From positions 3,796,313-3,860,312 of the forward strand of contig CAWFMP010000002.1 of assembly GCA_963816965.1 (NCBI GenBank): DNA of 64,000 bases, written 5' to 3'. Position 1 is the stretch's first letter. Every line of letters begins with the position of its first letter. Positions 1 through 64,000 of the stretch are shown in pieces. Made by a program: the position numbers and the translations under genes. The notes beneath the pieces are model-generated. The model was given only the letters and a program-made list of their open reading frames with translations, was not told the DNA's origin and did no database searches. This stretch comes from an uncultured delta proteobacterium. GTDB lineage: Bacteria; Myxococcota_A; Polyangia; Palsa-1104.

Positions 1-838
1 GGGGAGACTGCGCGCCGCCGGAGGGGGACGGCGGCGTACTGCCATTCGGCGGCGTCGTGCCGCCGGAATTACCAAAGCCGGGATCCGCTGCCTGGACGTA
101 GCCGTCGATCCAGGCGGCCATCGCGTCGACGCGCGTGTCGTAACCGCCCATGTTGCAGTTGACGTCGCCGTAGGAGGTCAGGCCGACGATCGTCTCCCTA
201 CCGCCGAGGGTCATGAACGCGGGGCCGCCCGAGTCGCCGTTGCAGGTCTCGTGCGTGCCGTCGGCGAAGTGGACGAGCAGCGCAGTGTGGTCGCTGAGCG
301 TGGTGGTGGTCGTGCGTTTGACGCCGGCGCCGGTCTGCGCGGCGGCGTTGTCGAGGCCGTAGCCGACGAAGCGCACCGGCTGGCCGTCGAAGCCGCTGTC
401 CATCGACGTGCGGTTGAAGGGCAGCGGCACCACCGTCGCCGGCAGCGCGTTGGCCAGGATGGCGACGCCGACGTCGTTGCCGCCGGTCAGGTTGTTGACG
501 TCGAACTTCGGGTTGTAGTGCGCTTCCTTGACGGCGAGCAGATCGGCGGCGGTCGCCTTGGAGAAATCGGGACCGGGATAGACGCGCCAGGTGGCGTTGG
601 TGACCGTCGGGTCTTCGCCGCCGGTGCAGTGCGCGGCGGTGAGCACGACGTGCGGCGAGATCACCTCGCCGGTGCACAGCGAGCCGCCCTGCTGTCCGGG
701 GATGGTCATATAGAGGAGCACGACTGCGCTGTCCGCCGTGTCCGTGGTGCCGCCGATGATCTCCTGCTCGAGCGCACCCGGGCCTGCCGCCGCCCCGGTG
801 CAGCCGGCGAGCGCGAGGGACAAGGCGAAGGCTGACAT
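1..838 (-). CDS. Secreted trypsin-like serine protease (S1 family), partial; C-terminus runs off the window start
   Basis: Own translation of minus strand from ATG at 838: MSAFALSLALAGC..., then IIGG, TAAHC and GDSGGP motifs in correct order (His/Ser catalytic context); not in ORF track because it has no stop inside window. Confidence 0.8.
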   Translation of the reverse strand, partial: MSAFALSLALAGCTGAAAGPGALEQEIIGGTTDTADSAVVLLYMTIPGQQGGSLCTGEVISPHVVLTAAHCTGGEDPTVTNATWRVYPGPDFSKATAADLLAVKEAHYNPKFDVNNLTGGNDVGVAILANALPATVVPLPFNRTSMDSGFDGQPVRFVGYGLDNAAAQTGAGVKRTTTTTLSDHTALLVHFADGTHETCNGDSGGPAFMTLGGRETIVGLTSYGDVNCNMGGYDTRVDAMAAWIDGYVQAADPGFGNSGGTTPPNGSTPPSPSGGAQSP

Positions 839-1040
839 GCGCACGCTGCCGGACCTCAGCAAGGGTCAGGCCGTGTTGACACGAACGCCGTTCCACACAC
901 TTACCTACGCTGAACGCGCGTCGGAGGGGCCGCGGCAGGGGCCTCGACCCTCCGCAAGGGGGGGAAGCCCCTCCGACCACGAATGGTTGCGACCACTGAC
1001 GTTGACGCGCATCTGCGCGAGTGTGGCAAGGTATCGGGGC

Positions 1041-2162
1041 ATGCTCGGCCGTTGCCTCGTGGTCGCGATCGCGCTCGTTTGTGGCTGCGGCGCCGAGCCG
1101 GGCGCGGCGCCCGACATGGCGCGCGGCCCGATGGAGCATCCGCCGCTGTGGCGCCTGGCGTCGGGCACCATCCCGGTGCAGGCGGCGCCCGAGGTCTGGC
1201 CGGTGGTCTGGCAAGGCGACGAGGCGATCGGCGCCGCGGCCGCCGACTTTCTCGGCTGGATGCTGCAGAGCGACTACTTTCGCTCGTCGCTCGGCGAATA
1301 CGGCATCGGCGCCGGCGTGGCCCACGGGCTGATCGTCGTTCCATCGCCGCCGCCGGCCACGCTCAGCGACGAGGAGCTCGGCGCGCTGTCGACCGCGCTC
1401 GTCGCCAGCGGCCAGATCACGCGCAGCGACAACACGCAGGTTGCGTTCCTGGTGTCGCCCAATACGGCGGTGACGGCGGGCGGCGCGGCCGGCTGCGACG
1501 TCTTCGCGGGCTACCACTCGCACGGCGGGGGCTCGCCCGACGCCGTCGCCTACTCGGTCGCGCTGCGCTGCGAGGGCGAGGCCGGTCAGCCGATCGATCA
1601 GCTCACCCGCGTCCTCAGCCACGAAGTCGCCGAGGCGGCGAGCGACCCGGCGCCGAGCGCGGGCCTGGTCGACAAGAGCCCGGGCGGGCAGGAGATCGCG
1701 GATCTGTGCAACTTCGGTCAGGCGCTGCCGGTCGACGTGCCGCCCGATGCCACGCACGCCGCCCCGCGACGCTACTGGGTGCAGCGGCTCTACTCGGACG
1801 CGCGCGCGGCCGACGGCACAATCGATCCGTGCGTGCCGCTGGGCTGGGATCGCCCCTACTGGAACGTCGCGCTCGATCCGCCGCTGCTGGTGGCGGCCCC
1901 CAGCTCGACGAGCCCGCTTTCGGCGCGGCTCGACGTGTTTGCCTATGGGGATGTCGGGCTCATCCGCTGGTTCGCCTCGAGCGACGGCGCCGAGGTCGAG
2001 CCCGCTGGCGGCGAGGCGCACGCCGGCGACACCATCGCCGTGACGGTCACGCCGACGCAGGGGCTTCATGCGGGGCAGGCGGTGGAGATCGACATCCTGT
2101 CGGAGTCCCAGAAGGCGGGCTCGCAGATCTGGTTCGCCTACGTCCAGGCGCAGGCGAAGTGA
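1041..2162 (+). CDS. Hypothetical lipoprotein (signal peptide + LVCGCG lipobox)
   Basis: In-frame part of track ORF 738..2162; internal start MLGRCLVVAIALVCGCG at 1041 gives typical lipoprotein signal; no recognisable catalytic family. Confidence 0.55.
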   Translation: MLGRCLVVAIALVCGCGAEPGAAPDMARGPMEHPPLWRLASGTIPVQAAPEVWPVVWQGDEAIGAAAADFLGWMLQSDYFRSSLGEYGIGAGVAHGLIVVPSPPPATLSDEELGALSTALVASGQITRSDNTQVAFLVSPNTAVTAGGAAGCDVFAGYHSHGGGSPDAVAYSVALRCEGEAGQPIDQLTRVLSHEVAEAASDPAPSAGLVDKSPGGQEIADLCNFGQALPVDVPPDATHAAPRRYWVQRLYSDARAADGTIDPCVPLGWDRPYWNVALDPPLLVAAPSSTSPLSARLDVFAYGDVGLIRWFASSDGAEVEPAGGEAHAGDTIAVTVTPTQGLHAGQAVEIDILSESQKAGSQIWFAYVQAQAK

Positions 2163-2165
2163 GGA

Positions 2166-5100
2166 TCAGACGTCGAGCGGCAACAGCCAGGGGGCGCGCC
2201 AGCGCCGGGGCGTGAACTTGCGCTCGGCCGACATCGCGTTGGCCTCGGCATACAAGGCGTTGCGACGCGGATCCGACGGCGGCAAGACATCGAGCAGATC
2301 CTCGAGCAGTCGCATGCGGAAGCAGGGGATGGCGCGGGCCCGCGAGCGCTCCTCGGCGAGCGTGAGCAGCGCCAGCCCCTCGTCGTGGCGGCCGAGCGCG
2401 AGCGCGACCACGGCCCGATCGTGGAGCAGGCGCGCCGCGAACAGCGGCGGCTCGAGCGCGGGCGTCTGCTTGAGCGCCCGCTCGGCCTCCTCGACCAGCG
2501 TGCGCGCGGCATCGTGCTGGCCGATGCGCGCCAGCCGGTTGGCCTCGGCGAGGAAGGCGCGGGTCACCCCGTCGGCGCACTCGAACGCGCCGGTCGTCGG
2601 CGACAGCGCCCCGCGGCGGATGCGCGGCAGCATGGTGCGCGCCAGCCGCGCCGCCGCCTCGGTGTCGCCGTCGAGCAGCTTCATCTCGACCAGCTGATAG
2701 GTGAACAGCGAGCGGTGCGTCCAGGGCAGCTCGGCCGGATCGACGCTCTCGACATCGGCGAGCAGGCGCCACGCGGTCTCCTTGTCGCCGCGCATGCGCT
2801 CGATGTAGGCCAGGCGCACGATGTCGAGCGGCGTCAGCGCCTCGCCGCGGTGCGCGGCGCTGCGCGACACGTCGGTGACGAACTTGTCGTACTCGCCGGC
2901 GAGGAAGAACGCGTTCTGCCGCTGCAGCGCCAGGTAGCCCGCCTTGGCGATGCGCAGCTCGGTAAACTCGTCCCACCACCGGATCGAGCGATCGGGGCGG
3001 CCCGAGACCATCTCGTACAGCGCGCGCATCAGCGGCAGCCACATGCGCGCGCGATCTCCAGCGACGCGCGCCGCGCCCTCCTCGAGGGCGTCGAAGTGCG
3101 CCTGCACGCGGCGGTCGATGCGCCCGCCCAGGTGCGCGAACGGCAATAGCAGGATCAGCGAGACCGCTTCGGCCTCCTGCCTCACCTCGGGCGAGGGCGA
3201 GCGCGCTCCGAGAAGGCGATAGCGCAGCGCGAACTCGAGCTGCTCCAGGTTGCGCGAGGTGAACTGATAGTGCGGGATGGCCATCGAATAGGTGAACAGC
3301 CGCACGGTGGTCTCCGGATCGTCCGCCGGCCGCGGCGGCTTCTTCACCAGGCCCCCGAAGATGACGCGGACGAGCAGCCACACCACCGACAAGAGCCGCA
3401 GGATCCGCGGGCGCGCCGGCGAGTGGCCCAGCGCCGCCAGCACCTCCTGCGAGAGCACGCCCGACGCCTCGAGATCCCCGTCGACCATGAGGCAGTTGGC
3501 GAGGTGCGTCTGGTTCCACAAGCGGTCGATCGGCGGCAGCTCGGCTGCTTGCAGCCCCTGCCGGTAGTGCTCGATGGCGTCGCGGAAGCGGCCGGCGCCT
3601 TCGAGCGAGTGCGCCAGGCGCAAGCGCAGGTAGGCTGCCTTCGCCGGCTCCTTGCAGTGGCGCAGCGCCAGTTGGTAGAGATCGACCGCGCGCGCGTGGG
3701 CGAGCTTGCGCAGCGCCGAGTCGGCGGCGGCCTCCGCGTGCGCGGCGGCGCGCGCCTCTTGCCCGGCCAGGAGCAGCTCGCGCACCAGCGACTCGGCGTC
3801 CTCCGGGCGCAGCTGGGCGATGGTCTCGGCGAGGCGGCGGTGCAGGATGCGCGTGCGCGGCTCGGGGATCTCGGCCTTGATCGCCTCGCGGATCCGGTTG
3901 TGGTAGAAGTCGTAGCGCTCGTCGCCCAGCGAGGTGCCGCGGCGGCTCGATTCGCGCAGGATCTTGAGCCCGCACAGGCGGCGTAGCCCGGCGCCTTCCA
4001 GCGAGAGCGCGCGCGAGTCTTCCATCAGCGCCGCGCGCAAGAGCTCGGCGTCGATGGGCCCCGGCGTGATTGCCGCCAGCTCGACCAGCGCCATCTCGTC
4101 GACGTTGAGGATCGACAAGCGGCGGCGCACGACCATCGACACCGTCGGGACCTCGAGCTCGGGGTGCTCCGAGTGCAGCCGCGCCAGCTCGACCAGGAGG
4201 AACGGGTTGCCGGCCGCCTCCTTGCCGATCTGCTCCACGGCGGCCGGCACGAACTCGGCCGACTTCTGCAGCGCGCTCTCGACCACGCGCGCGCCGTCCT
4301 CGGCACAAAGAGGGCCCAGCCACAGCTGCGTCAGCACCTCGTCACCGCCGGGGCGGCGCAGGGTGCGCAGGAAGCGATCGAGCGCCTCGCCGTCCGATTC
4401 GCCCGGTGGCCAGGCGGTCGCCATGACGAACAGGCCGGGCGCGGCGGGCGCGTGCAACAGGTAGGCGAGCAGCGCCAGCGAGTCTTCGTCCGCCCAGTGC
4501 AGGTCGTCGAGCAGCAGCACCAGCGGGCGGTGCGCGGCGACGCGCCCGACGAGCCGTTTGACCACGGCGAAGGCGCGCTCGCGATCGACCTCGGCGGGGA
4601 GCGACTCGATGGCCTCGGCGGTCGCCAGCTCGCGCAGGACCGGGAACAGCCGCGCCAGCAGGGCCAGATCGTCGCCGATGGCCTCGGCGAGCGACGCCTT
4701 GCCGAGCTCGCCCTTCTGCACGGCGCGCTCGAGCAGCGCAGCGGCGCCGTCGACGACCTGATCGAACGCGTTGTAGGTGACCGCTTCGTGCTCGCGGCAC
4801 GCACCGCGCAGGACGATGCAGCCGGCGTCGCGCGCCTCGTCGAGGATCGCCTCGGCCAGGGCGCTCTTGCCGATGCCCGACTCGCCGGAGATGAGCGCCA
4901 TGTGGCAGGTGGCGTGGCGCGTCCGCTCCAGCAGATCGACGAGGACGGCGCGCTCGGTGGCGCGGCCGACGATGCCGCCGTCGGTGAGCGCGGGAAACTG
5001 GTTCGACCCCCACTCGCGCGCGCGGTGCCGCGCCGGCGTCGCCGGCGCGCCGCACGCCTCGAGCGCCTGGCGGGCGGCGCGCGGCGAGGCGAAGCGCTCC

Positions 5101-5927
5101 TCGGGACGCTTGGCCAAAAGGCGCAGCACCCACAGCTCGAGATCGGGCGGGACCCCCTCGACGCGGTCGGAGGGGGGCAGCGGGTGTTGATAGCGCTGCG
5201 CGTTCAGCACCTGCCGCTGCGGTCCGGAAAGTGGCGGCTCGCCGCAGAGCATCTCGTAGACGACGGTGCCGAGCGCGTAGAGGTCGCTGCGCGCGTCGAG
5301 CGGGCGGCCGTCGATCTGCTCGGGGCTCATGTAGGTCGGCGTGCCGGCGAGCATGGCGTCGGAGAAGTCGGGCGTGTCGGCGGCCCCGGCGAGGCCGAAG
5401 TCGAGAATCTTCACGTGGCCGCGATCGGAGATCATGATGTTCGACGGCTTGAGGTCGCGGTGCACGATGCCGGCGGTGGCCAGGCACTCGAGCGCGTCGA
5501 GGATCTGCGCACAGGCGGCATAGAGGCGCCCGAGGTTGCAGCCGCTCTGGGTACGGGCGTAGCGGCGCAGGTCGACGCCCGGCGCCAGCTCCATGACGAA
5601 GTAGGAGCAGTCGTCGGCGATGACCAGGTCGAACAGGCTGACCAGGTTCGGGTGCGCCAGCCGCGAGGCGAGGCGGTACTCGTTCTTGAAGCGGAGCAGC
5701 CCCTCGCGCCGCGACGCCAGCGTCTTGATGGCGACGCGCTCGGCGGTCTCGAGGTGCACCGCCTCGTAGACGACGCCCATGCCGCCGCGGCCGATCTCGC
5801 CGACCACGCGATAGCGCGAGTCGGACGCGACCGAGCGGGGCAGCCCGGGGATACCGGGCTGCTCCCCCGCGACAGGAATCGCCGCGGAAGAGTTGGTGGG
5901 CGGGACCACGCTCATGGCGCAATGCAA
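2166..5927 (-). CDS. Ser/Thr protein kinase fused to STAND/AAA NTPase and TPR-like C-terminal region
   Basis: 1253-aa ORF; kinase subdomain motifs HRDLKPSN, DFG, APE-like; downstream Walker A GESGIGKS; long helical repeat C-terminus; convergent with 1041..2162. Confidence 0.85.
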   Translation of the reverse strand: MHCAMSVVPPTNSSAAIPVAGEQPGIPGLPRSVASDSRYRVVGEIGRGGMGVVYEAVHLETAERVAIKTLASRREGLLRFKNEYRLASRLAHPNLVSLFDLVIADDCSYFVMELAPGVDLRRYARTQSGCNLGRLYAACAQILDALECLATAGIVHRDLKPSNIMISDRGHVKILDFGLAGAADTPDFSDAMLAGTPTYMSPEQIDGRPLDARSDLYALGTVVYEMLCGEPPLSGPQRQVLNAQRYQHPLPPSDRVEGVPPDLELWVLRLLAKRPEERFASPRAARQALEACGAPATPARHRAREWGSNQFPALTDGGIVGRATERAVLVDLLERTRHATCHMALISGESGIGKSALAEAILDEARDAGCIVLRGACREHEAVTYNAFDQVVDGAAALLERAVQKGELGKASLAEAIGDDLALLARLFPVLRELATAEAIESLPAEVDRERAFAVVKRLVGRVAAHRPLVLLLDDLHWADEDSLALLAYLLHAPAAPGLFVMATAWPPGESDGEALDRFLRTLRRPGGDEVLTQLWLGPLCAEDGARVVESALQKSAEFVPAAVEQIGKEAAGNPFLLVELARLHSEHPELEVPTVSMVVRRRLSILNVDEMALVELAAITPGPIDAELLRAALMEDSRALSLEGAGLRRLCGLKILRESSRRGTSLGDERYDFYHNRIREAIKAEIPEPRTRILHRRLAETIAQLRPEDAESLVRELLLAGQEARAAAHAEAAADSALRKLAHARAVDLYQLALRHCKEPAKAAYLRLRLAHSLEGAGRFRDAIEHYRQGLQAAELPPIDRLWNQTHLANCLMVDGDLEASGVLSQEVLAALGHSPARPRILRLLSVVWLLVRVIFGGLVKKPPRPADDPETTVRLFTYSMAIPHYQFTSRNLEQLEFALRYRLLGARSPSPEVRQEAEAVSLILLLPFAHLGGRIDRRVQAHFDALEEGAARVAGDRARMWLPLMRALYEMVSGRPDRSIRWWDEFTELRIAKAGYLALQRQNAFFLAGEYDKFVTDVSRSAAHRGEALTPLDIVRLAYIERMRGDKETAWRLLADVESVDPAELPWTHRSLFTYQLVEMKLLDGDTEAAARLARTMLPRIRRGALSPTTGAFECADGVTRAFLAEANRLARIGQHDAARTLVEEAERALKQTPALEPPLFAARLLHDRAVVALALGRHDEGLALLTLAEERSRARAIPCFRMRLLEDLLDVLPPSDPRRNALYAEANAMSAERKFTPRRWRAPWLLPLDV

Positions 5928-6067
5928 ACCTGGCGCCCAATTATTGTAAAGTCAAATCAGTTGCTTACGGCGGGGTCTCGAAAGCCCTTGGGGAGTCTGG
6001 CCCCAGGTGCGTCGACCCCTGTGCAGTCGGACTGGGACGCGTGCGGCGGCAGTGCTAGGTTGCGCGC
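5928..6067. promoter_or_regulatory. Divergent promoter region between kinase-STAND gene and ANL-like gene
   Basis: 140-bp non-coding gap between divergently oriented starts; contains AT-richer stretch CCCAATTATTGTAAAGTCAAATCAG. Confidence 0.3.
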
Positions 6068-7267
6068 GTGCTGAGCTTCATCGCCGAGCGGGCCGCCGAG
6101 GATGCGCCGGCGCTGGTGCGTCCGGGCGGCGAGCAGATGACCTACGCGACGCTGGCGATGGCTTCGTCGGCGGTGATGCAGGCGCTCGGCGCGCGCGTGG
6201 GCGATGTGGCGCGCCGAATCATCGGCGTCGCCGTCGACGACGGGGCCGGCTTTGTCGCCAGCGTGCTGGCGGTGCTGGAGGCGGGCGGCGTGGTGCTGCC
6301 GCTCGATCCGCGGCGCGGGACGGCGGCGCTGGAAGTCGAGGCGGCTCGGGCCCGCGCGCTCGCGGTCGTCGTCGGTGACGCGGCCGACGATCGGCTCGAC
6401 GTCGTCGCGGTCGACCCGAGCCGGCGCGAGCTCGGCGCCGAGGCCTGCCTGCTCGTCGACGCCGGCGGGCGGCGCGCGCTGCACTCGCGCGCCGGGCTCG
6501 GCATCGCCGTCGACGCGATCGGGCGCCAGGTCGGGCTCGAGGCGTCGTCGCGGCTGCCGCTCTTCGGGCCTCTCGGACAGGCCTCGGTACTGACGACCGC
6601 GCTGGCGACGCTGCGCGCGGGCGGCGCGCTGCTGCTCGTCGGCGCGCTCGCGCCCGCGGACCAGGCGCGCGCGATGGCCGAGCTCGGCGCCAACGTCCTG
6701 TCGGGCAGCATGCCGGCGCTGCTGTCGATCGCGGGCGCAGCGGTCGGGCGCGTCGTCGTCGTCGGTGCGGGCGAGGCGGCGCGGCTGCAGGATCGGTTCG
6801 TCGGGGCCCGGATCGCGCGCGCTCTCGACACCGGCGAAGCGCTGCGGGTCGCCGCCGCCGAGGGCGACGCCGCGTGGAGCCCGCTGGCGGGGGCGGAGCT
6901 GCGCCGCGACGGCGACCTCCTCGAGGTGCACGCGCCGACGATGATGCTCGGCTACCTCGACGACGCCGAGGCGACGGCCGCGGCGTTCGTCGAGCGCGAC
7001 GGCCGGCGCTGGGTGCGCGCCTACGACGTCGATCGCGTCGACACGGCGGCGCTCGAGCGGGCGATCGCCGCCACGCCGGGCGTGCGCGAGGCGGCGGTGT
7101 TGGCGGTGCGCGACGGCGCCGGAGAGCGGATCTACGCCTTCGTGGCCGGAGAGGGCCGCGCGGTGCCGCGCCATCCGGCGCGCGTGGTCACGCTCGAGTC
7201 GCTCCCCCATGGCAGCGACGGCGCCGTGGACCGCGAGGCGCTGCGCCGCATGGCCAGCGCCGATTGA
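6068..7267 (+). CDS. Hypothetical protein, weak resemblance to ANL (AMP-binding) adenylate-forming enzymes
   Basis: 399-aa ORF; N-terminus resembles ANL substrate-binding start (…PALVRPGG…TYATL…); canonical P-loop motif not seen. Confidence 0.4.
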   Translation: MLSFIAERAAEDAPALVRPGGEQMTYATLAMASSAVMQALGARVGDVARRIIGVAVDDGAGFVASVLAVLEAGGVVLPLDPRRGTAALEVEAARARALAVVVGDAADDRLDVVAVDPSRRELGAEACLLVDAGGRRALHSRAGLGIAVDAIGRQVGLEASSRLPLFGPLGQASVLTTALATLRAGGALLLVGALAPADQARAMAELGANVLSGSMPALLSIAGAAVGRVVVVGAGEAARLQDRFVGARIARALDTGEALRVAAAEGDAAWSPLAGAELRRDGDLLEVHAPTMMLGYLDDAEATAAAFVERDGRRWVRAYDVDRVDTAALERAIAATPGVREAAVLAVRDGAGERIYAFVAGEGRAVPRHPARVVTLESLPHGSDGAVDREALRRMASAD

Positions 7268-7282
7268 TCGGCTGGCCGCTCG

Positions 7283-7486
7283 CTACGGGAGCGGCTCGTT
7301 CGGTGGGGTGGCGGGCGCTTTGTCGGCTGGCCGTTCGCCGCGCGCCGTGTCGTAGTCGCCCTTGTTGGTCGCGCGCTCCGATCTCCACTGGGGGTAATCG
7401 GCGCTCTTCTGTTCGGATGACGCGCAGCCCCAACCGGACAGTGCCAAAAGCGAGACGGCCCCGAGACCAAGCAGCATGCGCTTCAT
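7283..7486 (-). CDS. Small hypothetical lipoprotein
   Basis: Internal start MKRMLLGLGAVSLLALSGWGCASS within track ORF 7283..7558; signal peptide plus Cys. Confidence 0.4.
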   Translation of the reverse strand: MKRMLLGLGAVSLLALSGWGCASSEQKSADYPQWRSERATNKGDYDTARGERPADKAPATPPNEPLP

Positions 7487-7581
7487 GAGCTCCTCCTCCT
7501 CGGTCCGGCCAATTTGCACGCACTGCGCCAAGCAGCGGCCGTCACGTGGCGTGTGCACGCGTTTTGCGGTACACGACGGTC

Positions 7582-8283
7582 ATGGCGCTGGTCTTCGAGC
7601 AGCTGTTCGATCCCGAATCTTCGACCTATACGTACCTCCTCGGTGACGACGAGGCGCACGTGGCCGCGCTCATCGATCCGGTTGTCGAAGAGGTCGAGCG
7701 CGATCTCGCTCGCGTCGCCGCGCACGGCCTCCGCCTCGTCTACACGATCGAGACCCACGTGCACGCCGATCACGTCACGGGCGGCGGCGAGCTGACCGCG
7801 CGCACCGGATCGAAGCCGGTCGTGCACCGCGACAGCCCGGTGGTGTGCGAAGCGGTGCGCCTGGGCCAGGGCGATCGGCTGCGCCTGGGCAAGCTGGAGC
7901 TCGAGGTGCTCGAGACGCCGGGCCACACGCCGGAGTCGCTCAGCTTCGTCCTCGGCGACCGCGTGTTCACCGGCGACGCCCTGCTCATCGGCACCTGTGG
8001 CCGCACCGACTTTCAGGGCGGCGACGCCGGGGCGCTCTACGACAGCATCCACGCGCGCCTGTTCACGCTGCCCGAGGCCACCCAGGTCTTTCCCGCGCAC
8101 GACTATCAGGGGCACACCTCGTCGACGATCGGCGAGGAGAAGCGCGGCAACCGCCGCATCGCCACAAGGACGCGCGACGAGTTCATCACGCTGATGAACG
8201 GCCTCGGTCTGCCGCCGCCCAAGAAGATCGACGTCGCGCTGCCGGCCAACCTCGGCTGCGGACGGCCGCCACAGGCGCACTGA
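7582..8283 (+). CDS. MBL-fold metallo-hydrolase (hydroxyacylglutathione hydrolase / ETHE1-like)
   Basis: THVHADH (HxHxDH) zinc motif, later His/Asp ligands; start MALVFEQL inside track ORF 7546..8283. Confidence 0.75.
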   Translation: MALVFEQLFDPESSTYTYLLGDDEAHVAALIDPVVEEVERDLARVAAHGLRLVYTIETHVHADHVTGGGELTARTGSKPVVHRDSPVVCEAVRLGQGDRLRLGKLELEVLETPGHTPESLSFVLGDRVFTGDALLIGTCGRTDFQGGDAGALYDSIHARLFTLPEATQVFPAHDYQGHTSSTIGEEKRGNRRIATRTRDEFITLMNGLGLPPPKKIDVALPANLGCGRPPQAH

Positions 8284-8321
8284 CCGCTCGCCATCGATCT
8301 GCGATACAGTCGTCGATCTCC

Positions 8322-10460
8322 ATGCCCCGCGATCTTCCGATCGGCAACGAGCGTCTGCTGGTGATGTTCGACGACGACTACGTCGTGCGCGATCTCTATT
8401 ATCCCAACGTCGGCAAGGAGAACCACGCCGGCGGCTACCCGTTCCGCTTCGGCCTCTTCGTCGACGGCAAGTTCTCCTGGGTGCGGCGCGACACGGGCTG
8501 GAAGATCGAGTCGCGCTACGAGCGCGACACGCTGGTCACCGACGTCGTCTGCACGCACGACGAGCTCGGCCTGGTGCTGCACTGCAGCGACTGCGTCGAT
8601 TTTCACGAGACGCTGCTGGTGCGCAAGGTGCGCGTCGTCAACCGCGCCGCCGGCGAGCGCGAGGTGCGCCTCTACTGGCACCACGACTTTCGCATCTCGG
8701 AGTCGGACGTCGGCGACACCGCGGCCTACGATCCGGCGACCAAGACGGTCACCCACTATAAGGGCTGGCGTTACTTCCTCGCCAACGTGCTGGTCGACGG
8801 GCGCGCCGGCATCGAGCGCTTCGCCATCGGGCAGAAGGGCGCCCCTGGTCGCGAGGGCACCTGGCGCGACGCCGAGGACGACGGCAACCTCGGCATGAAC
8901 CCGATCGCGCAGGGCGCCGTCGATAGCGTGGTGTCGGCGACGACGCGCGTGGGCGGCAACGGCGGCGAAGGCGTCGTCTACTACTGGCTGTGCGTGGCCA
9001 AGGCGTGGCAGGACGCGTGGGACGCCGCCAAGGAGCTGAACGCCAAGGTCGTGCAGCGCGGGCCCGAGTCGTTCATCGAGCGCACGCGGGCGTGGTGGAA
9101 GCTGTGGGTGGGCAAGGAGCCGACCGAGTTCTTCGGGCTGCCGCCCTCGCTGATCGACCTGTACAAGCGGTCGCTGCTCATCATCGCCACGCAGATCGAC
9201 GAGGGCGGCGGGATCATCGCGGCCAACGACTCCGACATCATCCACTTCGCGCGCGACACCTATTCGTACGTCTGGCCGCGCGACGGCGCGCTCGTCGCCC
9301 ACGCGCTCGACATGGCCGGCTATCCGGAGAAGTCGCTCAAGTTCTTTCAGTTCTGCGCCGACGTCATCACCCGCGACGGCTACCTCCTGCACAAGTACAA
9401 CCCGGACAAGTCGCTGGCTTCGTCCTGGCATCCCTGGATCGCGCTACAGGCGATGCCGCCGTCGGGCACGCAGGCCGACATCAAGCTCGGGCGCCCGCAG
9501 TTGCCGATCCAGGAGGACGAGACGGCGCTGGTGGTGTGGGCGATGTGGCGCCACTTTTCGCGCTACCGCGACATCGACGCCATCAAGCCGCTCTACGGGC
9601 GCCTGATCCGCCGCGCCGCCGAGTTCATGGTCGCCTACCGCGAGCCGCACACGCGGCTGCCGGCGCCCTCGTACGATCTGTGGGAAGAGCGGCGCGGCAT
9701 CCTGACCTTCACCTGCGCGGCGGTCTACGGCGGCCTGGTCGCCGCCGCCGAGTTCGCGCACGCGTTCGGCGACGCCGCGCACGCCGCGCGCTACGCCGAG
9801 GCGGCGCGCGAGATCCGCGCCGGCATGGACGCGCATCTGTGGCGTCCCGAGCTGGGCCGCTTCGCGCGCATGATCAACGTCGGCGACGACGGCGCCGTCA
9901 CCGTCGACGCCACCATCGACGCGTCGCTCTATGGCGCCTTCGCCTTCGGCGCCTACGCGCCCGACGATCCCCGCGTGATGGCGACGATGAAGGCGGTCCG
10001 CGATCGGCTGTGGTGCAAGACCGAGGTCGGCGGCGTGGCGCGCTACGAGGGCGACTACTACCACGCGGTCAGCCACGACCTCGCCAACGTGCCGGGCAAT
10101 CCGTGGTTCATCTGCACGATGTGGTTGGCGCTGCACGTCGTGCACAAGGCCAAGACCGTCGAGGAGCTGCAGGAGGCGGTGGAAATTCTCGAGTGGGTCG
10201 ACTCGCGCAAGCTGCCGTCGGGGGTTCTCGCCGAGCAGGTGAACCCTTATACCAATGCACCGATGTCGGTCTCGCCGCTGACCTGGAGCCATGCCACGGT
10301 GGTCGACGTAGTTCAGTCTTACCTGGAGAAGCGCGAAGCGGTCGAGCGCTGCCCGACCTGCGGCGGACCCAAACGGCGCAAGATCGAAGGCTACGAGCGC
10401 AGCGAGCCGTTGGGCGAGCTGTTGACGAAACCCGAACCGGATCTCACGCACAGCCACTGA
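8322..10460 (+). CDS. Glycoside hydrolase family 15 (glucoamylase/trehalase-like)
   Basis: 712-aa in-frame part of track ORF 7845..10460 starting MPRDLPIGNE; GH15-like catalytic region with YDLWEERRG and (alpha/alpha)6-barrel-like aromatic-rich sequence. Confidence 0.8.
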   Translation: MPRDLPIGNERLLVMFDDDYVVRDLYYPNVGKENHAGGYPFRFGLFVDGKFSWVRRDTGWKIESRYERDTLVTDVVCTHDELGLVLHCSDCVDFHETLLVRKVRVVNRAAGEREVRLYWHHDFRISESDVGDTAAYDPATKTVTHYKGWRYFLANVLVDGRAGIERFAIGQKGAPGREGTWRDAEDDGNLGMNPIAQGAVDSVVSATTRVGGNGGEGVVYYWLCVAKAWQDAWDAAKELNAKVVQRGPESFIERTRAWWKLWVGKEPTEFFGLPPSLIDLYKRSLLIIATQIDEGGGIIAANDSDIIHFARDTYSYVWPRDGALVAHALDMAGYPEKSLKFFQFCADVITRDGYLLHKYNPDKSLASSWHPWIALQAMPPSGTQADIKLGRPQLPIQEDETALVVWAMWRHFSRYRDIDAIKPLYGRLIRRAAEFMVAYREPHTRLPAPSYDLWEERRGILTFTCAAVYGGLVAAAEFAHAFGDAAHAARYAEAAREIRAGMDAHLWRPELGRFARMINVGDDGAVTVDATIDASLYGAFAFGAYAPDDPRVMATMKAVRDRLWCKTEVGGVARYEGDYYHAVSHDLANVPGNPWFICTMWLALHVVHKAKTVEELQEAVEILEWVDSRKLPSGVLAEQVNPYTNAPMSVSPLTWSHATVVDVVQSYLEKREAVERCPTCGGPKRRKIEGYERSEPLGELLTKPEPDLTHSH

Positions 10461-10468
10461 GGGCGGAC

Positions 10469-12031
10469 ATGGACGAGATGGCGAACCCGTTGCGCGAAGG
10501 GCTGCAAGGCGAGCGCATCCCCGCGCCGACGACGATGGTGATCTTCGGCGCCTCGGGCGATCTGACCAAGCGCAAGCTCGTGCCGGCGCTCTATTCGCTG
10601 GCGCGCGATCGGCTGCTGCCGCCGACGCTTCAACGTCGTCGGCGTCGCGCGCCGCGCCCATCGGCGACGACGCGTTCCGCGAGGCGATGCGCGAGTCGAC
10701 GCGACAAGTACGCGCGCCGCCGCCCGGTCGAGGAGGCGCTGTGGAAGACCTTCTCCGACGGCATCTTCTACGTCGACGGGCACCTTCGAGGATCCGGCGA
10801 CCTACGAGCGGCTGAAGAAGCGCGCTCGACGAGATCGACCGCGAGCGCGACACCGGGCAACCGCGTCTTCTACCTGTCGACGCCGCCGTCGGAGTACCCG
10901 GTCATCGTCAAGCATCTGGGCGCGCGCGGGCCTCATCAACCGCGAGCGCACGGGGCCGTTCACGCGCGTCATCATCGAGAAGCCGTTCGGCCGCGATCTG
11001 GAGACGCGCGCGCGCGCTCAACCAGGTCGTGCACGAGCGTGCTGCGCGAGGATCAGATCTACCGCATCGATCACTACCTCGGCAAGGAGACGGTCCAGAA
11101 CATCCTGGTGTTCCGCTTCGCCAACGGCATCTGCGAGCCGCTGTGGAACAACCGCTACGTCGACCACGTGCAGATCACCGTGGCCGAGTCGATCGGCGTC
11201 GAGGGGCGCGGCGGCTACTTCGAGCAGGCCGGCATCTTGCGCGACATGGTGCAGAACCACATGTTCCAGTTCCTCTGCCTGATCGGCGATGGAGCCGCCG
11301 GTGGCGTTCGAGGCCGACGGCGGTGCGCGACGAGAAGCTCAAGGTGCTGCGCTCGCTCCGGCCCTGCCGGACGCGCCGAGGAGATCGAGCGCCATCGTCG
11401 TGCGCGGGCAGTACGGCACGGGCTTCGTCAACGGCCAGGAGATGATCCGCGCTATCGCGAGGAGCCGGGGGTCGGCCACGGACTCGACGATCGAGACCTA
11501 CGTCGCGCTCAAGCTGCTCATCGACAACTGGCGCTGGGCGGGCGTGCCGTTCTACCTGCGCGCGGGCAAGGCGCATGCCCAAGCGCGTCACCGAGATCGC
11601 CATCCACTTCAAGCGCGCGCCGCACGCGCTCTTCGGGCAGGCGGCGCGCGGCCGGCTCGCCGACGAGCCCGAACGTGCTGTCGATCCGCATCCAGCCCGA
11701 CGAGGGCATCTCGCTCAAGTTCGGCTCCAAGGTGCCGGGCCCGACGATGGAGCTTCCGCCCGTGACCATGGAGTTCCGCTACGGCACCTCGTTCGGCGCC
11801 GAGCCGCCCGAGGCCTACGAGCGCCTGATCCTCGACTGCCTGCTCGGCGACGGCACGCTGTTCACGCGCGGCGACGAGGTCGAGGCCTCCTGGGCATGGA
11901 TCGATCGCATCGAGAAGGCCTGGCGCGCCCTGCCGGCGCCGCCGTTTCCCAACTACGCAGCCGGCACCTGGGGGCCGGCCGAGGCCGACCGCTTGATCGA
12001 GGGCGACGGGCGCGTATGGAGAAAGCCGTGA
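10469..12031 (+). pseudogene. zwf: Glucose-6-phosphate 1-dehydrogenase (zwf), reading frame interrupted at least ten times
   Basis: N-terminus MVIFGASGDLTKRKLVPALY (NADP-binding signature) in one frame; successive conserved G6PD segments (IDHYLGKE, DHVQITVAE, RGGYFE…QNH, YGTGFVNG, EIAIHFKRAP, C-terminal …WRKP*) found alternately in all three forward frames; stop overlaps opcA start. Confidence 0.8.
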
Positions 12032-13128
12032 GCGACGATACCGACCGCCTGCAGCTGTTCGAGCAGGGCGGCGCCATCGAGGTCCCGGTGGAGCGCATCG
12101 AGGCCGAGCTGGCGGTGCTGTGGCGGCGCGCGGCCGAGTCGCGCCCGGGGCAGATCCCGAACGCCGTCACCCGCGCCTGTCTGTGGAACCTGGTGGTCCA
12201 CGTTCGGGGCGAGGCGCACTTCACCACCGCCAAGCGCGTGATCGACGATCTGTCGCAGCGCATTCCCGCGCGCACCATCGTCGTCCGCGTCGAGCCCGAC
12301 GCCCCCGACGCGCTGCGGGCGTGGGTCGAGGCCAACTGGCGGCGGCGCGAGGGCGGCGGACCAGCGTCGGGATCGGACGAGGTGACGCTCTGGGCCTCGG
12401 GCAAGGCGATCGAGCGCGTGCCCTCCCTGGTGCGCGCGCTGCTCTTCTCCGATGCGCCGACGGCGATGTTCTGGACGTCGTCGTTGCCGTCCAAGGGGCC
12501 GGTGGTGCGCGAGCTTCTGCACCAGGCCGATCGCCTGATCGTCGACACGCGGCGGCTGACGGACGAGCGGGACCTGGGCGAGCTGTGCGCGCTCGGCCGG
12601 AGCGAGTCGGAGCTGCAGCTGACCGATCTGTCGTGGCTCGGGATCTCGCCCTTGCGCGGGATGTGCGCGGCGGTGTTCGATCCGCCGCGCGACCCGGCCG
12701 TGCTCTACAGGCTCGATCGGGTGCGCGTGGTATCGAACATCCATGGCACACAGGCGCGCGGCCTGCTCCTGCTCGGCTGGCTGATGGCGCGCCTCGGTTG
12801 GAGCGCGGCGCAGCGGCTCGGGGACGACAAGGCGACACGGCGCTGGCAGGCCAAGCGCAAGGACGGGCAGACGGTGACGCTCGAGCTGGCGACGGAGCCG
12901 GGCGGCGACCACGGCGTCGCCGCGCTCGAGCTGCACGCGGGCAAGGACGTCTGGTCGCTGGCGCGCGACACCAGCATCCGCGTCAGCGGGCCCGACATGC
13001 CGCCGCGCTCGCAGCCGGCGCGCAGCCACTCGGACGCGGAGCTGCTCGCCTCGGCGCTCGGCTCGCGCGGCCGCGACAGCATGTTTCGCGAGGCGCTGGC
13101 GCGGGCCGCCGAGCTGGTGCAGCCGTGA
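12016..13128 (+). CDS. opcA: Putative OpcA (glucose-6-phosphate dehydrogenase assembly protein)
   Basis: 370-aa intact ORF starting MEKAVSDDTD inside track ORF 11575..13128; start overlaps zwf stop; position between zwf and pgl as in known zwf-opcA-pgl operons; assignment by context. Confidence 0.55.
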   Translation: MEKAVSDDTDRLQLFEQGGAIEVPVERIEAELAVLWRRAAESRPGQIPNAVTRACLWNLVVHVRGEAHFTTAKRVIDDLSQRIPARTIVVRVEPDAPDALRAWVEANWRRREGGGPASGSDEVTLWASGKAIERVPSLVRALLFSDAPTAMFWTSSLPSKGPVVRELLHQADRLIVDTRRLTDERDLGELCALGRSESELQLTDLSWLGISPLRGMCAAVFDPPRDPAVLYRLDRVRVVSNIHGTQARGLLLLGWLMARLGWSAAQRLGDDKATRRWQAKRKDGQTVTLELATEPGGDHGVAALELHAGKDVWSLARDTSIRVSGPDMPPRSQPARSHSDAELLASALGSRGRDSMFREALARAAELVQP

Positions 13129-13883
13129 GCGCGCGCCGGGGGCCGGTGTCGCCGGTGCGGACCGAGCGCGGCGACGTCTTCGTCTACGATGACGCCGGCG
13201 AGGTGGCGCAGGCGGCGGCCGAGGCGTTCGTGGCCATCGTCGCCGGCGTGCTCGCCGATGCGGCGGTGGCGCGGGTGGCGCTCGCCGGCGGCTCCACGCC
13301 CAAGGCGATGTATCGCCTGCTGGCGTCGCCGGCCTATCGCGAGCGCGTCGATTGGCCGCGGGTCGAGATCTTCTTCGGCGACGAGCGCTGCGTGCCGCCC
13401 GATCACCCCGACTCCAACTATCGCATGGCACGCGAGGCGCTGCTCGATCACGTGCCGCTCGGCGCCGATCGGGTGCACCGCGTCGCCGGCGAGCGGCCAC
13501 CCGCGGAGGCGGCGGCGCAGTATCAGCAGACCTTGGCGCGTCTCGGCGATCCGCCGCGCCTCGATCTCGTCCTTCTCGGCATGGGGCCGGACGGACACAC
13601 GGCGTCGCTGTTTCCGGGCACGCCGGTGCTGACCGAGACGCGCACGCTGGCGGCGGCGGTGCACGTCGACAAGCTCGACAGCTGGCGGGTGACGCTGACG
13701 GCGCCGGTCCTGTCGGCGGCGGCGCACGTCCTCATCACGGCGGTGGGCACCCAGAAGGCGGAGGCGCTGGCGAAGGCGCTGCGGTCGCCGCCCGGCACGG
13801 TGCCGATTCAGCTCGTGCGCGCGATCGATCAGCGCTGGCTCGTCGATCGGCAGGCGGCGCAAAAGTGGCGCGACGAGATCTGA
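13125..13883 (+). CDS. pgl: 6-phosphogluconolactonase
   Basis: GTG start overlapping opcA stop; motifs ALAGGSTPKAMY and LGMGPDGHTASLFPG typical of Pgl/NagB family. Confidence 0.8.
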   Translation: MSARRGPVSPVRTERGDVFVYDDAGEVAQAAAEAFVAIVAGVLADAAVARVALAGGSTPKAMYRLLASPAYRERVDWPRVEIFFGDERCVPPDHPDSNYRMAREALLDHVPLGADRVHRVAGERPPAEAAAQYQQTLARLGDPPRLDLVLLGMGPDGHTASLFPGTPVLTETRTLAAAVHVDKLDSWRVTLTAPVLSAAAHVLITAVGTQKAEALAKALRSPPGTVPIQLVRAIDQRWLVDRQAAQKWRDEI

Positions 13884-13917
13884 ATTTGCTAATGTGCGCC
13901 GTCGGAGGCAATGACAC

Positions 13918-14079
13918 ATGGCGCGCCGAACCAAACGTCGGGTCAAGCAGCGGTCCAAGGCTCACAAGAAGTGGGTGAAGGCAAAGCGCACGCGCAAGAA
14001 GGGCGCGCACCCCAAGGTCGGCTACGGCACCAAGAAGCGTCGCGCCCGCGCCGCCAAGAAGAAGACGGGCAAGAAGTAG
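13918..14079 (+). CDS. Small highly basic Lys/Arg-rich protein (53 aa)
   Basis: Own translation: MARRTKRRVKQRSKAHKKWVKAKRTRKKGAHPKVGYGTKKRRARAAKKKTGKK*; GGAGG 9 nt upstream; below ORF-track length cutoff. Confidence 0.45.
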   Translation: MARRTKRRVKQRSKAHKKWVKAKRTRKKGAHPKVGYGTKKRRARAAKKKTGKK

Positions 14080-14082
14080 CCC

Positions 14083-15171
14083 CTAGATCCGGTAGGCCTC
14101 GACGACGACGCCGGCGGTCGTGCGCCGCATCCAGTAGATGGTGCCGTCGTCGCCCACGTACAGATCACGGAACGACTCCTCCCGTGGCGGCGGCGCCGGC
14201 AGGGTCAAGCGGCCCGCCTCGCTGCCGTCGGGCGTGAGCGCCACCAGCGTCAACGACTCGTCTCCGATGGCGTAGGGCGGCGCCGTTGCTTCGCGGCCGG
14301 TGTGCGCGCCGATGTAGATACGACCGGCGGCGTCGCTGTCGAGGAGCGCGAGGAACATGAGCGGCGCTCCGAAGTCGACGGTTGCTTGCCACGCGGCAGG
14401 GTCTTCGGCGCCCGCGAAGAGCGAGACGCGGGCGCGGCCGGCAGCGCGATCGACGATCGCGGCCGAGACGAAGCGGCCGTCGCGGGTCGGGCGGCCGGGC
14501 GCCGCGGCGCGCGACGGATCGGCAGCGCCGCTGGGATCGGCCAGGCGCAGCCAGGCGCCGTGCTCGCGCTCGATGTAGAGCGCGCCGTCGCGGTCGCCGA
14601 ACAGGCCGGTGACCGCCGCCGGCTCGCCGATGCCCGGGCCGGCGAGCGGCAGCGTCGCGCGCGTCGTGCCGTCGCTGTCGTAGAGGGTGACGCGCTTGTC
14701 GTGCAGGCGGTCGAGCACGCCGATGCGGTCGCGCGCGCGCGCCAGATCCTGCGCGGCGTCGGTGTCGAGCGCGATCGGCGGCAGCGGGTGGCCGTGGGTG
14801 TCGAAGCGCGCGATGCGGCGGTTGACGTTGTCGAGGACGACGACGCCGCGACCGTCGACGAAGAAGCTCATCGGACCTTCGGTCACCGACTCGGGATCGC
14901 TGCGGTGACCGAGCTGGCCGGCGCCGCCGCCCCACGCCGCCGACAGGACCGCGCGCGCCCGCGCCGGTCGCCCGCCGTCGGCGGGGCCGAGCTGCGCCCC
15001 CGGCGCGGGCGCCGGTCGGGGCGGGGATTTGGCGGCAGCCGCCGGTGCCGGGGGCGCTGCGGAAGGCGCCGGCGCCGCGGCCGGGTGCAGCCCGCGCCAG
15101 AGGAAGAATCCGAGCGCAACGACGAGCGCCGCCACCAGGAGCGCCGCCAGCGCCACCCGCGCCGCACTCAT
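14083..15171 (-). CDS. Hypothetical membrane-anchored protein
   Basis: 362-aa ORF with N-terminal hydrophobic segment (LAALLVAALVVALGFFLW) and Pro/Ala-rich linker; start overlaps stop of upstream gene (ATGA). Confidence 0.55.
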   Translation of the reverse strand: MSAARVALAALLVAALVVALGFFLWRGLHPAAAPAPSAAPPAPAAAAKSPPRPAPAPGAQLGPADGGRPARARAVLSAAWGGGAGQLGHRSDPESVTEGPMSFFVDGRGVVVLDNVNRRIARFDTHGHPLPPIALDTDAAQDLARARDRIGVLDRLHDKRVTLYDSDGTTRATLPLAGPGIGEPAAVTGLFGDRDGALYIEREHGAWLRLADPSGAADPSRAAAPGRPTRDGRFVSAAIVDRAAGRARVSLFAGAEDPAAWQATVDFGAPLMFLALLDSDAAGRIYIGAHTGREATAPPYAIGDESLTLVALTPDGSEAGRLTLPAPPPREESFRDLYVGDDGTIYWMRRTTAGVVVEAYRI

Positions 15172-16958
15172 AGCGCCGGCAGCGCCGCGATCTCCGCCGG
15201 CACCTCTTCGCCGCGCACGATCACCACCGTCGGGCCCTCATCGAGGGCGCCGGCCCACCTGGCTGCCTTGACGCTGACGTCGACGACCGGCCACGCGCCG
15301 TGCAGCCGTGCCTCGACGAGCATCGAGGCCAGCGTGCGCGCCGGCGCCGGGCTGTCGACGAGCAGGAGGGCGACGTCATAACCGTGCTGCGCGGCCAGGC
15401 GGGCGCCGATCTGTGGCAGCGGCTCGGCGCCGCCGTCCAGGCGAACGTTGCCCCCCGGCAGCTCCAGGTCGCCGGCGCCGCCACTGACGATGGGCACGCG
15501 CGACGGCGCGCCGTCGAGGAAACGGGCAGCCGGCGCGGACAGGGTGAGCCGACCGTCGGGCGCGCGCAGAAGGCCGAGCTGGCCGCACAGCCCGCGGCCG
15601 AGCGCCTCGTTCCACGCCGCCTCGTCGGCTCCTTCGCTTTCGCCGAGCGCGCGCGCCACCGTCGCCGCCGGTACGCCCGCGTGACCGAGGAGCCGCGCGC
15701 CATAGACGAGCGCCAGCGCGCGCGCCGCCCGTTCGTCGAGCGCCAGCCGCGCGATCGCCGTCGCCAACGTCGACTCCGCGGGCGGCGCCGGCGTCTCGAG
15801 CGCGCGCCGCGGCGCCGCGAGCTGCTTGTCGGCCCAGTCGCACAGCTCGTCGCGCCAGTGCGCCGCCGGCTCGCCGGGCGCTTCGACCGGCTCCGTCGCC
15901 GCCAACGCGACGGCGGTGCGCGCGGGCGGTGGCGGGGCCTTGGCCGCGGGCGCGACCTGCGCCGAGCCCGCCTTGGCCGCGTGCAGCTTGCCGCGCCAAT
16001 CGGCCGGATCGGACACGCGCGGATGCCCCTTGGTCGCCGTGGTCGCCGTCGCTGCCGGCAGCGTGGTCGTGGCGATCGGCTCCGGCGGCGCGGCGGGGTG
16101 GAGCGGCATCCACGTCGGGGCCCCGGCATCGACCAGCACCAGCGCCGGCTCGGCGCCCTCGACGACGCAGATGGCGCGCGGCGAAAACGGCGGCGTCAGG
16201 GCGCGTCGATCGCCCGCTTGAAAGTCGAGCTCGACGAGCGCCAGCGGCGCCTCGTCGGCCGCGCGGGTGGCGACGATGAGCCGGGGCGCATCGGGGTGGC
16301 CCGCGGCCCCGACGATGCTGGTGCCGAGCTCGACCCGCGCCTGCAGTCGCCCGTCGGAGAAGCGAAACACCTCGAGCGTGCCCTTGGGCCCGGCGTCCGC
16401 GATCCACAACAGGCGGCGTCGCGCCGAGAAGCCGGCGAGCTGCGCGCGCGGCAACAGCGGCAGGTTCAGCCGGAACAGGGCGCGCCGTAAGAACGGATCC
16501 CAGCACTCGAGCTGCGCCTCGCGCGTGCGCGACGCGGCCAGCAGCCGCTCCTCGGGGGCGCCCGTCGCCAGCAGCAGCGGCTCGCGCAGCGCGATGGGCT
16601 CGATCAGGATCCGCGTCGTCACGGCCACGACGCGCGGCTGCTCCAGATTCTCGGTGGCCACCAGCGCGCGCGCGCCCACGGCCGTCAACAGGCGCAAGCG
16701 CTCGTCGAGCTCCAGCGACGCTACCAGCTCGAGCGACGGCAGCGCGTAGCCGTGCAGCTGCGAGCGGCCGTCGCCGGGCACGACAACGAGCAGACGATCG
16801 CTGCCGAGGAAGGCGATCTCGGCCGGCCCGTCGAGCGGCGCGGACGCGAGCTCGGCGTGCGTCGACGCCGCGTACAGCGTCAGCTTGGCGCCGGCGCACG
16901 CGACATAGGCGCCGTCGAGGCTGGCGGCGAGGTCGGGCGCGCCGGGCTGGAGTCGCAT
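15168..16958 (-). CDS. Hypothetical protein (596 aa), co-operonic with 14083..15171
   Basis: Long ORF with consistent GC3 bias; no family recognised. Confidence 0.55.
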   Translation of the reverse strand: MRLQPGAPDLAASLDGAYVACAGAKLTLYAASTHAELASAPLDGPAEIAFLGSDRLLVVVPGDGRSQLHGYALPSLELVASLELDERLRLLTAVGARALVATENLEQPRVVAVTTRILIEPIALREPLLLATGAPEERLLAASRTREAQLECWDPFLRRALFRLNLPLLPRAQLAGFSARRRLLWIADAGPKGTLEVFRFSDGRLQARVELGTSIVGAAGHPDAPRLIVATRAADEAPLALVELDFQAGDRRALTPPFSPRAICVVEGAEPALVLVDAGAPTWMPLHPAAPPEPIATTTLPAATATTATKGHPRVSDPADWRGKLHAAKAGSAQVAPAAKAPPPPARTAVALAATEPVEAPGEPAAHWRDELCDWADKQLAAPRRALETPAPPAESTLATAIARLALDERAARALALVYGARLLGHAGVPAATVARALGESEGADEAAWNEALGRGLCGQLGLLRAPDGRLTLSAPAARFLDGAPSRVPIVSGGAGDLELPGGNVRLDGGAEPLPQIGARLAAQHGYDVALLLVDSPAPARTLASMLVEARLHGAWPVVDVSVKAARWAGALDEGPTVVIVRGEEVPAEIAALPAL

Positions 16959-16978
16959 CGCCCGGTTGTAACGCGAAA

Positions 16979-17530
16979 CTAGGGCGAGGTGAAGGCGACG
17001 GGGTTGTACTGGGACAGATAGACGCGGCTGGTGTCGGCGCCGGTGAAGTAGATCTGCGCCGGCGCACCGTCGATGCGCAGGTCGACATAGATCGGATCGG
17101 CCGAGGGCACGAAGTCGACGCCGTCGGGCGTGTCCTGGGGCACCGACGAGAAGTCGATGGCGCTGCCGTCGGCCTGGACGGCGATCTGCTCGCGGCCGCT
17201 CAGCGGCGTCACGCTCGACGGGTCGATGACTCCGTCGCTGGAGACGCTGCCGGTGAAGCTGCTGGTGGAGCCGGCCAGCGCGACCCAGGCGATGCGGTAG
17301 CCGCCCTGCCCATTGGCGGTGACGACGAAGCCGAGCTCGTCGCCCGGCACTTCGCTGGCGGCGCCCGGGCGCACGTGGTAGCCGAGCTGGCCGCGCACGC
17401 CGAGCGGCACGGGGCTATCGGGCGGCGGGCCGCTGGCGCAGCCGGCCAGACACACAGAGGCGCACAAGGGGAGGGCGAGGGCGAGGGCGACCCGGCGCAT
17501 GCCTGGAATCATGACACGCCGCCGGCTCAA
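16979..17530 (-). CDS. Hypothetical lipoprotein, paralog A of tandem pair
   Basis: Signal peptide + LAGCAS lipobox; shares GF(V/I)TANGQGGYR and C-terminal PVAFTSP with upstream neighbour. Confidence 0.7.
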   Translation of the reverse strand: MSRRRVMIPGMRRVALALALPLCASVCLAGCASGPPPDSPVPLGVRGQLGYHVRPGAASEVPGDELGFVVTANGQGGYRIAWVALAGSTSSFTGSVSSDGVIDPSSVTPLSGREQIAVQADGSAIDFSSVPQDTPDGVDFVPSADPIYVDLRIDGAPAQIYFTGADTSRVYLSQYNPVAFTSP

Positions 17531-18105
17531 GGCGAGGTGAACGCGACCGGGTCGTAGTCGGAGTTGAGCTGCGCGCCCGACTCGGCCCCCGTGAAGTAGA
17601 TGCCGAAGCCCGACTGCGAGCCGTCGACGCGGAGGTCGAGGTAGATCGGATCGGTCGTCGAGACCAGGTCGACGCCGTCGACGTTGCTGCCGGGCGTCGA
17701 CGCAAAGGTGATGGTGCCGTCGTCGGCCGAGAGCTGGATGTCCTCGGCGCCCGAGTAGCCGTTCAGCTGCGACGGATCGAAGTAGCCGTCGGTGGTGATG
17801 GAGCCGGTGAAGCTCGCCGCCGAGCCGTAGGTGTCGCTCCAGGTGACGCGATAGCCGCCCTGGCCGTTGGCGGTGATGACGAAGCCGAGGTCGCCCGCGG
17901 GCAGCTCGGCCGAGGCGCCGGGGGCGACGCGATAGCCGAGCAGCTGCGCCTGGCCGAGCGGGCGCGCCGCATCGAGCGCCGGCGCGGGCGGCGGATAGTT
18001 GCCGCCGCCGCCCCCACCGCCATGCGGCCCGGGGTCGGCCACGATGCAGCCGGTGGCGGGAACCGCGAAGGCCAAGAGCAGGACCAGCTTCTTCAGGTTG
18101 GGCAT
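17527..18105 (-). CDS. Hypothetical lipoprotein, paralog B of tandem pair
   Basis: Signal peptide + ATGC lipobox, Gly-rich linker; stop overlaps start of paralog A (4-nt overlap). Confidence 0.7.
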   Translation of the reverse strand: MPNLKKLVLLLAFAVPATGCIVADPGPHGGGGGGGNYPPPAPALDAARPLGQAQLLGYRVAPGASAELPAGDLGFVITANGQGGYRVTWSDTYGSAASFTGSITTDGYFDPSQLNGYSGAEDIQLSADDGTITFASTPGSNVDGVDLVSTTDPIYLDLRVDGSQSGFGIYFTGAESGAQLNSDYDPVAFTSP

Positions 18106-18286
18106 TGTTCGTCTCCAGGCTCGCTATGTCGGTGAGACGTGCCGCCCGCGCCTTTGTTCAACCGGCCAACTTCGCGGATTCCCAGACGGTGCGTGTAGGT
18201 CTGGAGTGCATCTCGTACATGCGGACCGAGCGTGAGGGCCGGGCCGCAAGCAGCGCGAGGCGCGACGACCGCGAATACCTCGACGG

Positions 18287-18868
18287 CTCATGATTCATCA
18301 CATCTCCGCATTTGATTGAGCGAACGGCATCGCAGCGAGAGCGTGCCCAAACGCCATCCTTGGTGGCAGTGTCGCCGGTTGGCGCCGAGGGGCCGCGGGA
18401 GGTCGTCGGAGCCGTCTTGCCGGGACGGGCCCGCCACGCCGGCGGCCTTACCGGCCGGCGGCACGTCCGGGCCCTCGGCTCGTCGCTGGCAACCGCCCTG
18501 CGGGCGGAGCGCTCCTCGACGCCCGGCAAGACGGCCCCGCCGACCGCCCGCTCTATGGGCTCGTGGGAACCTTCAGCCAAGCACGATTGTCGAAGCTCCC
18601 GCGTCGTCGAGAGCAGCCTCTCCACCCGCTGCGACCGTCCGGTTCTTGGACGAGCACAGAGGCTCCGCGCGCACTGCCCCGCTGGGCGAGTTCCGCAGCA
18701 CCGGCAAGGGGTCTAATCGAGCACGGAGGTGCGGTGGCGAGGACTGTTTGAGCCCAGCGGGGCAGTGCGCGCGGAGCCGGACGTGGCGCTTTGGCGCGCT
18801 CTCGATGCAACGCGGGTCTGAAAGCGGAACCTTTCGAGAGCTCGAACCGAGATGTGATGAATCATGAG
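18287..18868. mobile_element. MITE-like non-autonomous element: perfect 20-bp terminal inverted repeats flanked by a 10-bp target-site duplication
   Basis: TIR-L CTCATGATTCATCACATCTC (18287..18306) is the exact reverse complement of TIR-R (18849..18868); direct repeat ACCTCGACGG at 18277..18286 and 18869..18878; 582 bp, no transposase-sized ORF. Confidence 0.6.
18661..18778. repeat. 26-bp perfect inverted repeat (long hairpin) inside the MITE-like element
   Basis: GGCTCCGCGCGCACTGCCCCGCTGGG at 18661..18686 and its exact reverse complement at 18753..18778, 66-nt spacer. Confidence 0.6.
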
Positions 18869-18964
18869 ACCTCGACGGTATTCAAGGGAGAAGCAACGCA
18901 GCGATGCGCCGCGGAGCGGCCATCACGCGACGGGAGTATTTGCGAGATGCACTCTAACCTTGGA

Positions 18965-20341
18965 CTAGCGCAGCGAGCCTTCGCGTACGCCCTTGGCGAC
19001 CATGCCGAGCTTCTCCCAGATCTTCTCGCCCAGCCCGACCAGCGAGCGCACCCGCCCGGACACCGACGGCTCGTTGACCTCGCCCCGCAGCACCGACGAC
19101 GTCGACTTGGTCGCCACCGTGACGTACTCGCGCAAGAACGCCGGCAGGCTGCTCTCGTGCCCCGACAACAGCGCCATCGAGCGGGCCCGCGCGCCCGCCG
19201 AGTCGTTCCAGTACTGGAAGATGCCGGCGCGGATGGCGCGCGCGCCTTCGTCGGTGCCGCGGAAGACCTCGTAGAGCGCATCGGCGAGGATCTCGCGCGC
19301 GCGCACGAAGCGGTAGCGCTCGGTCTGATAGCGCGACAGCGCGCGATCGACCGCGGCGCGATCGGCAAGGTCGATGCCCGCCAGCGCGGCGGCGGCCAGG
19401 CGCGTGTCGTTGAGCGCGACGGTCATGCCGGTCGCCGTCAGCGGATGCGAGCAGCCGGCCGAATCGCCGATGAGCGCCGCGCCCGGCACGGTGCACTCGT
19501 CGGTGTAGATGGCGTAGTTGGCGGCGACCTCGATGTCGCCGCCGTCGAGCGCCTGGACGAGCGTCGCCCGCACGCCCGCGGGCAGGTGGGGCGCGTAGTC
19601 GGCGCGGATGCGGGCGATGACCGCCTCTTTGCCCTTGTCCATGTCCGACGGCAGGTCGATGCAGGTGCGGGCATCGCGGGCGCCGATCGGGTAGACGAGG
19701 ATCGGCCCCCAGGCGCCGAGGAAGATGTGCCCATAGCCGGGCTGCGGCAGCGGGCACGCCTGCAGGAGCGCCGCGGCGGTGAACGACAACAGGCGCGCGT
19801 GCTCGGGCATCTCGATGAGCGCGCGAATCTTCGAATGGCGCCCGTCGCAGGCGAGCACCACCGGCGCCAGCACCGGCCCCGACGCTGTCATGACGCCGAC
19901 CACGCGCTCCTGGTCGCGCACCAGATCGACGACGCGCTCGCCCAGGCGCAGCTCGACGTTGGGCCGCTCGAGCGTCTTTGTGCGCAGGGTGTCGACCAGG
20001 TCGTGATGATCGATGGCGAAGCCGAACGGGCGCGAGCCCGGGATCTCCTCGTAGGGCAAAAGCGTCGTCGGCTTGTGCGCCGACTGCACCACCGCGAAGC
20101 CGCGCACGTCGGCGCCGCCCGCCTCGTGCAGCGGGCCCAAGAAGCCGCGCTCGTCGAGCACGTCGACGCCGTGGGGATGGATCAGCTCGCCGTTGAAGCG
20201 CGGGTTGCGTCCGGCGCGCGCTTCGAGCACGAGGATCTTGCGCCGCCCGTCGGCATCGGCGAGCGCGCTGGCCATGGCGCAACCCGACAGACCGCCGCCG
20301 ACCACGATGACGTCGTACCGAGGTGCGCTCGTGAGCTCCAT
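18965..20341 (-). CDS. FAD-dependent oxidoreductase / monooxygenase (geranylgeranyl-reductase-like)
   Basis: 458-aa ORF; N-terminal Rossmann dinucleotide motif DVIVVGGGLSGCAMA; GD-type FAD motif region. Confidence 0.75.
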   Translation of the reverse strand: MELTSAPRYDVIVVGGGLSGCAMASALADADGRRKILVLEARAGRNPRFNGELIHPHGVDVLDERGFLGPLHEAGGADVRGFAVVQSAHKPTTLLPYEEIPGSRPFGFAIDHHDLVDTLRTKTLERPNVELRLGERVVDLVRDQERVVGVMTASGPVLAPVVLACDGRHSKIRALIEMPEHARLLSFTAAALLQACPLPQPGYGHIFLGAWGPILVYPIGARDARTCIDLPSDMDKGKEAVIARIRADYAPHLPAGVRATLVQALDGGDIEVAANYAIYTDECTVPGAALIGDSAGCSHPLTATGMTVALNDTRLAAAALAGIDLADRAAVDRALSRYQTERYRFVRAREILADALYEVFRGTDEGARAIRAGIFQYWNDSAGARARSMALLSGHESSLPAFLREYVTVATKSTSSVLRGEVNEPSVSGRVRSLVGLGEKIWEKLGMVAKGVREGSLR

Positions 20342-20424
20342 CGACGCGGGAGGCTACACCCCGGCTTTTGCCGGCGCAACCATCCGGCTTGCGGCGACGC
20401 GCTCGACGACGGATAGTGTAGGAG

Positions 20425-21630
20425 ATGGAGAATGCCCCCGCATATTTCGCGAGCTTCCGCGACCTGCCGTTCGAGCGCCAGATCGGCCTCGCCTACGAGC
20501 ACCTGGAGAACCTGCGCCAGCTCAACGGCGGCTACATCGCGTCGCCCTACTCGGGCGAAGCCGGCTACGACCGCTACGACGTCTACTGGCTCCGCGACAT
20601 CATGTACGCCACCTACGCCAACGAGTACCTCGGCCTCTACGACAAGGTGAAGCAGTCGTACGGCGTGGTGCTCACGGTGTTCGAGAAGTTCCACCACAAG
20701 ATCATCCGCGGCGTGCGCAAGAAGCCCGATCTGACCCGGGCCAAGGGCGCCGTCGTGCACGCGCGCGTCCATCCCACGACGCTGGAGGAGATCACCGACG
20801 AGTGGGGCCACCACCAGCTCGACATCTTCGGCCTCTTCCTGTTCAAGTCGGGCGACCTCATGAAGCAGGGCTTCAAGCTCATCCGCTCCGACGAGCACGT
20901 GCAGGTGGTCAAGGACATCCTGAGCTACCTGTGGACCGCGCGCTGGTCCTACGAGCCCGACTTTGGCATGTGGGAGGAGGGGCCCGAGGTCCACGCCTCC
21001 TCGGTGGGCGCGGTGCTCGCCGGCCTGACGATGTGGCACGACCACGGCTACTACGATTACAAGTATCGCAACCACATCGACATCGCCGATCTCATCCCCG
21101 TCTCCGAGCGCTTTCTCGAGGACGGCGCGCGCGCGCTGTCGAAGATCCTGCCCCGCGAGTCGGAGTCGCGGCCGTACGACCTGGCGCAGCTCTCGCTCTT
21201 GTGGCCCTACAACATCTTGAAGGACCAGTTCGCGCTGCAGGAGGAGATCCTCGACAACATCGAGAAGCACCTGGTGCGCGAGCACGGCGTCGTGCGCTAT
21301 CCGGGCGATCGCTACTTCAACGCCAACCAGTCGGACCCGGTGGGCAACGAGGCGCAGTGGCCGATCGGGCTGGCGTGGCTGTCGATCGCCTACTCGAAGT
21401 TGACGTTGCAAGCGGCGCGCACCGGGGCCCCGCGCTCGACCATCGATCGCTTCGTCGAGCGCGCCAAGCTGCACCTCGTGCACCTCGAGGAGGTGGCGAC
21501 GCCCGACGGGCGCATCGCCGAGCTCTACACCGGCGGCAAGGCGAACCACAATCTGCCGCTCGGGTGGGCGCAGTCGCTCTACATCGTCGCGAAGCTGTCG
21601 TTGCGGAAGCTGCTGTCGGAAGTGCGCTGA
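20425..21630 (+). CDS. GH15-like glycoside hydrolase domain protein (glucoamylase / phosphorylase-kinase alpha-beta domain family)
   Basis: 401-aa ORF; aromatic-rich (alpha/alpha)6-type sequence with MWEEGPE motif resembling GH15 catalytic region. Confidence 0.55.
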   Translation: MENAPAYFASFRDLPFERQIGLAYEHLENLRQLNGGYIASPYSGEAGYDRYDVYWLRDIMYATYANEYLGLYDKVKQSYGVVLTVFEKFHHKIIRGVRKKPDLTRAKGAVVHARVHPTTLEEITDEWGHHQLDIFGLFLFKSGDLMKQGFKLIRSDEHVQVVKDILSYLWTARWSYEPDFGMWEEGPEVHASSVGAVLAGLTMWHDHGYYDYKYRNHIDIADLIPVSERFLEDGARALSKILPRESESRPYDLAQLSLLWPYNILKDQFALQEEILDNIEKHLVREHGVVRYPGDRYFNANQSDPVGNEAQWPIGLAWLSIAYSKLTLQAARTGAPRSTIDRFVERAKLHLVHLEEVATPDGRIAELYTGGKANHNLPLGWAQSLYIVAKLSLRKLLSEVR

Positions 21631-21643
21631 CTGTGGCGAGGTA

Positions 21644-22225
21644 CTAGGGGCAGGTGATGCCGCCAACCCCGAGGGCGGCGGCGCAGAAGTGCAGCCCGGG
21701 CGCCATCGCCGACGAGCAGCACTTGTCGAGGGACTGGCCGAACGCGCTCAAGCCGGTGCAGTCGACGTCGGCGTGGCACAAGCGGGTCGTGATCTGCCCG
21801 GTGCCGAGGTTGAAGTCGCAGCTGCCGGTGCACGACGAGTTGCCGCCGTTGAACATCACGGCGCCGCCGTCGGGCGTGCCGCCGGTGAAGGCGATCGTCC
21901 CGCAGCAGTACTGCATGCTGGCGTTGCTGCAGTCCTCGGGGCCGTCGCAGGCGAGCACGGCGCCGCCGGAGCAGGTGCCGCCCGTGGTGATGCAGGTGTC
22001 CGACGTGGTGGTCGTGCCGCTGGCGGTGACGCAGCAGCTCTGACCGACGGCGCAGGTCATCGAGCCGCAAGCCACGCCGTCGGGGACGCGCACCGCCATG
22101 TCGGGACCCGGCAGGAGATCGGGCATCGACATGTCGGGGCCGGCGCTGGTGGTGTCGTCGCCGCAACCGCCGGCGCAAAGGATGAGGGCACACAAGGCGA
22201 GGGTCTGCCGCATGGCGCGAATCAT
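21644..22225 (-). CDS. Cys-rich hypothetical lipoprotein
   Basis: Internal start MIRAMRQTLALCALILCAGGCG (lipobox) inside track ORF 21644..22348; many Cys pairs. Confidence 0.55.
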   Translation of the reverse strand: MIRAMRQTLALCALILCAGGCGDDTTSAGPDMSMPDLLPGPDMAVRVPDGVACGSMTCAVGQSCCVTASGTTTTSDTCITTGGTCSGGAVLACDGPEDCSNASMQYCCGTIAFTGGTPDGGAVMFNGGNSSCTGSCDFNLGTGQITTRLCHADVDCTGLSAFGQSLDKCCSSAMAPGLHFCAAALGVGGITCP

Positions 22226-22277
22226 AGGCGCCCGAATGGCGGATTCGTCAAGCCTGCAAACTATGGTAAGCGGAAAT

Positions 22278-23261
22278 TTACTTCTTGCGGCGGAGGAGCT
22301 GGTTGCCCGGGCCCCACGACAGGATGAGGCTGTCGGCGTCGGCGACATGGCCCTGGTAGGTGTCGAGCCGGCGCAGCGAGTTGTCGCACGGGCTGCGCAT
22401 CGCCTTGTAGTCCGTCTCGGTCAGCGTCAGCTTGTCGCCGAAGCGCTGGCCGCTGATGTTGTAGCGGGTCGTCGTCTCGTAGCGCGGCAGCCCGTTGCAC
22501 ACGAAGTTGGTGCCGTCGCCGCGCACGCGCGAGACGGTGCGATCGTAGTAGCCGGAGACGCCGTCGCTGTTCTCGGCGAGATGCCACTCTTCGCGCTCCA
22601 GGCGCTCGTCGCCTTCGGCGTCGATCGAGCGCAGCTCCCAGACCCAGACGCCGCCCAGGGGGGCCGTCGGCTCGGGCGTCTGCATCGATGCCGGCTGCAC
22701 GTCGCCCCCCGTCTCGGACATCGCCAGTGGCGAGTGCCCGCCGTCGGTGCGGCGCACCAGGGTCTGGCCCGCCTCGGGCCCCCAGCGCAGGGCGAGCGTG
22801 GCACCGCGCAGCACCCCGATGTAGGCGACCAGGTTGCGCGCGCCGTCGTCGCAGGGGCCGGGCTTGGCCTCGAAGCCGACCTCGCGCAGGACGATGCGGT
22901 CGCCTTCGATCTGGCCGGCGACGCGCACGCGCGTGGTCTTGGTGAAGCCGAGGCGCTGGTTGCAGCGGAACAGCCGCTCGTCGACCGACATCATGGTGAC
23001 GGCGCGATCGTAGTAGCCGTCGAGATGCACGCCCTTTTGCGAGAGGTGCCACTCCTCCTGCTCGACGCGCATGTCGCCCTGATCGTCGGTGGAGCGGAAC
23101 ATCCAGTCCCACGTCCCCGTGGCATCCTGCCCGCTGGCGACGGCGGGCTGTGCCTGTACCGTCGTGGCGACGCGCGCGTGGGGCGCGGTGGCGGCGCAGC
23201 CGGCGGCACCGGCGACGGTGACGGCGGCGGTGGCGAGGACCAGAAGGTGGCGGTGCATCAA
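22278..23261 (-). CDS. Hypothetical lipoprotein with internal ~110-aa tandem duplication
   Basis: Signal + AGAAGC lipobox; two repeats both containing E(Q/R)EEWHL…GYYDR…C(N)…. Confidence 0.6.
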   Translation of the reverse strand: MMHRHLLVLATAAVTVAGAAGCAATAPHARVATTVQAQPAVASGQDATGTWDWMFRSTDDQGDMRVEQEEWHLSQKGVHLDGYYDRAVTMMSVDERLFRCNQRLGFTKTTRVRVAGQIEGDRIVLREVGFEAKPGPCDDGARNLVAYIGVLRGATLALRWGPEAGQTLVRRTDGGHSPLAMSETGGDVQPASMQTPEPTAPLGGVWVWELRSIDAEGDERLEREEWHLAENSDGVSGYYDRTVSRVRGDGTNFVCNGLPRYETTTRYNISGQRFGDKLTLTETDYKAMRSPCDNSLRRLDTYQGHVADADSLILSWGPGNQLLRRKK

Positions 23262-23361
23262 GACCTCCCAGATGAAACGAGTGTACGCGACCTCGCTTTC
23301 ATCATATCGCGGTCGGCGTCATGGAGCATCCCAAAATTTCGCCGGCGCGCGTAGGTGGCTG

Positions 23362-23919
23362 TCACCGATTGCGCACCATGAGCGACAACTTGCGATACCA
23401 GGGCAGCGCGTACCAGGCCGCAAGTCGGCGGAATGCCGCCTCATCGTAGAGGTGCAGCGGACCCGTGGCGCCGGAGAAGCAGGAGATGGGCGGGGCGTCG
23501 CGCACGCTGCCTGCGTCGGGGTGCGGCACCAGGCGCGAGCGGCCGACGAGGTAGACCGGGTCGCCGACGGCGACGACGCGCACCAGCGCGCGCAGCCGAT
23601 CGGGCGGGCCGCGCAGCTCGTGCTCGACGAAGGGGCCCTCGAGGTGCAGCTCGACGTCGGGGTGGAGGCGGCCGTGGTCGTCACCGACGCGCACCAGCGC
23701 CGGTCCGTCGTCACCACCGGCGTAGAAGTCGCGGCCCCGCTCGATCGTGGTCAGCCCGGGGCGGCTCCAGGCCTGGGACTCCTCGAGGTCGACGCGGGCC
23801 AGCACGACCGGACGGTCGTCGCCGCTGGTGAGCGCGTGCGGCAGCGACAGCGACGACGTGCCGGAGGGGAGCAGCGGCAGCACCGTCAGGGGCCGCGCGT
23901 GGGGAAGCGTCACCTGCAA
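23362..23919 (-). CDS. Hypothetical protein
   Basis: 185-aa ORF; overlapping plus-strand ORF 23089..23985 is Arg-rich alternate-frame noise. Confidence 0.45.
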   Translation of the reverse strand: MQVTLPHARPLTVLPLLPSGTSSLSLPHALTSGDDRPVVLARVDLEESQAWSRPGLTTIERGRDFYAGGDDGPALVRVGDDHGRLHPDVELHLEGPFVEHELRGPPDRLRALVRVVAVGDPVYLVGRSRLVPHPDAGSVRDAPPISCFSGATGPLHLYDEAAFRRLAAWYALPWYRKLSLMVRNR

Positions 23920-23957
23920 AAAGCTAGCATGTCATCGTCGGTCCGCCCGTCGGTAAT

Positions 23958-24851
23958 GTGCTTTACCGACGACAAACCCCGTTGATCCCGCCGGCGCCGA
24001 CTCTTTACGATGGAGCGGTGCGCTCCTCGGGCATCCTCTCCATCGCCATCGTCGGGCTCGCGCTCGTCTGCCTGCCTGCGCCGGCGCGCGCCGGTGACGG
24101 CAAGCCGCTGTTTCGCCGCGGCCTCGAGCTCTATCGCGAAGCTTCGTACGCCGAGTCGGTGGCGATGCTCGAGCATGCACGCGCGCGCGGCGGGCTGGAG
24201 CCGCCCGAGCGCGTCGAGTGCGCCTTCTATCTCGCGGCCGGCTACGTCGCGCTGAGCTCGCCCGGGGCGGCGCGGCGCGAGCTGCGCACGGTGCTGCAGG
24301 AGGCGCCGGACTACGAGCTGCCGCAGTACACCTCGCCCAAGGTGGCGGCGCTGTTTCGCGAGGTCAAGGAGGAGCTGGAGAACGCGCCGCGCCTGCGGCC
24401 GCTGCCGCCCGAGCGGCGCGGCGACACGCTGACGCTGCGCTTCGAGGCGTCGCGCACCGGCGGGCGCGCCTTCGGCACCGTCCAGTGGCGCTGGCGCGGC
24501 GACGCCGCCTGGCGCGAGGCGGCGATGACCCACCAGGGCGACAACCTCGTCGCCGACGTGCCGGTCGAGCGCACCGGCGCGCTCGAGTATTTCGCCGACG
24601 GGCGCGCGCCGGGCGGCGTCCTGCAGGCGGGCTCGGCGGAGCGGCCGCTCGAGCTTCCGGTCGGCATCGGGCCGCGGCTGTCGCTCATCGGCGACGCGCC
24701 GGCGCGCCGAGCCAAGGTGCGCCGGTTGTGGTGGCTGTGGAGCGGCCTGGGCGCCGTCGGGGCGGCGGGGGTCGGCGTCGGCCTCTACTTCGCGCTGCGC
24801 CCGCAACCGGCGCCCACGGCCGATGCCGTCTTCGACTTCCAGGTGCACTGA
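23958..24851 (+). CDS. Hypothetical secreted/membrane protein
   Basis: 297-aa ORF with hydrophobic signal-like segment ILSIAIVGLALVCLPAPARA and C-terminal TM; true start may be an internal GTG (~24018). Confidence 0.5.
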   Translation: MLYRRQTPLIPPAPTLYDGAVRSSGILSIAIVGLALVCLPAPARAGDGKPLFRRGLELYREASYAESVAMLEHARARGGLEPPERVECAFYLAAGYVALSSPGAARRELRTVLQEAPDYELPQYTSPKVAALFREVKEELENAPRLRPLPPERRGDTLTLRFEASRTGGRAFGTVQWRWRGDAAWREAAMTHQGDNLVADVPVERTGALEYFADGRAPGGVLQAGSAERPLELPVGIGPRLSLIGDAPARRAKVRRLWWLWSGLGAVGAAGVGVGLYFALRPQPAPTADAVFDFQVH

Positions 24852-25270
24852 TGCGCGCCGCGCTCGCGCTGGGGACGATCCTCGTCGTCGGTGGCTGCGG
24901 CAGCGGCGCGGGCGAGGTCGCGTCGGCCGAGATGGCGCTGTCGACGACCTCGGGGCTGGCGCCGAGCGACGTCGCCGCCGTCGAGATCCTGGTGTTCGAT
25001 GGCGCCAACGCCGGCTGCGTGCGCGTCATGACCGGCGCCTCGCCGCTCGACGATCCCGGCCTGGTGCTCGTGGCGCACGCGCTCTTCGACATCGACGGCA
25101 CGCCCAAGCACCTGGCCATCCCCGCCGGCAAGCCGCTCGACTTCTACGCCGAGGCGTTTCGCACCACCGCCCCCAATCGCACCCGCATCGGCCGCGGCTG
25201 CGTCGACGAGACGCTCGCCGCCGGCGCGCAGACGGGCGTGACCATCTCGATCAGCGCCACCGATCCCTGA
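24851..25270 (+). CDS. Hypothetical lipoprotein
   Basis: MRAALALGTILVVGGCGS lipobox; start overlaps previous stop (ATGA…TGATG). Confidence 0.55.
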   Translation: MRAALALGTILVVGGCGSGAGEVASAEMALSTTSGLAPSDVAAVEILVFDGANAGCVRVMTGASPLDDPGLVLVAHALFDIDGTPKHLAIPAGKPLDFYAEAFRTTAPNRTRIGRGCVDETLAAGAQTGVTISISATDP

Positions 25271-25357
25271 GCCGCCTCCGGTAGCGCCAATCACTTTGGC
25301 CGAGTCGTAGCGGCCCCAGCCGTCCGTACGACCCGCCGAAAGTGAACGGCGTTGCCG
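25271..25357. repeat. Palindromic intergenic element between convergent genes, related to motif at 43651..43735
   Basis: Shares TCACT(T/C)TGGCCG, CGTAGCGG / CCGCTACG and GAACGGC(G/A)TTGC(C/G)GCTAG blocks with the 43.7-kb site. Confidence 0.35.
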
Positions 25358-27280
25358 CTAGCGCTTCTCGCCGAAGAGGTCGAGCTTGAGCAGCGTCTCC
25401 TTGTTGGGCGAGACGATGATGTGCCGCTTGGCGACGACGCCGAGGTCGCCGTTCTTGAGCGCGACCTGGTGTGCGCCTTCGGTGAGCTCGACCGGCTGCA
25501 GCGGTGTCACCCCAAGCACGCGACCGTCGACGCTGATCTCGGCCCACGGCGTGACCGCCACGCGCAAGCTGCCGTGGCCGCGTGGGATGGCGCGGGTGAC
25601 CGATTCGCGCGGCCGCAGATCGACCTCGAGCGTGCGCGGGAAGGCGTAGAGCGGGGACGAGACGGTGACGCGGTGGTGGCCCGGCGTCAGGTGGAGCGCG
25701 CCGTCGCTGCTGGCGCGCTGCGTGCGACCGTCGACGACGTAGGTCGGCTGCCCCTCGATCTGCACGTGCAACAGCGCCTCGGGGGACGCTTCACCCGCGG
25801 GCACCAGCTCCATCGCCGGCCCCGGCACCCCCAGGGGCGGCGGCGCCAGCTCGGTCTTCTGCGCCCCGTTCGACAGCGGCCGCATCGGCTTGACGGGAGG
25901 CGCAGTGGGCGCCGCCAGCTCCGAGGGGTGCGACGCCGGCGCCACTGCCCGCGGTTGGCCCAGCCGCGCCGCGCAGCTGCCGATGTGCGTCGCCGCCAGC
26001 GCCAGCGCGGCCGCCGCTCCGACGACGAGCGCGGCGCGTCCGGCGAGCGCGCGGTGACGCTCGCGGGCTGGCTCGATCGCGTCCGAAAGGTGCAGCGCCG
26101 GCACCGCCTTGGGATGGCGCAGCTCGAAGATCGGCTCTGGCGGCGGCGCCGGCTCGGTCTGGGGATCGACCGCGGCGCCGGGCGACGACCCCGTGCCGGT
26201 GGTGGTCACCGCCGCCGACAGGTTCGGCACCGAGCCGGTGGTCGGCGGATTGAGCTTCTCGCCGTGTGGCGGCGTCTGCTCGCGCAGGCTCGAATCGTCG
26301 GCGTCGTCGGCCGGGCAGAGCTCGGCGAGCAGGTCGGCGACCACCTTGGGCGAGGCGTCGATGCCCTCGGCCATCGCCACCGCCTCGATCGAATCGGCCA
26401 GCGCCTCCGCCGACGGCAGCCGCCGATCGCGATCGCGCTGGAGCGCGCGCAGCGCCACCGCGCCGAGGCCGGGCGGTACGCCGCGCCGCACGTGCTCGGG
26501 CGCCGGGATCTCGAGGGTCAGGACCCGGTTGAGCGTCTCGGCGTCGTTGGCGCCGCGAAACAGCGGACGCAGCGTCAGAAGCTCGTGCAGCACGATGCCA
26601 AGGGCGAAGACGTCGACGCGGCGGTCGATCGAGTCGCCGCGAATCTGCTCCGGCGCCAGATAGGCGAACTTGCCCTTGATGGTTCCGGTGCGCGTCTGGT
26701 GCAGCTGCGACGCCGCCTTGGCGATGCCGAAGTCGAGCACCTTGGTGGTGCCGTCGGTGGTGAGGAACAGGTTGTGCGGCGTGACGTCGCGGTGCACGAC
26801 GCCGAGCGGCTTGCCTTCGCCGTCGACGGCGGTGTGCGCGTGGTGCAGCCCGCGGGCCGCGTCGGCGACGATGCGCACCGCGGCCCCGAGCGGCAGCTCG
26901 ACGCGGGCGCGCGCCGCCTGCCGCAGAAGCTCGATCGCCGGCTGCCCGCGCAGGTACTCCAGCGCGATGTAGCAGGCCTCGCCGACCTGGCCCGCCTCCA
27001 GGGTCTCGACGAGGTTCTTGTGGCGCAGCCGCTGCCCGAGGCGCCCTTCGTGGATGAAGAACTGCACGAACTCGGGGTTCGACGCGTAGTGCGGCAGGAT
27101 GCGCTTGATGACGACCAGCCGCTGCGCGCGCGACTCCTCGGCCAGGAGAATTTGCGCCATGCCGCCGAAAGCGAGCGTACGGATGATGCGAAAGCGCCCG
27201 AACTCGTCCGGCAGCGCCCCCGCCGCGGTCCCCCCGTGGACCAGGACCTCGTTCATCGGCAGTGTCATTTCGATTTTCAT
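25358..27280 (-). CDS. Ser/Thr protein kinase with transmembrane segment and C-terminal PEGA-like domain
   Basis: HRDVTPHN, DFG, APE-region motifs; hydrophobic segment [13 protein letters not shown]; C-terminal …PVELTEGAHQVALKNGD resembles PEGA. Confidence 0.8.
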   Translation of the reverse strand: MKIEMTLPMNEVLVHGGTAAGALPDEFGRFRIIRTLAFGGMAQILLAEESRAQRLVVIKRILPHYASNPEFVQFFIHEGRLGQRLRHKNLVETLEAGQVGEACYIALEYLRGQPAIELLRQAARARVELPLGAAVRIVADAARGLHHAHTAVDGEGKPLGVVHRDVTPHNLFLTTDGTTKVLDFGIAKAASQLHQTRTGTIKGKFAYLAPEQIRGDSIDRRVDVFALGIVLHELLTLRPLFRGANDAETLNRVLTLEIPAPEHVRRGVPPGLGAVALRALQRDRDRRLPSAEALADSIEAVAMAEGIDASPKVVADLLAELCPADDADDSSLREQTPPHGEKLNPPTTGSVPNLSAAVTTTGTGSSPGAAVDPQTEPAPPPEPIFELRHPKAVPALHLSDAIEPARERHRALAGRAALVVGAAAALALAATHIGSCAARLGQPRAVAPASHPSELAAPTAPPVKPMRPLSNGAQKTELAPPPLGVPGPAMELVPAGEASPEALLHVQIEGQPTYVVDGRTQRASSDGALHLTPGHHRVTVSSPLYAFPRTLEVDLRPRESVTRAIPRGHGSLRVAVTPWAEISVDGRVLGVTPLQPVELTEGAHQVALKNGDLGVVAKRHIIVSPNKETLLKLDLFGEKR

Positions 27281-27434
27281 TTTCGCCCATGGTAATACGG
27301 GCGGTCAATCGAATTCCGCCGAGAATTCGCGCACTTTCACTCTATTTTGCGTTGGTGAAATCGATTACGAATGAAAAACGGAAAGCGGCGGACATCTGAT
27401 TACCAGGGATTACTCGCCGCCCGCCGGGGGCTGC
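27281..27434 (-). promoter_or_regulatory. Unusually AT-rich intergenic segment upstream of kinase gene (candidate promoter/UTR)
   Basis: Local GC drops well below the ~70% background; lies between small membrane-protein gene and kinase start. Confidence 0.3.
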
Positions 27435-27626
27435 TCAGAAGCGCATGCCGCGCTTGGCGCGGTACGTGAACCAGTCTTTGATGAGGTAAGCCGCGGGAAC
27501 CAGCGCGATCACGCCGAGGATCGGCGCCGCGCTCGTGATGATCAGCGCTCCGGCGCCTGCCGTAGCGGCCGCGGCGACGATCCCCTTCTTGCGCGCGGTC
27601 TGTTTGTCCTTGTCGGCGAGTGACAT
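27435..27626 (-). CDS. Small membrane protein (63 aa)
   Basis: Track ORF; hydrophobic core GIVAAAATAGAGALIITSAAPILGVIALVPAAYLI; GGAGGAGG RBS 6 nt upstream. Confidence 0.5.
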   Translation of the reverse strand: MSLADKDKQTARKKGIVAAAATAGAGALIITSAAPILGVIALVPAAYLIKDWFTYRAKRGMRF

Positions 27627-27678
27627 CAGCGCCTCCTCCTTGTAAAGGTACGCACGTTTCCTTGCCTACGCAACGAGC

Positions 27679-29238
27679 ATGGATAACGATCTACGCCCAA
27701 TGGCGCCGTCGTCCGAACCCTTGGAGAACACGCCGATGCAGGGCGAACATTTCCCGCGGCCGGGCGCTCCCGGGCTGTCGCGCGCGCAGATCTTCGGGCC
27801 GCTCGCGGGCGCCCTGGTCATCGTCGGCGCGGTCTACGGCTGGTCGCTGCGCACGCCGCGCACGGTGGCGGGCCTGCGCGCGGGCGGGCAGCCGATCGGA
27901 GATGTCGCGTTCGCCACGCTCGACGGCGCCCTCGACAGGGTCGCCGGCGGCTACCTGGACTCGCCCATCGTGCTGGCGTTCGGCAAGGACGAGCGCGTGG
28001 TCAAGCGGCGGGAGCTCGGCTTCGTCGTCGATCGCGCCGCGGCGCGGCAGCTGGTGGAGGCGGCGGGCAAGAGCGGCAATCCGTTCGCGGACGTGGTCGA
28101 GCGCTTCCGGGCGCGGCGCGGCCGGGTCGATCTGGCGCTTCCCGTCGACGTCGATCGGGCCAAGGCGCTCGAGTTTCTCACCGAGCTCAAGGACGACGTC
28201 GATCGGGCGCCCGCGGACGCGCGGCTCGATCTCGAGCACCACACCATCGCCAAGGAGAAGCCGGGGTACCTCCTGCGCGTGTACGAGTCGATGGTCGCCG
28301 TCGAGTATGCGGCGCGCGCGGGCGCTTCGCGCGTCGAGCTCGCCGCCGGGTTGTCGTGGCCCAAGATCAAGAGCGAGGATCTGAAGGACGTCGACATCTC
28401 GACGGTCCTCGGCTATTGGGAGACGCACTACTCGGCGGTGGGGCCCGACACCGATCGCACCTACAACCTCAAGGTCGGCGCCGACAAGCTCAACGGCCAC
28501 ATCCTCAAGCCGCACGAGGTGTTCAGCTTCAACGACGTGGTCGGCGATCGCACCGAGAAGGAGGGCTATCGCGTGGCGCCGGTGATCCAGGGCGGCGAGC
28601 TCATCGACGGCCTGGCCGGCGGCATGTGCCAGATCGCCTCGACGCTGCATGCGGCGGCGTTCTTCGCCGGGCTCGACATCGTGTCGTCGACGCCGCACTC
28701 GCGGCCGAGCGCCTACATCCCGATGGGCCTCGACTCGACCGTGGTCTATCCGTCGACGGATCTGAAGCTGCGCAACCCGTACGACTTCCCCGTCGTCATG
28801 CACTATCAGGTGAACCAGGGCGCCGTGAAGGTGGAGCTGCTCGGCAAGGAGCGGCCCTACCGGGTCGTGTTCGAGCGCGAGATCAAGGCCGAGACCCCGT
28901 TCGGCACCGATACGCGCGCCGACCCCGAGACGCGGTCGGGGCAGCGCTACACCATCCAGGAGGGCTATCCCGGCTATACGCTGATCCGGCGCCGCTACCT
29001 GTTCGAGAAGGCCAAGATGCCGCGCTGGAGCGGGCCGGAGCCGCTCGCCGACCTGTTGGAGAAGCAGCACATAAAGCCGGTGAAGAGGGAGCAGTGGGCG
29101 CTGCACTACCCGGCGACCACGCAGTTCGTCGCGGTCGGGACCGGGCCGGCGTCACTCAAGCTCAAGGTGCCGCCGCCGTCGCACCACATCCCGCCGATCA
29201 ATCCGCACGACAAGCCGATCTTGAAGATCCTGAAGTAG
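27679..29238 (+). CDS. VanW-family protein
   Basis: 519-aa ORF; N-terminal TM; region …GELIDGLAGGMCQIASTLHAAAFFAG… resembles VanW domain core. Confidence 0.6.
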   Translation: MDNDLRPMAPSSEPLENTPMQGEHFPRPGAPGLSRAQIFGPLAGALVIVGAVYGWSLRTPRTVAGLRAGGQPIGDVAFATLDGALDRVAGGYLDSPIVLAFGKDERVVKRRELGFVVDRAAARQLVEAAGKSGNPFADVVERFRARRGRVDLALPVDVDRAKALEFLTELKDDVDRAPADARLDLEHHTIAKEKPGYLLRVYESMVAVEYAARAGASRVELAAGLSWPKIKSEDLKDVDISTVLGYWETHYSAVGPDTDRTYNLKVGADKLNGHILKPHEVFSFNDVVGDRTEKEGYRVAPVIQGGELIDGLAGGMCQIASTLHAAAFFAGLDIVSSTPHSRPSAYIPMGLDSTVVYPSTDLKLRNPYDFPVVMHYQVNQGAVKVELLGKERPYRVVFEREIKAETPFGTDTRADPETRSGQRYTIQEGYPGYTLIRRRYLFEKAKMPRWSGPEPLADLLEKQHIKPVKREQWALHYPATTQFVAVGTGPASLKLKVPPPSHHIPPINPHDKPILKILK

Positions 29239-29243
29239 CCCGC

Positions 29244-29412
29244 TCACGATCCCCCACCGTCGGCGACGGTGCGCGCCTCCCGCACCTCCTTGCGCTCGGC
29301 GGCGGCGACCGCCTCGGCGACGAGCGCCCGAAGCTCGGCGCGGGCGCTCGCTTCGTCTAGCAGGGTGTTGAAGAACTCCGGACCGAGCCGCGCGACGACG
29401 GTGGCCAGCACG
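29244..29412 (-). CDS. Possible small protein (~55 aa) convergent with VanW gene
   Basis: Own translation from GTG: (M)LATVVARLGPEFFNTLLDEASARAELRALVAEAVAAAERKEVREARTVADGGGS*; strong GC3 bias; no RBS check possible. Confidence 0.25.
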
Positions 29413-29467
29413 GCGGCTCGTTCAGTGTACCCAAACTCGGCATGACATGAAGTAAGCTCGTCCTCCG

Positions 29468-32176
29468 ATGATCCGCTTCGCTGCTGCCGTCGCTGTCGTG
29501 TGTGCGGCCGCGGCGGTACACGCGGATCCGAGCTACGACGTCAGCGTGCGCGTCGACGCCGAGGCGCGCCGCCTCACCGGGCACGCGCGGATCGTGGTCC
29601 CCAATGACACCGGGGCGCCGCTGGGCGAGCTGTGGCTGTGGCGTTTTCCCGAGCGCTTCGCGACGCGCTCGCCGGCGCTCAACGACTACAACTTCTACTG
29701 GGTCTATCCCTACCGCTTCAACCCGGGGCACATGCGCACCGGCGCCGTCGTGGTCGATGGGCGCGCCGCGCCGGTCGAGGTGCGCGACGATCCGCACGCC
29801 GGCAAGGGCACGCTGCTCCACGTCGCGCTCGATCCGCCGCTCGCCGCCGGCGCCTCGGCCACCGTCGACGTCGACTTCAGCGTCGAGGTGCCGACGCGCT
29901 ACGGCCCGTTCGGCTGCATCCACGGCAACTGCACGCTCACCGGCTTCTACCCGATGGTGGCCCCGCCCGGCTACGGGCTCGACGCCATGCCCGGCCACGG
30001 CCGCTACCGGCTGAGCGTCGCCGTGCACGACGTCGCCGACGTGGTCGTCAACGGCGAGCTGCGCGCGCTCGGGGGCGGCCACCGCCTCGACTTCGACGTC
30101 GGCAGCGCCAGCGGCCTGACGTTGATGGTGGGCCGCCCGCGGCTGCGACAGTTCGACAAGGTCGTGCGCGGCATCCGTATCGTCTACCTGTCACCGACCG
30201 GGCGCGGGCTTCCCTCACCACCGGAGGTGGTCCTGCCCTATCAGCCGGCCGACCGCGTCGACCGCGTGCTCGACGCCGCCGGCGAGGCCATCGACCTTTT
30301 GGGCGAGCTGGGCGCGCCCCTACCCGCCGGCGAGGAGGTGCGCATCGTCGCCGGCCCCTTGCGCATCCAGCTGACCCAGGCGCTGCCGGGCGGCGTCGTG
30401 TTCGTCTCCGATCAGCTGTTCGACATCTTCCCGCTGCAGCGCTTCCTCAAGTTTCACGAGTTCGAGCTGGCGCGCGCCATCTACAAGAGCTGGATCGGGC
30501 GCCGCACGCTCGCCGCCGAGCGCCCGGACGACTTCGGCTGGGCGCCCGGCGCCGGCGCGTCCTACCTGGTCGACCTGTACACCCTGCGCTCGTATCGCAA
30601 GACCGAGTTCGCGCGCGAGATCCTGGCCTGGGCCAGCTTCATCCCGGCGATCGATCGTGTGATGTACGCGCCGCAGGTGCCGTTCGCCTCCTCGTACTTC
30701 TACACGCTCGAGGATCCCGATCCGCTGCGCGACAACCTGGCACAGTTCAACAACACCCGCCCGACGGGAAAGACCCTCTACACCAAGCTGCGCGATCTTC
30801 TGGGCACGCCGGCCGTCGATCTGCTCACCAGGGCGCAGCTGGGCGGCGCGGCGCTGCGCCCGCGCGCCGAGAAGCTGCGTGGCGGGTCGCTCGACTGGTT
30901 CTGGGCCGAGTGGCTCGGTCCGTATCCGAAGGTCGACTATCGCTTCGCCGACGTGCGGTCGGAGCGCCTCGGCAAGCACGCCTATCGGCACATCGCGCGC
31001 GTCATCAAGCTCGGCGAGCATCCGCCGGTCGAGCCGGTGGAGGTGCGCGCGGTCGATCGCAAGGGCACCGTGGCCGACCAGACCTGGGACGGCGTCGGCC
31101 GCGAGCACACCTACGTGTTCGACATGCCGGCGCCACTGTCGGTGATCGAGATCGACCCGCGCGGCCGGCTGGTCGAGGATCTTCCCGGCTCCAGCGACGA
31201 TCTGAAGTTCGACGACCGCCGCCCGCCGCGCTGGAAGTTCATCTACAACAACTTCGGGGGCCTGCTCCGCTTCTTCCCGACGCTGGGGATCGATCTCTCG
31301 CTCGACTTCTCGCTCTCGCGCATCCTCGACCTGCACCACGGTCTGCGCTTCGTCGTCTATCGCTCGGAGTCGACGCAGGTCGGCATCACCAGCTCGTACT
31401 CGTACGGCTTCGGCAGCAAGATCACCGCCGCGCGTCTCAGCTCCGCCTTCGGCGTGTCGCTCGGGGTGGCGCGCATAGATCCGTCCTTCGGCCAGGCGGT
31501 CGGCGCCGGCGCCAATCCGGGCACGCTTCTGACCGCGTCGGCGAGCTGGGGCTACGACGATCGCCTCTTCGTGTGGGAGCCGCTCAAGGCGCTGTCGCTC
31601 GGCGCCGCGCTCGCCGCCGACGAGACGGTGCTCGACAACGGCAGCGTCCTGTCCCAGGGCGTGGGCTCGCTCGGTTGGGAGTCGATCATCCCGCTCGCAG
31701 ACGGCCAGGGCCTGGCGATGTCGTTCGGCGCCGCCATCACCTTCGGCGATCTCAAGATCGCGCGGCAGATGCTGTCGGCCGGCGGCGGCGGCGGGCTGCG
31801 CGGCTACGACGTCGAGTCGCTGCTCGGGCGCTGGCGCGCGCTCGGCCGCGTCGAGTGGCGGCACGTCTTCACGCACGAGCTCGACTTCAACCTGCTGCAC
31901 TCGCTCTACCTGCGCGGCATCGGCGGCGGGCTCTTCGCCGAGGCCGGCGTCGTCAGCCCCTGCGAGTCGTACGCCCCCGATTCGAAGTCGGCGGCCGTCG
32001 ACGTCGGCTACAGCGTGCGCCTGTTCGCCGACTGGTTCGGCGTCTCGCAGACCACGATCAACCTCGACTTCGCGGTGCCGTTGGTGCAGCAGGACCGCAG
32101 CTGCTTCGGCGAGCTGGCGTCGGCGGCGAGCCGCGTCCCCTTCGGCTTCTTCTTCAGCTTCGGCCCGCCCTGGTGA
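29468..32176 (+). CDS. Large secreted protein with C-terminal Omp85/surface-antigen-like beta-barrel region
   Basis: 902-aa ORF; N-terminal signal peptide; C-terminal region with GGGGGLRGY (VRGY/F-like L6 motif) and aromatic terminal …FFFSFGPPW. Confidence 0.5.
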   Translation: MIRFAAAVAVVCAAAAVHADPSYDVSVRVDAEARRLTGHARIVVPNDTGAPLGELWLWRFPERFATRSPALNDYNFYWVYPYRFNPGHMRTGAVVVDGRAAPVEVRDDPHAGKGTLLHVALDPPLAAGASATVDVDFSVEVPTRYGPFGCIHGNCTLTGFYPMVAPPGYGLDAMPGHGRYRLSVAVHDVADVVVNGELRALGGGHRLDFDVGSASGLTLMVGRPRLRQFDKVVRGIRIVYLSPTGRGLPSPPEVVLPYQPADRVDRVLDAAGEAIDLLGELGAPLPAGEEVRIVAGPLRIQLTQALPGGVVFVSDQLFDIFPLQRFLKFHEFELARAIYKSWIGRRTLAAERPDDFGWAPGAGASYLVDLYTLRSYRKTEFAREILAWASFIPAIDRVMYAPQVPFASSYFYTLEDPDPLRDNLAQFNNTRPTGKTLYTKLRDLLGTPAVDLLTRAQLGGAALRPRAEKLRGGSLDWFWAEWLGPYPKVDYRFADVRSERLGKHAYRHIARVIKLGEHPPVEPVEVRAVDRKGTVADQTWDGVGREHTYVFDMPAPLSVIEIDPRGRLVEDLPGSSDDLKFDDRRPPRWKFIYNNFGGLLRFFPTLGIDLSLDFSLSRILDLHHGLRFVVYRSESTQVGITSSYSYGFGSKITAARLSSAFGVSLGVARIDPSFGQAVGAGANPGTLLTASASWGYDDRLFVWEPLKALSLGAALAADETVLDNGSVLSQGVGSLGWESIIPLADGQGLAMSFGAAITFGDLKIARQMLSAGGGGGLRGYDVESLLGRWRALGRVEWRHVFTHELDFNLLHSLYLRGIGGGLFAEAGVVSPCESYAPDSKSAAVDVGYSVRLFADWFGVSQTTINLDFAVPLVQQDRSCFGELASAASRVPFGFFFSFGPPW

Positions 32177-32212
32177 GCGACAGTTGCAACGACCCATGAT
32201 ATCGTCGGCGCG

Positions 32213-32722
32213 ATGAGCGCTATCGGCCCGGCGCAGGCACTGCGCCTCCTCGCGGAGCTCGTGGAGCTCGACCGTCAGATTCGCACCAAACGACAGCCGC
32301 TCTCGCTGGGGCAGAAGCAGCGGCGCGCGCAGATCGCTCAGGATCTGCACCGCTTCGCGCTGGCGCGCCAGCGTGCCGGCTGGAGCGGCGGCGGCGATCT
32401 GCGCCGCGACCCGCGCGCCAACGTCAAGCTGCGCGTGCAGCTGGTCGGCGGGCCGCGCCCGCTCGAGCTGCAGTCGGATTCGCTCGCCGTCGGCGGTATG
32501 AGCCTGACCCTGACGTTCGCCCCGCGCGTGGGCGATCGCCTGCACCTGCGCCTGGTGCCGCAGCAGCCGGACGAACCCTTCGACGTCGAGGGCGAGGTGG
32601 TGTGGTTCAACGCCGCGCGGCAGCGCGCCGGCGTGCAGTTCTACGGCCTCGACGAGGCGCAGCGCCAGCTGCTCGAGCGCCTGATCTTCGCCGATCTGGT
32701 CGGTAGCGGCGGGGTGGGCTGA
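32213..32722 (+). CDS. PilZ-domain protein (c-di-GMP binding)
   Basis: QKQRRAQIAQDLHR / RRDPRANV (RxxxR-like) followed by DSLAVGGMSLT (DxSxGG). Confidence 0.6.
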   Translation: MSAIGPAQALRLLAELVELDRQIRTKRQPLSLGQKQRRAQIAQDLHRFALARQRAGWSGGGDLRRDPRANVKLRVQLVGGPRPLELQSDSLAVGGMSLTLTFAPRVGDRLHLRLVPQQPDEPFDVEGEVVWFNAARQRAGVQFYGLDEAQRQLLERLIFADLVGSGGVG

Positions 32723-32729
32723 GCGCGGA

Positions 32730-34211
32730 TCAGAAGTCGTTCGGCGGCGTCAGGCAGGTCATGCCCGTGGGGAAGTCGGGGCAGGCGGCGGGCTCGGCGC
32801 CGATGCCGGCGCGCGCCGCGATCCACTGATTGACGTAGTCGGGGTCGCTGCCGCGGATCAGGTTGCGGTGGTCGGTGGGGGCGTCGTAGCAGTACTGGAT
32901 CATCGTGGTCGCGCCGGCCGCCGAGAGCTCGCTGGTGAACCGCTCGCGCGCGCACTCGGCCCATCCCGGCTTCACGTAGCTGTCCATGCCGCCGTACCAG
33001 ATGAGGATGGGCGCGCTCATGTCGTCGATCACGGGGCGATCTTCCTTCCAGCGCGACAGCCACAGGGGCGCGTCGCCTGCCGGCGTCGACGGCGCCTGGG
33101 TGCAGTCGGAGCCGATGGCGGCGGCGGCGCAGCTCAGGCCGACGTTGTTGACGTAGTCGGCGTCGAAGAAGTCGCCCGGTGTGGCGCCGAGCGCGGTCAG
33201 CTTCGCCATGTCGTAGCAATCGCCGCCGACCATCGTGTCCAGGGCCGCCTGCTGCTTGGCGGTCTGAAACACGGCCAGGCCCCCGCCGGAGTCGCCGCGC
33301 AGCGCGCCCGCGGAGTAGGCGTACTCCATCGCGTACAGGACGGAGGAGGAGTCGTTCGCGGTCGTGAGCATGCCGGCGCTGGTCACGGCGGCGGCCCACA
33401 ACGCCATCGACGTCCACAGGGGCGCGAACACCGCGACGCCGGTGAGCGTGCCCTTCATGCCGTAGGCCTTGGCGTACGACTGCGCCGACAGGGTCGCGTG
33501 CCCGCCGAGCGAGTGGCCAACGAGGACCACCTTGTCCGGCGGCGACGTCAACAGGTTCGCCGCGGCGCGCGTGGCGTCGAGCACCGCGTGCGCCTCGTCC
33601 TCGGCGTTGAAGAAGCCTGGTGTCTGGCCGTACGAGAAGCCCGAGTAGTCGGGGGCGATCACGGTGTAGCCGTAGCCGGCGAGCTTGTAGAGGCTGACCG
33701 GATAGTCCTGATCCTGCATCGGGCCCGACAGGTCGAGGTGCGACGGTGCGCACTTGGGCGCGATGCCGACCGATCCGTGCGAGAAGACCACCAGCGGCGC
33801 GCCCGGCAGCGGCTTCTCGGGGATGAGGAGGAACGCGGCGGTGTCACCCTCGACGGGCGTGCCGCCGCCGGTGGGCGTGTTGCGCAGCGTGCGATAGGCG
33901 ACGCGATAGCTCCAGAAGCCGGAGGTCACGTTCGCCGCGGTGCTGTTGTAGGAGGCCAGCTCGGCGTTGACCTTCGACGAGGTCAGCGACTCGGTCACCG
34001 CGCAGTGGAAGACGTCGCCGCGATGGGTCATGTCCATCGCCGGCAAGCCCGTCGGCAGCGTGTAGACGTCGGAGGCCTGGTCGGTGCAGGAGACGGCGAG
34101 CGCCGGCGCCGGACCGAGGGTCTCCATAGCCATGTCGGGGGGGGTGGTGGTGGTGCCGTTTCCGCAGCCGCAGACGAGCAGGGGGCCCAGGGCAAAGATA
34201 AGGAATTTCAT
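32730..34211 (-). CDS. Secreted alpha/beta-hydrolase lipoprotein (secretory lipase-like)
   Basis: [17 protein letters not shown] lipobox; nucleophile elbow GHSLGG. Confidence 0.6.
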
Positions 34212-34223
34212 TCCATGATTTTA

Positions 34224-35524
<1,301 letters not shown>

Positions 35525-35592
35525 GCCGCGTGAAGTAGCACGGCTCTTGCGGACAGTACAGTCGCGCTCGGCCATGCTATACCCGAACGCCC

Positions 35593-38109
35593 ATGTCCGA
35601 CGAGAGAGAGGAAGACAAGTACGATCCGCGCACCATCGAGCCCCGGTGGCAGGAGACGTGGAAGCGCGCGGGCGTATTCTCCGCCGTGCGCGATCCGGCG
35701 AAGAAGAAGTACTTCATCATGGAGATGTTCCCCTATCCGTCGGGGCGGCTGCACATGGGGCACGTGCGCAACTACACCATCGGGGACGTGGTGGCGCGCG
35801 CGCATCGCATGCGCGGCGAAGCGGTCTTGTACCCGATGGGCTGGGACGCGTTCGGCCTGCCGGCGGAGAACGCGGCCATCAAGGCCAAGGTGCACCCGCG
35901 CACCTGGACGCTGCAGAACATCGGCCACATGCGCGAGCAGTTCCTGCTCCTCGGCCTCAGCTACGACTGGGATCGCGAGGTCACCACCTGCGAGCCCGAG
36001 TTTTTCGTGCACGAGCAGCGCATCTTCATCGAGATGTGGAAGCGCGGCCTGGCCTATCGCAAGGCGGCGCTGGTCAACTGGTGCCCCGTCGATCAGACGG
36101 TGCTGGCCAACGAGCAGGTCGAGGACGGGCTGTGCTGGCGCTGCCGTTCGGTGGTGCAGCAGCGCGAGCTCGAGCAGTGGTTCTTGAAGGTGACCGCCTA
36201 CGCCGACGAGCTGCTCGCCGACGCCGAGCGCCTGCTCGCGGGCAAGTGGGCGGACAAGGTCCTGCGCATGCAGGAGAACTGGATCGGCCGCTCCGAAGGG
36301 GCGAAGATCCGCTTCCCGCTCGTCGGGGACGACGCCGGCATCGACGTCTTCACCACGCGTCCGGACACGCTGTACGGCGTCACCTTCATGTCCATCGCGG
36401 CCGAGCATCCGCTGGTGGCGCGCGCCGGCGAGGAGGCCAGGCGGTTCGCCGCCGAGGTGGCCAAAGAGGACAAGATCAAGCGCTCGGCCGAGGACTACGA
36501 GAAGCGCGGCGTCGACACCGGGCTGCGCTGCCGGCATCCCTTGACCGGCGCCGAGCTGCCGGTGTTCGTCGCCAACTTCGTGCTCATGGACTACGGAACC
36601 GGCGCGGTCATGGCGGTGCCGGCGCACGATCAGCGCGACTTCGAGTTCGCCACCAGGTACGGGTTGGATAAGCGAATCGTGATTCAGCCCGAAGGCGAGA
36701 CTCTCGACGCAGCGACGATGACCGGGGCCTACACCGGCGCCGGTCGGTTGGTCAATTCGGGCGAGTTCGACGGATTGGACAACGAAACCGCGAAGGCGAA
36801 GATCACGGCCAAGGCCGGCGAGGCGACGGTCACCTATCGCCTGCGCGATTGGCTGCTGTCGCGGCAGCGCTACTGGGGCACCCCGATCCCGATGGTCCAC
36901 TGCCCGACCCACGGCTACCAGCCGGTGCCCGCGGCCGAGCTGCCGGTACGCCTGCCCGACGACGTAGTGCTGGCCGAGGGCGCCCGCTCGCCGCTGGCCG
37001 CGCACCCGACGTGGAAGCAGACCACCTGCCCGGAGTGCGGCGGGCCGGCGGTGCGCGAGACCGACACCATGGACGGCTTCATGGAGTCGTCGTGGTACGA
37101 GCTGCGCTACTGCTCGCCGCACACCGCCAATTGGCTCGACCAGGACGAGCTCGGCTACTGGATGAACGTCGACCAGTACATCGGCGGCGTCGAGCACGCG
37201 ACCAAGCACCTCATCTACGCCCGCTTCTTCACCAAGATGCTGCGCGATTGGGGCTGGATTCCCAAGCGCATCGACGAGCCGTTCGCGCGCCTGCTCAACC
37301 AGGGCATGGTGGTCAAGGAGACCTATCGCTGCCCCGAGCACGACTACCTCTACCCGGAGGAGGTCAAGGACGGCGCCTGCGTGCACTGCGGCAAGCCGGT
37401 CACCGTCGGGCGCACCGAGAAGATGTCCAAGTCGCTCAAGAACGTCGTCGAGCCGATGGCGCTCATCGAGAAGTACGGCGCCGACACGGTGCGCATCTTC
37501 TCGCTGTTCGCGGCGCCGCCCGACTCGTTGCTGGAGTGGTCGGACGCGGGCGTCGAGGGCGCCTGGCGCTTTGTGAACCGCGTCTATCGCATGGTCGGCA
37601 AGCACCTGGCGGCGGGGTTCGCCGCCCAGGCGTCGCCCGAGCTCAAGCAGAAGACGCACGCCACCATCAAGCGCGTCACCGACGACGTCGAGGGCTTCAA
37701 GTTCAACACGGCGATCGCCGCGATCATGGAGCTGGTGAACGTGATCTACTCGGCGGCGGCCGTCGATCGCGAGGCGGTGGAGTCGGTGGTGCGACTGTTG
37801 GCGCCGATGGCGCCGCACCTGTGCGAGGAGCTGTGGCGGCGGCTCGGTCACGACGAGTCACAGATGCTGGTGACCCATCCCTGGCCTACGTTCGACCCCG
37901 AGGCGGCGGCGCACAAGCGCGTCGCCTATCCGGTGCAGGTCAACGGCAAGCTGCGCGGACAGCTCGAGGCCGAGCCCGACGCGGGGCGCGACACCGTCGA
38001 GTCGCGGGCGCGGGCGCTCGATTCGGTCAAGCCGTGGCTCGACGGCAAGGAGATCGTCAAGGTGGTGTTCGTGCCGGGGCGGCTCATCAATTTCGTCGTC
38101 CGGGCGTGA
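35593..38109 (+). CDS. leuS: Leucyl-tRNA synthetase
   Basis: 838-aa intact ORF; HMGH (class I), editing domain, KMSKS. Confidence 0.95.
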
Positions 38110-38140
38110 ATAGGGCAGGGGGCGGTCCGTCGCAGGCGCC

Positions 38141-38815
38141 ATGAGGCGCCTTTTCGGCCTTCTGCCGCTGCTCGCGGTCGGCTGCGGCACGCCCGGGTAC
38201 GCGGTCGTCAACGGCAAGCGGGTCGAGCGGCCGACGCTGGCGTACGACAACGGTCAGACCTTCCACCTCGAGCATCGCCGCGCCTATCCCGGCGTCTTCG
38301 ATCCGGCGCGCGGCCGCGACGTCGACGACGGCTCGCTGCGCGGGCGCATCTGCGGCGTCGACGTCGAGTTCGATGCTTCGTGGTACGGCGCACGGCTGCA
38401 GCTCGACGGGCGCGCAGACGTGCCGTGGAAGCAGGACTTCACGCACACCGAAGGGATCTTCCGCCTCGAGCTCGAGGTGACGGAGCTCGGCCCGGGACAC
38501 CGGCGCATCCGCAGCGTCGGCCAAGGCATCGATCTCGACGTCAGCCCCGAGCGGATGGACGCGTGGATTGGCCGCCGCCACTTCTTGCTCACGCCCGACG
38601 GCGGGTACCTCGCGGGGCGCTATCAGCGAACGGGCGACGTGCTCGTGCCCATCGACGATCCGTTCGCCATCTGGGGGCGGGAAGCGCTGGCCACGATGGT
38701 GCCGGCCGACGAGGCGCTCCTGTTGGTGCTGATGCTGACGTGCGACGGAACGATCGACTACGACGGCGCCAAGGTGCGCGGCTTTACGCTGGTGCCGGTG
38801 CGGCCGCGTTCTTGA
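38141..38815 (+). CDS. Hypothetical lipoprotein
   Basis: MRRLFGLLPLLAVGCG lipobox; 224 aa. Confidence 0.55.
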   Translation: MRRLFGLLPLLAVGCGTPGYAVVNGKRVERPTLAYDNGQTFHLEHRRAYPGVFDPARGRDVDDGSLRGRICGVDVEFDASWYGARLQLDGRADVPWKQDFTHTEGIFRLELEVTELGPGHRRIRSVGQGIDLDVSPERMDAWIGRRHFLLTPDGGYLAGRYQRTGDVLVPIDDPFAIWGREALATMVPADEALLLVLMLTCDGTIDYDGAKVRGFTLVPVRPRS

Positions 38816-38827
38816 CTTGACCTGAAC

Positions 38828-39935
38828 GTGCGTTCAGCTTATATCGAGAGCGTGGCGCTGCGTCCGGTCTCGAACCCGCCGAACCCGTGGCTCTCGTCGG
38901 AGGTCGCGTACTTGCCGGAGGAGATGCCCGAGGCGCGCCTCGAGATCTTCGAGGACCACACGCGCTCGATCCTGGCGAGCAACGACAGCCCCGACGTCGG
39001 CTTCGACTACAGCGTCAATCCGTACCGCGGCTGCCAGCACGCCTGCGCCTACTGCTACGCCCGCCCCGGGCACGAGTATCTGAGCTTCGGCGCCGGCACC
39101 GACTTCGATCGCAAGATCGTCGTCAAGCCGCGCGCGCCCGAGCTCTTGCGCGAGGCGTTCGAGAAGCGGTCATGGAAGGGCGACCTCGTGGTGTTCAGCG
39201 GCGTCACCGACTGCTATCAGCCGCTCGAGGCGTCGTATCGGCTGACGCGCCGCTGCCTCGAGGTGTGCGCCGAGTATCGCAACCCGGTCGGCATCATCAC
39301 CAAGGCGCCGCTCATCGAGCGCGACCTCGACGTGCTCTCGCGGCTGGCGCAGGTGGCGCGCGTGGGTGTCAGCGTGTCGGTGCCGCTGTGGGATCCCGAC
39401 AAGGCGCGCGCGATCGAGCCGTTCGTGGCCACACCGCAGCGGCGGATCAAGACGATCGCGCGGCTGGCCGCGGCCGGCCTCGACGTCGGGGTCAACGTCG
39501 CGCCGGTGATCCCCGGGCTTGGCGACGAGGACATCGCCGAGATCCTGACCGCGGCGGCGGCAGCGGGGGCGCGACGGGCGGGCTTCGTCTTTCTGCGGCT
39601 GCCGGGCCCGGTGGCAACGGTGTTCGACGAGCGGGTCGCGCGCAGCGCTGCCGCTGCGCGCCGAGCGGATCCTGTCGCGCGTGCGCGAGGCGCGCGGCGG
39701 CAAGCTCAACGATGCGCGCTGGGGCAGCCGCATGGAGGGTCAGGGGCCCTACGCCGACGCTGCGCGGGCGCTGTTCGAGCGCACCTGCAAGAAGCTCGGC
39801 CTGGCCCACGGCGAGAGGCGAACGGCGGGCGATGGCAACGGCGGCGGCGACGGCGACGGCGACAGCGACGGCGACGCGCAGGTCGAGGAGCCGTCGACGT
39901 TCGCGCGGCCGCCGAAGGCGGGAGATCAGCTGAAG

Positions 39936-39944
<9 letters not shown>
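38828..39944 (+). CDS. Radical SAM protein (DNA-repair/SPL-like family), one frameshift near 39650
   Basis: CQHACAYCY (CxxxCxxC) motif; C-terminal ~87 aa continue in track ORF 39681..39944 after a single frame change at …ERVA/ALPLRAERIL. Confidence 0.6.
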
Positions 39945-41140
<1,196 letters not shown>

Positions 41141-41151
<11 letters not shown>

Positions 41152-42822
41152 TGCGGCACCCGCGGTCCGTGCGCGGCCGAAAACGCGATCGCCTCGTGGT
41201 AGCCCGCGTCGGCGTGGCGGAGCACGCCCATCGCCGGATCGGTCGTGAGCACGCGCTCGAGGCGCCGCGCCGCGCGCGTCGCGTGCCGTCGGCGACGACG
41301 ACCATGCCCGCGTGCTGCGAGTAGCCGATGCCGACGCCGCCGCCGTGGTGGACGCTGACCCAGGTCGCGCCCGCGGCGCTGTTGACCAGCGCGTTCAGGA
41401 TGGCCCAGTCGGCGATGGCGTCGGAGCCGTCCTTCATCGCCTCGGTCTCGCGGTTCGGCGACGCCACCGAGCCGCAGTCGAGGTGATCGCGGCCGATGAC
41501 GATCGGCGCCTTGACCTTGCCCGTGCGCACCAGCTCGTTGAACGCCAGGCCGGCGCGGTCGCGCTCGCCGTAGCCGAGCCAGCAGATGCGCGCCGGCAGC
41601 CCCTGGAACTGCGACGCGCTCGCCGGCCAGCTGCGATCCAGCGGTGCAGATGCGGCGTCGTCGGGGAACAGCTCGAGGACCGCGCGTCGGTGACGCGCGA
41701 TGTCGTCCGGATCGCCCGAGAGCGCCACCCAGCGGAACGGCCCCTTGCCCTCGCAGAAGAGCGGGCGGATGTACGCCGGCACGAAGCCCGGGATCGTCGA
41801 AGCGCGTCGTCGACGCCGGCCGTCAGCGCGCCTGGCCGCGCAGGTTGTTGCCGTAGTCGAAGACGTGCGCGCCGCGCTTCTTCAGCGTCGAGCATCGCGC
41901 GCGACCTGCTCGGCCATCGGCGCGCGCGCGCGCTCGACGTACTCCTGCGGATCGCGCGCGCGCAGCTCGGCGGCCTGCGCCGAGCTCGACGCCCGGCCGG
42001 CACGTAGCCGCGCAGCGGATCGTGCGCCGAGGTCTGGTCGGTGACGAGATCGGGCACGACGCCGCGCCGCACCAGCTCGGGCAGGACGTCGGCGGCGTTG
42101 CCCTCGAGCCCGACGGAGAGGGCGCGCCCCTCCTTGCGCGGCGCGCTCGCAGCGGCGCGAGCGCGTCGTCGAGATCGCGCGCCTGCTCGTCGAGGTAGCG
42201 CGTCTCGAGGCGCCGCTGCGATGCGCGCCGGATCGACCTCGACGCCGAGGAAGACGCCGCCGCCATCGTCACCGCGAGCGGCTGCGCGCCGCCCATGCCG
42301 CCGAGGCCCGCCGGTGACGACGAAGCGTGCCCTGCAGATCGGCGCCGGGCCCGTAGTGCCGCGCGCGGCCGCGGCGAAGGTCTCGTAGGTGCCCTGCAGG
42401 ATGCCCTGCGTGCCGATGTAGATCCACGAGCCCGCGGTCATCTGGCCGTACATGATGAGGCCCGCCTTCTCGAGCTCGCGGAACTTGCTCCCAGGTCGCC
42501 CAGTGCGGCACGAGGTTGGAGTTGGCGATGAGCACGCGCGGCGCGTCGGCGTGGGTCTTGAAGCACGCCGACCGGCCTTGCCCGACTGCACGAGCAGCGT
42601 CTCGTCGTCGCCGAGCGCTTCGAGCTCGCGCACGATCACGTCGAACGCCTCCCACGTGCGCGCCGCCTTGCCGGTGCCGCCGTAGACGACGAGATCCTCC
42701 GGGCGCTCGGCGACCTCGGGATCGAGGTTGTTCATGAGCATGCGCAGGGCGGCCTCCTGCACCCAGCCCTTGCAGCGGAGGGTCGTGCCGCGCGGCGCGC
42801 GAATTGTGCGAGGTTGCGACAT
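41141..42822 (-). pseudogene. hutU: Urocanate hydratase with multiple frame interruptions
   Basis: [12 protein letters not shown]…LLVQSGK N-terminus, [40 protein letters not shown], …[23 protein letters not shown] and tail …[22 protein letters not shown] found in different frames. Confidence 0.75.
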
Positions 42823-42875
42823 GGCGGGCACAGTAGCAGGGTAGAATGCCTCAGGGAACGATCGATGGACTGGCG

Positions 42876-43649
42876 ATGAACTGGTACCTGGCAGATCTGG
42901 TCGTCCGCTTCGACGTGCAAGACGATCCGCGCGGCGTCGTGCACATCAATCGCTGTCTGGTCGAGGCGAACGACGCCGAAGAGGCCTATGTCAAGGCGAT
43001 GGCGCTGGGGCGGGAGTACGATCAGCAGTACCCCAACCCCGCGGGCAAGCAGGTGCGCGGGCGCTTCCTCGGGCTGTTCGATCTGCTCGAGATCTACGAG
43101 CCGCTCGAGGACGGCTCGGAGATCGCCTACGAGGAGCGCATCGGCATCAGCGACATCGAGGCGCGGCGAATGGTCTCGGCGCGCGAGCAGCTGGGCGTGT
43201 TTCGCAAGGAGTTCCCGTCGGCACCGCCCGACTACTCGGCGGCCGACATCATCGCCGAGGTCGACGACATCCTGCCGCCGCGCGTGGCCAGCATCCATCA
43301 CGCGCAGATCATGATTCCCCCAGGCGGCGAGGCGGCGGCGCGCAAGTTCTACGGTGAGCTGCTCGGCATGGCCGAGGTGGACAAGCCGCCCCTGTTGCGC
43401 GCCCGCGGCGGTCTATGGATGCAGGCCGGTGACCGCCAGCTGCACATCGGCGTCGAGGAGCCCGGCGTCGATCGCAAGAGCACGCGCGCTCACGTCGCCT
43501 ACGAGGTCACCAAGCTCGACGCCTGGCGGACCAAGATCGAGGCGGCGGGCGTCGCCATCGTCGACGGCGACCGCGTGCCCGGGCTGCGTCGCTTCGAGCT
43601 GCGCGATCCGTTCGGCAACCGCATCGAGCTGGTGGAGCGCGAGCGCTGA
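42876..43649 (+). CDS. DUF4288-like N-terminal domain fused to VOC/glyoxalase-family domain
   Basis: Track ORF 42846..43649; likely start MNWYLADLVVRF; C-terminal half resembles vicinal-oxygen-chelate fold (…HHAQIMIPPGGE…HVAYEV…PFGNRIELVE). Confidence 0.55.
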   Translation: MNWYLADLVVRFDVQDDPRGVVHINRCLVEANDAEEAYVKAMALGREYDQQYPNPAGKQVRGRFLGLFDLLEIYEPLEDGSEIAYEERIGISDIEARRMVSAREQLGVFRKEFPSAPPDYSAADIIAEVDDILPPRVASIHHAQIMIPPGGEAAARKFYGELLGMAEVDKPPLLRARGGLWMQAGDRQLHIGVEEPGVDRKSTRAHVAYEVTKLDAWRTKIEAAGVAIVDGDRVPGLRRFELRDPFGNRIELVERER

Positions 43650-43650
43650 G

Positions 43651-43735
43651 CGCGCGGACTGGCGCAATGCTGTTCACTCTGGCCGGCCCGCTACGATTCG
43701 GCCACAGAGAACGGCATTGCGGCTAGTACCTCGCC
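43651..43735. repeat. Palindromic intergenic element related to 25271..25357
   Basis: Imperfect hairpin CGCAATGCtGTTCaCTCTG / CAGAGaACgGCATTGCG plus shared GAACGGC(A/G)TTGC(G/C)GCTAG block. Confidence 0.35.
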
Positions 43736-43888
43736 ACAGTGATTTTGATTGGTATCCGCCGAGGATTCGGCGCCCAGGGCGAGGCGCGACGACGAGGGAA
43801 TACTGTCTGTATTTCGAGGAGGAGCAACGAAGCCATGGGCGTCGAGGACCGGCGCAGACCGGTCGAAATCACTGTGGCGAGGTACTAG
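43723..43888. repeat. 23-bp perfect inverted repeat with 120-nt spacer in convergent intergenic region
   Basis: CTAGTACCTCGCCACAGTGATTT (43723..43745) and exact reverse complement (43866..43888); right arm overlaps GMC stop codon. Confidence 0.5.
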
Positions 43889-45397
43889 GCGCAGAGCCGG
43901 GTCGATGCCACGGTCGCGACGCTCATGATCGAGTGCTGCGGGTTGACGCCGGTGTTGGTGGGAAACACGCTGGCGTCCATGACGTAGAGGCCGTCGACGC
44001 CGTGGACCTTGAGCGTCGGGTCGACCACGCTGGTGGCGGCGTCGCGCCCGGCGCGGCAGCCGCCGAACAGGTGCGTCATGACCAGGCTGTAGGCGCGCGG
44101 ATCGAGCGGCGCGGCGTCGAACGCCGGCAGCTGGTCGGGCGAGGTCAGCGTCTCGGGTAGCCCGGCGATGCCGGTGACCACCTCACGCGCGCCGGCGGCG
44201 AAGTGCATCTCGGCGAGCGTGCGCATGGCGCTGCGCAGCCGCTCCAGATCGCCGGGCAGCAGATCGTAGCGCACGTAGTCGCCAAACAGCAGCGACGGGC
44301 GCACGCTGCCCTCGGCCGCGGCTTTGAGCGCCACCGCCCAGTTGGCCACGTGCGGCAGCTCCGCCAGACGCTGAGCGAAGCGCGCCCCGACGCCGGGGAG
44401 GCGCGCCGCGGTCACCTCCGGCGGTACGTTGATCGTCTCGAACTTCACGCCCAGGGTGTCGCGCAGGCCGAACGCTTCGTAGCCTTGCGAGGCGCCGGTC
44501 CAGGAGTCGACGCGCGACGGGTACAGGCCCATCAGCGCCGTGCCCGGGTGGGCCATGAAGTGCCGGCCCAGGTGCGCGGAGCGGACCCCCGAGCGCCACA
44601 AGAGGTTCGACGATTGGATGCAGCCGCCGGCGACGATGACGGCGCGGCGCGCGGCGACGCGGAAGCGCTGGCCGCGCTCGGGCCCGTCGCCGCCGAAGCG
44701 GCCGCGCACGGCGACGGCGCGCCCGCCCGCCCGTTCGATGCGCTCGACGCGCGCGTCGGCGACCACGAAGCCGCCGTCGGCGACGGCGCGCCGGAGCGAC
44801 GTCACCGCGGTCGACTGCTTGGCCTCGTGCGGGCAGCCATGGAAGCAGCGGCTGGAGCCGCGGCAGCCGCGCTCGTAGCGATGGATGAAGCGTCCTTCGA
44901 TGCCCACCTCTTTGGCGCCGGCGCGCAACAGCAGAATCCGACTTGCTCGCCGTCACCCCTTCGACGACGGCGCGTTCCGACAGCTCCTCTTCGATACGCG
45001 CCGCCGCCGCGTCGAGCGCCGCCTCGGGCAGCGCCTCGGCGAGCCCGAAGTCGCGGTGCCACAGCGCCAGCACCTTGGGCGGCAGCCGCCACACGATCGC
45101 CGAGTTGACGAACGTGGTGCCGCCGACGCAGCGCCCCTGCAGGATCGGCGTGGTCGCGCGCCCGAAGGCCGCCTGCTTGCCCTGGTAGCGAAAGAGCCGA
45201 TTGCGCGTCGCCCCTTCGGAGACGCCGAGCTCGTCGGTGCGCAGCCGCGGCCCCTCCTCGAGCACCACCACGCGCGCACCCGAGGCGGCCAGCACGCGCG
45301 CCGCCGCGCCGCCGCCGGCGCCGGAGCCGACGATCACGAAGTCGGCCTCTTCGAGCGGCAGCCCGGCGCTCCCGCCGTCGACGAAGGCGCCGCTCAT
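43885..45397 (-). CDS. GMC-family FAD oxidoreductase, one frameshift near 44940
   Basis: N-terminus MSGAFVDGGSAGLPLEEADFVIVGSGAGGG (Rossmann GxGxxG) in one frame (inside track ORF 44183..46357); C-terminal 347 aa in track ORF 43885..44928. Confidence 0.7.
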
Positions 45398-46385
45398 GAC
45401 GACGCGCTCCGCTTGCCCAGCGTCATCGGCGGCGGCAGGCGGTAGGCGCCGAGCCCGGCCAGCGTCGCCTCGTCGCCGAGCAGGAGCGTGCAAATCGCCA
45501 GCTTCAGAAAGAGCCCGGTCATGCGCACGGTGTAGCGCGGGTGCTTGAGCAGGCGCTCGAGCAGCGCCACGCGCGTGGCGCCGTCGAGACCGCCGAAGGT
45601 GCGCACGCGCCCCAGGAGCCACAGCGGCGCCAGCCAGGTCAGCCACAGCGACGCGCGAAACAGCGATCCCCACGTACCAGGGCGAGATCGCGCACTCGTC
45701 GGCGTAGCGGGTCCCGAGATCGATCGCATCCAGCGCGCCGCCGAGCGCACCCTCGGGGACGAGCGTCCGCGCGATCGTCGCCGCCCAGCGCTGCTCGAAC
45801 GGCAGCAGCGTCACGCTGGCCCGAGCAGCGCCGCGAGCGCGCGCCACACCGCCCGACGAAACTCGGCGTCCTTCTCGATCAGCGCCACCCGCTTTTGCAC
45901 GACGTCGACGTCGAGGTAGAGCTCGCCGCCCGGGCAGAAGAGCTTGAGGTGCAGCTTGCGCGGGTAGGTCGAGTCGCCGTCCCGCGTCACCAGGAGCGCC
46001 GCGAAGCGCGCCTCGCCGCCGGTGCGCTCCTTGTGAAACATCTGCTTCCAACGCGAGCGCGCGGGCGGGATCTCCTGCTCGAGCACGACCGCGGCCGCCT
46101 GCACGAAGCGCTCGGTCGCTTCGCCCACCGACGACAACACGACCGCGTCGGCCTGCACGTGCGCCAGCGGATTGACCGCGCCGGCGACGCGTGACGGCTG
46201 CAGCCCGCCGGCGATGTGCAGGCCGAAGGCCGCCTCGCCGCCTTCGAACTTGTTGCGCGCGACGGCGTTGACACTGCCGTCGGTACCGAGCTCGAGCGCG
46301 TCGGCGGCCATCACCAGCTTCGCGACGTCGTCCTCGGGCACGGGCAGACGATAGCACACAGACATTTCAACCAAGCTTCGCGCGC

Positions 46386-46389
<4 letters not shown>
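45394..46389 (-). CDS. Hypothetical protein upstream of and translationally coupled to GMC oxidoreductase (frame interrupted)
   Basis: Pieces in three frames: MSARSLVEMSVCYRLPV… (45811..46389), …SVTLLPFEQRWAATIARTLVPEG…, and C-terminal …LLERLLKHPRYTVRMTGLFLKL…TLGKRSASS* whose TGA overlaps GMC ATG. Confidence 0.35.
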
Positions 46390-47920
<1,531 letters not shown>

Positions 47921-48026
47921 GCGCGCTGTTGGTAGCCGAGCCCTAACCCGCCGTCAAGAACGGCAAATCCGGTTGATCGTCGGCGGCGAACTCATATAAT
48001 GGAGGACCGAGGACCCGCGCCCACCC

Positions 48027-51000
48027 ATGTCCACACAGAAGGACGGCACCATGGTGCCGCCACCGGACGCAATCGAACGTGACGACTCCGACGTGACTGA
48101 CGTCAAGGGTCTACCGTCGATCTCGGCCGCGGAGGACGACCAGGAGGACGTGGTCACCCACGTCAAGCCGGTCGACGGGGCCGAGGCGCAGGCCGAGCCG
48201 CCGACCCAGCGCCGCCTCGATCTGCCGCCCCGCCTGCCGGGCGTGCCGGCGTCGGTCGCCGAGCTGGAGCCGGAGCTGGAGCCGGGGCCCGAGCCCGAGC
48301 CCGAGCCCGAGCGCCGAGCCCGAGCCCGAGCCCGAAGAGGAGATCCAGACCGTCGATGACGCCGACGTGGAGACCGTCGAGGACGACGCGGTCCTGGAGG
48401 AGGAGCTGGCGGAGGAGCCGCCGGTCCTGCCGGGGGCGCTCGAGCTCGCGCTGGCCGACGCCCAGGGCCGGGGGGCCGAGGACGCCCACCTGCGCCTGCT
48501 GGCGCTATACGAGCGCGAGCTCGCGGCGCTGGCGCACGGCGAGCCGGAGAAGGCGCGCAGCGCCCTCTATCAGCACGAGATCGGCGAGCTGACCGAGTCC
48601 CGGGCTGGCGACGAGGGCGCCGCGGTCAAGGCCTACGCCAAGGCGCTGCAGTCGGACGCGACCCTCAAGCCCAACCTATGGGCGATCCGCCGCGTCTTTC
48701 AGCGGCGGGCGTTGTGGCCGAACCTGCAGAAGCTGCTCGACGCCGAGATCCGCTTCGCCAAGACGCCCGAGGAGAAGGCGGAGCTGTACGTCGAGAAGGG
48801 CGAGCTGCTCGAGGACCGCCTCAAGGATGCGGTCGGCGCGCTCGACTGCTTCAATCGCGCGGTGGAGGCGGCGCCGGCGTCGTTGCCGGCATGGATGGCG
48901 CTGGAGAAGATCCATGCGCGCGCGCGTGACCTCGGCAACCTGGCCCGCGTCTGGCGCGGCATGGCCGATGCCACCGCCGAGCCGGCGCGCAAGGTGGCGC
49001 TGCTGATCGATCTGGCGCGCTTGCAGGAGTCGATCGGCGGCGGCCCGACCGAGGCGCGGGCGATCCTGCAAGAGGCGCTGGCCGTGGGGGCCGACGGCAA
49101 CCGCGTGCTCGACGAGCTGGAGCGCTTCGCCGAGCGCAGCGGCGATCGGGAGGAGCTGCTGGCGGTGCTCGACGAGCGGGCGCGGCGGTTGACCGCGCAG
49201 CTGGGCGAGATGGCGATCGAGCAACGCTTGCACGCCAGCGAGCGGCTGGTGGCGATCCGCTGGCGACAGGCCGGGCTGGCGCGCGAGCGCGGCGACGGTG
49301 AGGGTGCGTGGAGCTACCTGCAGGCGGCGCTGGCCGCGGCGCCGGGCGAGCCGCTCATCGTGCGCGCCTTGTCGGAGCTGGCCGAGTCGCTCGGCCGCTG
49401 GGACGAGCTCAGCGATCTGCTCGCCGGGCGCGTCGAGACGGCGCCGGCGTCGCGCAAGATCGCGCTGCGGCTCGAGCGCGCCGAAGCGCTGCGGCGCGCC
49501 GGCAAGGCGTCCGAGGCGGACGCGGTGGAGAACGAAGTGGCCCGCGACGAGCCGGGGCACCTCGGCCTGGCCATCGCACGCGAGCGCGCGGCGCTTCAGG
49601 CGCGCGACTGGGAGAAGCTGGCCGCGCTGTACACGGCGGAGGCCGAGCTGGCGAACTCCGATGGCACGCCGACCGGCACGCCCGATCCCGCGTGGGCGGC
49701 GACGGCGCTGGTGCAGGCGGCGGCAGCGTATGATCACCTGGGGCGCGAGGCGGAGGCGCACAAGGCGCTCGAGGATGCGCGCAAGCTGGTGCCGCACTTC
49801 GCGCCCGCCGTCGATGCGCTGGAGCGCATGTACGCGCGCGCCGGCAAGCACGCCGAGTACGCGGCGCTCGTCGAGGCGGAGCTGACGGCGAATCCGTCGC
49901 GGGCGCGCGCCGAGCAGCTCCTGGTGACCCTGGCCGCGGAGCGCGAGGCGCTCGATGACCTGCCGGGCGCGGCGCAGGCGGCGCGGCGGCTGGTCGAGCT
50001 CCTGCCCGACGACGTGCGCGCGCGCGTGCGCCTCTACGAGCTCGATCGCGCGGCGCAGAAGCTGGCCGAGGCGTCGGACGATCTGGGCCAGCTGGCGAAG
50101 CTGTTGCCCGAGGATCGCCGCATCGACACGCTGCTCGAGCGCGCCGATCTGCTCGAGCACCGGCTGAACGATCCGCTCGGTGCCGCCGCCGCTTATCGCG
50201 AGGCGCTGGCGCTGCGGCCCGGCGATCCGCGCGCGACCGACGCGTTCGAGCGCCTGTCGCGGCGGCGCGCCAAAGAGTCGGGGCCGCACGACCAGCCGTC
50301 ACGGGAGGCGTGGGACGAGCTGGCCGCCGCCCTGCAGCGCGAGGCGCAGGCCTCGCTCGCCCCCGAGCGCATCGCCAACGCGCTGCTCAAGCTGGGCGAG
50401 ATCCACGAGCGCGAGCGCGGCAACTTCGTCGATGCGGCGCAGGCCTATCGCGATCTGCTGGAGCGGGTGCCGGGGCACGCGGCGGCGCTGCGCGGTCTGG
50501 GGCGCGCCTATGCGGCGCTCGGCGACGACGCCAAGCGCGCCGAGGCGCTCGCCGACGAGGTCGAGGCGCTCAAGGAGTCGGCCCGTGGCGAGGCGCTCTT
50601 GCGGCTCGGCGAGCTCTACGAGGACACGCTCGCCAAGCCCGATCGCGCCGACGAGGCCTATGGACGCGCGCTCGAGCTCGGCGCCGACCCGCACGCCGCG
50701 CTCGGCCGCCTGCGCACGGCGGTACGCGCGCGCGAGCCGCTGGCGCTGGCAGAGGCCATCGCGCGCTTGGAGCCGCTCGTGTTCGGCGATGGCGCCGGCG
50801 CCGCCGCGCGCGCCGTCCTCATCGAAGAGCGCGCCGATCTGGCGCACAAGGCCGGCGACGTCGACGGCGCGCTCGCCCGTACCGACGAGGCCATCGAGCT
50901 CGATCCGGCGGCGCGGCTGCCGTGGCTGGAGCGGGCGCGGCTGTCGGCGCAGGGCGGGGAGGTCGCCGCGCTCGGCGATGCGCTCGAGGCGCTGGCGCAG

Positions 51001-53238
51001 CGCTCGTCGGAGCCGGCGTTGCAGTCGGCGCTGCAGCGGCGCGCCGGCCTGTTGGCGCTGTCGTCAGGCTCGCGGGCGACGCGCACCGCCGAGGCGGCCG
51101 AGCGGCGCCTGCGTCAAGCGTTGGCGCTGACACCGTCGGATACGACGTCGCTGGTCGCGCTGTGCGCGGTGGTCGCCGACCCCGATGCGCTCGGTGCGCG
51201 GGCCAAGCTCGCCGAAGGCGCGGCGCAGCTCGAGTGGCACGTCGAGCACGGCGAGGCGCTGGAAGCGGCGGGGCGCCTCGGCGAATCGGCGCAAGCGGCC
51301 AGCCGCGCCCTCGAGCTCGACGCGCATCATCTCGGCGCGCTCGAGCTGGCACGGCGGCTGGCGCGCGCCGGTGCTGACGACCGCGCCTATGCGGTGGCGA
51401 CGGCGCGGCTGGCGGCCGAGGTGCTCGAGGGCGAACGCGCCGCGGGCTTCTATCGCGAAGCGGCCGAGACCTTCGAGCGCGCCGGGGCGCGGCGCGAAGC
51501 GGCCGGCGCCTGGCGGGCGGTGCTGGATCGCACGCCGCTCGACGGAGCCGCCGCCACCCGCGCGCGCGAGCTGCTGGCCGCGCTCTACGCTGAGGACCGC
51601 GATCCGGGGCCGCTGGTCGAGCTGTTCACGCACCGGCTCGATCACGTCCGCGGCGGCGACGATCGGGTCCGCCTCTACCTCGACCGCGCCACGCTCTTCT
51701 TCGACGGCGGCGATCGCGACAGCGCCGAGAGGGATCTGCGCTCGGCGCTCGACCTCGACCCCGATGAGCTCGAAGCGCTGCGGCGCCTCGCCGAGCTCGT
51801 GGGCGCCAAGCCGGACGGACGCGACGAAGCGATCGAGCTGTTCTGCCGCTTCCTCGAGGGCGAGGACGACCGGGAGCGCCGCCGCGCGGCGCTGCAGCGG
51901 CTCGCCGATCTCTATGAGCACGCGGGCCGGGTCGACGACGCGGTGGCGCGGCTGGAGGAGGCGGTCAAGCTGGCGGCGCGGCCGGGCGACGCGCGCCCCG
52001 AGCAGGAGAAGCTGGCGCAGCTCCTGGTGCGGCAGCGGCAGTGGCAGCACGCCGTCGACGCCCTGCGGCGCCTGAGCGAGCTCGTCGACCCGGGCCGGGA
52101 GCGGGCGGCGGTCGAGATCCGCATGGCCGCGATCTACCGGGAAGGCTTCTCCGATCCGCGCGCGGCGGTGGAGGCGCTCCTGCGGGCGCTGCGCAGCGAT
52201 CCACTGTCGATGGAGGCGCTGGCCAAGCTGATGCCGCTCGCCGAAGCGGGCCACGTGCTCACCATCGAGCTTGAGGAGAAATTGGAGCGCGCCATCGAGA
52301 GCGCCCGCGCCCAGGCGGTCTCGTCGCCGCTGGGCGAGCTGCCCTATCAGCAGCTGACGCGGCTGTGGGCCTGGCGCGGCGACGACGACTCGCGGCTCGT
52401 CTCGGCGCAGGCGGAGGCGCTGGCCGCCGGGCGGGCGCCGCCGGTGCGCGAATCGGCCGTGGAGCCGGCCAAGGAGCTGTCGGCGCAGTCGTGGGAGCGC
52501 ATCTGGCCCGAGACCGCGCGTTCGGTGGCGCTCGAGGTCTGGCGCGCCGCGGCCGAGGCCGCCGCGGAGCTGTACGGTCCGTCGCTGGAGTCGCTCGGCG
52601 TCGGCAAGCGCGAGCGCGTCAACGCCAAGGGGACGCCGCTGGCCTGGATCCCGATCGACAAGATCGCACGCAGCCTCTGTGGCTCGCACTTCGCCTACGA
52701 GCTGTACGCGTCGCCCAAGGCCGATCTGTGTGTGACCACGGGCAACGCCCTGGTGTGCGGCAGCGTGTTCACCGACCGGCTGTCACCGTCGCTGCGCTTC
52801 CGCGTCGCACGGCGGATTGCGCTGATGCGCGAGCGGCTCGGGCCGCTGGAGGCGATCGAGGACGACGAGCTGGCGCTGTTCTTCGCCGCCTGCGCACGCG
52901 TCGCCGAGCTGCCGACGCCGCCGGCGCTGGCGGCGCTGCCGCAGGCGCGCGTCGACGAGCGGGCCAAGACGCTCGGCAAGGCGCTCGCGCGCCGGGACCG
53001 AAAGGCGCTGCAGGCGATTGGCGGGCGCATGGCGACGCTGCCGCCGCCCGCCCAGTGGCGGCAAGCAGTGCTCGAGGGTGTGGCCCGGGCAGCGCTGGCG
53101 GTGGGTGGGGATCTGGTGGCTGCGTTCGGCGAGCTGTCGGTCACGATGTCCAAGGATCGACTGGCGCAGGTGCTCACGACGTTCGCCGTGTCGGACGATT
53201 TCCGCGTGCTTCGGCGCGACATGGGACTGAAGGGATGA
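48027..53238 (+). CDS. Giant TPR-repeat protein (~1,737 aa), single frame change inside (EP)n repeat near 48300
   Basis: Acidic N-terminus MSTQKDGTMVPPPDAIERDDSD… then ELEPELEPGPEPEPEPE; continues as PEPEPEEEIQTVDDADV… in track ORF 48367..53238 (1623 aa of TPR-like helical repeats). Confidence 0.7.
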
Positions 53239-56200
53239 GCGCTGTGGGAGGGAACGGCGGCGGCGGCAAGAGCGACGATGGCGAGCTCGACGACTGGGCG
53301 GCGGCCATCGACGAATGGGACGCGAACCTGGCGTTGCCGGCGCCGGGCGCCGCCAAGAAGGAGCCGGCAGCGGCTGCCGGAGACGAGGCCAAGGCGCGCG
53401 AGCGCTCGGCGACTCCCGCGGTAGGCGTGCCCGAGCTGCGCAAGCGCAAGGAGACCTCGGCGCCGATCGACGTGCCGGCGCCGCTCGAGGCCGCGCCCCT
53501 GCCCGGGGGGACGCTCGAAGAGGATCCGTTGATGCACCTCTTCGATGGCGAGATGGAGCTGCCCGAAGAGGCGGGGCAGGCGCTCGGCTCGCTGTTGGGC
53601 GACGCGATCAAGCAGCCGCCCGGGTCGCCGCACGCCGAGCCGCTCGAGGCCAGCCTCGATCTCGACGCCGAGCTGCCGCCGGATCAGGGCATGTTCGGCG
53701 ACGATTACGGCGGGTCGACGCGTGTCGCCGACGCCGACGAGTTCGATCGGCTGCTCGCCGACACGGCGTCGATCGCCGACGACGGCTCGGCACCGAGGCC
53801 GGCGCCGACAGCGCCGGCGGATGACGAGCCGTCGCTGTCGATCGACGTCGACGCCGACATGGTCAGCGACCCCGGCTTCGGCCAGGAGTCGACGCGCGTG
53901 GCGCCGGCGGCCGAGGTCGATCAGCTGCTCGCCGATGCCGACGACGTGGAGAAGGATTTGCCGCCCGCGCCGCCGCCGTCGGGGAGCTTCAAGGCGCCAA
54001 CGCTGCCCGAGCCGGGATCGAAGCTGCCATCGGGACGCTTCGGCGGGCCGAAGAAGCCGGCGCCGCCCGTCGAGCCTCAGGAGAGCCCGGCGCAGCTCGA
54101 CCTGGAGGTCGAGATGGAGCTCGGCGCCGCGGTCGAGCAGGCGGTGAGCGCGCCCCCGCCCGTCGACGAGGACTTCTACGACGACATCGTGGTCGAGGCC
54201 GCGCGCGATCAGCCGAGCGAGAGGCCCGCGCCGCCACGGCCGATTTTCGAGGCGCCGCCGCAGGCGCGCGAAGAGGACGACCACGATCTGTTCGAGGTCA
54301 CCGTCGATGCGTCGCCGGTGCCCGGGGTCTCGGGCAGCGACCCCGATCGCACGCCACTGCCGATTGCCGAGGGCACCGACGAGCCGCTCGGCGCCCAGCC
54401 GCTGCGCGTGATGCAGCTCGGCGAGTCACGTCCCGTCGTCGCCGCGCGCATTGCCCTGCCGATGGCCGCGGGCGCTGCGCCGCTGCCGACGCTGAGCGTG
54501 CCCGACGTTGGGCCGCCGCGCACGCTCGATCCGGCGTACCTGCGTGATCAGCTGGCGCTCTACGACACCGAGCGGTTGCTGTCGTCCGCGGACAAGCCGG
54601 AGCGCGTGGCGCAGCTGGCCTTCGCCGCCGGCCGCATCGCCGAGAAGCTCGCCGACGTCGGCGGCGCCATCGAGCGCTACGAGGCGGCGCTCGACGCCGA
54701 TCCCAAGCACGCGCACGCCCTGCGCGGGCTGCGCCGGCTCCACCTCGCCGACGGCAAGCGCGAGCCTGTGCTCGGCCTCCTCGATCGCGAGATCGCCGAC
54801 GCCTCGCCGGCGGAGCGGCGCGGGCTGCACGCCGTGCGCGCCGAGCTGGCGCTGGCGCTCGGCGACCGCGAGCTGGCGCACGCCTCCTACGACGCGATCG
54901 TCAAGGAGCAGGCCGACGATCTGGGCGCGCTCTCCGGGCTCGTCGACCTGGCGGCCGCGGGCAGCGACGAGGGGCGTGCCCAGCCCCTGCACGCGCTGTT
55001 CGAGGCGATCGGCTCCGCCGATGCGCCGATGCGCGCGGCGCTCCTGGTCGAGCATGCGCGGCTCGACGAGGCGGCCGGACGCGTGCGCGAGGCGGTGGCG
55101 CGTTATCGTGAGGCGCTCGGTGTCGATCCCACGTCGATGGCGGCGGCGTGGGGCCTTGTGCGCGTCGCGGTGCGCACGCCCGGGATCGCCGACGACATGG
55201 AGACCCACGCGCGCCTGGCCGAGCTTCTGCCCGCCGGGCCGCTGCGGCAGGCGCTCGAGCGGCGGCTGGGGATGCTGCGCGCGCGCGCCGGCGATGTGGC
55301 GGGTGCCCGACCGGCGCTGCAAGCGGCGGCCGCCGACGGTGACCGCGTGGCGCTCGCCGATCTGGCGCAGCTCGAGCGCGCCGACGGACGTCTCGAGGAG
55401 TCGGCGGCGGCGTTGGCGCAGGTGATCGAGGCCGAGCCCGATCCGGGGCGGCGCGCCGATCGTCTGATCGCGCTCGGCGAGCTGTCGGAGAAGCAGGGGC
55501 GCGTCGCGGAAGCCGCCGCCGCGTACGCGCGGGCGGCCGCGGAGTACGCCGACGATCCGCGCGCGGCGCGCGCGCTCGAGCGCACGCAGGCGGCGGGCGG
55601 CGACAAGGAGTCGGCGCTCACGCGCCATCTGCAGGCGGCCGAGCGCAGCCCGGCGCGCGCGCCGATGGAGCTGACCTACGCCGCGCGCCTGTTGCGCGAG
55701 CTCGGCCGCGCCGACGAGGCGCTGGCGCGGCTCGACATGGCGCTGACCGCGGCGCCGATGCTCGGCCCGGCGATCGATCTCGCCGTCGAGCTGCACCTGG
55801 CCGCCGGCCGCGCCGAGGAAGCGGCGGCGGTGCTCGGCCGCGCTGCCGACGCGGCCGATGAGCCGGGCCTGGCGCAGGCGTTCCGCATCCGCGCGGCGCG
55901 GATGTTGCTGCGCGCCAACCGCGCCGGCGATGCGCTGGCGATGGTGCGCCCGCTGCTCTCCGTGGCCGACGTGGCGCGCGCGGCGCGCTGGCTCGAGGAG
56001 CGTATCCTGCGCGTCGCCGAGGGGCAGGCCGATGCGCTGCGTGACAGCTTGCGCGCCGAGACCGACGCCGCCGAAGTGGTGGGCGACATGCGGCGCGCCG
56101 CCGCGCTCGCCTACGAGCGGGCGCTTCTGTCCTCCAGCGACGAGGAGGCCATCGACGCCTGGCGTCGCGTGCTCGCCATCGACCCCGGGCACGGCGCCGC

Positions 56201-59200
56201 AGTCGTCGAGATCGCGGCCCGCGCCGACGCCGAGCGCCGCGCCGCCGAGCTGCCGGCGATCCTCCAGGCGCAGCTGGCCGCCGCCGGCACGCGTCCGGAA
56301 GCCATCGCGGTCGCGCTGCAGCTCGGCGCGGTGCTGCTCGAGGACGCCCGCGATGGCGCGGGCGCCGCGCGCGTCTACGCCGATGCCGCGGCGCGCGCGC
56401 CCGGCTATGCCCCTGCGCGCGAGGGGCTCGATCGCGTGGCCCGCCTGAGCGACGATCCCGCCGCGCACCTCGGGGCGCTCGAGCGCGAGCGCGCCGATGC
56501 CGAGCTGCCCGAGCAGCGCTTCGCCATCGATCTCGTCCTCGGCGAGAAGCTGGAGGAGGGTGGCCATCCCGATCGGGCGGTCGAACGCTATCGCCGCGCG
56601 CTCGAGTCGCGCCCCAATCACCCGCTGGCGCGGCACGCGCTGGAGCGCGCGCTGCAGGCAGCCAGAGATCACGCCGCGCTCGCCGATCTCGCGCTCGCCG
56701 ATCTCAAGGATGCGCCCGATCCGCTGGCCAAGGTCGCCGCCTACGAGCGGCTCGCGTTTCTCGACGGAGAATTGCGCGGCGATCCCAACGCAGCGCTGCT
56801 CGGCTGGGAGTCGATCCTCGAGGTCGACCACGCACACCACGTCGCCATGCGCGTGCTCGAGAAGCACTATATCGGCGAGGAGCGCTGGCCCGAGCTGGTC
56901 GCGCTCTACGAGCAGATGGGCCTGGGCGCCGTCGACCCCGCCTTCGCGGTGGCCGTGCACCTCGATCGCGCGCGCCTGCGCCGCCGCCTCGCCGGCAGCG
57001 CGCAGCCGGAGGTAGCGGGCGAAACGAGCGTGTCCGAGGCGGAGCTGGCCGTCGCCATCGACAACGACTATCGGCTGGCGCTCTTCAAGGATCGGCGCTG
57101 CCGCCCCGCGCTGCGGCACGTCTACGCGCGGGCACGCAGCGGCCACGATCTGGCGCAGGAGGCCGACGCCGCCGGTGCGCTCGCCGACGCCACGCCCGAC
57201 GACGCCCGCACCGCCGCCGTCATGCTCACCCGCGCCGCCGAGGCGCTGGTCGAGCTCGACCGCGGCGACGACGCGCGCGCGCGCTACGAAGCGGCCATCG
57301 AGCGCCTGCCGTCGCACGTGCCGGCGCTGGTCGGCCTGACCGACTTCGCCCTGCAAAAGGGCGATTGGGCGCGCGCCTCGCACGCCGCCGAGCGCGCCGG
57401 CCACGCGCTGCGCGACAGCGCCGCCAAGGCGCGGCTCTTCTTGGTCGCCGGCGCGCTCGCGCAGGAGCGCCTCGAGGGGCCGGACGAGAAGATCGCCCGC
57501 GCGCAGTCCCTGTTCCGCCAGGCGCTCGCCGCCGATCCGCGCTCGGGCGAGACCTTCTCGCGCCTCGAGCGCTCGCTGCACGAGACGCACGACTTCGCCG
57601 CGCTCGCCGAGCTCTACCAGCGCCGCATCGAGGTGGAGACCGACAGCGGCAAGCTGATGGCGCTGCACCTCATGCTCGCGCGCATCGCCCGCGACGAGCT
57701 CAAGGATCGCGACCGGGCGCGCGCCGAGCTCAAGGCGGTCCTGGCGCAAGACCCGGGCCACCTCGAGGCGCTGGCCGCGCTCGCCGATCTGCAGTTCGAG
57801 GATCAGCAGTGGTCCGAGGCCGCCGAGACGCTCATCCGCCGCGCGCGCGCCGAGAAGTCGCGCACCGCGCTCAAGGACATCTTCTTCAAGCTCGGCCTCA
57901 TCTACTCGGAGCACCTGCCCGATCCCAAGCGCGCGGTGGCGTCGTTCACCCGCGTCCTGCAGGTCACGCCCGACGACATCGTCGCGCTCGGGCACCTGTC
58001 GAACCTGCACGTCAAGGAGTGGGAGTGGAAGGGCGCCCTGCAAGCGACGCTGCGCCTGGCCGGGCTCGAGCCCGAGCCGCACAAGCGCGTCGCGCACCTG
58101 CACCGGGTGGCCAAGATCTACGAGGAGGGCTTCAAGGACGCGCGCCACGCGCTCGCCGCCTTGCGCGACGCGATGGAGATCGATCCGCTCTACCTGCCGT
58201 CGATCGGTGAGCTGGCCAAGTTCTTCGATCGCCAGTCCGACGTGCAGTCGATGCGCGTGCACCTCGATCGCACCAGCGCGCGCGTGCGCCACCAGCTCGA
58301 CACCAACCCGCTCGACCCGAGCGCCCTACCACTCGCTCTTCAAGATCTACGGCTGGCGCCGCGCGCCCGATCGCGCCGCCTTCGCCGCCGGCACGCTCGA
58401 TTGGCTCGGCGCTGCCGACGCCGAAGAGAAGGCGATGCTGCACAAGCTCACCGGGCGCGACAACTACCCCGGCTCGTCGCTGGCCGACCCGACGCTCGAC
58501 GAGACGCTGTTCGACGCCCGCGTGCCCGCGGGCTTCCGCAACCTGTTCCGCCTGCTCGACGAGCCGCTGGCCAAGATGTTCCGCGCCGACGTCAAGCGCC
58601 TCGGCGTCGGCCGCCACGAGAAGCTGCCGCGCTCGGGCCACGCGCTGCGCGAGGTGGCCAACAAGGTCGCCGTCGATCTCGGCGTTCGCGACTTCGATCT
58701 CTACGTCACGGCCGCGCACCCGACCGCGCTGGTCGTCGAGCTGACCGATCCGCTCTCGGTCGTCATCGGCAACAAGGTCATCGAAGGCGCGCACGAGCTC
58801 GAGCTGCGCTTCCTCTTCGGCCGCTGCTTCAAGATGATTCAGAGCCACATGGCGCTGCCGATGCGCCTGACGCCCGAGGATCTGGGGCTTTTGGTCGGCG
58901 GCATCGTGCGGCAGTTCGTGCCCGACTTCGTGCCCGCCGGGTTCGACGAGGCGCAGATCGTGGCCGAAGCCGGTCGCATGGTGCGCATCATCCCGAAGAA
59001 GATGCACGGCGAGCTCTTGCCGTTCGCCCTCGAGTGCGCCTCGGAGTCGCTCGACCTGAAGCAGATCGGCCCGTCGCTGGTGCACACGGCCAATCGCGCG
59101 GGCCTCTTGTGCTGCGGCCTGCCCGGACCGTCGCTGACCGCGATCCGGCGCCTCGCCGACGACGCTCAGCTGCGGGCGCTGTTGCGCTTCACCGTCTCCG

Positions 59201-59247
59201 ACGAGCTCGCCGAGCTGCGAAGGCAGCTCGGCACCGCGCTCGGCTGA
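53235..59247 (+). CDS. Giant TPR-repeat protein (~2,000 aa) with acidic/Pro-rich disordered N-terminal region; one frame change near 58320
   Basis: ATG overlaps upstream stop (ATGA); in frame with track ORF 52365..59285 up to ~58320, then C-terminus continues in track ORF 58207..59247 (…AYHSLFKIYGWRRAPDRAAF…). Confidence 0.7.
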
Positions 59248-59379
59248 TCGCGGGCGCTGGGGTCTGCCGGCGGCTGGCAGCGTAGCCATGGCGGTCCCAC
59301 CTGCGGTCGATTGACCCCAGGCGCGCTAATGGTTTCAATCGGTTAATCCTGGTACGACCTTTGCTCACATTGCCCGCCC

Positions 59380-60510
59380 GTGCGGCGGCCCACCCTGTAT
59401 CTGACCCTATCGCTCCTCTGGTCGGCCCTCGGCTGCGGCCCCCGGACCGGCACCAGCCTGGACCCGATCGCGCCCCAGACCGCGGTTGTCGGCGTCGAGC
59501 TCGGCGTCATGCTGCGCGCCGCCACGGCCGCCCACGTCGACTTCGCGTTCCAGTCCGACCTCGATCTGAAGGAGCGCCGCCTGCTGCCGACGCTGACGCC
59601 CTACGCCAACGGCGAGGCGATGTTCCGCTGGACGCCGCTGGCCTCCGATCTCGGCGATCACACCTTCCGCTTCAGCGCCACCGTCGACGGCGTGCCCGCC
59701 TGGGAGCCGGTCGCCATCCGCGTCGTCGCCGGTGACGATCCGATCTCGTTCCGCTCGCCGGTGGGGGAGGGCACGACGCTCGATCTGGCGCGCGCCCCCT
59801 GCGCGGTCATCCCGCTGCTCGTCGACGACACCAGCGCCACCGAGGTCGAGCTCGCTCCCGGCGGCCCGCTGCCCGACGGCGCCACCCTCGATCGCGACGG
59901 TCCGCTGTCGGGGCACCTCAAGTTCTGTCCGTCGAAGGTGCTGGCGCAGGCGCAGACGATCTTCCCGTTCAGCATCGTCGCCAGCGACAGCGGCGGCGCG
60001 CGCACCGAGAAGCGCTACACGGTCGTGCTCGGCATCCTGGCGCCGCCGGTGGTTGCGCCGCCGCCGGCGCCGACGCCCGATCCGAACCCGAATCCCAATC
60101 CGCCGCCGACGCCGACCTGCGACAGCGCCGCGCCGACCATCCAGACCACGCCGCACGGCGACATCACCACCGTCGGCAATCCGCACATCTACGCCGAGAT
60201 CTCGGATCCGCACGGCATCTACAACGCCATCGTCTTCTGGTCGACGACGCCGCCCGACGATCCCGAGAACCCCGATCTGTTCGCCATGGACGCTGTCGAC
60301 ATGCAGCTTCTGTCCGGCAGCTCGCAGGACGGGCAGTGGGGCGGCACCATCCCGAGCCCGGTCATCGACGACGTGCCGGGGACGACCGCGACGATCTACT
60401 ACGTCATCGGCACCACCGACGACGACGACGCGGTCCCCGGCTGCCCGTACCACGCGACCTTCAGCCCGGCCAGCGGTGTCTACTCGTTCGACATCACGCG
60501 GGCGAACTGA
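59380..60510 (+). CDS. Hypothetical lipoprotein with Pro/Asn-rich linker
   Basis: MRRPTLYLTLSLLWSALGCG lipobox; PDPNPNPNPPPTPT linker; 376 aa. Confidence 0.6.
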   Translation: MRRPTLYLTLSLLWSALGCGPRTGTSLDPIAPQTAVVGVELGVMLRAATAAHVDFAFQSDLDLKERRLLPTLTPYANGEAMFRWTPLASDLGDHTFRFSATVDGVPAWEPVAIRVVAGDDPISFRSPVGEGTTLDLARAPCAVIPLLVDDTSATEVELAPGGPLPDGATLDRDGPLSGHLKFCPSKVLAQAQTIFPFSIVASDSGGARTEKRYTVVLGILAPPVVAPPPAPTPDPNPNPNPPPTPTCDSAAPTIQTTPHGDITTVGNPHIYAEISDPHGIYNAIVFWSTTPPDDPENPDLFAMDAVDMQLLSGSSQDGQWGGTIPSPVIDDVPGTTATIYYVIGTTDDDDAVPGCPYHATFSPASGVYSFDITRAN

Positions 60511-62457
60511 TGCGCCGGCTGGCTGCGATCGCCCTCGTCACTACCCTGGCCACGAGCGGCTGCTCGTCGGCGCAGCTCCCTGGGCTCGATGACGGGCTCG
60601 CCACGCCGCGCGTCGACGAGCTGCACCCGGCGCTGATCCTGCCCTCGTCGCGCATCGATCTGGTGGGCGCCGGCTTCGCCGATCCCGCGCGCGCCACCAC
60701 CCGCCTCGCCCTGCGCGGCCGCTTCACTCCGACCGGCGGCGCCGCACAGACGGTCGAGCTCACGCTGGCGGCGACCCAGGTCGACGACGCACACGCCTAC
60801 GCGGTTGCCGCGGGCGCCGCATGGGCGCTGCCGGCGACGAGCGGCCACTTCGACGGCAGCGCCGTCGCGCAGTCGCTCTCGGCGGTCGACGGCAGCCTGC
60901 GCGAGTCGCCGGCGCAGCCGGTCAGCTTCGACGTCGCCGTCCACCCTGCAGCCGCACCTCTCGTCGCTGACCGCCGGCGCCGCTGGGACGCTGCACGTCA
61001 ACGATCCGGTCGTGCTCAGCGGCGACAGCTTCCTCCTCGGCAACGGCGAGGGCGAGACCCGCGTGGTGGTCAACGGCGTCGAGCTGGTGGCGCGACCGCT
61101 GCCCGAGGCGCCGTGGGATCGCACGCGCGTCGCCTTCCCCTTCGCGCCGGCGATCGCCGGCATCCAGCCCGGCAGCTTCAGCGGCACCGTCGCCGTGCGC
61201 AACGTCCTCGCCTCGGGCGCGGCCGAGGCGGCCGGCACGCTGCCGCTGGCCGTCACCATCGTCAAGCCGGAGATCACCGCCGTGGCGCCCACCGCCGCCA
61301 GCCTCGGCCAGTACGTCGACATCTCGGGCGGCGGCTTCGTCGGTGAAGCGGCCGACGAAGTGACGCTCCTGCACCTGGTCGGGAACTTCACGCCCGACGG
61401 CGGCGGCACCGCCGCGCCCGTCGACCTCACGCTCGTGCCCCACTTCAGCGCCGGTACCAGGCTGCGCTACGTGCTCGACGAGGCCGACGCGCTGGGCCGC
61501 CTCATCGATCTGCGCCGCGTCTCGGGTCGCTTCGTCGGTCAAGTCACGCCCATCGCCCGCAAGGGCGCCGACGAGGTCGTGGGCGCCGCCGCCGACGCCA
61601 CCCTGGCCGTCGCCCCGGTCAAGCAGGTCATCTACGTGCGCTTTTTACCCTCGTACCTCGACTCGCTCCGCCTCTACGGCCTCGCCAACGCCGACGCGCT
61701 CGTACGCCAGCGCATCTTCGCCGTCGCTGCGCGCGACTACGTCGGCATCAACGTCGAGTTCCGCGACACGCCGCCCGCGGACTTCGCGCTCTATTCGCAG
61801 GTCGACGTCGAAGGGCCCGATCCCAACGCGCTCGGTCTGCTCGGCTACGACAACACGCCGGGCAAGGACGTCGGCAACCAGCGCCTGTTCGATCGCATCG
61901 GCGGCGTCAACGCCACCACGCAGTCCGACGGCTTTCCCGGCTACGGCGGCGTCTTCGCCGAGAACTTCCTCGGCTTCTCCGCGCACCCCTCGTCGCGCGT
62001 GGCGCGTCTGGAGACCGATCCCACGCACTTCGACGCCATCTTCGACGCCGTGCGTCCCGACACCGGCACTCCGGTCAGCAGCGCCGAGGTCCGCGCCGGC
62101 ATCCCCGCGCTCGATGACGGGGGCGCGTGCCTCGGCGCGCGGAACCGCGCCATGCAGGTCGGCTGCGCCGTCTTCGTCCTCGGCAACCTCGTCGGCAGCA
62201 CGCTCACTCACGAAGCCGGCCACAGCCTGGGCCTCGCCGATCCCACCGGCGAAGCGTTCCACGATCCGGGCGACGGCATCGATCGTCTCATGGACACCGG
62301 TGGCAACCGTCCCTTCGAGGAGCGCGCCGAGCTGCTCGGCCAGGGCCCCGCGGTCTTCTGCTCCGACGAGTACGTCTACCTGCGGACGATCCTGCCGTCA
62401 CTGCTCCCCGGCGATGCCGCCGCCGGCGATTCGATCGCGCGCCCCGACTGCAACTGA
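60510..62457 (+). CDS. Lipoprotein with C-terminal zinc-metalloprotease-like HExxH motif; one frame change near 60940
   Basis: MRRLAAIALVTTLATSGCSS lipobox in one frame (~145 aa), remainder in track ORF 60805..62457 containing THEAGHSLGL. Confidence 0.6.
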
Positions 62458-62472
62458 AGTAGAGTCTGCACC

Positions 62473-62856
62473 GTGAAGCTCTATGGTGCGCTCGACGTGG
62501 CGTTCGCCGCGCTCTACGCCTGGTTCGGCTTTCTGTTCACCCCTGGACGCTCGACCCCGTTCAACGTGGCGCTGGCGCTGGTCTGCGCGCTGCTCGCCGC
62601 CGGCGGCGCCGGCCTCATCGCCGGCGCCCGCTGGGGCCGCGCGCTCGCCATCGTCGCCTGCGCGGCGCTGCTCGTGTTCGCCGCCGTCGTCGTCCTGCTG
62701 CTCGTCGCCTCGAGCGCCTACCTGCGCGGCATCTACGGCCCGCTCGGCCAGGGCATGGCGGTGATGACGCTGCTCGTCGCCGCGCTGGTGATCGAGGGCT
62801 TCGCGCTCTTGCCGCTGTTCCAGCTCCGCTTCCTCCTCGGGCAGCGACGTGCGTAA
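62473..62856 (+). CDS. Small polytopic membrane protein
   Basis: Track ORF; four hydrophobic segments. Confidence 0.5.
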   Translation: MKLYGALDVAFAALYAWFGFLFTPGRSTPFNVALALVCALLAAGGAGLIAGARWGRALAIVACAALLVFAAVVVLLLVASSAYLRGIYGPLGQGMAVMTLLVAALVIEGFALLPLFQLRFLLGQRRA

Positions 62857-64000
62857 CGGGCTCGCCGCCTTCGCCGCGCTCGCCGGCATGGTGTGGATCG
62901 CGGTCTTCGCGGTCTACCGCACGCCCTCCTGGACGCCGCTGCCGCCGGCGCAGCGCGCGGCGATGATCGCGCGCGTCCGCGGCGGCGAGCGGCCGGCCTG
63001 GCCCGAGCGCGCCGTCGCCGGCGCCACCTTCGTGCGGGCGTTCGCCGATGGCGCGGCCCTGAGCGGCCCGCCGACGCCGGCCTCCCGCGTCAAGGTGGAC
63101 GTCGTCGTCGCGCGCGCTCCCATCTTCGCTGGCTACATGCCGCTGTTCGCGCTTTCGCTCGTCGCCGGCATGGACGGCATCGGCGTCGATGTCGGCGCTC
63201 GCGAGGCGTTCCTCCTCCCCGACGATCTCCTGCGCGCCGACGCGCTGGCCGGCGATACGCCGCTGTCGGCCATGGACCTCGAGCTCGGCGCCCGCCGCGA
63301 CGTCATCGATCATCTGCTCGCGCAAAAGCTCGGCCTGGACGACAGCGCCTTTGCCCGTGCGCCGAAGAGGTACTTCCGCTTCCGCACGGACTCATTCATC
63401 GAATCGGCCGATCACGCGACGGTGCTGCCGATCGTCCGCGGCAACACGCCCGGCCCGCGGCTGACCAGGCAGGCGCTGCGCGACGGCGCCATCGCCGGCG
63501 GCCGCTACCTTCTGCGCCACCTGTACGAAGACGGCCGCTTTGGCTACGAGTACACGCCGGCCACCGACACCGACGAGGCCTACGGCCTCGACTATTCGCT
63601 GCCGCGCCACGCCGGCGCCACCTACTTTCTGGCCCAGCTCTACGGCGCCACCGGCGACGTCACCTTCCGGCAGGGCGCACGCCGCGCGCTCGACTTTCTG
63701 GCGCAGCGCCAACCCGACGCCTGCGGCAACCCGACGCGCAGCTGCGTCGCCAACCGCGATCTGCGGGTCGCCGATCTGGGCGCCACCGCCATGGCGCTGC
63801 TCGCCGTCGGCGAGTTCGAGCGCGCCACCGGCGACCGGGGCCAGATGCCGTGGGCGCGCCGCCTGGCCGCGTTCCTCCTGTTCATGCAGAAGGACAATGG
63901 CGACTTCTGCCATCTGTTCGATCCGATCTCCGACAGCCGCGACGAGAAGACCAAGCTGCTCTACTTCTCCGGCGAGGCGGCCTTCGCGCTCGCCAAGCTG
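62849..64000 (+). CDS. Hypothetical membrane-anchored protein, partial (continues beyond window)
   Basis: Own translation from GTG overlapping previous stop: VRNGLAAFAALAGMVWIAVFAVY… open to window end, strong GC3 bias; not in ORF track (no ATG, no stop). Confidence 0.5.
   Translation, partial: MRNGLAAFAALAGMVWIAVFAVYRTPSWTPLPPAQRAAMIARVRGGERPAWPERAVAGATFVRAFADGAALSGPPTPASRVKVDVVVARAPIFAGYMPLFALSLVAGMDGIGVDVGAREAFLLPDDLLRADALAGDTPLSAMDLELGARRDVIDHLLAQKLGLDDSAFARAPKRYFRFRTDSFIESADHATVLPIVRGNTPGPRLTRQALRDGAIAGGRYLLRHLYEDGRFGYEYTPATDTDEAYGLDYSLPRHAGATYFLAQLYGATGDVTFRQGARRALDFLAQRQPDACGNPTRSCVANRDLRVADLGATAMALLAVGEFERATGDRGQMPWARRLAAFLLFMQKDNGDFCHLFDPISDSRDEKTKLLYFSGEAAFALAKL

Follow-up and report, generated by a model that had tools for sequence, protein, structure and literature searches.

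In Tn5/IS50-type mobilisation, the 19-bp ends are the sole requirement in cis. REP and REPIN sequences are short palindromes of ~20-40 nt, high in copy number and associated with RAYT, and the insertion sequences IS1397 and ISKpn1 land in REP loops. For the IS50 subgroup of the IS4 family, the end signature CW------Y---CA-A--W- and direct repeats of 8-9 bp have been tabulated, alongside target duplications of ~10 bp for the IS4 family (PMC2266710, Table 1). The locus described here shares features with each of these systems, and with nested ("Russian doll") MITEs.

We analysed a 64-kb stretch of DNA (the window; G+C 71.7%) from contig_12655 (1.99 Mb) of ENA assembly ERZ25039538, in which no perfect inverted repeat with a loop of up to 300 nt is longer than a 27-bp hairpin. 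With a probability of roughly 55%, we read this hairpin as lying at the core of a dispersed palindromic repeat of ~190 nt, intergenic and found in a Polyangia-like lineage, which is carried as a passenger in a 582-bp non-autonomous IS50-type MITE. Most economically, the whole locus is read as selfish or structural repeats stacked on one another. The hairpin consists of the following parts.

18661..18687, unstranded: left arm, 27 nt, GGCTCCGCGCGCACTGCCCCGCTGGGC, 100% complementary to the right arm in the inverted-repeat scan
18752..18778, unstranded: right arm, 27 nt, the exact complement of GGCTCCGCGCGCACTGCCCCGCTGGGC; the loop between the arms, 18688-18751, is 64 nt

An earlier note on this DNA had described a perfect hairpin of 26 bp around a 66-nt spacer; the perfect inverted repeat is real, and it is the arm length (27 nt) and the spacer (64 nt) that need correction. 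In 60 dinucleotide-preserving shuffles of the window, the longest perfect inverted repeats reached 12-16 nt, against the 27 observed. The description as a very stable stem-loop is borne out by RNA folding, which gave -89.7 kcal/mol (z -7.4) on the plus strand and -83.9 kcal/mol (z -8.3) on the minus strand, while the 64-nt loop by itself shows no structure in excess of shuffled sequence. A U-tail is missing, with no T-run 3' of the stem on either strand; the terminator scan did not call the hairpin, and its 64-nt loop is not that of an intrinsic terminator. A single weak terminator-like site (n=1) lies in an arm of the outer repeat described below. No sigma-70-like promoter was found within the 582-bp element, and this result, with the missing U-tail, gives no support to the suggestion that a MITE is delivering a promoter or terminator here. 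The whole window had no Rfam match at gathering thresholds. At E-value thresholds, the region and the second copy of the outer repeat (copy B) returned nothing credible, and the second copy of the module (on contig L026) returned nothing; the weak matches that did appear, such as mir-330 at 24 bits against a threshold of 60, were at chance level.

The hairpin lies between a squalene-epoxidase-like gene and a pair of lipoprotein genes, in a composite insertion.

18965..20341, minus strand: squalene-epoxidase-like gene (Pfam PF08491, 4e-42), its stop codon 10 nt from the insertion
18204..18954, unstranded: whole composite insertion, 751 bp, absent from the syntenic contigs L006 and L008
18133..18161, minus strand: TTGAACAAAG-N12-CGTCTCA, a block 5' of the lipoprotein gene that does not vary among the window, L006, L007 and L008
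17527..18105, minus strand: lipoprotein gene, the nearer of the pair to the insertion and downstream of it
16979..17530, minus strand: second gene of the lipoprotein pair

Read on the minus strand, the squalene-epoxidase-like gene is followed by an 859-nt gap and then by the two lipoprotein genes; homologues of the neighbouring lipoprotein carry the name "Polyangia bacterium" wherever they are named. The gap holds nested inverted repeats and folds far better than shuffled sequence on both strands (z -10.6 and -15.6), and the ORFs in it and in the 582-bp element have no Pfam match. From squalene epoxidase to lipoprotein gene, the syntenic contigs L006 and L008 have 43 nt and 35 nt, respectively, against ~765-800 nt in the window. 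On one side, flank homology takes up again at the stop codon of the squalene-epoxidase gene; on the other, it does so at window position ~18201 (L006) or ~18165 (L008). As the flanks align with only these 43 or 35 nt between them, the composite at 18204-18954 is missing from both relatives. These empty sites lend support to the mobility implied by the label "MITE-like" in the earlier note; its picture of a single MITE with a hairpin core gives way to a nest of at least three different repeats.

The GAAC and CGTC motifs of the block upstream of the lipoprotein genes are 16 nt apart, and we take the block to resemble an ECF-sigma promoter. The wider conserved region (18133-18201, minus strand) reads GACCTACACGCA ... 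TTGAACAAAG-N12-CGTCTCA across four genomes and has the look of an ECF-sigma-type promoter with an upstream site. The insertion ends exactly at the edge of this conserved stretch, which lies outside it. The lipoprotein genes thus retain their own upstream block, and the proposal that the element rewires their expression is therefore conjecture only. We also observed that the squalene-epoxidase homologue, in a Polyangia-like genome, adjoins a GH15 gene and may bear on bacterial sterol synthesis. Elsewhere in the window, overlapping ORFs take the place of single intact genes for urocanase (40709-42831) and GMC oxidoreductase (43885-46357), and in L006 and L008 the gene calls for squalene epoxidase and the lipoprotein are truncated; long-read assembly has probably introduced indels here, unless these are pseudogenes.

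Within the composite insertion, one repeat interrupts another, and an uninterrupted copy of the interrupted one lies elsewhere in the window.

18287..18868, unstranded: 582-bp non-coding element, classed as a MITE with IS50-subgroup-type ends from its terminal inverted repeats, target duplication and in-silico excision
18287..18306, plus strand: left terminal inverted repeat, 20 bp, perfect, CTCATGATTCATCACATCTC
18849..18868, plus strand: right terminal inverted repeat, 20 bp, perfect, GAGATGTGATGAATCATGAG
18277..18286, plus strand: left copy of the target-site duplication, ACCTCGACGG, a 10/10 direct repeat abutting the element
18869..18878, plus strand: right copy of the target-site duplication, ACCTCGACGG
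18395..18551, unstranded: second internal hairpin of the 582-bp element, with 30-nt arms (90% complementary) and a 97-nt loop
18204-18286 plus 18879-18954: outer repeat, copy A, with perfect terminal 12-mers GAGTGCATCTCG and the apex GAATACC-TCGAC-GGTATTC
43712..43899, unstranded: outer repeat, copy B, uninterrupted, between convergent genes

The outer arms (18204-18306 and 18849-18954) are 73% complementary. When 18287-18868 and one copy of the duplication were removed in silico, the remaining 159 nt of copy A formed a single hairpin (-91 kcal/mol), on whose apex, GAATACC-TCGAC-GGTATTC, the duplication is centred. This excised copy A aligns across the junction with positions 43775-43853 of copy B (60/81 identity, E=1e-8). 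Copy B, with 50-nt arms that are 84% complementary and a fold of -136 kcal/mol (z -13), shares a conserved asymmetric core with copy A and lacks the 582-bp element, so that it is an empty site for the latter. From the target duplication and the homology restored on excision, it follows that the 582-bp unit is a discrete insertion into the apical loop of the outer repeat. Here the locus resembles nested MITEs, in which excision of the inner element likewise restores the host repeat; it differs in that at least three unrelated families are stacked, each inner unit at or near a hairpin apex.

Some further features of the outer repeat were noted. Copy B overlaps the 3' end of the GMC-oxidoreductase ORF. 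Both copies (18887-18957 and 43818-43889, plus strand) bear a Shine-Dalgarno-like GGAGrAGCAACG, and an ATG 5-6 nt 3' of it opens a 17-codon ORF that runs to the arm's outer edge. The peptides encoded, MRRGAAITRREYLRDAL and MGVEDRRRPVEITVARY, are unrelated, and their equal length may be a coincidence.

The inner element has the marks of a MITE: perfect 20-bp terminal repeats, the 10/10 target duplication, 582 bp with no transposase gene, and empty sites. Its ORFs are Arg/Pro-rich, as expected from out-of-frame reading of GC-rich DNA, and the 64-kb window contains one copy of an element bounded by the 20-mer. We found no other copies of its second hairpin (18395-18551). A six-frame translation searched against 5.8 billion proteins had no match, a weak negative given that P0241, a protein that overlaps the hairpin (see below), is in that collection and was missed. 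CTCATGATTCATCACATCTC agrees with the IS50-subgroup signature at 7/7 conserved positions (chance ~1/2048 at equal base frequencies), and seven of eight variant 20-mer ends keep all seven. Target duplications of 10, 9, ~8 and ~9 bp in four elements fit the lengths known for the IS50 subgroup and the IS4 family. As no transposase bounded by the 20-mer, which for this subgroup would be a DDE enzyme with a YREK motif, was found in the family loci examined or among ten window ORFs scanned, the IS50-type assignment is drawn from two features, the end signature and the duplication length. On this basis, the inner element is filed as a MITE with IS50-subgroup-type ends, and its transposase is putative.

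The 20-mer also occurs in other organisms. A metagenome scan yielded 12 high-GC contigs, and a scan of GTDB representatives gave three matches, among which L004 (Opitutaceae) proved to carry an inverted pair; searches of viral contigs and PLSDB plasmids gave nothing relevant. The paired loci, with the distance spanned, the cargo and the target duplication, are as follows.

Window: 582 bp, non-coding cargo, duplication ACCTCGACGG, 10/10
L018: 235 bp, no cargo, duplication 7/8
L017: 261 bp, no cargo, duplication not recognisable
L019: 971 bp, PDDEXK_3 / GxxExxY protein, duplication 7/9
L011: 1218 bp, Y1_Tnp / REP-associated-tyrosine-transposase-like protein, duplication not recognisable
L016: 1255 bp, HNH endonuclease, duplication CCCGGTGGG, 9/9
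L004: 1838 bp, HNH endonuclease with homology to that of L016, duplication not recognisable

At all seven loci, the 20-mers form an inverted pair, the left copy on the minus strand and the right copy on the plus strand; outside the window, the pairs (L004, L011, L016, L017, L018 and L019) lie 0.24-1.8 kb apart on unrelated contigs. Conservation across the family is confined to the 20-mer and ends sharply on both sides. The target duplication is unrecognisable in three of the seven pairs, and where it is present the reconstructed target is dyad-symmetric, that of L016 being CCCTCTCC-CCCGGTGGG-GGAGAGGG. On L015, an HNH-type gene homologous to that of L016 adjoins a single 20-mer, and the DUF222/HNH-like cargo of L004, L015 and L016 shows 34-46% identity to the L016 protein. 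The contigs bearing nuclease-type cassettes (L004, L015, L016, L011 and L019) appear to come from different phyla.

We considered the HNH protein as the element's own enzyme and rejected this, as closer homologues (L021-L025) occur with neither the 20-mer nor flanking repeats; HNH is therefore cargo and not the mobilising enzyme. Two separate observations concern where such elements sit. Three independent 20-mer elements (L010, L016 and L019) lie in the loops of similar GC-rich palindromes (CCCTCTCC ... GGAGAGGG), which may constitute a REP-like target family. Two contigs (L012:5379-5398 and L018:4044-4063) share 99.8% identity over a 4-kb stretch that runs to the final base of the 20-mer, past which they are unrelated; this suggests a strain-level rearrangement or an insertion breakpoint exactly at the element's end.

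Taken as a family, these elements resemble the MITEs and mobile insertion cassettes of the IS4 family (IS231/MIC231, Tn5/IS50), in that two short inverted ends bound arbitrary DNA lacking a transposase, the duplications are 8-10 bp, the IS50 signature is complete (7/7), the targets are dyad-symmetric, and members carry different passenger genes or none. They differ in their hosts, which are high-GC Polyangia, Opitutaceae and uncultured soil or mat bacteria and not Bacillus or enterobacteria, and in their passengers, which are of nuclease type (HNH, Y1/RAYT-like, GxxExxY), except that the window copy carries palindromic repeats only. They differ also in that no cognate transposase was found for the 20-mer ends in the loci or the ten window ORFs.

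The hairpin itself belongs to a repeat that occurs independently of the 20-mer.

18611..18800, plus strand: ~190-nt dispersed repeat module containing the hairpin, homologous to L026:4180-4366

Copies of the module were sought by way of a 183-residue reading frame across the MITE, compared against 1.84 billion representative proteins. Two proteins, P0241 and P0242, matched over the hairpin region only; both are evidently spurious read-through ORFs running into intergenic DNA. P0241 maps to L026 (ENA ERZ25039538 contig_11713, 4.33 Mb), another contig of the window's assembly, where positions 4180-4366 are 86% identical to window positions 18619-18800 over 181 nt. An nhmmer profile of the module gave E=3e-61 and 6e-57, the second value being that of the L026 copy. 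This copy stands alone in the intergenic region between a beta-propeller-like gene and a lipoprotein gene, with no 20-mer nearby in the sequence read or in an inverted-repeat scan. P0242 derives from a third contig of 376 kb (NCBI/ENA), on which we infer a third copy, at the protein level, from the spurious ORF. No further copies were present in the 234 kb of sequence examined, and we found no terminal repeats or target duplication belonging to the ~190-nt module itself. Beside the L026 copy, at 4367-4420 and 4458-4493, lie a GCAGCC-type simple repeat and another palindrome (CGCGACAGCTGTATCGCCGGCGATACAGGTCGCGCG).

The earlier note had listed a lack of stem conservation among other copies as part of what would refute its proposal, and on that point the stem is kept. 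Of its 27 pairs, 25 do not vary between the window and L026 DNA, the pair at stem position 4 has changed in a compensatory way (U-A to C-G) and one is broken in L026; the codons of the P0242 peptide would imply C-G at position 4 and an intact position 24. The view that the hairpin is not random filler thus held up, the hairpin being the core of an independently conserved module. The two DNA copies differ at 3/54 stem, 9/64 loop and 6/34 flank positions (Fisher p=0.11, not significant); with two DNA copies, the lower divergence of the stem is a trend of the kind expected of a constrained stem. For covariation across two sequences, a lone compensatory pair proves nothing and the shuffles are uninformative.

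In being dispersed, GC-rich, intergenic and palindromic, the repeats of this locus resemble REP, BIME and REPIN sequences, and copy B of the outer repeat lies, as many REPs do, between convergent genes. The insertion of an element exactly in an apical loop (at the apex in the window, and in the loop between CCCTCTCC and GGAGAGGG in L016) recalls IS1397 and ISKpn1 in REPs; the inserting element here, however, has IS4-type and not IS3-type ends. The units are also far larger than REPs, at 190 nt for the module with its 27-bp stem and 64-nt loop and 160-190 nt for the outer repeat; only two to three copies of the module were seen, and no GTAG-type head was recognised. No RAYT gene adjoins the module in the window or in L026.

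The pattern of stem conservation raises the possibility that the ~190-nt module is a functional structured RNA under selection for pairing and that the MITE captured a functional cassette. Such an RNA could end transcription in both directions without a U-tail, stabilise 3' ends, be processed by RNase III or be a small RNA. The conserved stem with its compensatory change, the lower divergence of stem than of loop and flanks, and the very stable fold on both strands would all fit, as would the placement of the module downstream of a gene, in sense orientation, in both L026 and the P0242 contig. In the window, however, the module is antisense to both neighbouring genes. The statistics on two or three copies are not significant, the loop is not structured above shuffles, and the module has neither an Rfam match nor a U-tail. 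Moreover, perfect or near-perfect 27-bp GC duplexes are commoner in DNA palindromes than in selected RNA helices. We regard a structured RNA as unlikely.

On a broader version, the module would be a structured element of Polyangia not described before, selected for some function as RNA or as a DNA cruciform, for example to terminate transcription in both directions without a U-tail or to serve as an RNase III processing site. The IS50-type MITEs and nuclease cassettes (HNH, RAYT-like, GxxExxY) would in addition form a cross-phylum family that specifically targets hairpin apices. We think this combination quite unlikely to hold.

The 27-nt arms might instead be the terminal inverted repeats of a 118-bp MITE inside the 582-bp element, at a fourth level of nesting. 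Its size and arm length would be typical of MITEs, perfect arms would suggest youth, and the rest of the locus is nested throughout. No direct repeat flanks 18661-18778, however, and homology between the window and L026 extends past the left arm by ~50 nt and past the right arm by ~22 nt, so the arms are not the terminal repeats of a smaller MITE as far as this comparison goes, and we hold the idea to be improbable. The perfect dyad symmetry and the conservation of the arms between copies would also suit a DNA-level binding or cruciform site for a dimeric regulator, nucleoid protein or recombinase, but a 64-nt spacer between half-sites is atypical for a dimeric operator and the module copies have no associated gene in common, which leaves such a site very improbable. 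An artefact of long-read metagenome assembly is scarcely credible, even though the source is a long-read-style assembly in which several genes, as in its relatives, look frameshifted, because the same hairpin recurs with independent substitutions on the separate L026 contig and is implied by P0242 from a third, and because fold-back artefacts are usually kilobase-scale.

Other candidates were set aside. Protein coding was rejected, since the element's ORFs have no Pfam match and the differences between the window and L026 copies of the module show no codon-position bias. A retron msr/msd was dropped for want of a reverse transcriptase nearby, and a 23S rRNA intervening sequence, dif/pdif modules and an integron attC were dropped with no sequence or context to support them.

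Returning to the preferred reading, a dispersed palindromic repeat carried within an IS50-type MITE, we infer that the MITE moved by cut-and-paste, acted on in trans by a DDE transposase. A 10-bp staggered cut would have been centred on the apical loop of the outer palindrome, which lies 10 nt beyond the 3' end of the squalene-epoxidase gene. Rather than serving the host at this locus, the 27-bp stem probably persists because it defines the repeat, through maintenance of the palindrome at the DNA level or through whatever process disperses the repeat. If read-through from the squalene-epoxidase gene crosses the hairpin, the transcript would contain a long perfect duplex, as it would from either strand, among many other helices. 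That duplex could serve as a barrier or an RNase III-type processing site and so uncouple the lipoprotein genes, which have their own promoter-like block.

This is ordinary mobile-DNA biology, and the locus belongs to known kinds of system; the finding itself is real, non-random and conserved in part. The specific repeat families appear to be undescribed, as string and literature searches came back empty: full-text string searches returned nothing relevant, and a search for literature on MITEs in myxobacteria nothing useful. The locus illustrates that an eye-catching "structured" intergenic block can be a stack of mobile and palindromic repeats and not one regulatory RNA. It offers a clean, datable insertion, with empty sites in relatives, beside a gene of the bacterial sterol pathway, together with a 20-bp IS50-type end that has sharp limits and flanks very different cargo in several phyla, and a small family of hairpin repeats with a conserved stem. 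If the hairpin repeat proves to be a terminator or processing element, or if it is the transposase that directs elements to apices, knowledge of the architecture of high-GC genomes would in either case gain modestly but usefully.

Follow-up and report, generated by a model that had tools for sequence, protein, structure and literature searches.

Two coupled giant TPR proteins as a candidate heteromeric docking scaffold in a Polyangia myxobacterium

We describe two adjacent paralogous genes encoding giant TPR proteins, and on balance we lean towards the reading that their products form a heteromeric cytoplasmic docking scaffold, possibly tied to Ser/Thr-kinase signalling. Judged by comparison of sequences, the region is two separate genes, co-transcribed and translationally coupled, and the encoded proteins are ancient paralogues, representing two old lineages inherited as a pair in six Polyangia lineages. 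Each protein combines an acidic Pro-rich disordered N-terminal tail, a TPR-type solenoid of more than 1200 residues, and a compact alpha/beta C-terminal domain (~260-340 residues), the last of which defines a large and widespread family without a database description.

Results

Coding frames and assembly quality

The source is a soil myxobacterium of the class Polyangia, and all positions refer to the window, i.e., the whole 64-kb stretch of DNA that was analysed. GC3 frame analysis and ORF lists revealed + strand coding across 48027-59247, with the coding frame switching from 2 to 0 near 48300, from 0 to 2 at 53235, and from 2 to 0 near 58320; once the frames were corrected, GC3 was at least 0.9 throughout. 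For comparison, we used ENA contig_12655, which comes from another public assembly of this organism and is 99.4% identical. Across 43225-64000 the two differed by 92 mismatches, with many of the substitutions sitting at GATC, and by 19 gap openings in 20.8 kb, which bears out the high indel rate suspected in the initial annotation. All features described there were recovered at their coordinates or close to them, and those of the gene pair are as follows.

47973..48000, + strand: predicted sigma-70-like promoter (TTGATC, 16-nt spacer, TATAAT), directly upstream of gene 1
48027..53238, + strand: gene 1, giant TPR protein, ~1736 aa without the spurious G at 48313
48261..48342, + strand: ELEPELEPGP(EP)n acidic repeat within the disordered N-terminus of gene 1, containing the artefactual frameshift
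48313, + strand: spurious inserted G in the context CCGAGC[G]CC, leaving gene 1 as two ORFs (110 and 1623 aa)
48445..52266, + strand: TPR-like helical solenoid of gene 1, ~aa 140-1390 (approximate boundaries), with TPR matches at aa 785-1316
52267..53235, + strand: C-terminal domain of gene 1, non-TPR and family-defining, ending ...FAVSDDFRVLRRDMGLKG before the stop
53235..53238, + strand: ATGA stop/start overlap (gene 1 TGA 53236-53238, gene 2 ATG 53235-53237), reading GGATGAGC
53235..59247, + strand: gene 2, giant TPR protein, 2003 aa without the spurious G at 58323
53235..54554, + strand: N-terminal region of gene 2, aa 1 to ~440, disordered, acidic, Pro/Ala-rich, and of low complexity (net charge -57)
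54555..58220, + strand: TPR-like helical solenoid of gene 2, ~aa 441-1662 (approximate boundaries), with TPR matches at aa 460-1604
58221..59244, + strand: C-terminal domain of gene 2, aa 1663-2003, alpha/beta, with helices and a three-stranded sheet
58323, + strand: spurious inserted G in the context CCGAGC[G]CC, moving gene 2 to another frame

The frameshifts at 48313 and 58323 are assembly errors, and the earlier view of them as sequencing artefacts holds, both being absent from the second assembly. There, the G of 58323 is missing and gene 2 is an intact 2003-aa ORF, while a 7-base difference at 48307-48313 leaves gene 1 one EP unit shorter with its frame unbroken. The ENA assembly, free of both window frameshifts, carries another of its own.

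The predicted promoter matches 10 of 12 consensus positions, a consensus match only, and is the sole promoter-like site within 47500-59500 (mean of 0.2 in shuffled sequences). Gene 1 could alternatively start at the ATG at 48051, as in the ENA call; this codon is preceded, at a distance of 7 nt, by the Shine-Dalgarno sequence AGAAGGA.

One protein or two, intact or decaying

The initial annotation had recognized two translationally coupled giant TPR genes, for which the ATGA overlap at 53235-53238 provides the expected signature, and had also raised a single ~3,750-aa protein. Its two ORFs would be split by a sequencing indel at 53235 or joined by programmed frameshifting. Indel errors do exist in the window, two of them within these genes, and the ORFs, which lie in different frames, share 4 nt. 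Against a single product, the independent ENA assembly has zero differences across 53029-53468, the junction included, and two ORFs are retained in five other lineages (L002, L003, L004, L062, and L063) besides the window locus (L001), the six together including finished genomes of Sandaracinus amylolyticus and Sorangium (CP011125, CP150364). Junctions across these lineages are of four types, namely ATGA overlaps, GTGA overlaps, a TAG followed immediately by ATG, and a 15-nt spacer: the tight ones read TCATGAGC in L002, GGTGAGC in L004, CCGATGAGC in L062, and the in-frame TAGATG in L003, while one lineage carries the spacer with its own ribosome-binding site, GGAGGAG, and then GTG. Further, gene 1 stops exactly at the point where, throughout the family, the C-terminal domain ends, gene-2 orthologues (1938-2283 aa) cover 99-100% of the 2003-aa query from the first residues on, and no X XXY YYZ slippery heptamer was found by eye before the stop codon. 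We thus rejected one ~3,750-aa product and give the idea scarcely any credence. Just as hard to credit is that both genes are decaying and the frameshifts are genuine mutations, as the window sequence as given, frameshifted in both genes, might suggest: every frameshift is confined to one of the two assemblies, both G insertions share a heptamer context typical of systematic basecalling or polishing error, the high GC3 runs all along the corrected frames, and the corrected proteins match intact orthologues end to end.

Architecture and paralogy

Profile searches identified TPRs far above chance in both proteins, in agreement with the TPR content originally proposed for these ~11 kb, with matches in gene 1 to TPR_8 (1.8e-10) and TPR_14 (8e-10), among others, and in gene 2 to TPR_19 (E=4.8e-26) plus nine other TPR models. 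The acidic N-terminus with an (EP)n repeat noted earlier for gene 1 was recovered at 48261-48342, and residues 1-135 have a net charge of -35 and 18% Pro. For gene 2, the acidic, Pro-rich disordered region was likewise present, but at ~440 aa it is longer than the ~350 aa first estimated. This region contains conserved short motifs (ELDDWAxAIDEWD, DPLMHLFD, TRVAxxxEVxxLL, and EDFYDDI) that are kept in orthologues, with an EDFYDDI-type motif still present at ~30-37% identity, and gene 2's own N-terminal motif is common to close and moderately distant orthologues. Neither protein has a detectable signal peptide or transmembrane segment, with no 19-mer above a KD hydropathy average of 1.51; both giants thus appear cytoplasmic and scaffold-type, which supports the character first ascribed to them.

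The gene 1 and gene 2 proteins share 25% identity over ~450 aa (BLASTP, E=1e-14), and the same C-terminal domain aligns in both. In a NJ tree of this domain, four gene-1 orthologues cluster together, separate from the gene-2 clade. Orthologues of gene 1 (1591-1909 aa) were found in L002, L003, L004, L062, and L063, and for gene 2 a 2003-aa protein (P0001) is ~100% identical over 100% coverage.

The C-terminal domain family

A hmmsearch with profile A1, of which the gene 1 sequence is itself a member, matched ORF residues 1391-1712 of gene 1 at 2e-88, and gene-1 orthologues outside the profile still score 2.8e-25 to 4.5e-61. The family comprises at least 1743 protein clusters (50% identity) with E<=1e-30, and every member sampled stems from a Myxococcota-type or related MAG or genome. 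All 347 proteins examined carry the domain at their very C-terminal end (median 1 residue beyond it, maximum 87). Searches of Pfam (even at E<=10) and NCBIfam yielded no match to the domain, nor did a PDB sequence search with its core. The family includes a size class of 900-1080 aa as well as proteins of 3295 to >3659 aa that terminate in the same domain. Some related subfamilies are single genes without a partner (L005 and most loci of the A1-profile search), so the domain does not need pairing to work. In two members, P0316 (935 aa) and P0114 (1774 aa), the domain occurs together with Pkinase and TPR.

AlphaFold2 modelled the gene 2 domain with confidence (pLDDT 90.8, pTM 0.88; trimmed core, pLDDT 96.5, pTM 0.92), and the model weakly resembles gluzincin metalloproteases. 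In Foldseek searches of the PDB with the core, M48, M56, or minigluzincin peptidases made up 18 of the best 50 matches, each zincin-like match being statistically insignificant (best E=0.63, TM <=0.34 on query length). In the model, a long helix comes after the three-stranded sheet, an arrangement that Foldseek matched time and again to the catalytic cores of M48 peptidases (BepA/YfgC, ZMPSTE24, HtpX), M56 BlaR1, and minigluzincins (selecase, jannalysin). Unlike those peptidases, the domain lacks HExxH and a third zinc ligand and has no detectable sequence similarity to them: none of the 347 sequences has HExxH on the equivalent helix, where the motif is E-[LV]-R-F-x-x-[GA]-[RK]-x-L, and we found no conserved His/Cys/Asp cluster, the conserved residues being Arg, Ser, Phe, and Gly (in gene 2, with Leu, G1838, F1852, R1856, R1947, L1975, F1978, S1981, and R1988).

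Genomic neighbourhood

Downstream of the pair, the window contains four more co-directional genes.

59380..60510, + strand: lipoprotein, 376 aa, with a weak Ig-like He_PIG match
60510..62457, + strand: lipoprotein with HEAGHSLGLAD, putative metzincin-type metalloprotease (648 aa in the ENA assembly)
62473..62856, + strand: small hydrophobic protein, 127 aa, with about four hydrophobic segments by eye
62849..64000, continuing past the window end, + strand: 584-aa protein with a hydrophobic N-terminus (membrane anchor by eye) and weak alpha/alpha-toroid-like matches

The two lipoproteins, one a putative metalloprotease, had been correctly called from the start: their lipoboxes are LGC and SGC, respectively, and the second carries HEAGHSLGLAD, has no Pfam match, and is interrupted in the window by an extra T at 60940. 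Beside the pair in L062 stand a 702-aa protein similar to the first lipoprotein (33% identity, E=2e-38) and a 622-aa protein similar to the second (47% identity, E=8e-146); the 376-aa lipoprotein gene was not found beside the pair in L003, L002, L004, or L063. Also conserved downstream are the 127-aa protein (60% identity in L003, 36% in L062) and, in L003 and L062, the 584-aa protein, there followed by two PEGA-domain Ser/Thr kinases. This PEGA-kinase synteny is kept in L001, L003, and L062, the last with only ~36% gene-2 identity. The pairs of Sandaracinus, Sorangium, and L063 do not share the flanking genes of the window, and the kinase/lipoprotein neighbourhood is therefore clade-specific.

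Discussion

The nearest known architecture is that of GltI (= AgmK = MXAN_4863), the TPR scaffold that serves the Agl-Glt gliding and focal-adhesion machinery in the cytoplasm of Myxococcus xanthus. A role as a multivalent docking platform has been proposed for it, with six FHA-binding sites predicted (PMC11761067). Like the pair, GltI comes from this phylum, is cytoplasmic and very large, and consists of an extended TPR solenoid and, after it, a helical C-terminal domain of considerable size; its overall size is approached by the largest proteins bearing the pair's C-terminal domain. Another likeness is to SgmX of M. xanthus, a cytoplasmic TPR adaptor whose ~1060 aa fall within the family's 900-1080-aa class. 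SgmX activates type IV pili, has 14 TPRs, binds MglA-GTP and FrzS, and recruits partners through separate TPR blocks, TPR12-14 being the MglA-binding domain (PMC9811614). It is set apart by its description, with TPRs up to the C-terminus and no separate non-TPR C-terminal domain (PMC9811614).

The analogy to AgmK/GltI drawn in the initial annotation stands for general architecture and fails for orthology. That the pair is the Polyangia counterpart of GltI, acting in gliding motility, draws on this architecture and on the family's C-terminal domain closing proteins of 3295 to >3659 aa, but GltI is one polypeptide of 3822-4132 aa (orthologues 3822-4104 aa) instead of two of 1.7k and 2.0k aa, and it belongs to a gltD-J cluster, adjoining gltJ and near gltG and gltH; a 2011 survey listed orthologues only for Myxococcus, Stigmatella, and Anaeromyxobacter. 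The ORFs scanned in the 64-kb window include neither an FHA/TonB or GltJ-like gene nor any other glt gene, the flanks in the five other lineages are likewise without glt genes, and no gltJ follows the giant family members examined. Judged by size and gene context, we rejected GltI orthology, and a gliding role of this kind seems very doubtful. Still more improbable is that the pair works in the manner of BepA (M48 peptidase + TPR), as active metalloproteases guided by their TPRs. BepA, which likewise combines a gluzincin-type core with TPRs, prevails with ZMPSTE24, BlaR1, and minigluzincins in the otherwise insignificant Foldseek list, and one homologue is named 'predicted Zn-dependent protease' by JGI; yet across the 347 sequences the equivalent helix has neither HExxH nor another conserved His/Glu/Asp cluster, no Pfam peptidase matches at E<=10, and the structural matches all have E >=0.6. 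Moreover, the order is reversed (peptidase first in BepA, TPR first here), and BepA is periplasmic, whereas these two proteins are apparently cytoplasmic. A broader proposal, which would extend and not exclude the docking scaffold, assigns the pair to a larger module spanning the envelope, as its cytoplasmic part, together with the Ig-like and HExxH lipoproteins, the 127-aa membrane protein, the 584-aa anchored protein, and the two PEGA Ser/Thr kinases. Gene order and orthology are conserved between L001 and L062 despite the divergence of gene 2, L003 has the same order save for the two lipoproteins, and intergenic gaps are short or overlapping. Against this, the pairs of Sandaracinus, Sorangium, and L063 have no such cluster around them, the first lipoprotein gene follows gene 2 only after a gap of 133 nt, and L003 does without the lipoproteins; we rate such a module as unlikely, if worth entertaining.

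For the docking scaffold that we favour, the stop/start overlap would lead to the two proteins being made in roughly equal amounts, and they may assemble heteromerically, most simply via their paralogous C-terminal domains, as paralogy and coupling alone suggest. The TPR superhelices and motif-bearing acidic tails would recruit partner proteins, while the C-terminal domain could serve as a non-catalytic binding module, its fold perhaps descended from a gluzincin (M48-like) protease minus the zinc site. Ser/Thr kinases with C-terminal TPR regions are common in myxobacteria, and P0316 and P0114 are comparable to them; the two window proteins have no kinase domain, and an acidic tail instead. In these kinase-bearing family members, the N-terminal kinase domain stands where the acidic tail is here. 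Ser/Thr kinases are also very numerous in myxobacterial genomes, so the proximity of the pair to kinase genes could be chance. Because P0316 and P0114 unite Pkinase, TPR, and the C-terminal domain in single proteins, the domain family appears tied to Ser/Thr phosphorylation signalling. With the conserved co-directional cluster of this clade also placing the pair beside two PEGA-domain Ser/Thr kinases, membrane proteins, and lipoproteins, the partners of the scaffold would most likely include Ser/Thr protein kinases.

Gene pair and coding frames

Third-position GC (GC3) places coding sequence on the + strand throughout 48027-59247, in a window whose overall G+C is ~72%, with three frame changes. 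The change at 53235 is a true gene boundary, where the upstream gene's stop codon (TGA) and the downstream gene's start codon (ATG) overlap within GGATGAGC; the remaining two are each caused by one extra G, at 48313 and 58323. With both extra Gs deleted, the two genes read as follows.

48027-53238 (+), gene 1, giant TPR protein, 1736 aa after correction
53235-59247 (+), gene 2, giant TPR protein, 2003 aa after correction

Both proteins belong to the TPR clan by several significant profile HMM matches (Pfam TPR_8 1.8e-10, TPR_14 8.3e-10, TPR_6 3.9e-7, and TPR_2 8.3e-7 in gene 1; TPR_19 4.8e-26, TPR_17 6.8e-9, TPR_8 3.1e-8, and others in gene 2). The gene 1 product has a 135-residue N-terminal tail with a net charge of -35 that includes an ELEP/(EP)n repeat, while that of gene 2 has an acidic, Pro/Ala-rich tail of ~440 residues with a net charge of -57. 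No membrane-spanning hydrophobic segment or signal peptide was found in either protein. The initial annotation had described exactly these features, i.e., two giant TPR genes with overlapping stop and start codons, an acidic N-terminus with an (EP)n repeat in the first, and an acidic, Pro-rich N-terminal region in the second (put at ~350 aa), and its proposed TPR profile search returned many significant Pfam matches in both proteins; given the frames, the overlap, the TPR matches, and the tails, its description was accurate and the sequence observation is confirmed.

The sole sigma-70-like promoter match within 47500-59500, by consensus, lies directly upstream of gene 1 (47973-48000), a placement that agrees with bicistronic transcription. 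Two start codons are possible for gene 1, at 48027 and 48051; the second has the better Shine-Dalgarno spacing and is the one chosen in the gene call of a second assembly at ENA. Searches of the whole window (1-64000) gave neither tRNA genes nor Rfam families at the gathering threshold.

Frameshifts and the two assemblies

That second assembly, of apparently the same organism (ERZ25039538, contig_12655), matches window 43225-64000 at 99.44% identity, with 92 mismatches and 19 gap openings over 20.8 kb. It lacks the extra G at 58323, and at the (EP)n repeat it has 7 bases fewer, which leaves the frame intact with one repeat unit fewer; an extra T of its own, matching window position 51735, splits its gene 1 into 1236 + 479 aa. 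This metagenome contig is 1.99 Mb long, and the intact protein of 2003 aa called on it, P0001, essentially equals corrected gene 2. Every frameshift is confined to one of the two assemblies; the frameshifts are assembly errors and the genes are not pseudogenes, which bears out the earlier suspicion of artefacts near 48300 and 58320. The extra Gs at 48313 and 58323 share the identical context CCGAGC[G]CC, which suggests a sequence-specific basecalling or polishing artefact, and many substitutions fall at GATC (window C, contig T) in what looks like methylation-related long-read basecalling error rather than strain variation.

Two neighbouring stretches also differ between the assemblies. The aromatic/histidine ammonia-lyase gene at 46518-47800 (-) holds ~55 differences in 1.3 kb, a density far above that of the neighbouring 10 kb and with many transversions and indels, and the window sequence breaks up its ORF (353 aa vs 510 aa in the ENA call); the excess could come from a low-coverage or mis-polished stretch, or from a strain mix. 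Single-base insertions at window 60940 and 62471, relative to the ENA contig, break the gene of a 648-aa HExxH lipoprotein (window ORF 550 aa) and shift the end of the region.

Two genes rather than one

The initial annotation had also raised the possibility of a single ~3,750-aa protein and proposed a synteny check. The pair was recovered as two ORFs in five other lineages.

Table. Gene pairs in other lineages (locus; source; gene 1 + gene 2 lengths; junction)
L002; Sandaracinus amylolyticus CP011125; 1635 + 2210 aa; TCATGAGC
L004; Sorangium sp. So ce1389 CP150364; 1591 + 1946 aa; GTGA overlap
L003; MAG; 1681 + 1993 aa; TAG, with ATG immediately after
L062; JGI contig; 1903 + 2283 aa; CCGATGAGC
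L063; GCA_964460115; 1909 + 2090 aa; 15-nt spacer with GGAGGAG, then GTG

With the window, six lineages therefore keep two ORFs, and the two assemblies show zero differences within 53029-53468. Four junction types with two ORFs always kept exclude a fusion as well as any conserved recoding signal, and the fusion hypothesis is refuted. Programmed -1 frameshifting at the junction was likewise set aside, as inspection by eye showed no slippery heptamer there and the lineages differ in junction type. Gene-2 orthologues span 99-100% of the 2003-aa query from its first residues, and the closer ones have an ELDDWAxAIDEWD N-terminal motif in common.

A C-terminal domain family

By BLASTP, the two proteins align over their last ~450 residues (25% identity, E=1e-14), of which the last ~340 are non-TPR and conserved across all homologues examined. 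Both genes end in the feature that defines the family, an alpha/beta domain of ~260-340 aa at the extreme C-terminus, with the motifs E-x-R-F-x-x-[GA]-[RK]-x-L, [DN]-R-A-G-L, and F-[AS]-[VI]-S-[ED]-x(4)-L-R, and a domain-end consensus of F-A-V-S-[DE]-x(4)-L-R-x-x-L-G. Measured on 347 sequences whose domain is near-complete, the median distance from the domain end to the protein end is 1 residue. A profile of the region (A1) scored gene 1 at 2e-88 and gene 2 at 1.6e-120, both sequences being inside the profile, and gene-1 orthologues not in it at 2.8e-25 to 4.5e-61. Out of 1.84 billion cluster representatives, the same profile retrieved 1743 proteins at E<=1e-30, i.e., a family of at least 1743 clusters at 50% identity. 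Taxon labels, where given, were Polyangia, Polyangiaceae, Kofleriaceae, Sandaracinus, Sorangium, Anaeromyxobacter, Bradymonadales, and generic "Myxococcales/Myxococcota".

Existing resources returned no entry for the domain: there was no Pfam match even at E<=10, no NCBIfam match, and no PDB sequence match to its core with the A1 profile or a second profile (A4), the PDB matches of both being designed or consensus TPRs at profile positions ~1-75 only. Looking for a specific family in NCBIfam and Pfam returned generic TPR matches alone, below curated cut-offs.

In a crude neighbour-joining tree of the domain, the four gene-1 orthologues grouped together, apart from a large clade with all gene-2 orthologues, which places the duplication before the split of Sorangium, Sandaracinus, and the window lineage. 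Judged by sequence, gene 1 and gene 2 are ancient paralogues kept as a coupled pair.

Proteins ending in the domain fall into size classes of ~500 aa (no TPRs), 900-1080, 1600-1850, 1950-2300, and 3300 to >3659 aa. P0316 (935 aa) and P0114 (1774 aa) join a Ser/Thr kinase to TPRs and the C-terminal domain, with the kinase in the place of the acidic tail. P0153-P0162 (~498-519 aa; Polyangiaceae and metagenomes) carry the domain alone behind a ~150-aa N-terminal extension, with neither TPRs nor any Pfam match, and would be convenient material for structural or biochemical work. At the other extreme, loci L009-L014 and L022 (Polyangiaceae and Bradymonadales MAGs), L006, L007, L008, and L016 encode members of 3295 to >3659 aa with the same domain, several of which extend past the 10-kb flank; the gene that comes next codes for an FHA-domain sigma-54 activator in L010 and for a tetrapyrrole-methylase-family protein in L007 and L022, and no gltJ-like gene follows these members.

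Structure of the C-terminal domain

AlphaFold2 modelled the domain with high confidence, both as 345 residues (pLDDT 90.8, pTM 0.88) and as a 253-residue core from 26 aligned sequences (pLDDT 96.5, pTM 0.92). The predicted fold runs from helices through a three-stranded sheet to a long helix bearing the best-conserved motif, and then to a helical bundle. Foldseek gave no significant PDB match for either model; the list for the 345-aa model was mostly helical-repeat noise, while 18 of the top 50 (insignificant) matches to the trimmed core were gluzincin-type metallopeptidases (BlaR1, ZMPSTE24, BepA, selecase, jannalysin), the best local fit covering 70 columns at 2.1 A. That a single small superfamily is so enriched among insignificant matches suggests a real likeness of the sheet-plus-helix core, though it falls short of proof. 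An active M48/gluzincin metallopeptidase of BepA type was rejected: none of the 347 domain sequences has HExxH on the aligned helix (consensus E-[LV]-R-F-x-x-[GA]-[RK]-x-L), and three sporadic HExxH motifs lie elsewhere. The best-conserved residues family-wide (F1852, R1947, L1975, S1981, G1838, R1988, F1978, and R1856 in gene-2 numbering) form no catalytic-looking cluster, and no conserved His/Glu/Asp cluster was found in the domain. Since the domain lacks both a zinc motif and such a cluster, we interpret it as a module for binding or assembly without enzymatic activity, and possibly as a dead zincin.

Genomic neighbourhood

The pair is followed by a cluster on the same strand.

(+), Ig-like lipoprotein
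(+), lipoprotein with HEAGHSLGLAD
(+), 127-aa hydrophobic protein
(+), 584-aa protein, hydrophobic at its N-terminus, weak alpha/alpha-toroid matches
(+), two PEGA-domain Ser/Thr kinases, just past the window end

The two lipoproteins predicted after the pair, one a putative metalloprotease, are thus in place, the second having the HEAGHSLGLAD motif. The cluster spans window 59380-64000 plus 16145-25009 of L001 (the ENA contig locus), and its counterparts lie at 14907-22852 of L062 and 15982-22097 of L003; none of its non-kinase proteins matched a Pfam family. L062 repeats the whole order, including the divergent upstream histidine/aromatic ammonia-lyase gene, with gene 2 only ~36% identical, and L003 repeats it without both lipoproteins. 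Sandaracinus, Sorangium, and L063 lack the cluster beside their pair, so the core module is the pair and the wider cluster a clade-specific association.

Elsewhere in the window we observed:

2166-5951 (-), 1261-aa Pkinase + AAA_16 (STAND-type) protein
25358-27304 (-), further PEGA-domain Ser/Thr kinase
27646-29238 (+), VanW/PG_binding_4 protein
29456-32176, unannotated 906-aa ORF
32177-32722 (+), PilZ-domain protein, immediately after that ORF

Comparison with GltI and SgmX

The initial annotation had compared the pair with GltI (AgmK, MXAN_4863), the cytoplasmic TPR scaffold of the Myxococcus xanthus Agl-Glt gliding machinery. [quoted passage not shown] 2011). In Myxococcus, Stigmatella, and Anaeromyxobacter, orthologues of 4074-4104 aa are encoded beside gltJ within glt clusters, and in the G1 glt cluster the gene is adjacent to gltJ (a zinc-finger protein of ~600-670 aa) and near gltG (FHA/TonB) and gltH.

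The general architecture holds: in both systems a TPR solenoid in the cytoplasm precedes a C-terminal domain that is mainly helical. Size and neighbourhood do not: GltI is one polypeptide of ~3800-4100 aa, whereas here 1736 + 2003 aa are encoded by two ORFs, and GltI lies within a glt cluster, whereas the window pair has no glt neighbours. A Pfam scan of the window ORFs examined gave no FHA/TonB_C or other glt-type gene, and no glt genes lie beside the pair in L002, L003, L004, L062, or L063. Gene 1 and gene 2 are accordingly not GltI orthologues by size and neighbourhood, and the analogy, drawn from architecture, appears to go no further than that. Giant family members (P0071, P0078, L010, and L022) were rejected as GltI-type loci, having no gltJ or gltG among their neighbours, which are radical SAM, TP_methylase, or FHA-sigma54 activator genes.

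No named M. xanthus protein appeared among the family match lists, a search with the last 620 aa of the 3424-aa relative P0065 matched only unnamed or "TPR repeat protein" entries, and a genome scan with the pattern T[AS][DS]RAGL[LVA][LM]C matched MAGs only, with no Myxococcaceae. SgmX was set aside as a candidate for the 900-1080-aa subfamily, judged by its description as TPRs throughout, with 14 TPRs, a C-terminal TPR12-14 block that binds MglA, and polar localisation via FrzS (PMC9811614).

Proposed function

We hold with high confidence that these are coupled genes for paralogous cytoplasmic proteins with a tail-solenoid-domain layout, a conserved terminal domain without catalytic signatures, and kinase-fused relatives. 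What they do can be proposed only tentatively. Stop/start coupling would give near-equimolar synthesis of both proteins, which may assemble into a heteromeric scaffold whose TPR grooves and conserved acidic-tail motifs recruit partners; the invariant-Thr motif TRVAxxxEVxxLL in the acidic tail would be a candidate phosphorylation site, and the scaffold might be linked to Ser/Thr-kinase signalling, possibly at the envelope. Considerably more doubtful is a joint reading that we think improbable, namely that an ancient dead gluzincin-like peptide-binding module caps thousands of myxobacterial TPR giants including GltI/AgmK, and that the heterodimer is the platform of an undescribed envelope-spanning, Ser/Thr-kinase-controlled machine with the downstream lipoproteins, membrane proteins, and PEGA kinases, i.e., a second Glt-like system in Polyangia.

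Significance

Among the non-enzymatic proteins of myxobacteria, giant TPR proteins rank with the largest. Among those considered here, GltI, as a gliding focal-adhesion scaffold, is the only one with an experimentally supported role. The window also illustrates how long-read indel errors can mimic pseudogenes or prompt false fusion calls.

On sequence grounds, the pair belongs to a large, uncharacterised giant-TPR family of myxobacteria and related lineages, with sizes from ~500 to >3600 aa and a defining C-terminal domain absent from Pfam, NCBIfam, and the PDB; one branch of this family is the conserved, translationally coupled paralogue pair. What is modestly new is this ancient pair and the undescribed domain with its possible dead-zincin fold. 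The domain definition, the conserved residues for mutation, and the kinase-fused variants offer handles for experiment, and they raise a testable question, namely whether the unexplained C-terminal domain of GltI is a member of the same family. If the weak zincin-like likeness is true, the domain would represent another protease fold recycled as a binding module.
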